A stretch of 64,000 nucleotides of DNA from Macrostomum lignano. Its lineage: Eukaryota. Shown one piece after another: positions 1-64,000 of the stretch. A model generated the notes under the pieces. It did no database searches. It was not told the DNA's origin and saw only the letters and a list, made by a program, of their open reading frames with translations. The stretch lies in NCBI GenBank assembly GCA_002269645.1, contig NIVC01001774.1, positions 1 to 64,000 on the forward strand. Direction: 5' to 3'. The position numbers and the translations under genes are program-made. How positions within the stretch are numbered: position 1 is the first letter of the stretch; every line of letters begins with the position of its first letter.

Positions 1-94
1 TTTTGTATTGGAGTGCTTAGAAAGGAGTGCTCAGTCTGTATGGTAAGGAGTTATGATACAAGCCATGAAATATTAGTACAACAGTTGGGATGGA

Positions 95-350
95 ATGCTC
101 GGAATAGAGTACTTAGAGAGGAGAGTGCCCAGGAAGGATGGAATGCTCAGAATAGAGTGCTTAGAGAGGAGAGTGCTCAGGCAGGATGAGATGCTTGGAA
201 TAGAGTGCTTAGAGAGGAGAGTGCTCAGGCAGGATGATGCTTGGAATAGAGTGCTTAGAGAGGAGAGTGCTCAGGCAGGATGAGATGCTTGGAATAGAGT
301 GCTTAGAGAGGAGAGTGCTCAGGCAGGATGAGATGCTTGGAATAGAGCTC
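95..350. repeat. 48-bp minisatellite (also 11603-11858)
   Basis: Unit GAGAGGAGAGTGCTCAGGCAGGATGAGATGCTTGGAATAGAGTGCTTA; 16-aa periodicity in the overlapping ORFs. Confidence 0.95.
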
Positions 351-1174
351 TTAAACATCCTTTCGTGGTCAGCAATCTTAATAAGATATAAAAAATGTAG
401 TCAACCTTGACAACAAAAAAAGAGTTTACTTAGGCAAGTCCCGCAAAGCAAACACAAAACTACAAGGAAAGCACTCACCGTCCATTGCAACAGCTGCTAG
501 CGCCTATAAAAACTACGCTGATTTTCAGGTATACGAGCTAGACAGCGTCTCGGGTAGCAACTAAATTTTGTCTCTTTATATGCGATGGAGAGCGAGGCTG
601 CGAAGAGACGTCAGGTAGGTGGACGGAACGCTTCTAGATTCCTCTCACCTTGCGTCCTCGTCTTCCCTAACCTCCGCCCGACCCTCCGGCCGATCATTTC
701 TCCCCCATCGGAGCGTGTTATTTTCGAAGCGGCCCGGGCGTTGCTAGGGGCAACGTCCCCTTGGACTCGGTACTCGAGTTCAGGCGAGGCAAGACAGGTG
801 CAAAAGAGATGAGAAGAAGCGAGAGGCAGGCCAGGAAGACTGGAACTGTCTACCGAATCCCATGGAATATTTGACTCACCTGTCGTGTCTTGGCTTGATT
901 AGGCCGGCTCTACAAGGCGATTCGAGAGGAACTTCTAATTAACAAAATCCCTAGGGGCCAAAATTCGGCTGGAGCTTTCGAGTGACGAATTTCTGTTTTG
1001 GCGCCTTACCGGCCCCTAGCCGGTATATACTTTATACGGCCCCTAAATTTACATAATTTACAAAAATTATGTAAATTTATCTCTGCTCCCTTCTGGATCG
1101 CTTTTACAAGCTCGAATCAGTAGCTTCAGTTTTGCGCTAGCGGAAGTGACTAACTAGCAAGAGCTTTCGACGCT

Positions 1175-1325
1175 GTGAAGTTTGGAGCTTGTGAAGTTTG
1201 GAGTTTGTGGAGTTTGAAGTTTGTGGAGTTTGGAGCTTGTGAAGTTTGGAGTTTGTGGAGTTTGGAGTTTGTGGAGTTTGGAGCTTGTGAAGTTTGGAGT
1301 TTGTGGAGTTTGGAGTTTGTGGAGT
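1175..1325. repeat. GAGTTTG/GAGCTTGTG compound simple repeat (also 12687-12837; expanded to ~1.6 kb at 17015-18597)
   Basis: Direct reading; produces the spurious KLHKLQTPQ/SLWSLE ORFs. Confidence 0.95.
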
Positions 1326-2074
1326 CTCAATCTTGGGAAGTCTCAATCTTGGGAAGTCTCAATCTTGTGAAACGACCGTTCCTTATCTACTACACTTCAT
1401 CGCCCCATAGTCCCAACCTAAGCCTAAACTGCAGTGTACGCTCATAAATTCACTTTGCCCCTGGTCCTTTCTCTCTAACCATTTCATTCTCCATTGCAAG
1501 TATTACGAGCGTAATTGCAGATTTCGCGTCCTGACAAATAAATAAAATTTATGAAAAATCACTGCCAATCATTTCGATTGTTAAAATATGAGCGCAGTCT
1601 GCTCACTCCGATTCAGCAGAGTTTAAATTAGATCGACATGTCGAAGTGATGTAATAAGGAATCATATAGTTTATTTCTGTGTTGCATCACAATAAAGCCA
1701 TTAAACAATAGAAAAAGCACAATACTAACAAAGATTCGAATTGGTTTGTTCAATTAGCTGAGTAGCATCAGTAGGAATTACGTGCGTGTACGAGAATTGA
1801 TAAAGACTGACAAAACAATAGTATAGTTACCACAATCAATGCCTGCGTTGAAAAAACTATTTTGATTGCCTAATTCTCAGGAAAGCTATCAGAATCACGT
1901 GACGCAGCCAAGATTTCAAGTCAGTTACAGCAAACAACCTAAAAACCCTGGCCAACTTTGCGCCCCTTAAGTTTTTTAACTAAATTTTATTGCCCAAATG
2001 CTGACGCACACTAGGTCTACGAAACAATAAAGTTATCTGTCACATTGATAAACTTAAGATGAGTTTGTCCCGTG

Positions 2075-2400
2075 CCCTGCCTCTTCTCTACCCCATTTTA
2101 TTGTCCTACAGTCACACCTTAAGTCTAAACCGCAATGTACATTATCTGCCGTCTCCCGCCTTGATAAATGTACGCTCGTACATCAAATCAGTCCTGTCCC
2201 AGTCTCTTCTCTATCCAATTTTATTGCCCTACAGTCACACCCCTAAGTCTAAACCGCAATGTACATTACCTGCCGTCTCCCGCCTTGATAAATGTACGCT
2301 CGTACATCAAATCAGTCCTGTCCCAGTCTCTTCTCTATCCAATTTTATTGCCCTACAGTCACACCCCTAAGTCTAAAACGCAAAGTACATTACCTGCCGC
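2075..2400. repeat. ~124-bp tandem repeat, ~3 units (about 2 units at 13585-13790, about 9 at 19330-20390)
   Basis: CTACAGTCAC recurs at 2106, 2229 and 2353. Confidence 0.92.
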
Positions 2401-3463
2401 CTTGATCGATTTACATCAAATCGGTTCTGGCCCTGTCTTTTCTCTACCCTATATTATTGCTCTATAGTCACACACTATAGTCATCTCCTGGTTGCCTCAA
2501 TTGCGATCTAGAAGGGGTAGGTTTTAATGGTCAGCTGACTCTCCATGATAAAACTATAATTTGTGTCACATGAGCTCTGGAAACGAAAAAATCTATAATT
2601 AGACCTTTTGAGTAGCTAGATTGCCCTAAAAGTGTCGAAAACGTGCAATTAATTCACGACGTATTATTTACTGCTTTTGGCAGTAGCAGATCTGGGAGTG
2701 TAAAGGGGGTGTCAGCTGACCCGTTTTAAGGAGAGCAAACCTTAGCAGCCAATTTGACAGAAACTGTATACAGCAATTCAGTAACAGCTGGTTAATTGTA
2801 ACAAAAAAGCATCGACTAGAATCAGGAATGAGCAGTCAACAATAGAGATTGCATGATAAAAAAATGAGTGTTGAAATAAAAAACGGCAATCAAGGTCTCC
2901 GCACATTCGTATGGGAAATGAATCAGAGCCGGTAGACGCATGGCTTTGGTGGAATTATTCGCATTCTTGGAAATCAAAACAGTGTTAATCCGTTTTTATC
3001 AACAAGTAGACAGATGCAAGCAGCGGAAAAGAGGGATGAGAAGTGCGGAACAGCAGAAGAAAATGCGATATTAAAAAACACTAGAAGAAAAGTAAGACGT
3101 TGATACTAACGATTTACATAGGAGAAAAAAGCAATTAAAAAACGCGAGCTCAATACTATAAGTACTTGTAAAGCAAAACAGCAACGAAAAGCGATAAAAG
3201 GAGTGTTCGAAAAACAGATTCAATTACTCCGTCTTGAGTAACAACAACGCTCAACAGGAACAAGAGAGAGAGACAGAGAAAATATGCATCGTTTTGACTT
3301 GAATACTATCGTTATAGTGCAAAAGTGTGTGCGTGCCAGATTACACTACTTATAGTAGGCAAGTAGCACATTTTAGATGTTTATTAGAAGATTACGAAAA
3401 TACGACAATATGTTTTTGTGTACTTTTTTAGGCCAAAAAAGCATTTTGTTCGAAAACTTCGAA

Positions 3464-3995
<532 letters not shown>

Positions 3996-4025
3996 TCAAA
4001 TTGTCCAAGAAATTCCACTCCGCAG

Positions 4026-7000
4026 CTTCAAGCCAGTCTGCCTGAACGGCCAGCCGACCTGCCTGCCGGACATGAACTGCCAGCGTCTCTACACCGAGTG
4101 GTCGGCCTGGTCGGCTTGCTCAGCCGCCTGCGGCGAGGGTCTCAGCCACCGAACTCGCCAGCTGCTGCAGGAGGGCCGCCGGCCAGCCGGCTGCGGCAAG
4201 TCGGACCTGATCGAGACGCGCCACTGCAACGCCCGCCGTGCGGCTACGCTTGCAAAGATCGGAATGGCGACTTGTACACCGAGGGACAGGCTATGCCGGC
4301 GCTGGACCAGTGCTCCATGTGGTGAGCTCAAGCTCTTCATGCATGTACACCCGTGCATCTCCTACATGCGTGTCTAATAGTGAGATTCGATCTGGCCTGG
4401 ACCTCAGCATGCAGTTAGATACAGACGTTCGAAATCATATTTAATCAACTACAAGCCTCACCCTTTTAATGTCGGTGGTGACTTTTAATGTCGGTTGGTG
4501 ACTTTTAATGTCGGTTGGTGACTTTTAATGTCGGTGGTGACTTCTAATGTTGTCAAGCATTCCGCAACCTTTATTGCACGCATTATATTGGAGATTACAC
4601 TATTTATTTTTTAATACTGTACGCGTATGCGTAATTCCAAACTGTTTCTCGCACAGACAGCATTATTAACATCCTCAACCAACTGCAGCTTCTGCCGCGC
4701 CAATCGCACCGAGTGTGTCAGCAAGGCGAAGGTAGGCGAGCCGGTGCCCACCCCGGTCTGGTCGGCCTGGTCAACCTGGAGCTCCTGCGTCAGCGCGGCT
4801 GCCAACAACCGACGCCAGGAGCGGCGCCGCCGGTGCGTGCGCATCTGTCCAGACGACCCCAGGAAGTGCGGAGAGTTCTTCGACAAGGAGGAATCGGTCG
4901 AATGGAAGGCTTGCCTTCCCAAAACACCGCGTAAGCACTTTGAAATGACAGTGTTGGGACGGGTGGGGGTCGCAACTCTCCCATTTCTACCGCAGCTCAG
5001 CGCTGCTTCAAGCGTACTAACCGATATCAACTCAGCTTAACTTGCATGTTCTGGCGACCTCTCTTCTCCCCAGTTCTGAAACGAGACTGCATTGTGTCGC
5101 CGGATTGGATCGAGGGCACCTGCTACGCCAACTGCATGGTCCGCTCCGCTGTGGCCAGAGGATTCCGCACTCTCTACCGGCGAATCCTTCAGCTGCCGGC
5201 GAACGGAGGCGCTCCGTGCCCCGAGCTGCGCCGCGAAGACGTGCCGTGCACGAAGACCTGCCCAGTCGACTGCTCGCAGACCGCCTGGTCTGCCTGGGGC
5301 GCCTGCGTCCGCGCCTCCAACTCCGGCTGCTCCGGCCTGCAAGTGCGGTCGCGCGGCGTCTTAGTGCCGCCCGCCAACGGAGGCCGCGCCTGCGAGGACG
5401 CCAAGCAGCTTCGGTCCTGTCTGGCGCCCGGCTGCCAGACCAGCGCCTGTCGGGCTCCAATGACGAAGCAGCCGCTACAGCAGAGCCGATGCATCGTCCG
5501 CTGCTCTGATCTGGCCAGCGAAGACAAGTGCGCGCCAGTCCAGGCTGCCAACGCTGCGGCCGTCAATGCAACAGTGTGTGCCTGTCCTGCTGGCCAGTAC
5601 GAACAGGACGGTCGCTGCGTGGCCAAGCAGGCCTGCCGATGCCGCTGGAACGAGGAACTGATGGGCCAGCGAAGTCCCGGCACCAGGGAGGAGTTCGCAG
5701 CCGGGGAGCGGCTTGTCATGGGCTGCAAGAACTGGTGAGCGGCGGTGAACTCTTCTGCACTTACTAAATACCCATTGAAGCACATGTACTACTGTTCAAA
5801 CAACCAATGTACTGACTGCATAGTGGCCTATCCTGCAATCAGAGAATACAGATGATTGTAAGGTGGCTTAGACCACTGCCACAAATCAAGACGACATGAC
5901 AGTCGACCCCTGAACACCCCACCCGGATGCGTATGCGGGCTCACACAGGGTGTACAGTAGGGGGCGTAGCCTAGCGGTCTAACGCAGCGCTCTGATGTTT
6001 CAGCGGCCCAGGCTCGATTCCAAGTCCAGTCATAATAATTTGGGGTTAAATTGGAATCTCGGCTTGGCTCTGCTCGTGCAATTAACGGCCAGCTTGAGGG
6101 CCAACCTCCAAGGCACAGTGAAGTGTATATGCCTAACGATAAATAAAGTCAGGGCCGCTGTACACTCCTGTGTGAGTGTGTGCCTGTGCGTATGACTGCG
6201 TACGTATCCTTGCGCTTGTGTGCCTGCTCAGGGGATGCTCAGTGCATACTACTAGCACACAGCCTACCTTCCTCTGCCTCTAATACAGGGTGTACTGCAC
6301 CCCTGACATTCTTATCGTCAGGAGTGTACACTTTTTGTAGCTTTTGTGGGTTGCCCTTTATTGGCCAGAATAGTGCAGAAAACTCTGGGCCAATATTCGT
6401 GCACTAAAGCCCCAAGTTGAGTGTGGCTCACTCACGGAATTTAACCCATGGGGCCGTATGGCGCGAGGGTCGGACGCGTTTACCGCTGAGCAGCCCCCAC
6501 CCATGTAAAGGTGGCTACCTGATTGCTAATTATCGTTACTCTGCCGGTATTTAACAGCACCTGCCAGGACGGAGTGTTCAAGTGCAACCGGCTGTCGAGC
6601 TGCTCGGACGAGTGCCACTGGTCCAACTGGCGTCCCGAAGGCAAATGCACCGCCGGCTGCCGGCTCAAGCCGGGCCTGCAGAAGTTTGTGCGCTCGCCGA
6701 GAAACTCGGACTACCTGCCGACTAAGGCCTGCCAGGGACCGTCGGTGAAATACGAGCTGTGCAGCTCAACTCGAAGCTGCGGTAAGTGTGCAAAAAATAT
6801 GAAACTTTTGTCTAAATGTCAATCTACAAATGAGTACTAAGTCTCTCTAAACTTTCCGATCTCTAAGTTGTGTACCGCACAAAATGCAATAAGCATCAGC
6901 CCGGTAGCAGACCCTAAATTTCAGCTGCCGTCATCCAGATTCATAAGCCCTAATCTTTCCAATTCCTAACTGACAACGCCTTGAAAGCTCAATAAAACAG

Positions 7001-8868
7001 TTAAGGGTTCAGGGGGGTTCTAGTTTAGTGGTGAGAGTGTCGGACTCGCGACTTGAAGGTCGGGGGTTCGATTCCCGATCCCACTGGGAACAATTTGTGT
7101 CCTTAAGCAAGGCACTTAACTCTGCATTGCTTCAGTTCACCCAGCTTTAAAATGGTGCCAGCATTAGCTGGGGTAATTGAGGGTGCGTGGCGACCCCCCA
7201 GTCCTTGGACTGAACAGCCTTCAGATGCGCCGCGCAATAGCTGCGGCTGAGCTGTAGGTTGCACATCTGGCCCAATTGGGGCAGGTGTAATCAAGTACGA
7301 TTATTTATGGTTATTATTAATTGGTTTATAAAACGCTTAGGCGCTGGGAAGTGTTGCCTCATAGGCGTCGCCCTTCATCCTCACTTCCCCTTCCCGTCCA
7401 TCCAGACTCGCTGTGCCCCAGCGGACAGCGCTACAACGAATTTGGCGAGTGCGATGAGCAGTGCTACTCAGCGGGCAGCCTCGGACAGCCGCAGCGTCAG
7501 CGCTGCCCAGAGCAGGCCTGCGTCTGCGCGCGCGGTCTGGTGAAACGTGGCGACTCGTGCGTGCCCAAATCCGAGTGCTACAAGTGCTCCAGCGGCAATA
7601 CTACTCTGCCGGTGAGTAGTTAAGTGGTACACGTGTAGGATTTTAATAATTTTGCTTTCGGAAGTTTGACCCGCTGCTTATATATACTACTAGGAATATC
7701 AGCATGTAGCCTGTAGGCCAAGCGTCATTCAGAACAAACAATTCATTCGCATTTTTCATTTAAACAGGACGGCGGCTACTCCGTGGACTTGGCAGCCTGC
7801 CAGATTGTCACCTGCGACAAGGGCAGAACAAGCGCTGTGCCGCTCAGCGTCGACCAGATGCCGGCCTGCAGTCTGGAGGACGAACGGATCGCCCAGTCAG
7901 CGCCAGTAAGCACCTGTTTAGCTGCTTTTCTGCTCGCGTGAATGTTGCAGTCTGGCTTAGGAGGCAAGTCTTAGTCTCACTCAGGGTGGTACAGTCTCAC
8001 TCAGGGAGGTACAGTCTCACTCAGGGAGGTACAGTCTCACTCAGGGAGGCACGGTCTCACTCAGGGAGGCACAGTCTCACTCAGGGAGGCACAGTCTCAC
8101 TCAGGGAGGTACAGTCTCACTCAGGGAGGTACAGTCTCACTCAGGGAGGCACAGTCTCACTCAGGGAGGCACAGTCTCACTCAGGGAGGTACAGTCTCAC
8201 TCAGGGAGGCACAGTCTCACTCAGGGAGGCACAGTCTCACTCAGGGAGGCACAGTCTCACTCAGGGGGTACAATCTCATTCAGGGAGGTACAATCTCACT
8301 CAGGGAGGTACAGTCTCACTCAATGAGGCAGGGTTCCGAGATTTTGTCGATGGTCAAAACCATCCACATATGTGACACTTTATCACAAAATGTTAGTAAT
8401 GTGCACTCCATATGCCCAAACAGAAAGTAGCATAGTATGCATAGAATCTATTTAATGCAACACGACCGTTCGCACCGCCAGAAGGCGAAGGACCCCAACC
8501 GCTGCTGCTACCGGGCTTCGGCTTCCGCCTGCTCGCGCGAGGAGGTGTCAATCTCGAAGTTGGACGACTCCTGCCTGCTGACTTCGCCAATCCGGGTGCC
8601 GCACTGCCGCGGCCAGTGTCCGCAGGCGTCGCCGCTGATCGCGCCGCGACGTTCCGACGTTGTCGCCGCCGAGGTCGCAGCCGCCGACAGCAGCCAGGTG
8701 TACCTGTTGAAGCTGCCAGGCGCTCACTGCACCGGCTGCCTGCCTGACAGGGTGCAGTACTCGCCCACTACGCTGACAGTGAAGTGCAAATCTGGCGAGA
8801 GTCGCCAGCTTCGGATGCCGATCGTGGGCGCGTGCCACTGCAAGCAGGTGCCGTGCCCATCCACCTGA
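4026..8868 (+). CDS. SCO-spondin-like secreted cysteine-rich protein, 3' part (TSP1 repeats, TIL-like domain, C-terminal cystine knot); 5' end not found in the window
   Basis: GT-AG exons 4026-4321, 4689-4930, 5074-5734, 6558-6781, 7406-7611, 7768-7905, 8482-8868, with consistent phases 2/1/2/1/0/0. TSP1 motifs WSAWSACSAACG and WSAWGAC..R.R; TIL-like CPSGQRYNEFGECDEQC; CTCK-like C..C..HCRGQC..C..GACHC before the stop. One missing C at ~4232 shifts the frame in the first exon. Confidence 0.8.
5958..6150 (+). mobile_element. tRNA-derived SINE-like unit (second family), flanked by an 18/19-bp inverted repeat
   Basis: A-box TAGCCTAGCGG at 5967-5977, B-box-like GGCTCGATTCC at 6011-6021, A-rich end near 6140-6147. 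No complete tRNA cloverleaf. Confidence 0.5.
7012..7290 (+). mobile_element. tRNA-derived SINE, copy 1 (in an intron of the spondin-like gene)
   Basis: tRNA-like head (TAGTTTAGTGG A-box, GGTTCGATTCCC B-box), central TGTGTCCTTAAGCAAGGCACTTAAC segment; collinear and highly similar to 53782-54080. Confidence 0.85.
7972..8320. repeat. 19-bp minisatellite CAGTCTCACTCAGGGAGG(T/C)A
   Basis: Direct reading; fills the last intron of the spondin-like gene. Confidence 0.95.
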
Positions 8869-9519
8869 ACCACCCAGCTGACAACATTAGATTGAGGATA
8901 CTAATCAGATTTATTAACTCTCTAGAGAACCTGAATCCGGTGGTTGGTTTGACAAAAACTTATCTCATAGATTATTAATCTAAAGCAGAGATTAATGTCT
9001 CAATGCTGTTTTGTTAAAACTTTTCCCTACTACTTCTAGTAATATTGTTTGGTATTAACTGCAATCCATCAGGCTAATGTGTAGAAAAAAAGACGTTAAA
9101 ATGAATTGGGAATAGCATTTGTTTAAACAAAAAGTGCTTAGCACAAGACACAGAATCACACAACATCAATAGACAAGCTGTGAAGGACTGCGTGATACCA
9201 AACTAAACTATAGCTGTGTTCCATCGAACGAAACCTAATCTAAACTCTAAACTATTCAATACTGCGGATATTTAACATTTGACAGGCAAAACTTTGGTTG
9301 AAGAGATCCCCGAAAAAAATTCATCGATTTTTGTTGTGCTACTGTCGAAAGAAAGATTTTTATTTTGATTGGGCTGAAAAATAGTAATTAAAATTAAAGG
9401 TTATTACTCTGTCATCCACAAATATACTTTAAAATATTTTATCAAGTGCGACGATTAAACAACAAGTAATATAATCTGTCTTTTAACAAAAAATTTTTCT
9501 CAAAAAACAAGGGACACTC

Positions 9520-9717
9520 ACCTCACGCTTCGCCTAACTATGAACCTTATCTCCTCCTGACACCCACTTACGCTTCGCCTAACTATGAACCTTATCTCCT
9601 CCTGACACCCACTTACGCTTCGCCTAACTATGAACCTTACCCCCTCCTGACACCCACCTCACGCTTCGCCTAGCTCAGACCCTACTCCCTCCTGACACCC
9701 ACCTCACGCTTCGCCTC
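9520..9717. repeat. ~44-bp tandem repeat, ~4.5 units (ACGCTTCGCCTAACTATGAACCTTATCTCCTCCTGACACCCACTT)
   Basis: Direct reading. Confidence 0.9.
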
Positions 9718-10304
9718 TAAGACCCTAGAGTTATAAAACGTCGCGAAAATAAAAATTCCACTCGGGCTTAAAATCCTGTCCCTGGTAGGGACGGCAACTG
9801 TTGAGACAAGGAACACTAGAAGTTACCGTACAACGGAAATCGCTTGCTTGTGTTGAGACTTGAGATTTAGGTGCTATCAGTAATCGGAACGAAACACGTC
9901 AGCAAGGCTATAAATACGAGGAATGGAACAATTATTTAACCGAACTGAGAGCAGAGAATTGAATACAGTGTCTGCGCGTAATTAAAAGTGCCTGCAAAGG
10001 GCGACCGAGTGTGATCGGGAACGGAGAGCTATTATTAGCATGCTGCAATTATGAGAAATGAAGTTGCTCTGACGAGCTGGATTCTATTTTTAACTTAACT
10101 ACAACTCGGTTCACTTAAACAGTAAAGTAATTAATTGCCGCGTAAATATTTGTAATAGAAGAATAAAAATATTTTGTATTTGTCATTTACTCACACTAGA
10201 CGCGAGTAGAGGGGCGCTACACTTCTTAAATAATGTAAATAAAAATAATGTCTTTAGATGTAGTGTCTACAGATGTTACCATATCGTTCAGTCAAAAACA
10301 TTTT

Positions 10305-11130
10305 TATGGTAGAACGCTATCTATCGAGTGTCTATGGTACAGCTATCTATCGAGTGTCTATGGTAAAGCTATCTATCGAGTGTCTATGGTACAGCTATCT
10401 ATCGAGTGTCTATGGTAAAGCTATCTATCGAGTGTCTATGGTACAGCTATCTATCGAGTGTCTATGGTAAAGCTATCTATCGAGTGTCTATGGTAAAGCT
10501 ATCTATCGAGTGTCTATGGTACAGCTATCTATCGAGTGTCTATGGTAAAGCTATCTATCGAGTGTCTATGGTACAGCTATCTATCGAGTGTCTATGGTAC
10601 AGCTATCTATTGAGCGTCTATGGTACAGCTATCTATCGAGTGTCTATGGTACAGCTATCTATCGAGTGTCTATGGTACAGCTATCTATCGAGTGTCTATG
10701 GTAAAGCTATCTATCGAGTGTCTATGGTACAGCTATCTATTGAGCGTCTATGGTACAGCTATCTATCGAGTGTCTATGGTACAGCTATCTATCGAGTGTC
10801 TATGGTAAAGCTATCTATCGAGTGTCTATGGTAAAGCTATCTATCGAGTGTCTATGGTAAAGCTATCTATCGAGTGTCTATGGTAAAGCTATCTATCGAG
10901 TGTCTATGGTAAAGCTATCTATCGAGTGTCTATGGTACAGCTATCTATCGAGTGTCTATGGTAAAGCTATCTATCGAGTGTCTATGGTAAAGCTATCTAT
11001 CGAGTGTCTATGGTAAAGCTATCTATCGAGTGTTTATGGTAAAGCTATCTATCGAGTGTCTATGGTAAAGCTATCTATCGAGTGTCTATGGTACAGCTAT
11101 CTATCGAGTGTCCATGGTAAAGCTATCTAT
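10305..11130. repeat. 26-bp minisatellite GCTATCTATCGAGTGTCTATGGTA(A/C)A, ~31 units
   Basis: Direct reading; 26-aa periodicity in the overlapping ORFs. Confidence 0.95.
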
Positions 11131-11195
11131 GGAGTGTCATTGTTGATGGACTATCAACAGGAGTTGCATTCGCTTAATCACCGCTCAATGAAAAT

Positions 11196-11995
11196 TTATT
11201 CAGCAGAGCCGCCAGGAGCTCGTGCCTTGCTAGACTCAGCCAGGTGCTGGCCCCTGTCAATCTTGATCATCGGGCTCACGTATTCCGTCAGATCGGCAGC
11301 CACGTGAATCTCGTCGTCCTTCTTATCGGTCGAAGCGGTCGGATTTTTTTCGATCTTTTCTGTTTTAGCTGAAGAAGATGCGGCCGCAGCAGCCGCAGCC
11401 GCTGCTGTCACATCCTCGGAGGCCGCGCCGCTGAGAGCCATGTCCAAGGGGTTCGAGTACAGAGTGACATCGGCCGCGATCATGAAGTCTGGGGAGTAGA
11501 ACAGTTGCTTTTGTATTGGAGTGCTTAGAAAGGAGTGCTCAGTCTGTATGGTAAGGAGTTATGATACAAGCCATGAAATATTAGTACAACAGTTGGGATG
11601 GAATGCTCGGAATAGAGTACTTAGAGAGGAGAGTGCCCAGGAAGGATGGAATGCTCAGAATAGAGTGCTTAGAGAGGAGAGTGCTCAGGCAGGATGAGAT
11701 GCTTGGAATAGAGTGCTTAGAGAGGAGAGTGCTCAGGCAGGATGAGATGCTTGGAATAGAGTGCTTAGAGAGGAGAGTGCTCAGGCAGGATGAGATGCTT
11801 GGAATAGAGTGCTTAGAGAGGAGAGTGCTCAGGCAGGATGAGATGCTTGGAATAGAGCTCTTAAACATCCTTTCGTGGTCAGCAATCTTAATAAGATATA
11901 AAAAATGTAGTCAACCTTGACAACAAAAAAAGAGTTTACTTAGGCAAGTCCCGCAAAGCAAACACAAAACTACAAGGAAAGCACTCACCGTCCAT
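11196..11995 (-). CDS. Putative small orphan protein (~99 aa, MDDFMIAADVTLYSNPL...GGSAE) with an internally duplicated motif
   Basis: Model join(11989-11995, 11196-11488): ATG GAC G|GTGAGT donor, then a phase-1 acceptor ctactccccag|AC. In-frame stop upstream of the ATG, GC-rich coding-like codon usage, 48-bp minisatellite in the intron. No family recognised; the 3' end could instead splice at TAC|GTGAGC. Confidence 0.5.
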
Positions 11996-14853
11996 TGCAA
12001 CAGCTGCTAGCGCCTATAAAAACTACGCTGATTTTCAGGTATACGAGCTAGACAGCGTCTCGGGTAGCAACTAAATTTTGTCTCTTTATATGCGATGGAG
12101 AGCGAGGCTGCGAAGAGACGTCAGGTAGGTGGACGGAACGCTTCTAGATTCCTCTCACCTTGCGTCCTCGTCTTCCCTAACCTCCGCCCGACCCTCCGGC
12201 CGATCATTTCTCCCCCCATCGGAGCGTGTTATTTTCGAAGCGGCCCGGGCGTTGCTAGGGGCAACGTCCCCTTGGACTCGGTACTCGAGTTCAGGCGAGG
12301 CAAGACAGGTGCAAAAGAGATGAGAAGAAGCGAGAGGCAGGCCAGGAAGACTGGAACTGTCTACCCGAATCCCATGGAATATTTGACTCACCTGTCGTGT
12401 CTTGGCTTGATTAGGCCGGCTCTACAAGGCGATTCGAGAGGAACTTCTAATTAACAAAATCCCTAGGGGCCAAAATTCGGCTGGAGCTTTCGAGTGACGA
12501 ATTTCTGTTTTGGCGCCTTACCGGCCCCTAGCCGGTATATACTTTATACGGCCCCTAAATTTACATAATTTACAAAAATTATGTAAATTTATCTCTGCTC
12601 CCTTCTGGATCGCTTTTACAAGCTCGAATCAGTAGCTTCAGTTTTGCGCTAGCGGAAGTGACTAACTAGCAAGAGCTTTCGACGCTGTGAAGTTTGGAGC
12701 TTGTGAAGTTTGGAGTTTGTGGAGTTTGAAGTTTGTGGAGTTTGGAGCTTGTGAAGTTTGGAGTTTGTGGAGTTTGGAGTTTGTGGAGTTTGGAGCTTGT
12801 GAAGTTTGGAGTTTGTGGAGTTTGGAGTTTGTGGAGTCTCAATCTTGGGAAGTCTCAATCTTGGGAAGTCTCAATCTTGTGAAACGACCGTTCCTTATCT
12901 ACTACACTTCATCGCCCCATAGTCCCAACCTAAGCCTAAACTGCAGTGTACGCTCATAAATTCACTTTGCCCCTGGTCCTTTCTCTCTAACCATTTCATT
13001 CTCCATTGCAAGTATTACGAGCGTAATTGCAGATTTCGCGTCCTGACAAATAAATAAAATTTATGAAAAATCACTGCCAATCATTTCGATTGTTAAAATA
13101 TGAGCGCAGTCTGCTCACTCCGATTCAGCAGAGTTTAAATTAGATCGACATGTCGAAGTGATGTAATAAGGAATCATATAGTTTATTTCTGTGTTGCATC
13201 ACAATAAAGCCATTAAACAATAGAAAAAGCACAATACTAACAAAGATTCGAATTGGTTTGTTCAATTAGCTGAGTAGCATCAGTAGGAATTACGTGCGTG
13301 TACGAGAATTGATAAAGACTGACAAAACAATAGTATAGTTACCACAATCAATGCCTGCGTTGAAAAAACTATTTTGATTGCCTAATTCTCAGGAAAGCTA
13401 TCAGAATCACGTGACGCAGCCAAGATTTCAAGTCAGTTACAGCAAACAACCTAAAAACCCTGGCCAACTTTGCGCCCCTTAAGTTTTTTAACTAAATTTT
13501 ATTGCCCAAATGCTGACGCACACTAGGTCTACGAAACAATAAAGTTATCTGTCACATTGATAAACTTAAGATGAGTTTGTCCCCGTGCCCTGCCTCTTCT
13601 CTACCCCATTTTATTGTCCTACAGTCACACCCTTAAGTCTAAACCGCAATGTACATTACCTGCCGTCTCCCGCCTTGATAAATGTACGCTCGTACATCAA
13701 ATCAGTCCTGTCCCAGTCTCTTCTCTATCCAATTTTATTGCCCTACAGTCACACCCCTAAGTCTAAAACGCAAAGTACATTACCTGCCGCCTTGATCGAT
13801 TTACATCAAATCGGTTCTGGCCCTGTCTTTTCTCTACCCTATATTATTGCTCTATAGTCACACACTATAGTCATCTCCTGGTTGCCTCAATTGCGATCTA
13901 GAAGGGGTAGGTTTTAATGGTCAGCTGACTCTCCATGATAAAACTATAATTTGTGTCACATGAGCTCTGGAAACGAAAAAATCTATAATTAGACCTTTTG
14001 AGTAGCTAGATTGCCCTAAAAGTGTCGAAAACGTGCAATTAATTCACGACGTATTATTTACTGCTTTTGGCAGTAGCAGATCTGGGAGTGTAAAGGGGGT
14101 GTCAGCTGACCCGTTTTAAGGAGAGCAAACCTTAGCAGCCAATTTGACAGAAACTGTATACAGCAATTCAGTAACAGCTGGTTAATTGTAACAAAAAAGC
14201 ATCGACTAGAATCAGGAATGAGCAGTCAACAATAGAGATTGCATGATAAAAAAATGAGTGTTGAAATAAAAAACGGCAATCAAGGTCTCCGCACATTCGT
14301 ATGGGAAATGAATCAGAGCCGGTAGACGCATGGCTTTGGTGGAATTATTCGCATTCTTGGAAATCAAAACAGTGTTAATCCGTTTTTATCAACAAGTAGA
14401 CAGATGCAAGCAGCGGAAAAGAGGGATGAGAAGTGCGGAACAGCAGAAGAAAATGCGATATTAAAAAACACTAGAAGAAAAGTAAGACGTTGATACTAAC
14501 GATTTACATAGGAGAAAAAAGCAATTAAAAAACGCGAGCTCAATACTATAAGTACTTGTAAAGCAAAACAGCAACGAAAAGCGATAAAAGGAGTGTTCGA
14601 AAAACAGATTCAATTACTCCGTCTTGAGTAACAACAACGCTCAACAGGAACAAGAGAGAGAGACAGAGAAAATATGCATCGTTTTGACTTGAATACTATC
14701 GTTATAGTGCAAAAGTGTGTGCGTGCCAGATTACACTACTTATAGTAGGCAAGTAGCACATTTTAGATGTTTATTAGAAGATTACGAAAATACGACAATA
14801 TGTTTTTGTGTACTTTTTTAGGCCAAAAAAGCATTTTGTTCGAAAACTTCGAA

Positions 14854-16344
<1,491 letters not shown>

Positions 16345-16374
16345 CTGCGGGTGCGCGGAGATGGGAATCCAGTC

Positions 16375-16988
16375 AAGCTCCAATCCCTGCACTCAGCTCA
16401 GATCCCTGCACTCAGCTCCAATCCCTGCACTCAGCTCCAATCCCTGCACTCAGCTCCAATCCCTGCACTCAGCTCCAATCCCTGCACTCAGCTCCAATCC
16501 CTGCACTCAGCTCCAATCCCTGCACTCAGCTCCAATCCCTGCACTCAGCTCCAATCCCTGCACTCAGCTCCAATCCCTGCACTCAGCTCCAATCCCTGCA
16601 CTCAGCTCCAATCCCTGCACTCAGCTCCAATCCCTGCACTCAGCTCCAATCCCTGCACTCAGCTCCAATCCCTGCACTCAGCTCCAATCCCTGCACTCAG
16701 CTCCAATCCCTGCACTCAGCTCCAATCCCTGCACTCAGCTCCAATCCCTGCACTCAGCTCCAATCCCTGCACTCAGCTCCAATCCCTGCACTCAGCTCCA
16801 ATCCCTGCACTCAGCTCCAATCCCTGCACTCAGCTCCAATCCCTGCACTCAGCTCCAATCCCTGCACTCAGCTCCAATCCCTGCACTCAGCTCCAATCCC
16901 TGCACTCAGCTCCAATCCCTGCACTCAGCTCCAATCCCTGCACTCAGCTCCAATCCCTGCACTCAGCTCCAATCCCTGCACTCAGCTT
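16375..16988. repeat. 19-bp minisatellite CAGCTCCAATCCCTGCACT, ~32 near-perfect units (shorter copy 23058-23220, followed by a related 22-bp array 23221-23436)
   Basis: Direct reading; 19-aa and 22-aa periodicities in the overlapping ORFs. Confidence 0.95.
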
Positions 16989-19900
16989 CAGATCCCAGAG
17001 CTTTCGACGCTGTAAAGTTTGGAGCTTGTGGAGTTTGGAGCTTGTGGAGTTTGGAGCTTCTGGAGTTTAGAGCTTCTGGAGTTTGGAGCTTGTGAAGTTT
17101 GAAGCTTGTGAAGCTTGAAGCTTGTGAAGCTTGAAGCTTGTGAAGCTTGAAGCTTGTGAAGCTTGAAGCTTGTGAAGCTTGAAGCTTGTGAAGCTTGAAG
17201 CTTGTGGAGTTTGGAGCTTGTGGAGTTTGAAGCTTGTGAAGCTTGGAGCTTGTGGAGTTTGGAGCTTGTGGAGTTTGGAGCTTGTGGAGTTTGGAGCTTG
17301 TGGAGTTTGGAGCTTGTGGAGTTTGGAGCTTGTGGAGTTTGGAGCTTGTGGAGTTTGGAGCTTGTGGAGTTTGGAGCTTGTGGAGTTTGGAGCTTGTGGA
17401 GTTTGGAGCTTGTGAAGCTTGAAGCTTGTGGAGCTTGGAGCTTGTGGAGTTTGGAGCTTGTGGAGTTTGGAGCTTGTGGAGTTTGGAGCTTGTGGAGTTT
17501 GGAGCTTGTGGAGTTTGGAGCTTGTGGAGTTTGGAGCTTGTGGAGTTTGGAGCTTGTGAAGCTTGAAGCTTGTGGAGTTTGGAGCTTGTGGAGTTTGAAG
17601 CTTGTGGAGTTTGGAGCTTGTGGAGTTTGAAGCTTGTGAAGCTTGGAGCTTGTGGAGTTTGGAGCTTGTGGAGTTTGGAGCTTGTGGAGTTTGGAGCTTG
17701 TGGAGTTTGGAGCTTGTGGAGTTTGGAGCTTGTGGAGTTTGGAGCTTGTGGAGTTGAAGTTTATGGAGTTTGGAGTTTGGAGCTTGTGGAGTTTGGAGCT
17801 TGTGGAGTTTGTAGCTTGTGAAGTTTGGAGCTTGTGGAGTTTGGAGCTTGTGGAGTTTGGAGCTTGTGAAGTTTGAAGCTTGTGAAGCTTGAAGCTTGTG
17901 AAGCTTGAAGCTTGTGAAGCTTGAAGCTTGTGAAGCTTGAAGCTTGTGGAGTTTGGAGCTTGTGGAGTTTGAAGCTTGTGAAGCTTGGAGCTTGTGGAGT
18001 TTGGAGCTTGTGGAGTTTGGAGCTTGTGGAGTTTGAAGTTTGTGGAGTCTGGAGCTTGTGGAGTTTGGAGCTTGTGGAGTTTGGAGCTTGTGGAGTTTGA
18101 AGTTTGTGGAGTTTGGAGCTTGTGGAGTTTGGAGCTTGTGAAGCTTGAAGCTTGTGGAGTTTGGAGCTTGTGGAGTTTGAAGCTTGTGAAGCTTGGAGCT
18201 TGTGGAGTTTGGAGCTTGTGGAGTTTGGAGCTTGTGGAGTTTGGAGCTTGTGGAGTTTGGAGCTTGTGGAGTTTGGAGCTTGTGGAGTTTGGAGCTTGTG
18301 GAGTTTGGAGCTTGTGGAGTTTGGAGCTTGTGGAGTTTGAAGTTTGTGGAGTTTGGAGTTTGGAGCTTATGGAGTTTGGAGCTTGTGGAGTTTGTAGCTT
18401 GTGAAGTTTGGAGCTTGTGGAGTTTGGAGCTTGTGGAGTTTGGAGCTTGTGGAGTTTGGAGCTTGTGGAGTTTGGAGCTTGTGAAGTTTGGAGCTTGTGG
18501 AGTTTGGAGTTTGTGGAGTTTGGAGTTTGTGGAGTTTGGAGCTAGTGGAGTTTGGAGTTTGTGGAGTTTGGAGTTTGTGGAGTTTGGAGCTTGTGAAGTC
18601 TCAATCTTGGGAAGTCTCAATCTTGTGAAACGACCGTTCCTTCTCTACTACACTTCATCGCCCCATAGTCCCAACCTAAGCCTAAACTGCAGTGTACGCT
18701 CATAAATTCACTTTGCCCCTGGTCCTTTCTCTCTAACCCTTTCATTCTCCATTGCAAGTATTACGAGCGTAATTGCAGATTTCGCGTCCTGGCAAATAAA
18801 TAAAATTTATGAAAAATCACTGCCAATCATTTCGATTGTTAAAATATGAGCGCAGTCTGCTCACTCCGATTCAGCAGAGTTTAAATTAGATCGACATGTC
18901 GAAGTGATGTAATAAGGAATCATATAGTTTATTTCTGTGTTGCATCAGAAGAGAGCCATTAAAAAATAGAAAAAGCACAATACTAACAAAGATTCGAATT
19001 GGTTTGTTCAATTAGCTGAGTAGCATCAGTAGGAATTACGTGCGTGTACGAGAATTAATAAAGACAATAGTATAGTTACCACAATCAATGCCTGCGTTGA
19101 AAAAACTATTTTGATTGCCTAATTGTCAGGAAAGCTATCAGAATCACGTGACGCAGCCAAAGATTTCAAGTCAGTTACAGCAAACAACCTAAAAACCCTG
19201 GCCAACTTTGCGCCCCTTAAGTTTTTTAACTAAATTTTATTGCCCAAATGCTGACGCACACTAGGTCTACGAAACAAATAAAGTTATCTGTCACATTGAT
19301 AAACTTAAGATGAGTTTGTCCCCGTGCCCTGCCTCTTCTCTACCCCATTTTATTGCCCTATAGTCACACCCCTAAGTCTAAACCGCAATGTACATTATCT
19401 GCCGTCTCCCGCCTTGATAAATGTACGCTCGTACATCAAATCAGTCCTGTCCCAGTCTCTTCTCTATCCAATTTTATTGCCCTACAGTCACACCCCTAAG
19501 TCTAAACCGCAATGTACATTATCTGCCGTCTCCCGCCTTAATAAATGTACGCTCGTACATCAAATCAGTCCTGTCCCAGTCTTCTCTATCCAATTTTATT
19601 GACCTACAGTCACAACCCTAAGTCTAAACCGCAATGTAAATTATCTGCCGTCTCCCGCCTTGATAAATGTACGCTCGTACATCAAATCAGTCCTGTCCCA
19701 GTCTTCTCTATCCAATTTTATTGACCTACAGTCACACCCCTAAGTCTAAACCGCAATGTACATTATCTGCCGTCTCCCGCCTTGATAAATGTATGCTCGT
19801 ACATCAAATCAGTCCTGTCCCAGTCTTCTCTACCCCATTTTATTGCCCTATAGTCACACCCCTAAGTCTAAACCGCAATGTACATTATCTGCCGTCTCCC

Positions 19901-21436
19901 GCCTTGATAAATGTACGCTCGTACATCAAATCAGTCCTGTCCCAGTCTTCTCTATCCAATTTTATTGACCTACAGTCACACCCCTAAGTCTAAACCGCAA
20001 TGTACATTACCTGCCGTCTCCCGCCTTGATAAATGTACGCTCGTACATCAAATCAGCCCTGTCCCAGTCTCTTCTCTATCCAATTTTATTGCCCTACAGT
20101 CACACCCCTAAGTCTAAACCGCAATGTACATTACCTGCCGTCTCCCGCCTTGATAAATGTACGCTCGCACATCAAATCAGTCCTGTCCCAGTCTCTGCTC
20201 TATCCAATTTTATTGCCCTACAGTCACACCCCTAAGTCTAAACAGGAATGTACATTATCTGCCGTCTCCCGCCTTGATAAATGTACGCTCGTACATCAAA
20301 TCAGTCCTGCCCCAGTCTCTTCTCTATCCAATTTTATTGCCCTACAGTCACACCCCTAAGTCTAAACAGCAATGTACATTATCTGCCGCCTTGATCGATT
20401 TACATCAAATCGGTTCTGGCCCTGTCTTTTCTCTACCCTATATTATTGCTCTATAGTCACACACTATAGTCAATTGCGATCTAGAAGGGGTAGGTTTTAA
20501 TGGTCAGCTGACTCTCCATGATAAAACTATAATTTGTGTCACATGAGCTCTGGAAACGAAAAAATCTATAATTAGACCTTTTGAGTAGCTAGATTGCCCT
20601 AAAAGTGTCGAAAACGTGCAATTAATTCACGACGTATTTATTTACTGCTTTTGGCAGTAGCAGATCTGGGAGTGTAAAGGGGGTGTCAGCTGACCCGTTT
20701 TGAGGAGAGCAAACCTTAGCAGCCAATTTGACAGAAACTGTATACAGCAATTCAGTAACAGCTGGTTAATTGTAAGAAAAAGCATCGACTAGAATCAGGA
20801 ATGAGCAGTCAACAATAGAGATTGCATGATAAAAAAATGAGTGTTGAAATAAAAAACTGCAATCAAGGTCTTCGCACATTCGTATGGGAAATGAATCAGA
20901 GCCGGTAGACGCATGGCTTTGGTGGAATTATTCGCATTCTTGGAAATCAAAACAGTGTTAATCCGTTTTTATCAACAAGTAGACAGATGCAAGCAGCGGA
21001 AAAGAGGGATGAGAAGTGCGGAACAGCAGAAGAAAATGCGATATTAAAAAACACTAGAAGAAAAGTAAGACGTTGATACTAACGATTTACATAGGAGAAA
21101 AAAGCAATTAAAAAACGCGAGCTCACTACTATAAGTACTTGTAAAGCAAAACAGCAACGAAAAGCGATAAAAGGAGTGTTCGAAAAACAGATTCAATTAC
21201 TCCGTCTTGAGTAACAACAACGCTCAACAGGAACAAGAGAGAGAGACAGAGAAAATATGCATCGTTTTGACTTGAATACTATCGTTATAGTGCAAAAGTG
21301 TGTGCGTGCCAGATTACACTACTTATAGTAGGCAAGTAGCACATTTTAGATGTTTATTAGAAGATTACGAAAATACGACAATATGTTTTTGTGTACTTTT
21401 TTAGGCCAAAAAAGCATTTTGTTCGAAAACTTCGAA

Positions 21437-33217
<11,781 letters not shown>

Positions 33218-33961
33218 AGTCCACATGATTTTTAAGGGAGTCAAACCACTTTTAAATTTTTAAATAACTGAAAAATCAAGTCTTTTTAGTATTTTGGGTG
33301 TTCTTAGCTAGAAAAATACTTAAAATTTTCTATAAAAGATTTTCATTATTAGGTAATAAAACAAATTTTTTCTTTATAAATTATCTGATAAAGTCTAATA
33401 AATTGCTCTAATAGATATTTCACTTTTAAACTAATTTGAAATATTCAGTGTAAAAAATTATTGATGCTTTAGGAAGTTTAGAACAATAAAGTGTTTCATA
33501 GTTTTTTTCTCATTTCAATGTATTGTAAAAGAGCTAGAAATAATTTTTATGATATTTCCATATTGAAGGCATAAAAATTCAAATTCATAAAAATACATCA
33601 TCCTTTTATCATGCTTAAATATCACTTAAATTTATCTTTGTTCCACTTTTACTTGACCTTAGTCTGGATAAATTCAGGCTAGATAGTGTGGACACATAAT
33701 TATTTTTTTTAAATTTAATTTTAGATAAACATATCAAAATTACATTAGCAATTGCAATGCCTTCTAGGATCCTAGGTCTAATTCAGGATGCCAAATTGAA
33801 AACTGTGATACCAGCTAGCATTTCTCAAAAAGTTAAAAATTTAAAATAATATATCTCTATCTATTACCATCAAAGAAACAAGCAGTTATAACATGTTTAT
33901 TCTACTAACCCCTCTAAGAATGTACACAAATATGGGTACATTTGCAGGCTAACTCTATGCC

Positions 33962-34089
33962 TTAAGCAGGTGCCAGGGAACAGGGGGGGGCAGCTGCCCC
34001 CCTGACATTGAGTTGGTCTGGGCTTGAGTTTTGGAAACTTGGTCTTGCCCCCCCCTGGCAAAAACTCATTCTGCGGCGCCTGGCCTTAA
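33962..34089. mobile_element. Short hairpin/MITE-like element bounded by TTAA
   Basis: TTAA at 33962-65 and 34086-89; imperfect terminal IR CAGGTGCC / GGCGCCTG; internal G-run/C-run stems. Confidence 0.4.
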
Positions 34090-34550
34090 GGGTTGGTCTA
34101 GGTATTTAAGCATTCAAATCACAGTGCCATTCTCAGAATCATAGGACATAAGTTCACTTTGAGATAATACCAAATTGAAAACTAAGGATACTAGATGGCA
34201 TTAGTCAAAAAGTTTAAAATCTAATAAAATACCATAGCTGGGAAGGTGGCAGTTTTTGGTGAATTTTCTGGCGCAAATTGGCCCTTTTTTGACACACACG
34301 GCGCACACGGCGTACAAGGAAAAATTGGAAATGCTCTGGCGGCGCACATGGCACATGGCGCTGAAAAAAATATATAGTTACACTTCGTTATACTTAGTAA
34401 AATATATAGTGTCAGGCCTAATTCCATAATTTGTAAAATAAAATTATGTAAATTATATAAATCACAATATAAAATATGTAAATGAAATTCAAATTTGTCT
34501 ACCATAAATTCCTTACAGTAGAATAAATACCTTACCTTACCTTACCTTAC

Positions 34551-34732
34551 CAGGGGTGGACCCAGGATTTTATCAAGGGGGGGGCAAGCCTTACGTCTGG
34601 TCAGGCCAGAGCTGCAATTAGGGTACCATGATACCAATATAGCATGATACCAATACATCTGAGGATTATTTTGGCAGAGCTTAGGGGGGGGGGCCATGGC
34701 CCCCTTGGCCCCCCCCCCTTGGTCCGCCCCTG
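34551..34732. mobile_element. 182-bp MITE inserted into a (CCTTA)n tract
   Basis: TIR CAGGGGTGGACC / GGTCCGCCCCTG (11/12 match); TAC directly flanks both ends (3-bp TSD-like); CCTTA repeats continue on both sides. Confidence 0.7.
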
Positions 34733-37700
34733 TACCTTACCTTACCTTAGACTTACCTTATCATGGCGCGTTGCGGCGCACAAAATCTTTTCTTCATGGC
34801 GCACGGCGCACAGTGCTCAAAAGCCATCAAAATAGTTCCGGCGCACACTGTGCTAAAATATAAAATATTTTAAAATATAAAATAAAATATAAAAATACTA
34901 ATATCGTCAGTCAATCTTTTACACTGCGGAGCCTCTCTGACTCAGAAGTTGCAGAAGTCTGCAGACTCAATTGTAAACATTAGGCCTATCCAAATTTGAC
35001 AGTCAATAGAAGACTTGTCTTGACACCTCAATTAGGCCTAATAAAATTTATACTTAAAATGAAACATGAATTGCAGAAAATATGAAACTAAAAAATGTAA
35101 GCGAAATCAAGCTTGAAAAAAACAAAGTGCCAGTTTAGCATCCGTAGGCAAAATTCAAAGATGTGAAAATTAAAAAATTAATACGCTATTATGACGTATG
35201 AGTGGTATGACACATGCTGGCAGAAACCTCAGACTAGATTTCAATGCTAAAATAGCATCATGACTAAGCCTAGCTTGTCAAAAATACGCTTTATGTTTGT
35301 ATTATAGTCAAAACTAATTGATCGAATCAATTGAATAAAAAGTTCTGCAGTCTAAAATAGAACAAAAAGGAAAAAACAGCTTTAGTTTCGTTTGGTTTCT
35401 TGTTGTTTTCCAGTAATCTAGTGATTTTAAACTCGGTGTAAAAATACAAGAACGTGCATTAGTTAAACAAAGCAGGCCCTACCCCAAACGCACTTAAAAA
35501 GATTTTAAGAAAAAAAATTCTACCGAAATTAAATTTTATTCCCTGTCCTATGTTGGTTAAATAAATAAAATTACTCTAAATGACCATATATATTGGTTTC
35601 AGTATATTATAAGTCAAAGTTTTGCCCTACAATGCTAAGCCCTAAGCAAACGATAGGCCCTATTCATGGTCATGGAGTATGATATAGATACGTTTTTATC
35701 CATCTAATAAAAGACAAAGGGTAATAGATCAGAATACTTAGTTCCCTACCCTTGTAGTAGGCCTAGCCTAGTAGAGCATAATTTCAATTAGATAACTGCA
35801 AAATTGGCCTAATAGTATTATGATAGGCCTAGACTGCGAATAAATGATTTAGAAAAAAAATTATTTAAGGCTGGGTTTTTGTGTGTAGTGTCCCTATGCA
35901 CCCTGAATTTTGAAATTTCATCTTGAAGTTGAAATTATATGTTTGATTTAGCTGCAGTCTGTCTTTTCTTGCAATCTATTTTTTTAAACAAGAAAAAAGA
36001 AAAATTGTACTCGAAGCTCCAAAAAATGCATCTTAAAATTGGGCAAAGCCAAAGGGTATGATTTTGTACCTTGCCTTTGACAAAAAAAACAGATTTAAGC
36101 AAACTAGGGCTAGGCCATATAAATTAATGAAGTCTTAGGGCCTAGTCTAGGCCTATTTGGTATCAACTAATTAAATATTGATTTGTCTTTTTTAATTAGG
36201 CCTAAGCCTAAGTGTGCTAAGCCTATTATTAGATCAGACATAGTACTTTACCTTAAATAACAACTTATTTTTTCTTGTTGATCAATTGCTACAAAAGTAA
36301 TAATAAATAAATTATTAGGCTTAGCCTGTTAAATATGGGACATTGTCATAGCCATAGGTTGCATTTCAAAGGTGTAGGTAGGCATAAATGCTACTTGTTG
36401 GCAATGTTTGAGGCATTGGCATTAGCCAATAGGCAGTTAACAAAATTCTAAGTGTATGTTTGCCTTTGTCAATAAAGTGCTTGCAACATTAGCAGTAGGC
36501 CTAGGCCCTTACTGTAGCATAGCATCCCTATATTAGCCATTTTGCTTAGTTGTAAATAGTATCAAAGCTCATCACAACTCATCATATCACCAATGCTCAT
36601 CACAATATTTATTAGCCATTCTAGCTAGCACTAGGTGCCCTCAATGGTTAAAATAGCAAGGCAAGATCATTAGCATAGCCAAATATGCTAAGCTGCCTCA
36701 GCCTCTCTAATTGTCATTGATCTAGGCTCTATTGCTGCAGCATGAAGCTGTCATCATTAGAAAGGAGAGCAGTCTATAGCACCTAGTCCAAGTACTAAGA
36801 CCATACATGTGCAACCCCCCCCCCTTGATTTACATCGGCAATGCTACTTTTTTTACCAAAAATGTGACTTACTTAAGTAAGAAACCTTAGAGCAAAAATA
36901 ATGCAGTTTTGGATAAATAGCAAAAGTAACATTGACTGTCTTATTAAGGCTAAATGCCTCATCATCTAATTTGTACTATATCTATATTCTTTTGAATGGG
37001 CATTTTTGGAACTTATCTTTAAGTGTATCACAATTTACAATAGCCAGATTAGCTAGGTTGGCCAGTTGCAAATGTATAACTAGGACAAACCACAAATATT
37101 AGTAGAATAACTATTATTCTAGTATCTAAGTGACAAATAAGAAAAGCACAAAAATATCTATCTTCCTGCCTAAAGCATCTTAGAGGATTTCTCAAAGAAA
37201 TCCAATAGGCTATCTAGTATTAGCACAATAGCATTTATGTCACAATATAGCACCATAATAATGGAAATTGCCATATTTGAGATATACCCTTTTTGGCAAT
37301 ATGGTTATGGCATAATAAGAAAAAAGAAACATATGGTTCATAAAAATATTAAAAAATACTTCATAGCCTAAAAAGCTTCAAATAAGTTTTATTAGCCTAT
37401 GATAGACTTAGATAGGATATTCCTAGTATATTTAAGCATGCAAGTAGTCAGTATTGTTGAGTACAAAAGCCAAGCAATTATTCTTAAATATATAAAATGG
37501 CATAGTGTTCTATGGCGAGCCTAAAGTATCTATTCATCTTGGCTATTTGCCACATTAGAATATTTATTTTAAGAGGGCATAATAAAACCAATTTGATAAG
37601 AAGGATAAATATAGTATTTTATTAGTTACTCTAATTAAGCCTAAAGATCATACATGTGTAACCTTGGGAATCACCCAGCTATCTCTATTGGTACATACCC

Positions 37701-39737
37701 ATGAAAGTCACTATTGGCTAAGAGCAGTCATGTGAATACTATTCTGTCCAATAGCAGCTTATATGTATATGTTGCTAATAGAAATAGCCAAATGAATCCC
37801 TAGGTTATGCCCAAGCATGCTAAGTATATAAATAGATAAATAACTTTTAAATCTTGTCATTTTCAGCTTTAGTTAATCTAAATATACTAAATAGCATTCT
37901 ATACTTATAAGTAAAACTCCAAATCTTATTTTAGTTTCCATGCTACTGTTTTAGGCCTATAAATTCAATGCTAAATTTCTATGTCATTTCATTCAATTTT
38001 TGGCAAAAGGCAATAAGGGTCTATATCTCTAAAAAATTAAGATTTGTAGGTCTATTAATATAGGAATAAACTTAGAAATTAGGTCCTAGACAACTAAGAC
38101 AACTTCTAGTATAATGATTTAAGTTGATATCTATCTATCTACTATACCTACAGCTAAGACCTAATACCTAGGCCTATGTTAAATGTTTGGCTAAAAACTG
38201 TATTAGAACATTGCTTTGTTATCTTCAATCATTGAGGATAGCAGATAGCACATAGGTAGACTAGTTGCTTTTGCAAATATTTATTTGTATGTATAATGAT
38301 AAAACTTATAAGAATTATAAAATTGTCATGATTTATATGCTAGACAATATTAATGCTATAATTTTCTAAGTGCTATAAGTGCTATTTCTACTTTTGAGCT
38401 TTCAATAGTTTTATTTAAATATTGATTGTCTCGTTCCCAACACTTTCAACTATCTATAATATCATTGTTTCCATCATGGGCTACCTTTCATTCTATGAGG
38501 CAGACCTAGTCTAAATCTCTACCTGACTAACAAAGAATACTGTATAGCATTGTTCTAAGTCTATAGTTGAGACTTTCTTGCTATATATATAATGCAAAGA
38601 TCCAAACTCTAATAGACTTGCTGAAGCACTGAGTTGTACTGCCCATTGCTAGTATAGAAGTTCTTTTCTGTTTGACTTGGTTTGTCAATGGTGTTAGGGG
38701 CTATGTCCCAAGGCACAGAGATGAAGATAGAATGTGCTCAATAGTGTCTTTAGCATTGCAGAAGTCACAAAGGCTGGTTTCCCGAGGCCGAGACGTTGCT
38801 AGATCTAGATCTAGGGTTGGCAAACTCTGGCCTGCAAAGCCTTTCTATCTGGCCCTTGGGTTCTTTAAAACTTCACAATAGCAATTGGACCCACTCAGGG
38901 CTTGTGTCTTTTCTCAGTTCCCTTTTCAAATCTCCTCTCTCTCCTTGTTTCTCATCTCTTCGCTCCGCTGTTCTCATCCCTCCTCTGGCGCACATTCATG
39001 TGCTAGGTTCTCCATCTGACCCTTGATGTAAAAAAGTTTATTAACCCCTGATCTGAATGGACAGGATGCTGACCCTAGCCTAGAGCTGGTTCTGGTTCAC
39101 CACAGCCTGCTTTCAGGCGGGACCTAGCTGTCCTTAGTGTTATGGAAGTGCAGCCCAACTATTCTGTTGTTAATATTGAATCATGCAGTCTATGTCTAGA
39201 CAGAGGGCAGCTTTGGTGCAGTCAATGGTGATGCTGACCTCCACCTGACAATGTGGCAGCTTCAGCCACTGTTGGTTGCTGTGGCCTGGTACTAACAGTA
39301 CAGAAGTGACCACATTCTGGTGCTGAAGGGGAATGTTTTGCTGCTGAAACCGCAAGTACCAGCAGCGTGATTTATTATTACCATTGTTAAATGCAACAGC
39401 CAGTATAATACATGAAGCTGTTATTTTAGCAGATATTAGCAGATTTAGCAGATTTAGAAAATTGTAGAAACAGAAATTATACTCGCATAGTGGCAACATA
39501 GCACTAGTCTATCACTCATACTCTACCCTGCATATACTGAAGTGCTGGCACCCAAGGTGACAAATTCAAGCCTTGCTTCTGTGCAAGTTAAACTGCCAAA
39601 TATATTTTAGACTACATCCTGATCTTTAGTGTCGGCCAATTAAAAGTTAAACACTTGTCATTTGTACGCTGTGTTAGTCAATAAAAGTGCATACAGGAAC
39701 TGCTTGTACTATATTGCAGCTTAGCCAGAATCTATAG

Positions 39738-42700
39738 ATGGCTACCTCCGGTGCGAGTGGGGATGCTGGTGCCAGCGGATCTGGGTAATTTGCTGTTAGG
39801 CATTTTATTTTATCGATTTATTTCGCCTTTTAGAAGCAGCCTGTTGCATTATTGAAGCAATTTCAAATTTTAGATCTGGGCCTAGCTATCAACCAAATAA
39901 AAGGCTGCAACAGACTCAAGCTCAAGTTGATGAGGCAAGTGGTTAATACTCATATTGTATTAGACTGTTAGAGTTAGTAATTGTTCTTTAGGTACAGCTT
40001 CACGCCTTCCACCTCCCCGCCAGGTTGTCGGTATTATGCGCGTCAACGTTGAAAAAGTGATGCAACGCGATGAAAAGATTTCTGACTTGAATGAGCGAGC
40101 TGGTAAGTGGCTAATTTACACTTTCAAAACCTACCGCTGTGTTCCTACCGTTATGTCTTCTCTATGCATTTGTGTTAGTCCCCTATTTATGATAAACATT
40201 GGCGCTAACCTTCACTTACTTTCGCACTACTGGAAGAATATCTTTGGCCCTGTTAATCAATGTTGTCTTCTTTAATTTTAATTAGCTGTTTCTTTATTTG
40301 TGTTGTCTTTGCTAATTATTGCGTATCCTGCTGTTAACTAGGCCACCCCCTACTTATAGTAGTTTGCAGCTTAAACAGAATCAATCAATGACCAGAAAGC
40401 ATCAGTGAGATTCCTCATCTCATCCTGTACCAGAAGGAATTAATGAGATTTCTCATCTCATCCTGTACCAGAAGAAATTAATGAGATTTCTCATCTCATC
40501 CTGTACCAGAAGGAATTAATGAGATTTCTCATCTCATCCTGTACCGGAAGGAATTAGTGAGATTCCTCATCTCATTCTGTACCGGAAGGAATTAATGAGA
40601 TTTCTCATCTCATTCTGTACCGGAAGGAATTAATGAGATTCCTCATCTCATCCTGTACCAGAAGGAATTAATGATATTCCTCATCTCATCCTGTACCAGA
40701 AGGAATTAATGAGATTTCTCATCTCATCCTGTACCAGAAGGAATTAATGAGATTCCTCATCTCATCCTGTACCGGAAGGAATTAGTGAGATTCCTCATCT
40801 CATTCTGTACCGGAAGGAATTAATGAGATTCCTCATCTCATCCTGTACCAGAAGGAATTAATGAGATTTCTCATCTCATTCTGTACCAGAAGGAATTAAT
40901 GAGATTTCTCATCTCATCCTGTACCAGAAGGAATTAATGAGATTTCTCATCTCATCCTGTACCAGAAGGAATTAGTGAGATTCCTCATCTCATTCTGTTG
41001 ATATTTCTCATCCTGTGCCAGAAGGAGTTGGTAAGGTTTCTCATCTCATCTTGTACCAGAAGGAATTTCTGAGATTCCTCATCTCATCCTGTACCAGAAT
41101 CAGTGAGATTTCTCATCCTGTCCAAGGCAAAACGAATGCCCCTTGTCATTTGCACCAAGACTATAATATGTACCAAGACTAAACCCCGCTTACCGGCTGC
41201 ACCACACGCCTCAGACGCCCTTCAGGCTGGCGCCTCCCGCTTTGAAGCCAGCGCCGGCCGTCTAAAACGAAAGTATTGGTGGCAAAACACCAAGGTACTG
41301 TGCTGCGAGTTGCCCGGCATGACTTTGAGTCGCTAATGCTGATTTAAGAGAGTAGAGAGTTAAATGATTGGCTCGGTTTTTGCGATTTTTTTAAACTACC
41401 AATTTATAAATTTTATCCAATCAACTGATTAAATGAGAATCATTGTTGACTTCCAACCTGCTTGACTATTCTTGGCTAACACCCTCCTAGATCTTCGAAA
41501 ATCGGAATTCCTCAGTTCCTTAAATTAGAATAAGCAGCCAACATCTCATCTCCTCAGTTGCTGGGCCACCCTCTCAGATCCTCAGTTGCTGGTCCACCCT
41601 CTCAGATCCTCAGTTGCTGGTCCAGCCTCTCAGATCCTCAGTTGCTGGTCCAGCCTCTCAGATCCTCAGTTGCTGGTCTAGCCTCCCGGATCCTCAGTTG
41701 CTGGTCCAGTCTCCCAGATCCTCAGTTGCTGGGCCAGCCTCGCAGATCCTCAGTTGCTGGGCCGCCCTTCAGATCCCCAGATTGAGCAACCAACATCGCA
41801 GATCCTAAACAGTAGTTAATTCTGTCCTATAATCGAGAAATTGTGTATGATGCAGCCTTGCAGTACATTGTTTTGCTTCGATTGATTGCATTTTATCAAC
41901 AATTTATACCTGCAATTAGCATGCTCACTGAACAAACCAATATCAATGGTTATTCAGCATAAAGTTCTACACTGATTTGCATTCACTTTTTAATTGCATT
42001 GCATTTTGCCACTAACAGACACTCTGCGCATTGGGACGCAACAATTTTCTAATGTTGCCACCAGAATGAAACGAAAATACTGCTGGCAGAATGCCAAGGT
42101 TGCTCTATGTTTTTTATTTACATATAACATGCTTTTGAGTTTTGCTAGTAAAAAATAAGACCAAATTGTGTGCTGGGTTAACTTTGACAGTAATTACTCG
42201 AAAAGTAACTTATCTAACATTGCGTATATCAATGCACTCGTGCTTCTCAAAAATTTTAACCAGGAATTTTTTATTTTACTTTTATCTGTACCCCGGCGCA
42301 TGTATTTTATGTATGACCTGAATTGTCACGGGAAGTTAACACCAGCTAAAGCCCTACGAAATGTAAAAAAGCATTACAGTTATTTTTCACTCTGAAGATT
42401 TCACAAAATACAGAAATCTTCTATTTAGATTGCGTGGGCTGCCAGCCTCCCAGATCCTCAGTTGCTGGGCCAGCCTCTCAGATCCTCAGTTGCTGGGCCA
42501 GTCTCCCAGATTCTTAGTTGCTGGGCCAGCCTCCCAGTTCCTCAGTTGCTGGGCCAGCCTCTCAGATCCTCAGTTGCTGGGCCAGCCTCTCAGATCCTCA
42601 GTTGCTGGGCCAGCCTCTCAGATCCTCAGTTACTGGGCCAGCCTCCCAGATCCTCAGTTGCTGGTCCAGCCTCCCAGATCCTCAGTTGCTGGTCCAGCCT

Positions 42701-44542
42701 CCCAGATCCTCAGTTGCTGGTCCAGCCTCACAGATCATCAGTTGCTGGTCCAGCCTCCCGGATCCTCAGTTGCTGGTCCAGTCTCCCAGATCCTCAGTTG
42801 CTGGTCCAGCCTCTCAAATCCTCAGTTGCTGGTCCAGCCTCCCAGATCGTCAGTTGCTGGGCCGGCCACCCTCTCAGATTCTCAGTTGCTGGTCCAACCT
42901 CTCAAATCCTCAGTTGCTGGTCCAGCCTCCCAGATCCTTAGTTGCTGGGCCAGCCTCCCAGATCCTCATTATCTGGGCCAGCCTCCCAGAGTGTCAGTTG
43001 CTGGGCCTGCCTCCCAGATCCTCAGTTGCCGGGCCAGCCTCCCAGAGTGTCAGTTGCTGGGCCTGCCTCCCAGATCCTCAGTTGCCGGGCCTGCCTCCCA
43101 GATCCTCAGTTGCCGGGCCAGCCTCCCAGAGTGTCAGTTGCTGGGCCTGCCTCCCAGATCCTCAGTTGCCGGGCCAGCCTCCCAGATCCTCAGTCGGTGG
43201 ACCACCCTCCCAGATCCTCAGTTGCTGGGACGCCCTCCCAAATCCTTAGTTGCTGGGTCAGCCTCCCAGATCTCCAGTTACTGGGCCAGCCTCTCAGATC
43301 CTCAGTTGCTGGGCCAGCCTTCCAGATCCTCAGTTGCTGGGCCAGCCTCCCAGTTCCTCAGTTGCTGGGCCAGCCTCTCAGATCCTCAGTTGCTGGGCCA
43401 GTCTCCCAGATTCTTAGTTGCTGGGCCAGCCTCCCAGTTCCTCAGTTGCTGGGCCAGCCTCTCAGATCCTCAGTTGCTGGGCCAGCCTCTCAGATCCTCA
43501 GTTGCTGGGCCAGCCTCTCAGATCCTCAGTTACTGGGCCAGCCTCCCAGATCCTCAGTTGCTGGTCCAGCCTCCCAGATCCTCAGTTGCTGGTCCAGCCT
43601 CCCAGATCCTGATGCACCTGTAAAAAAGCTTTCATTAGTCTTAGTGCGAAGAAGGAAAAATGGCATATAACAACAAATCCATCTAAAAACGAACAGAAGT
43701 CATGCACTCAGACTTTGCCCCAGTTTGCCAATGTTTTTTTCAATGCTCGTTTGTACTAGCATAATCCGGTTTAACGTGCAACAGTGAGAGTTTTCTGACT
43801 CGCCAATGCTAAATAACAGTATTTGATTTTTGTAAAGTTCCAGGCACATGCAGTACATCTAGTTTAAATTGTTTGTTTCAGATGATGCTCATCATCGGTG
43901 TCATTGTGGTTATCATCATAATCATCATAATCAGTGAGTTCGGCTGGTCCGTTTTTCAGTGGGCTATGACCGAATCGATTTCAGTGGGTTATGACCGATC
44001 CTATTACAGTGTGTTATGACCGATCCTATTACAGTGGGCTATGACCGATCCTATTACAGTGGGCTATGACCGATCCTATTACAGTGGGTTATGACCGATC
44101 CGACTTCAGTGGGTTATGACCGATCCGATTTCAGTGGGTTATGACCGATCCAATTTCAGTGGGTTATGACCGATCCAATTTCAGTGGGTTATGACCGATC
44201 CGATTTCAGTGGGTTATGACCGATCCAATTTCAGTGGGTTATGACCGATCCGATTTCAGTGGGTTATGACCGATCCAATTTCAGTGGGTTATGACCGATC
44301 CGATTTCAGTGGGTTATGACCGATCCGATTTCAGTGGGTTATGACCGATCCAATTTCAGTGGGTTATGACCGATCCGATTTCAGTGGGTTATGACCGATC
44401 CGATTTCAGTGGGTTATGACATTTAACATCAGTCTACTCAAACTGTCACCGCAATAAATTTTCAGTCTCGGTGGTCAGCAGCAACAAAGGCGGCGGCGGC
44501 GGTGGCGGCGGCGGCAGCCCCACATCGGCGCCTGGTCGATAG
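39738..44542 (+). CDS. VAMP: Synaptobrevin/VAMP1-3-type R-SNARE, 131 aa
   Basis: Exons 39738-39784, 39874-39934 (GC donor), 40024-40102, 41215-41294, 43882-43933, 44466-44542 (396 nt). Reads [82 protein letters not shown]: zero-layer Arg and C-terminal TMD. Confidence 0.96.
40400..41110. repeat. 38-bp minisatellite GAATTAATGAGATT(T/C)CTCATCTCATCCTGTACCAGAAG
   Basis: Direct reading; VAMP intron 3; internal ATGAGA/TCTCAT inverted motif. Confidence 0.95.
42019..42098 (+). CDS. VAMP: Alternative (mutually exclusive) VAMP exon 4B
   Basis: aacag|...AAG|gttgct. 80 nt, phase 1 to 0 like exon 41215-41294; encodes [27 protein letters not shown]. Confidence 0.8.
42435..43612. repeat. 28-bp minisatellite family CTCAGATCCTCAGTTGCTGGGCCA(G/C)CCT (also 41552-41775 and 46912-47395)
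   Basis: Direct reading; includes a higher-order ~270-bp duplication at offset 900 (42441 vs 43341). Confidence 0.95.
43960..44420. repeat. 25-bp minisatellite TTCAGTGGGTTATGACCGATCC(G/A)AT
   Basis: Direct reading; fills the last VAMP intron. Confidence 0.95.
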
Positions 44543-45160
44543 AGAATCCGACACGAGAACGGTCTGTAGAAGCTGACAAAAATTTAAATTCTGACAAGTT
44601 AAGCAGTTTGACAGAAAGTCAAAGTATTCAAGCTGCGCTTAGATAATTTCTTTTTCGAGATATTTTGGCACCGTACTTACCTTGCTAATTTAAAGAAAGC
44701 TCTCAGTCTCAGTAATTAATATGTATTAATAGCAATTGCAATAAATGATAAAAACTTTGGAACTAATAATCAAAATATCCTACTGTACATCTGTTCATTA
44801 GTAGTGCTTTTTGCGTATGTATAATTTGTTATTTTCCTTGTCTAAACAGTTTTCTGATTTGGTCACTAATTCCTTTGTTCGTTTAACGCGTGATATGCGG
44901 CATTTTGGCTATTGAGTAGCGTTGGTAAGAGAGGCCTGGTCAGTCTTCCTTCTAAAGAATTTCTAAATAAGCGCTACTGTTCTCAAAAAAGTTGATTTAC
45001 ATAAACATAAACAAGCTTTTCTATACTGTTTGATACATCGGCTTTCTAAAATATAATGCCGAAAAAATTAGACTTTTTTGTGTCTTTAAGTAAATTTATT
45101 TTCAATAATAAATCTGCCTATGATGGGGGTTGAGCATTGTAGATGAAAATATCTCTATAG

Positions 45161-46506
45161 TACGAGGTGTATTCAAAAAGTTCTTTTCGGTGCGCTACAA
45201 AACTGAACACAAAACAACTGGAACTATGAAAACACTGTTAGATTGCTTAACATGATTCTGTCACTCATTCACCGCCAATGTCTTTGCACTTCTGCCAGCG
45301 ATTTACCAGGCCTCTGATTCCGGAACTCACACCACTCGCGTCCGTTTGGCGAACAGCTTGATTGCATGCAGCTTCGATGTGCTCGACGCTGTCAAATCGA
45401 ATGCCCCGAAGGTGCTTCTTCACAGATGGAAATAAGAAGAAGTCGCACGGCGACAAATCAGGCGAATAGGGTGGATGTTAGAGCACTTCCCAGCCCCATT
45501 TGCTCAGGAGTTCCACGACGTTGTGCTTGCGATGTGCTGGCGCATTGTCGTGCAGCAGGATCACGCCAGATTCCAGCAGACCAGGGCGCTTCTTTCGTAT
45601 TGCTGGGCGCAGCTTCTCCTGCAGAATCCACTTGTAGTAGTCCCCATTGACGGTGGTTCCTTGTGGGACTGCCCAGTTCAGCAGGATTCCTTGGGAATCA
45701 AAAAACATGACGTGCATGATCTTTATCGCGCCCTGCTTCCTGATGGCCTTCTGAGGTCTTGGAGAATGTGCTGGAAGCCATTCGGCAGACTGGGCCTTTG
45801 TCTCAGGATCCCAGCTGTAAACCCACGTCTCGTCTCCAGCAACAATTCTTGATAGAAAATCCTCCCCTTCTCGATGGAACCGACGCAGGTGGCTGCTTGA
45901 AGCCAGAGTTCGCTGCATCTTTTGCTCACCTGTCAGCAGGTGTGGCACCCACTTGCAGAACTTTTTCTGTAGGAGAAGACGCTCAGTCAGAATAGTGTGG
46001 ACGCTTCCTACTGACACACCAACGTCTTCTGCCAACTCTTCGCAAGTCCGTCGCCGATCATCATCCAAGAGCTCTTGCACTTTCTTCACAACAGTCTCTT
46101 TGGTTGCAGTCATCGGCCTTCCAGAGCGGCCATTGTCCTCAACGCTCTCTCTTCCCTCAGCGAACAGCCGGTACCATTTTAGAACTGTCTGCTCAGTTGG
46201 TGCACAGTTGCCAAGCACTTGCTGAAGCTCCCTAAACATATCCGGTGGCTTTTTTTCCTTGCAGAAACTGAAACTTCATCAAGCTTCGAACGTCTTGCTT
46301 TGAAAATGATTCAGCCATGGCCAAGAAATTGAGTGGCAGCTGATAGAAATGTTCGCTGCTCTAACATAGTTGCAAACTGAGACTTAAAACCCTAGGAACG
46401 TTTAGGCCATAGACATAACTTGGTAAAATCGCTAAAATTCTGTTTACAACGCTTTCTAAAAATAAATGCCAAAGGACCGAAAAGAACTTTTTGAATAAAC
46501 CTCGTA
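45161..46506 (-). mobile_element. Full-length mariner (DD34D) transposon with a disrupted transposase
   Basis: 28-bp TIRs CGAGGT(G/T)TATTCAAAAAGTTCTTTTCGG (1 mismatch) with TA at 45161-62 and 46505-06. Transposase from ATG 46318: WVPHLL, GDETW, HDNA-34aa-D, HPPYSPDL. +1 frameshift in the A7 run at 46250-56; TAA at 45478-80 just before HPPYSPDL. Confidence 0.97.
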
Positions 46507-46743
46507 ATATTGCGCATCTGTTGGTACTAATAGGTGGCAAATGTTCATTAGTAGTATGATAAAAGGTGAAAATTACGTGCTGCCGAATCATTATTTATAT
46601 TATTGTACCTATACTAGAGGGCAGGCAACCGTTACAGTAAAATGGTCTGAAACGCATTAAGAGCGTCACGCGTTAACATATTATATTTAGAAGGTTTCTA
46701 AAAATAGATTTTGCTCGCTAATTCTGCCACTCGCAGTAATTGA

Positions 46744-56635
<9,892 letters not shown>

Positions 56636-59346
56636 TCTGTTGTGAACGAGTGCAATGGTTGATGAACTGGAAAATAACAGCTATTCAAATACAGTGACCC
56701 ATTGCATTGGAAACTACTAGATATTGTTTTTGTTGCAAAGTTGATACGAAATCGTTGATCAGCTTCTTAGTAGTTTACTATCCCTACAGAATTGCTCCCT
56801 ACAGAATTGCAGAGAGTAGCCAGATCCAGAGCAGCTCTTCGGTTCAAGCGTCTGACTCTCGTGCCACAGCATCCAGGTTCGATTCCGTGAGCAGTCAAAT
56901 TAATTTGGGAGTTTACACATGTCTGTGTACCCTGTGTGAGCGTGTGTATGAATGCGTGCTAAGTATCAATTCAGAATCCGCTTGCATGTTCTCAGGAGTT
57001 GGCGGAATGGGCAGGATCGCCCAAGCGCTGGTTGTGGGAGTGTCACCAAAGGCGTTGCGTTAGGGTACCCACAACCCTCCTGCAAAAATTTATTTTTTGG
57101 CCTAAAAAGTCACTTAGTGGCCGAAAATGAAACTCGTACATATAAATAGGAGCTTCATTTGACAGGGTACTGTCGTACTCTGATGATGAGCAATCCATTA
57201 GCTTATTTGCCTATTTGTACCTGAATTCTCTATACGTGGAGAATCTACAAAATCAATAGAAACTGTCAAACTGCATGTAGCTGCTTTTATACACAATTAA
57301 CGGTAGATGTAGCAGCCATTCTCTCCAACACGCAACTCACAAGCCCAGTACAGAAACCTTTCAGAATTACGCACCCAAAACTATAGAGTGCCAGTTGAGA
57401 ATGACTGGCAGCAACAGTTCTGCCAGCAACCGATGTGTGCTGAACCATGAAAAGTCACCGAAAGCTTGAGAGAGGCTACCCGCGGGAGGGTTCTGGGCGC
57501 TAGTCCTATATACTAAAACTTATCGCAGAGAATAGCAGACAAAACTCTAGGCGGAACCCTTTCGAAACGGAAGCCTTTTCAACTCCCGTACTTGCCTGAA
57601 GTAGTCCCAGGTCACAATAGGCTTCGCAAGGCGACTCAAAGTTGGAGACTTCAAAAACTCTGAGAATGTCGCGGAGCTCGACCCATGCAAGGCGGGGTGA
57701 CTAACTATATACTATTGACTTTCCGGAGAGCGGGGCAGAACCAGATAGAAAGACGCGGTATAATTCCTCCCTCGATCTTAACTCCGCGGAACCGGCAATA
57801 TAACTTGTCAAAAAGACAATTTGGGGAGAAATGAGCATTGCAGAGGCAGACCGGAGAGGCGCGGCAAACAGAAGTATTCAGCCGTCAAAGCTTATAGCTA
57901 AGCTATGCCAACCCACTGAGGGTGAGGGAAGTCGAGGGAAACGCCCAATCCAGAAACGAAACAGAGGGCACAGAGAAAGACAAACTGCAGGCAGTCGAGG
58001 CGATCAATTGTCTTTATTAATACACACTGCAGAAAAATATATCCCCTAAACCCTGGGAGGCGCGCAAGGGAGAAAAAAACGAACCCCCAGGATACAGCAC
58101 TAGCAGAGAGCAACAAACGCACCAGCTGCGGTGGAGCAATACTCCTCCTCTGACCGCTTGGACCTGGACGATAGAGAGCTCGCCCACAATAGGTCCCTGT
58201 GGCATCTAATAATCCTAAAGCTTGATCAGCATTAGGAATTGGTTAATATCAGCCCAAACCCGTCGTTGGAGCGTTTTTGAGCAATCTCTCTAGTTCTGCT
58301 ACAATTGTAGCCTTTTCAATGCTCTACAGGCAAGCTTATAGTGTGTCGCTAGAATTGCAAATATATATTACTGCTCAAAAGGTACATTCACAAACTTATG
58401 CAACTCTGCATAAAGGAAATTATTTTTAAGAAGCTGTCCATCTCACTTACCAATCGTACGAACCAAAGCGTATATTAAGAGAGAACGAACAAACACTGGG
58501 CTTGATCTTGCCGTCGAGTCACTTTAGAACAACCAATTGGCTTGGGTAATGTGAAAGTGGAAGCGGTGTAGGATAAAATAGTTTAGTGCTCAAAAAGTCG
58601 CTGGGGCGCCGCCCTCTAAGGAGACACACGCAGTGGCAGAGAGTCGAAGCGAGAGAACCTTGAGGAAGAGTGGGGCGGATCTACAACTGAAGGATTTACA
58701 GAGCTTGAGTAAATACGGACTCAGCAGGTACCTCCCCTTCATGCCAGCCTGTACTGGGAAGCGCAAGTAGCAGTTGATCCGCCCAACCAGCCCACTTTTG
58801 TCTCTCTTCCCTCTGTTCCACAGCGGCAGCAGCAGCCAGCAACCAATAAGCAAATTGATCCGGGCCAGTCCAGGAATGCGGGCCCGCCAGGGCTGTACAG
58901 CCAGTCACTCTGCCACCAATGGCCTCTGTAATTGTGCCTGTAAGCATAGCCGCTTTGCGATTTTGCAGGAATCTCAGTTTGCAACATCCAAGTAGTCCCG
59001 ATGTATTGTCTCGTCCTGTCTAGTGTTTTAATTTTAGAGGCTCAGTAGTGTGACTCGGCTATTTTGGTTAACTCACAGCTCACCACCTTATTAAAAAAAT
59101 CGAAGACAACTTCAAAACGACTTCATTTCAGTTGAAATTTCATTTTACTAAATCAGCATGCTACATAAGGCAACTTGTGTTTGGGAGTGAGCACACGGTG
59201 CTGTATTCTGTTAGTTACACAAAGAGATATGCTCAAGATTCTCAACATACTGTTCAATATCCGATAGAACCAAAATTGATAAAAGCAAAAAAAAACTTTT
59301 ACACCCCCAATTACCAACAATTTTTTGTACGAGTTTAACATCAATC

Positions 59347-59679
59347 TACGAGGGTTGACCGGCGTAAAAAAACAAAAGATACAGAAACATCCATGAGGAG
59401 ACCCCCTGGTCCATCCCGATCAAAACGGTACCGAGGCCAAGAAGCATTGCAGGTAACACAGGTGAAATAGGAGAACAACTGTAGACGACTTTGAAACAAG
59501 ATGACAGGCTACAAGTCACCTGAAATTCAAATCGAGGCGTTTTATTGTTTGCAACCCTGAAACGACTCCCGGGCGCTTTAGATTCAATTGTATATGCCCA
59601 TCTCAGGTTGCAGGGGTTTAGTGAGAGAGCTGAAGACAATGCTAAACAAGAACAGCGGTTTCCGCCGGACAACCTCGTA
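59347..59679. mobile_element. ~330-bp mariner-type MITE
   Basis: Ends TA-CGAGGGTTGACCGGCG and (reverse complement) TA-CGAGG-TTGTCCGGCG; TA at both ends; no transposase ORF. Confidence 0.6.
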
Positions 59680-60037
59680 ATAGAAAAGCATTGAGAAGCA
59701 TAGATAACATTTAGCTAGGCGTTAGTTTACTTCAACTATAAAGACCTCGGTAGAGGACAAGCAACGCGGGAAAACTTATCAAGAAGTTGAGCCAAATTTA
59801 TCTGGTATTCTTGCAAAAAAATCAATCGTTGCGTTCATGTGGAGGGGGTTGACGACTAGCGTCTGTTTAAATGTACATAAGGAGACTGAAAATGCTAGAA
59901 TGTACACGAGTTGACTGCGTAATTTCTATTGGCAATTCTGGTGTCGCAGTTGAAGCATTTGACTCAATTTCTTGATAGTGTCTCTCTCTGTGTAAGGAAT
60001 TTTATAAACTACTCATAGTAGCTTAACAAAATGTTTA

Positions 60038-60776
60038 TCACGATTTAAACAGAATAGAATTGAATTTATTATAAAATGACGGCGACTCTCGAACCGAGCT
60101 CAAATTGGCTGGGACAGTGTGCACCGATTTTAATGTCTGCTGCTGCTGTTGCTGCTGTTGTTGCTTTTGCGGCTGTTTCTTCCCTCCAGACTGGTGCGCA
60201 GCCGCCGATGAAGCCGCAGCTTCAACTAGCGGCTTGGCTGAGACCGGCAGCAGGCCGAACCGCGGCAGCTGCTTGGATTGAACGGTGGCCGCAGGCAGCA
60301 CGGACGGGCCAGCGGGATCCTGGCTCTGAGCCGAGTAGGCGGCAGCTGAGCCGGGCGACACCCGGTGAGCGGCGAACGCTCCCAGCCGGTCGATGCTAGC
60401 CAGCAGGCCGTACAGCGAGCTGCAGGCGTGGGCGTGGCGCACCGCCGACTGGGTCAGCGGGCCGGCCAGAGCCTCCAGGTCGAACGGATCGATGGCCGAC
60501 TCCACCCGGCCAATCAGAGCCTCCAGCTGCCGATTGAACTCGGCATTGGCCGGGCTGTCCTCCCGGCGGGACAGCAGGGCGAACAGGAATCTGAGATCGA
60601 ACAGCAGCTGTGCCAGCTGGTTTGGCGCCAGCTGCTGCTGCTGCGCTGGGCCGCTCTCGGCTGCTGCACCCGATAGCCGGGCTGTCAGGCAGCGGTCCAC
60701 GATGGCCAACAGGCGGTCGGTGAGGCTGGCCAGCAGGTGCTGCAGGCTGGCCCGGCTCAGGGCGTGGCCGCCTCGT
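60038..60776 (-). CDS. COG1: COG1 (conserved oligomeric Golgi subunit 1), terminal exon; upstream exons lie beyond the window
   Basis: cgccgcag| phase-2 acceptor. COG1-like C-terminal motifs RGGHALSR.SL, LAQLLFDLRFL, IDPFDL, LYGLL, LP...RFGLLP; stop at 60038. Confidence 0.75.
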
Positions 60777-60879
60777 CTGCGGCGTGAGAGATTATCATAT
60801 TTATCATATTATTATTGATAATATTTATTATATTATATATTGATAATATTGTTAATATTTATTATTATTGATATTTATC

Positions 60880-61127
60880 ATACGCGAAGGTGTATTCAGC
60901 ACGCCAGTGAAGTATGAGACAGACCAGGCCTAAGGGCTACGGTCTGCGATGCTTCACGCCTGCCCCTATATTCAGCAGGTCAAGGCTGGAGAGGGAGGTC
61001 TGCACCCGCTATTTGCCACTGGCAGCCGCAGACCCCCCCCCCCTCACGCTGTTTCACAAGTCGACCCAGGGTACTCGTCCCCGCGTGTGTTCAAGGCAGA
61101 CCCTAGGGCTGCTGGACAGACTGGGCT
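60880..61127 (+). ncRNA. Candidate HDV-like self-cleaving ribozyme
   Basis: Manual fold: P1 60880-86/61082-88, P3 GGG/CCC around L3 UACUCGU, J1/4 GU, P4 hairpin 61091-61116, J4/2 CAGA(C), imperfect P2 GACCCA/UGGGCU. Confidence 0.6.
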
Positions 61128-61353
61128 CCGACGCTGGCGACCCATCCAGTGGCTTCGGCCGAATTTGGGTATGCGGGTCTGGCTTGCCAGCCTGCAGGCC
61201 GTGGTACTGCTTAACGTACCCCCTAATGCCTAAGGTGTTTGACCGTGCCGATGGGCTGGAAGGCCGGGGGGTTGTCCGGTCGCTAGCGGTCCTTTTCTTT
61301 TTCTTCTTTCCTCTTTCTTTTGTGACTCAGCTCACTCCTTCCCGCTTTCAGCT

Positions 61354-62820
61354 ATGGCGTCATCCGCCTCTTTAACCCCCGCTGAAGCCGGGGCCCCGGC
61401 AACTCCGGCCGGTGACTCTGGCACCAGCGCCGCCCCACCGGGGGCAGATGGGCTTGCCGCCGGCTCGGCTGGTGACATGCCCGCACGCGCAACCGGGCCC
61501 TCCGCTGAAGCCCGACGCACCCGCAACCAACGCCGCAACGAGCGGCGACGGCGACTACGGGGTACTGCGGGCCGGCCACCGGCGGAAGGGGAACCTAGGG
61601 AGGGCGAGGCTGCTGTTGGGCCGAAAGGAACCACAGCAACCCCTGCCCCCCAGGATACAACCCCCGCTGGTGAGCCACCCAGTATACCTGCTACAAGCGC
61701 GGCCGGGCCTTCGGGAACCGCCGCCACCAACTACGCCTCAAAGGTCAAGCTCCAACCGGCGGTCATCGTCTTCGGGGAAGAGCAGGACCTCACGGCCGAC
61801 GAGCTCGACAGTGCCTGGCGCACCATCGATGCTGCGCTCATCGACCAGCTCCTGGCGGGCCGCCCTGTGAGCGTGGTCAAGTCTGCCAAGACCGACGGCT
61901 GCATCTTCATCTGGTGCAGCTCGGAGGAGAGCAGCCGCAATCTACGCGAGCTTCTGCCAAAGCTGAACTGGCCCAAGAAGCTCGGCAAGCTCGTCTTCGC
62001 CAGCGAGGGCGAACGACAGAAGACCCAGCGCTTTCGCGTCTGGATCCCGGCCGGCAGTGCCATTAAGTCCGGAGATCAGCTTAGGCAAATATTGCTAAAG
62101 CTGCACCCCGACCTTAAGGTCAACGGGCTCCTACACCACGCCACTTCCCGCAAGGAGAAGGGGGCTACGGTGATCCTAGGGCTCTCTGATGACTGGGCTA
62201 AGCGCTTGCCGCCTAAGTCCACAATTCATATTGGTCTGACTCAGCTGACCATCCTCCGTTGCGAGGAGCGGAAAGCTGATGAAGCCAAGAATGCCAAAGC
62301 TTCCGAAACCGGAACTGGGGCCCAGGCTCCTCCGGCAAAGAAGCCGAGGCAAACGGCCGATCCTATGCCCGGTAAGGCAGTTCGCGCTGCTGAAACCGGA
62401 AATCGCAATCGCAGACCCGCCAGGAGCACCCGGAGGTCCGGCCTGATCCAGCGCGCGCTGGACCAGGCCAAGAACCTTCGTGCGCATCGTGAGCGGGCCC
62501 GCGCTTCTCGCGCTCCACCCCAACAGCCAGAAGGCCAGACTCTAAGCGGGGAGGCTCCGACCGACTGGTTCGAGTCTGTGACTCACCAGGAGGCTGGCGC
62601 CACCCGCATCGACCTGACCGACGAGGCAGAGGGGACGGGCAGTGACAGCACCGAAGCACGCAGGAGAGGCGACGGTAACGTCCACGCTGGGCTCACGTCC
62701 GCGGAGGACTCCACAGCCACCCTAACTGCTGAGGACGCTGAAACTCCCATGGAGGTCTGCGGGTCACCCACCACTGAAAAGGAGGAGGATGACCTGCTCA
62801 ACGATTCCCCAACTGCGTGA
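61354..62820 (+). CDS. Retrotransposon ORF1 (488 aa; low-complexity ends, central folded domain, no obvious CCHC knuckle)
   Basis: Uninterrupted ORF immediately upstream of the APE-containing ORF2. Confidence 0.88.
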   Translation: MASSASLTPAEAGAPATPAGDSGTSAAPPGADGLAAGSAGDMPARATGPSAEARRTRNQRRNERRRRLRGTAGRPPAEGEPREGEAAVGPKGTTATPAPQDTTPAGEPPSIPATSAAGPSGTAATNYASKVKLQPAVIVFGEEQDLTADELDSAWRTIDAALIDQLLAGRPVSVVKSAKTDGCIFIWCSSEESSRNLRELLPKLNWPKKLGKLVFASEGERQKTQRFRVWIPAGSAIKSGDQLRQILLKLHPDLKVNGLLHHATSRKEKGATVILGLSDDWAKRLPPKSTIHIGLTQLTILRCEERKADEAKNAKASETGTGAQAPPAKKPRQTADPMPGKAVRAAETGNRNRRPARSTRRSGLIQRALDQAKNLRAHRERARASRAPPQQPEGQTLSGEAPTDWFESVTHQEAGATRIDLTDEAEGTGSDSTEARRRGDGNVHAGLTSAEDSTATLTAEDAETPMEVCGSPTTEKEEDDLLNDSPTA

Positions 62821-62822
62821 TA

Positions 62823-64000
62823 ATGATCAGCAACCAGGGAATCCATTGCCTGCAGATTAATCTGCAGCACTGCGTCGCAGCCTCGGTCAACCTTATGCGT
62901 TACGCCGAGCTCGACAAGCCGGGGCTCATCCTCGTCCAGGAACCCTGGACTCTCAGAGGTAAGCCTCAAAACGCCCCTGCTGGCTACAATTGTTTTTATA
63001 CTTACCCTCGCGAGGCCAACCAGCCTCCCAGAGCTTGCATCTTTGCGAGCAAAACGCTCAGTGCGTGGCTCAGATCGGACCTGTCCAACAGGGACATCTG
63101 CGTCATCCAATCCGAGGACCTTCTTCCTGGGAAGACCACCCTCATTGCCTCGGTTTACCTACCAGGCGATGCTGCGGTCGTCCCCAGAGCCCTCGCTACG
63201 CTGGTAGAGCTCTGCTCTGCCAAAAACTACGAGCTCATGGTTGCCGGCGACATCAACGCCCACCACACTCACTGGGGCAGCACTGGCATTAATCAGAGAG
63301 GCGAAGACCTCCTAGCCTACGTTGCCTCTACGACCCTCGAGTTCTGCAACTCTGGGTCCACCCCTACCTTTGACAACGGACGGTGGTCGGAGGTGATCGA
63401 CGCTACGCTCGCAACGCCCAGACTCTACCAGAGTATTGGGGCGTGGCGGGTGCTTCCAGTGTCCTCACTATCGGATCACAAGTTCATCTCCTTCAACCTA
63501 ATGGCCGCGCGTAGCGCAACTCGTGTTATGTGGAGACGGAACGCCAGAAATACGGATTGGGAAACCTTCGGGCTCGCCCTGAAGGAATTCCATCGGTCTC
63601 CTGGCCAACCATCCACGATCACGTCGTGCCGAGAGGCGGATGAGTGCGCGACTGTTTTGACAGAGACGCTAACCGCCGCCTTTGAGGCGTCCTGCCCTTT
63701 AAAAGCCTATAAAGGGAAAAAATCGGCGCCGTGGTGGAATCCCGAGCTCGGCAACCTCCGTCGCAGGGCTAAGAGACTCCACCGCAGAGCAACTAAAACT
63801 AAGAGCCCTGCAGACCAAACCGCCTATCATGAAGCAATTCATGAGTTTAAAAGGCAGGTTAGGAATGCAAAGGCTCAAAAATGGCGACAATACTGTGAGG
63901 AGCTAGAGGGCTCACGCCCCACCTCCAGAGTTGTGAAAGCGCTCACGCTGGACAAAATGTCTAAGCTCTCCTCGGTCAAACGCACCGACGGTACGTCCAC
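62823..64000 (+). CDS. Retrotransposon ORF2, N-terminal part (APE endonuclease and linker; RT expected downstream)
   Basis: Translated by hand, open to the window end: QINLQH, VQEPW, SVYLP, GDINAHH..WGS...N.RG, PTF, IDAT, SDHKFI, PWW..EL..LRR. Absent from the ORF track, presumably because it has no stop. Confidence 0.95.
   Translation, partial: MISNQGIHCLQINLQHCVAASVNLMRYAELDKPGLILVQEPWTLRGKPQNAPAGYNCFYTYPREANQPPRACIFASKTLSAWLRSDLSNRDICVIQSEDLLPGKTTLIASVYLPGDAAVVPRALATLVELCSAKNYELMVAGDINAHHTHWGSTGINQRGEDLLAYVASTTLEFCNSGSTPTFDNGRWSEVIDATLATPRLYQSIGAWRVLPVSSLSDHKFISFNLMAARSATRVMWRRNARNTDWETFGLALKEFHRSPGQPSTITSCREADECATVLTETLTAAFEASCPLKAYKGKKSAPWWNPELGNLRRRAKRLHRRATKTKSPADQTAYHEAIHEFKRQVRNAKAQKWRQYCEELEGSRPTSRVVKALTLDKMSKLSSVKRTDGTS

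Follow-up and report, generated by a model that had tools for sequence, protein, structure and literature searches.

Does a single synaptobrevin gene of Macrostomum lignano make two R-SNAREs that differ in the C-terminal half of the SNARE motif and in the segment next to the membrane? The question is raised by a 64-kb window (positions 1 to 64,000 of contig NIVC01001774.1, assembly GCA_002269645.1, Mlig_3_7), in which two related exons, here called 4A and 4B, stand in tandem between the third and the fifth coding exon of the gene. An earlier note on this DNA, made from the letters, had proposed that they form a mutually exclusive pair. In our judgement 4B is probably an alternative exon; the public annotation skips 4A and 4B alike, and 4B looks as if it has been kept by selection.

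Gene structure and reading frame

The synaptobrevin gene has six coding exons on the plus strand, as reconstructed by in silico splicing. Exon 1 (39738-39784) carries the ATG start and 16 residues and ends at the donor GTAATT, and the deposited protein PAA64201.1 includes its junction. Exon 2 (39874-39934, 20 residues) is followed by a GC-AG intron with the donor GCAAGT. Exon 3 (40024-40102) encodes, in 26 residues plus a G, the SNARE motif's N-terminal half with the zero-layer Arg, and ends in phase 1 at 40102 before the donor GTAAGT. Exon 4A (41215-41294; acceptor ...gcctcAG, donor GTACTG) encodes the canonical C-terminal half of the SNARE motif and the juxtamembrane segment, and exon 4B (42019-42098; acceptor ...ctaacAG, weak donor GTTGCT) is a divergent duplicate of it. 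The transmembrane segment is encoded in exon 5 (43882-43933, 17 residues, donor GTGAGT), while exon 6 (44466-44542) holds the luminal tail and the TAG stop of the 131-residue products.

The introns around the pair are rich in minisatellites. A repeat with a 38-nt unit (40391-41117) fills the greater part of the intron upstream of 4A, and a repeat with a 28-nt unit lies between 4A and 4B (41544-41780) and again between 4B and exon 5 (42441-43610), where it has about 42 copies. Introns filled in this way fit the M. lignano genome, 15% of which consists of simple and tandem repeats (PMC5730564). The 28-nt minisatellite is also present at about 46.9-47.7 kb of the window. A neighbouring intermediate-filament gene occupies 50138-56635 on the minus strand, and no synaptobrevin exon was found within 10 kb of the locus of its paralogue. 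A query built from this gene matched M. lignano proteins, and the locus reached through a member of their cluster, PAA64202.1, agrees with the window at 100% identity, contig and window coordinates being equal.

Exons 4A and 4B are each 80 nt long and AG/GT-bounded, and they are separated by an intron of 724 nt. Both run from phase 1 to phase 0, taking up the G left by exon 3 and ending in phase 0 before exon 5. Splicing in either 4A alone or 4B alone gives a synaptobrevin of 131 residues. When both are included, a TGA at 42067-42069, inside 4B, ends the product after 105 residues, and this premature stop lies upstream of two exon junctions; when neither is included, the frame shifts and an open reading frame of 139 residues runs on to a TAA at 44644-44646. 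Joint inclusion and joint skipping are accordingly non-productive by in silico splicing. The earlier note had described two 80-nt exons of equal phase with their peptides, together with this gene model and this frame logic; the exons and peptides match exactly, and the model and its logic are reproduced. A tblastn search of the 64-kb window with isoform A, the 4A product, found 4B at E = 1.6e-5, a homology beyond chance, and the same search of the window found neither a third copy of exon 4 nor a duplicate of any other exon.

The same arithmetic could serve a different end. 4B might be a regulatory 'poison' exon, which would join 4A, bring the TGA at 42067-42069 into frame, and lower the transcript level through nonsense-mediated decay (NMD) with no second protein being made. 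The stop upstream of two junctions would suit this role, and a length of 80 nt guarantees the frameshift. A poison exon needs no protein conservation, however. In 4B the heptad core and the KRKY-WQN-K block are preserved and the Pfam alignment is full-length, so that we regard this explanation as very unlikely.

Proteins encoded by the two exons

The gene is a synaptobrevin, a brevin-type R-SNARE. Isoform A and isoform B, the product with 4B, both align with VAMP2 over the whole SNARE motif, the linker, and the transmembrane domain (E = 6e-34 with 2kog), and the zero-layer Arg, equivalent to R56 of VAMP2, is present in exon 3 and common to both isoforms. The transmembrane domain of exon 5 directly follows the basic/aromatic linker, only 23 residues precede the SNARE motif, and there is no longin domain. 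Against the Pfam profile PF00957, with a gathering cut-off of 26.4 bits, isoform A scored 113.6 bits and isoform B 104.7 bits (9 bits lower), with positions 2-88 of 89 aligned in both, while the product lacking exon 4 aligned with positions 2-42 only, at 43.8 bits.

Exon 4 corresponds to D68-K94 of VAMP2, and each version of it encodes SNARE layers +4 to +8 together with the basic/aromatic juxtamembrane linker. To our knowledge, the boundaries of this exon are not those found in vertebrate VAMP2 genes. The two versions are identical in 14 of 27 residues and in 55% of their nucleotides. 4B places L, T, F, A, and M on VAMP2 layers +4 to +8 and keeps Gly73 and Gln76-Phe77 (VAMP2 numbering) as well as a KRKY-x-WQN-x-K block. 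Compared with VAMP2 (rat/human synaptobrevin-2), 4A has Arg at the position of Q76, while 4B has Cys for W89, Thr for A74, and Met for L84. The claim that the pair covers the C-terminal SNARE layers, the WW position, and the Q76-F77 bond of VAMP2 is borne out by the Pfam match and the VAMP2 alignment, and alignment to VAMP2 (2kog, 3hd7) likewise returned the residues read earlier, that is, R-F in 4A and Q-F in 4B at that bond and Cys in 4B at W89.

Nine surface positions of the C-terminal half are changed in isoform B relative to isoform A in the VAMP2 alignment. From these residues we infer that isoform B has softened layers +5 and +8 and Cys in place of the first Trp at the membrane interface. 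Plausible consequences would be palmitoylation of the 4B Cys and changes in zippering and in toxin sensitivity. The exon-4 segment is extremely conserved in the family, with the consensus ALQxGASQFExxAxKLKRKYWWKNxK among the best 120 synaptobrevin matches; 4A fits this family consensus of the best 120 matches, and 4B is an outlier to it.

Splice sites

The donor of 4B, GTTGCT, departs from the consensus at +3, +4, and +5 and is the weakest in the gene, and that of 4A, GTACTG, departs from it at +4 and +5, while most of the ten constitutive donors in the synaptobrevin gene and its neighbour read GTRAGN. Non-consensus donors of this kind fit regulated exons, but they fit dead ones too.

As to how joint inclusion might be avoided, two mechanisms of exclusion were rejected: steric hindrance, because the intron between 4A and 4B is 724 nt long, and U2/U12 incompatibility, because all sites are GT/GC-AG. 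In the search for docking/selector RNA pairing, only one inverted match turned up, of 15/18, which joins the 4B acceptor with three variant units of the minisatellite. By our own estimate about 27 inverted seeds of nine nucleotides are expected by chance in the 3.8-kb region, and this match, being within chance expectation, is not counted as evidence for RNA pairing.

Searches for related sequences

No protein identical or close to isoform B was found by protein search, the best match being 69% identical and coming from metatranscriptome contigs. Exact look-up of the 4A and 4B products of 131, 129, 91, and 89 residues found none of them, and none of ten 4A- or 4B-containing variants (0/10) was found by exact look-up in a collection of 15 billion sequences. 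With a 4B-centred query, word search found no protein sharing three 5-mers among 5.8 billion, while an exhaustive HMMER comparison of the 30-residue 4B translation with 1.84 billion cluster representatives returned only canonical synaptobrevins, at 31-46% identity. A protein scan of JGI metagenome contigs found no 4B-like peptide. Because the 4A products are equally absent, the missing 4B products give no ground for a choice between 4A and 4B.

A DNA pattern for KRKYCWQN had 13 matches in metagenomes, of which 12 were chance matches and one was an exon resembling exon 4. This is an isolated 80-nt exon of an environmental contig (VSKX01088721.1), of the same phase and AG/GT-bounded, which encodes Y-C-W-Q-N and is identical to 4B at 12 of 26 residues and to 4A at 15 of 26. 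It places a Cys-Trp variant of exon 4 in at least one other organism, and hints that this variant is not unique to M. lignano.

Age of the duplication and constraint on 4B

Between 4A and 4B the proportion of synonymous differences is saturated (pS = 0.78) and that of non-synonymous differences is pN = 0.37. Because the synonymous sites are saturated, the duplication is old. When 36 random differences were simulated, the frame stayed open with P = 0.30, while an identity of at least 14/27 residues was kept with P = 1.3e-4. In a conservative null model, conditioned on the observed divergence, the 4A lineage was allowed synonymous changes only and the 4B lineage evolved neutrally; here the probability of an open frame together with an identity of at least 14 was 0.0006-0.005, and that of an open frame together with a BLOSUM62 score of at least 75 was at most 2e-4. 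The GC content of 4B is 0.45, as against 0.32-0.34 in its unique flanks. The similarity, the core-layer residues, and the splice sites have all persisted despite saturated synonymous sites, which indicates constraint beyond neutral drift, and we argue that selection has probably acted on the protein encoded by 4B during most of the exon's history.

The nearest outgroup exon is that of two metatranscriptome proteins (P0003 and P0004), which are 69% identical overall. Relative to this exon 4B has six unique changes and 4A three, with no significant difference in rate (chi2 = 1). The same outgroup indicates that Gln was ancestral at the Q76 position, and that it was kept in 4B and lost in 4A.

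A second copy of the locus, whose unique intron sequence has diverged by about 3%, is present on contig NIVC01001587.1; the sequenced M. lignano line carries 180 Mb of duplicated blocks that are at least 95% identical (PMC5730564). In this copy 4A shows 0/80 differences, and 4B, which has kept its two splice sites, differs by one G-to-A change at 42064, a conservative replacement of Arg by Lys. Both exons are intact there, but with one difference in 80 nt of 4B against 17 in 580 nt of intron the copies are too similar to measure constraint.

The most serious competitor of an exchangeable pair is that 4B is a relic, perhaps used once and no longer spliced in, with 4A as the sole source of protein. 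Its status as an outlier against the best 120 synaptobrevins, its weak donor GTTGCT, and the failure to find a 4B-like peptide in any collection searched would all agree with a relic, and an open frame alone is expected by chance with P = 0.30. On the other side, the protein similarity, the core layers, both splice sites, and the raised GC content persist despite saturated synonymous sites, 4B is not significantly accelerated in the relative-rate test, and the exon is intact in the second genomic copy. A recent loss of 4B use would nonetheless be compatible with the constraint tests and has to be reckoned with. We consider the relic possible but rather doubtful.

The prior for such a judgement comes from systematic surveys. 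Mutually exclusive exons are predicted from neighbouring exons lying in one intron, with identical length, matching frame, amino acid similarity, GT-AG sites, and a length that is not a multiple of three (PMC5740500), and 4A and 4B agree with every sequence criterion of this WebScipio scheme (Pillmann 2011, Hatje 2017). Validation consists of reads across the splice junctions that link each exon with its flanking exons, and in a human survey 654 of 1,722 newly predicted exons (~38%) were validated by RNA-seq junction reads (PMC5740500). The majority of the predicted novel human exons had no such validation (PMC5740500), a figure that speaks for the relic. From this validation rate we take a prior of about 0.4, and, raising it for the evidence of constraint, we put the probability that 4A and 4B are a real mutually exclusive pair at roughly 0.55. 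The two exons are thus a credible candidate for mutually exclusive splicing, and apparently a selectively maintained one.

As a mutually exclusive pair, 4A and 4B would go back to an old tandem duplication of exon 4 that left two interchangeable 80-nt exons, of which 4A would be the canonical and probably the major version and 4B would have been kept by protein-level selection. 4B would most likely replace 4A in certain cells or at certain stages, and a second R-SNARE of 131 residues would result. This protein would have the N-terminal half, the transmembrane segment, and the tail of the 4A isoform, but its helix surface would be remodelled, layers +5 and +8 would carry Thr and Met, and at the membrane interface Cys-Trp would take the place of Trp-Trp. 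The reading frame would make the two exons mutually exclusive: double inclusion, with its stop upstream of two junctions, would be a likely target of NMD, and double skipping would give the frameshifted product now in GenBank.

Deposited products

The annotated products of the two copies are synaptobrevin-domain proteins of 139 residues (this locus) and 97 residues (NIVC01001587.1), neither of which fits the expected 131. Splicing exons 1, 2, 3, 5, and 6 gives exactly 139 residues and an end at 44646, the end of the annotated gene, and the same structure in the second copy, read from Met41, gives 97. Exact look-up identified PAA64201.1 (BOX15_Mlig000270g2, A0A267ERR5; 139 residues) and PAA66117.1 (BOX15_Mlig025643g1, A0A267EYT8; 97 residues) as these frameshifted exon-3-to-exon-5 products. 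An alternative first exon and shifted splice sites were rejected as sources of the 139-residue product, which skipping of both exon-4 copies explains.

The annotation was built from RNA-seq with StringTie and TACO (--isoform-frac 0.75), mapped Trinity transcripts, TransDecoder, which was used to estimate coding potential, and filtering for GenBank (PMC5730564). Because it is based on RNA-seq, it lends transcript support to exons 1, 2, 3, 5, and 6 and their junctions, and implies that the exon-3-to-exon-5 junction was seen in RNA. The annotation is silent on the use of 4A versus 4B, because both exons are absent from it. What it does to the proposal of a mutually exclusive pair is to qualify it: the anatomy, the frame logic, and the signature of constraint speak for the pair, while the deposited CDSs contain neither exon. 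The decaying duplicate that the earlier note had offered as the alternative does not describe 4B if fresh decay is meant, as pS is 0.78 and yet the frame, the splice sites, the core layers, and the Pfam match are kept.

Without exon 4, the product is left with half a SNARE motif, lacks a transmembrane segment, and ends in a frameshifted tail rich in His and Arg. The proteins deposited are not the functional SNARE; they cover PF00957 positions 2-42 only and have no membrane anchor. It might be supposed that this exon-4-less mRNA is nevertheless the main product, and that the gene copy is losing its SNARE function. Both copies are annotated with the skipped CDS only, the transcript-based pipeline kept only near-major isoforms (TACO --isoform-frac 0.75; PMC5730564), and the reading frame ends in the last exon, so that the mRNA should escape NMD that depends on the exon junction complex (EJC). 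Such a product, however, would be the truncated and unanchored protein just described, and 4A is perfectly canonical, with 0/80 differences between the copies; moreover, the skipped reading frame is the longer one (139 vs. 131 residues), and a longest-ORF choice might have favoured it, which is our conjecture. The greater length and the escape from EJC-dependent NMD might together explain why the skipped form survived in the pipeline. A main product without exon 4 is the least probable of the explanations considered here, and we continue with the exchangeable pair.

Relation to other tandem exons in SNARE genes

The closest well-studied analogue is exon 5a/5b of vertebrate SNAP-25. Exons 5a and 5b lie close together as tandem exons of a neuronal SNARE gene whose transcripts must take one or the other, and the swap affects a SNARE motif's end and the region of membrane anchoring, altering the context of palmitoylated Cys residues (PMC2581893). 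The likeness lies in tandem exons of a SNARE gene that cover the end of the SNARE motif and the membrane-proximal region. The differences are that SNAP-25 is a Qbc-SNARE whereas the gene here is an R-SNARE, that the SNAP-25 copies differ in 9 of 39 residues as against 13 of 27 for 4A and 4B, and that isoform use, developmental switching, and knock-in phenotypes have been demonstrated for SNAP-25, whereas 4A and 4B are a predicted pair.

Tandem pairs of other exons recur in synaptobrevin genes, a point in favour of the pair in M. lignano. The RefSeq isoforms of Biomphalaria and Physella (gastropods) and Ostrea (oyster) differ only in the transmembrane exon (MMIILGAIIG... vs. MWLILIGVVVV...), and in gene models of Ephemera, Frankliniella, Argiope, Trichonephila, Armadillidium, and Orchesella the exon-3 segment occurs twice in succession, the second time as VVDIMRTNVEKV...; from the presence of both copies in one model we infer that these are tandem exon pairs. 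These mollusc and arthropod pairs concern the transmembrane exon or exon 3, that is, the N-terminal half of the SNARE motif, and not exon 4. Among the best 120 synaptobrevin matches no variation of the exon-4 segment was found, and our literature search brought up neither a synaptobrevin gene with reported mutually exclusive exons nor anything on this gene.

Implications

If 4B is used, this would be, as far as we have found, the first synaptobrevin to swap its C-terminal SNARE layers and Trp motif by alternative splicing. The interface region formed by the C-terminal SNARE layers and the Trp residues is thought to pass the zippering force to the membrane. One could go further and imagine two v-SNAREs with a common 'priming' half and different 'fusion-triggering' halves and interfaces, the Cys-Trp version possibly being acylated, which would serve different cell types or vesicle classes. 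Nature would then have set up an experiment on the way in which fusion is tuned by C-terminal zippering and by the juxtamembrane linker; as a complete account this is speculative, and we think it unlikely. Because transgenesis is possible in M. lignano (PMC5730564), the idea that 4B is used can be tested in vivo.

A more immediate consequence concerns the databases. PAA64201.1/A0A267ERR5 and PAA66117.1/A0A267EYT8 are misleading when taken for SNARE phylogeny or as markers, the correct products of the gene having 131 residues.

Synaptobrevin Products and the 4B Acceptor

The synaptobrevin gene occupies 39738-44646 of the window on the forward strand, and is also present on NIVC01001587.1 (L016), a second M. 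lignano genomic copy of the locus. Two GenBank/UniProt entries, PAA64201.1/A0A267ERR5 (139 aa) and PAA66117.1/A0A267EYT8 (97 aa), are frameshifted models of this gene that skip exon 4 and lack the transmembrane domain; the true products are 131 aa and, from the second copy, 129 aa in length.

Minisatellites with units of 38, 28, and 25 nt occupy most of the introns (40391-41117, 41544-41780, 42441-43610, and 43954-44420 in the window). The 28-nt unit is found on both sides of 4B, the second of the tandem copies of exon 4, and again downstream of the synaptobrevin gene (46.9-47.7 kb). The acceptor region of 4B at 42009-42026, CCACTAACAG|ACACTCTG, can pair at 15 of 18 positions with each of three variant repeats in the 28-nt minisatellite further downstream (42987-43004, 43043-43060, and 43127-43144). 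The complementarity probably arose by chance, but such pairing could mask the 3′ splice site of 4B. The acceptor and the preceding 25 nt are identical in L016 and the window, and 17 nt at 41977-41993, which lie 26-42 nt upstream of the acceptor, are missing from L016.

Related Exons in Other Sequences

An 80-nt exon-4-like exon bounded by AG and GT, with the phase 1 to 0, is located at 1082-1161 of the environmental contig VSKX01088721.1 (L005) and codes for (E) plus 26 residues; it is the only synaptobrevin exon found on the whole 2.27-kb contig.

In the arthropod synaptobrevin gene models of mayfly, thrips, springtail, spiders, and woodlouse (P0005, P0006, P0010, P0032, P0044, P0049, and P0081), the segment encoded by exon 3, the N-terminal SNARE half, occurs twice in succession, with VVDIMRTNVEKV in the second copy. 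This doubling has the appearance of two mutually exclusive versions of exon 3 that were wrongly annotated as being included together. In Biomphalaria, Physella, and Ostrea, the synaptobrevin isoforms listed by RefSeq differ solely in the transmembrane exon (MMIILGAIIG... vs. MWLILIGVVVV... in P0008/P0018, P0038/P0112, and P0086/P0063), which suggests a second, independent tandem exon pair in the mollusc synaptobrevin genes.

Neighboring Genes and Repeats

An intermediate-filament gene of seven exons (50138-56635, reverse strand), whose product equals PAA64202.1 (548 aa), has several M. lignano paralogues with 57-73% identity. Within one of its introns (53783-53852, forward strand), a sequence that matches an Rfam tRNA model weakly (31.9 bits) and is not called by ARAGORN may represent a tRNA-derived repeat. 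Further neighbors are a spondin-like gene (3.9-8.9 kb, forward strand), which matches TSP1_spondin and a cystine knot; a PHTF-like gene (28-33 kb, reverse strand), in which 32351-32707 matches PHTF1-2_N; and a gene with a VPS51/Exo84_N domain (60038-64000, reverse strand), whose annotated product has 940 aa.

A unit of ~4 kb is present three times in the first 24 kb (1-4001, 11509-15388, and 18420-21962) with 95-99% identity, and nearly identical 157-aa open reading frames lie at 15919-16392 and 22605-23078. Downstream of the synaptobrevin gene, at a distance of ~1 kb, is a mariner-like transposase remnant (45478-46239, reverse strand; Pfam Transposase_1 and HTH_32).

Follow-up and report, generated by a model that had tools for sequence, protein, structure and literature searches.

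At the end of the 64,000-nt stretch of Macrostomum lignano DNA analysed here (the window), an AT-rich repeat gives way to the first bases of a non-LTR retrotransposon. A preliminary description proposed that these bases form the 5′ strand of P1 in an HDV-like double pseudoknot with a long J1/2. Does the element begin with its own self-cleaving ribozyme? A published descriptor of HDV-like ribozymes comprises a G1-Y35 pair, the L3 bases U19, C20, C21, C23, and G24, two P1.1 pairs, and C-R-R-A in J4/2 (PMC6326823). Measured against this descriptor (PMC6326823), the window copy matches at U19, C21, C23, and G24, carries a G after P1, and has a C-A-G-A that fits C-R-R-A, whereas C20 is replaced by A and the +1 base is A instead of G.

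Element layout and genomic setting

The plus strand from 60880 to the end of the window at 64000 comprises the 5′ part of a non-LTR retrotransposon (Table 1). In a profile per 10 nt, the G+C content rises from 0–20% in the upstream repeat to more than 50% from 60880 onward. TRF stretches the repeat to 60882; consequently, the exact host/element junction is uncertain by up to 3 nt. A G+C-rich block adjoins the AT-rich repeat, and its only long open frame, of 245 codons, lies on the minus strand next to an acceptor-like minus-strand sequence (...ctctcacgccgcag). From these sequence features, the element probably resides in an intron of a host gene that is probably encoded on the minus strand. 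As the flanking exon is on the minus strand, the element copy would lie antisense inside this intron, and the co-transcription suggested earlier cannot be with this host gene.

Table 1. Coordinates of the 5′ part of the retrotransposon, its putative ribozyme, and the upstream flank in the window
Feature	Positions	Strand	Details and basis
Host flank, AT-rich imperfect tandem repeat	60792–60879		Units of 16–34 nt; TRF, G+C per 10 nt
5′ UTR, 474 nt	60880–61353	+	Upstream of ORF1
P1 5′ strand, AUACGCG	60880–60886	+	Predicted +1 is A60880; element's first bases; 7/7 with 61082–61088, one U·G
J1/2 insert, 173 nt	60887–61059	+	About four hairpins (60889–60905, 60907–60957, 60958–60980, 60983–61044); constrained folds
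P2 5′ strand	61060–61068	+	Outer GUCG 61060–61063, unpaired A61064, inner CCCA 61065–61068; pairs with 61122–61132
P3 and L3	61069–61081	+	GGG 61069–61071/CCC 61079–61081 closing L3 UACUCGU 61072–61078; P3 invariant in four elements
P1 3′ strand, CGCGUGU	61082–61088	+	Pairs with 60880–60886
P1.1	61089–61090	+	C61074–G61089 as one firm pair; U61090 may pair with A61073
P4 hairpin	61091–61116	+	Main stem 61095–61102/61106–61113, one A·G mismatch; folds, alignment
J4/2, CAGAC	61117–61121	+	C61117 is the candidate general-acid cytosine; C-A-G-A at 61117–61120, then one extra C
P2 3′ strand	61122–61132	+	Inner UGGG 61122–61125, loop CUC 61126–61128, outer CGAC 61129–61132; structural alignment
Remaining 5′ UTR past the ribozyme	61133–61353	+	Hairpin, 18-mer, pyrimidine tract; alignments, TRF
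ORF1, 488 aa	61354–62820	+	No Pfam match, no CCHC knuckle
ORF2 N-terminus, APE-type endonuclease	62823–64000	+	PF14529 (2.1e-19), PF03372; continues beyond the window

An ORF2 with the order APE-RT-RNase H is common to several clades, and a gag-like ORF1 with CCHC zinc knuckles is typical of R1, LOA, Jockey, and I. The ORF2 architecture of LOA/R1, the type tentatively proposed in the preliminary description (APE followed by RT, with RNase H in LOA), is represented by the APE domain in the window and by APE, RVT_1, and RNase_H in the related element L010 described below. ORF1, in contrast, lacks the CCHC knuckle of LOA/R1: it contains four cysteines in total, and the motif C-x2-C-x4-H-x4-C is absent. 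The closest named match of ORF2 is a spider protein with 31% identity, and a UniRef relative of ORF1 is named as a DUF4780-domain protein. An exact-protein look-up found neither ORF1 nor a spurious 153-aa ORF of the 5′ UTR on record, and self-BLAST of 60780–64000 revealed no further copies of the element within the window. Self-BLAST also uncovered an imperfect palindrome in the coding sequence of ORF1, where 100 nt (62407–62506) are 75% similar to their own reverse complement.

The HDV-like fold of the window copy

Each of the pairings listed in the preliminary description is present in the window sequence. Within 480 nt upstream of the P1 3′ strand, 60880–60886 is its sole 7/7 partner, and it sits at the switch from AT- to GC-rich sequence, just where the P1 5′ strand had been claimed to mark the element boundary. 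Partners of this quality occur about once per 500–1000 nt (0.001–0.002 per nt), and the chance that one lands within a few bases of the composition switch is ~0.01. The predicted +1 of the window copy is an A paired with U, compared with the usual G paired with Y.

Parts of the earlier model had to be revised. P2 had been described as weak; its CCCA/UGGG helix is present, but P2 is in fact bipartite (4+4 bp), as GUCG 61060–61063 pairs with CGAC 61129–61132. Since P2 continues past a small internal loop to 61132, the putative ribozyme spans 60880–61132 (253 nt). In P4, the register was corrected, and the stem now comprises GGCAG 61095–61099/CUGCU 61109–61113 together with CC/GG at 61101–61102/61106–61107; its pair probabilities in the computed fold range from 0.46 to 0.99. 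A basal extension of P4 by U61090–A61116, U61091·G61115, and C61092–G61114 is possible, with the first of these pairs competing with P1.1 for U61090. With these parts, the HDV-like strand order (P1-5′, P2-5′, P3-5′, L3, P3-3′, P1-3′, P1.1, P4, J4/2, P2-3′) is complete in the window and in L010, and its core is present in two further related elements, L002 and L011.

In the computed ensembles, the HDV-like fold is energetically competitive. Forcing P1 and P3 yields −96.7 kcal/mol versus −102.0 kcal/mol for the MFE, a cost of 5.3 kcal/mol relative to the nested MFE with P2 excluded; the two parts of P2 amount to about −7 kcal/mol, which is not included in the P1+P3-forced figure. For the isolated core, forcing P2 and P3 yields −27.5 versus −27.8 kcal/mol, a gap of 0.3 kcal/mol. 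The P1 pairs reach a probability of at most 0.006 in the plain MFE ensemble, and overall fold stability does not discriminate (z = −1.8 for plus, −2.0 for minus).

HDV-like descriptors hold few fixed bases and produce many false positives, and the site has to be weighed against the possibility that a permissive motif has matched G+C-rich sequence by chance. Our Python descriptor consists of a 3-bp P3, a 7-nt L3, a 7-nt P1 3′ strand, a G, a P4 hairpin, C-N-R-A, and a P2 of at least 4 bp adjoining P3; 100 block-wise dinucleotide shuffles of the window served as control. With L3 left unconstrained, the real window contains 18 core matches versus 5.85 per shuffle. The motif is common without the L3 constraint, and hence the specificity of the descriptor rests on L3. 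Such abundance speaks for a chance match, and a plus-strand fold z of only −1.8 points the same way. With L3 set to UNCNCGN or NNCNNGN, however, the candidate is the only match on both strands of the window (128 kb) that also has a P1 partner. The shuffles yield 0.01 core matches per 128 kb for UNCNCGN and 0.27 for NNCNNGN, of which 0.08 also have a P1 partner no more than 300 nt away. The descriptor was drawn up with the site already known, and the rates therefore err in favor of the site. On these figures, a chance origin of the site is unlikely. Together with its location in the sense-strand 5′ UTR, the position of P1 at the element boundary, and the covariation in three relatives described below, they render a chance match extremely improbable.

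A covariance-model search, which had been suggested as a check, returned no HDV-family Rfam match, neither for the whole window at the gathering score, nor for slices of 700 nt and 100 nt at E ≤ 10, nor for the core of L002. This null result is expected: about five bases are conserved in the family (PMC4870747), and the narrow models are unable to cross an insert of 173 nt. Nor does an Rfam match define an HDV-like ribozyme.

Conservation and covariation in related elements

Word-indexed protein searches returned one close relative of ORF1, which led to L002, a metagenome contig whose ORF1 is 66% identical to that of the window over the alignment. A HMMER search with the central domain of ORF1 produced 25 relatives, of which all named ones are from Macrostomum lignano and the best is 52% identical; for P0006, the best Macrostomum relative, no contig is on record. 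The same search gave three Logan contigs, with L010 and L011 among the sources of the core. L010 is a full-length element, with ORF1 at 548–2125 and an ORF2 of 1232 aa. A separate protein search with the central domain returned nothing, a metagenome scan with the ORF1 alignment confirmed none of 330 candidates, and viral contigs scanned with two patterns held no match. Three contigs from a metagenome scan with the core DNA pattern (L005–L007) were discarded as unrelated chance matches, and six others (L001, L003, L004, L008, L009, L012) do not reach the ribozyme.

L002, L010, and L011 carry the ribozyme core upstream of ORF1, in the same place as in the window. In the 5′ UTR of L002, GGG-UUCUCGU-CCC is followed by the P1 3′ strand CGCGAGC, a perfect P4, a C after P4, and a longer P2. 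The P1 3′ strand reads GCAGGCA in L010 and GUGGGU in L011, compared with CGCGUGU in the window. L3 of the relatives reads UUCUCGU, UCUCCGU, and UUCCCGU, and all four elements conform to U-N-[C/U]-[U/C]-C-G-U, so that U1, C5, G6, and U7 of L3 are kept in 4/4 elements. The C directly after P4, with two purines before it, is likewise kept in all four. At L3 position 3, the P1.1 cytosine is found in three of the four elements, with a U that forms a U·G pair in L010; the second P1.1 pair is formed by A-U (window) or C-G (L010) and is absent in L002 and L011. The bases that start with the conserved C differ between the elements: CAGA in the window, CGUG in L002, CUGC in L010, and CACUGA in L011. C-R-R-A or C-N-R-A after the conserved C thus occurs in the window copy only, and L011 fits only via its second C. 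As J4/2 varies among the relatives, its adenines are not a feature of this element family.

If the element boundary coincides with P1, a relative with a complete 5′ end should pair its own first bases with the strand that follows P3. The L010 contig begins at the base homologous to window 60880/60881, and its bases 1–6, GCCUGC, pair 6/6 in Watson-Crick geometry with the GCAGGC after its P3, as predicted. The positions had been set before the test, and the probability of such a pairing by chance is about (1/4)^6. Both strands differ from AUACGCG/CGCGUGU of the window at most positions, and the first contig base is a G paired with C. ATA 60880–60882 could also belong to the host repeat as its last bases; against this, the structural equivalent of 60881 in L010 is already element sequence. 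At most one base separates the start of the L010 contig (Logan run ERR14788467) from the predicted cleavage site, yet at the 3′ end the contig runs past the element into apparently unique sequence. Should ERR14788467 be an RNA-seq run, the contig start would itself map the 5′ end of a processed RNA.

MAFFT lost the register of L010 and L011 when aligning the core, and an alignment by hand was therefore imposed. It covers the four elements with N for gaps and artificial spacer blocks, leaves out J1/2, and was evaluated by counting pairs on the named pseudoknotted structure. This procedure leans towards the model, yet conserved blocks on either side dictate where the strands lie. In the named structure, 97.8% of 92 cells form standard pairs, and 13 of the 28 pairs are changed on both sides. 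In contrast, controls in which the 3′ partners were slid by 1–3 columns show 30–40% pairing and 0–2 pairs changed on both sides, and none of 500 shuffles reaches the observed pairing values.

Broken down by helix, changes on both sides affect 5/7 pairs in P1, a figure drawn from just two sequences (window and L010), as neither the L002 nor the L011 contig extends to the 5′ end. In P2, 3/11 pairs are changed in this way, in P1.1 1/2, and in P4 four of the five basal pairs across the four elements, while P3 is invariant (0/3). Covariation of P1, P2, and P3 in other copies had been named as a check: P1 and P2 do covary, as do P1.1 and P4, but P3 does not. P2 is bipartite in all four elements. The second pair of its outer helix alternates between U-A, C-G, and U·G, whereas its inner helix exchanges C-G for U-A and A-U for G-C at two positions and carries a matched 2-bp extension in L002. 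Within J1/2, the hairpin at 60907–60957 is kept in L010 with three compensatory pairs, and the hairpin at 60983–61044 recurs in L002, where its stem has another sequence. Consequently, the complementary yet differing strands of L010 and the covariation support what had been proposed for the window, namely an HDV-like double pseudoknot with P1 at the 5′ end of a non-LTR element and a long J1/2.

These data also bear on a real ribozyme with a different, proximal P1, which would cut inside the 5′ UTR by pairing with CACGC 61045–61049 in the window or GCUCGC 76–81 in L002. The L002 contig stops 75 nt upstream of this proximal partner, short of the expected distal P1. The 6-bp partner in L002 would generate a compact ribozyme with a short J1/2 and a G at +1, and the window offers a 5-bp partner. 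The two sites are, however, not homologous between the elements, and the window bases aligned to L002 76–81 pair in only 3/6 positions. Moreover, a 6-mer partner within ~100 nt is expected ~0.2 times by chance, and cleavage at a proximal site would lose upstream sequence that is conserved in the window, L002, L010, and L011. Given the non-homologous sites, the conserved upstream sequence, and the distal P1 confirmed by L010, we rejected the proximal arrangement as very unlikely.

Proposed cleavage model, alternative roles, and known ribozymes

Judged from the sequence comparison, the fold at the 5′ end of this LINE constitutes a genuine HDV-like fold and very probably a working ribozyme. The complete assignment, namely that 60880–61132 on the plus strand is an HDV-like double-pseudoknot self-cleaving ribozyme that constitutes the 5′ terminus of an APE-type non-LTR retrotransposon with two ORFs, is in our view probable. 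In the proposed mechanism, transcripts entering the element from upstream would fold such that the first seven bases pair with 61082–61088 across the 173-nt structured J1/2, and the bipartite P2, P3/L3, P1.1, and P4 would assemble the active site. The general acid would be C61117 at the start of J4/2, a catalytic role that we infer. Cleavage would then occur between C60879 and A60880, with the predicted site precise to within 1–3 nt, and would release an element RNA with a 5′-OH that starts at the element's first base. With the cut at its own first base, each new copy would carry the entire ribozyme and need no promoter of its own; a role in retrotransposition is presumed, and the ribozyme possibly also contributes to cap-independent translation of ORF1.

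The remainder of the 5′ UTR contains further conserved features. Just 3′ of the ribozyme, a hairpin at ~61140–61170 has homologues in L002, L010, and L011; it has an outer stem ACCCA...UGGGU and an inner part that varies from GGC-UUCG-GCC in the window to CCGG-AGCU-CCGG in L011. Stacking on P2 is one possibility for this hairpin; alternatively, it may be part of an element for translation or protein binding. The 18-mer GTCCGGTCGCTAGCGGTC at 61274–61291 is identical in L002 (380–397), although the window and L002 are only ~75% identical overall, and L011 harbors a near-identical 18-nt block, GTCTGGTCTCTAGCGGTC, at about 292–309. It is followed in the window by a pyrimidine tract (61292–61322, with CTTTCCT repeats at 61292–61319) and then by CUUUCAGC-AUGG, a conserved context of the ORF1 start. 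Five upstream AUGs are located in the 5′ UTR (60914, 60949, 61171, 61226, and 61251). Together, the pyrimidine tract, the conserved context of the ORF1 start, and the upstream AUGs suggest that ORF1 is not reached by plain cap-dependent scanning. In L012, a tandem duplication of ~95 nt (1–190) affects a 5′ UTR segment that is found in L002 and L010 but is missing from the window.

Such a 5′ UTR, with its conserved hairpins, 18-mer, pyrimidine tract, and five upstream AUGs, would also suit a conserved pseudoknotted structure that does not cleave (IRES-like, bound by the ORF1 or ORF2 protein, or used for packaging) and resembles the HDV topology by coincidence. Covariation demonstrates that a structure is selected, not that it is catalytic; the J4/2 adenines vary among the relatives, and no Rfam model matches. 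Against a non-cleaving structure, most descriptor-fixed positions are kept (U, C, and G of L3, the G after P1, and the C after P4; PMC6326823), barring the +1 G and the second P1.1 C. In addition, P1 starts at the element's first base in two independent elements, which a cleavage site explains and a binding element does not. We therefore regard a purely non-cleaving structure as unlikely. The cleaving and binding readings need not be mutually exclusive, since both roles have been proposed for R2 ribozymes (PMC6765202).

The variable J4/2 leaves room for a further interpretation, which we rate as unlikely. Here, the element family would represent a distinct HDV-like subclass, defined by a bipartite P2, a conserved multi-hairpin J1/2 of ~170 nt, and a J4/2 in which the cytosine alone is retained, with the active site completed otherwise; alternatively, the fold would be partly re-used as a platform for cap-independent translation or protein binding. 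The cytosine-only J4/2 of this subclass derives from the intact relatives L002 and L010, in which the adenines that canonical members dock into P3 are missing. The R2 family, in contrast, keeps the J4/2 adenine, its adenines being rigid.

For the HDV-like ribozyme that we favor, each of the unusual traits of the window copy has a precedent. The J1/2 loops of silkmoth R2 measure 216–498 nt and are partly needed for cleavage, and P1 of fruit-fly R2 has evolved by compensatory changes (PMC3774820). Structured J1/2 domains activate or accelerate the ribozyme (PMC4908430), and ribozymes at the 5′ end are known in R4, Dong, baggins, RTE, and L1Tc (PMC3774820, PMC6765202). The preliminary description had raised an alteration at integration as a possible origin of the A at +1, which is speculation: the active L1Tc ribozyme also has a +1 other than G, namely C, and a G at +1 is thus usual but not obligatory (PMC3185411). 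These precedents were counted in favor of a ribozyme; the A at +1 of the window copy was itself counted against it.

The closest parallels differ from the window element in characteristic ways. As in R2, R4, and Dong (PMC3774820), a double pseudoknot heading a non-LTR element would release the element RNA from a longer transcript; these ribozymes likewise have a P1 of 6–7 bp with extensive compensatory changes, a variable P4, a J1/2 that can be very long, and a P2 that is often mismatched. R2, however, has a single ORF and a restriction-like endonuclease, inserts site-specifically into rDNA, and is often cut 28 nt upstream in the 28S gene, whereas the window element has two ORFs and an APE endonuclease, is intronic, and has its predicted cut at its own first base. 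Baggins of the LOA clade and RTE (PMC6765202) are, like the window element, intronic APE-type LINEs without a known promoter of their own and with a 5′-end ribozyme; the likeness is drawn from their description rather than from ribozyme sequences, and the window copy differs in being antisense to its host gene. L1Tc of Trypanosoma cruzi (PMC3185411) is an APE-RT-RNase H LINE whose first bases form an HDV-like ribozyme that cuts at +1. L1TcRz, however, is compact (77 nt), has a short J1/2, and doubles as internal promoter, in contrast to the 253 nt and 173-nt insert of the window ribozyme. The mosquito ribozyme drz-Agam-2 (PMC4908430) is also large and holds a structured peripheral domain between P1 and P2, which is a single P1.2 helix there and a multi-hairpin domain in the window.

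The literature that we searched describes no ribozyme for Macrostomum lignano or Macrostomum-like flatworms. The candidate reported here, an HDV-like ribozyme backed by covariation, belongs to a LINE family in which every named relative comes from Macrostomum lignano, and it would fix the true 5′ end of the element, which aids annotation. It supports the general picture that promoter-less LINEs depend on read-through transcription and self-cleavage, and leaves current understanding unchanged. The example is unsurprising; self-cleavage of this type is already known as a means by which such elements shorten their transcripts. The variable J4/2 of the intact relatives provides a small natural test set for the strictness of the C-R-R-A rule.

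Elsewhere in the window, an ORF at 45478–46239 on the minus strand encodes a mariner-type transposase (PF01359) with a HTH_32 domain and constitutes a DNA transposon remnant. An exon-like ORF at 5046–5738 on the plus strand contains two spondin-type TSP1 domains; like the transposase, it indicates that the host is an animal. Kilobase stretches of extreme GC skew (−0.53 to +0.65) occupy 15000–19000 and 22000–25000; their long ORFs match repeat families (ALTTAQ repeat, Cornifin-like) and are low-complexity repeat-coding or satellite-like. At 53783–53852 on the plus strand, Rfam reports a tRNA match of 31.9 bits against a threshold of 29, where ARAGORN makes no call; the match may correspond to a tRNA-derived repeat or pseudogene.
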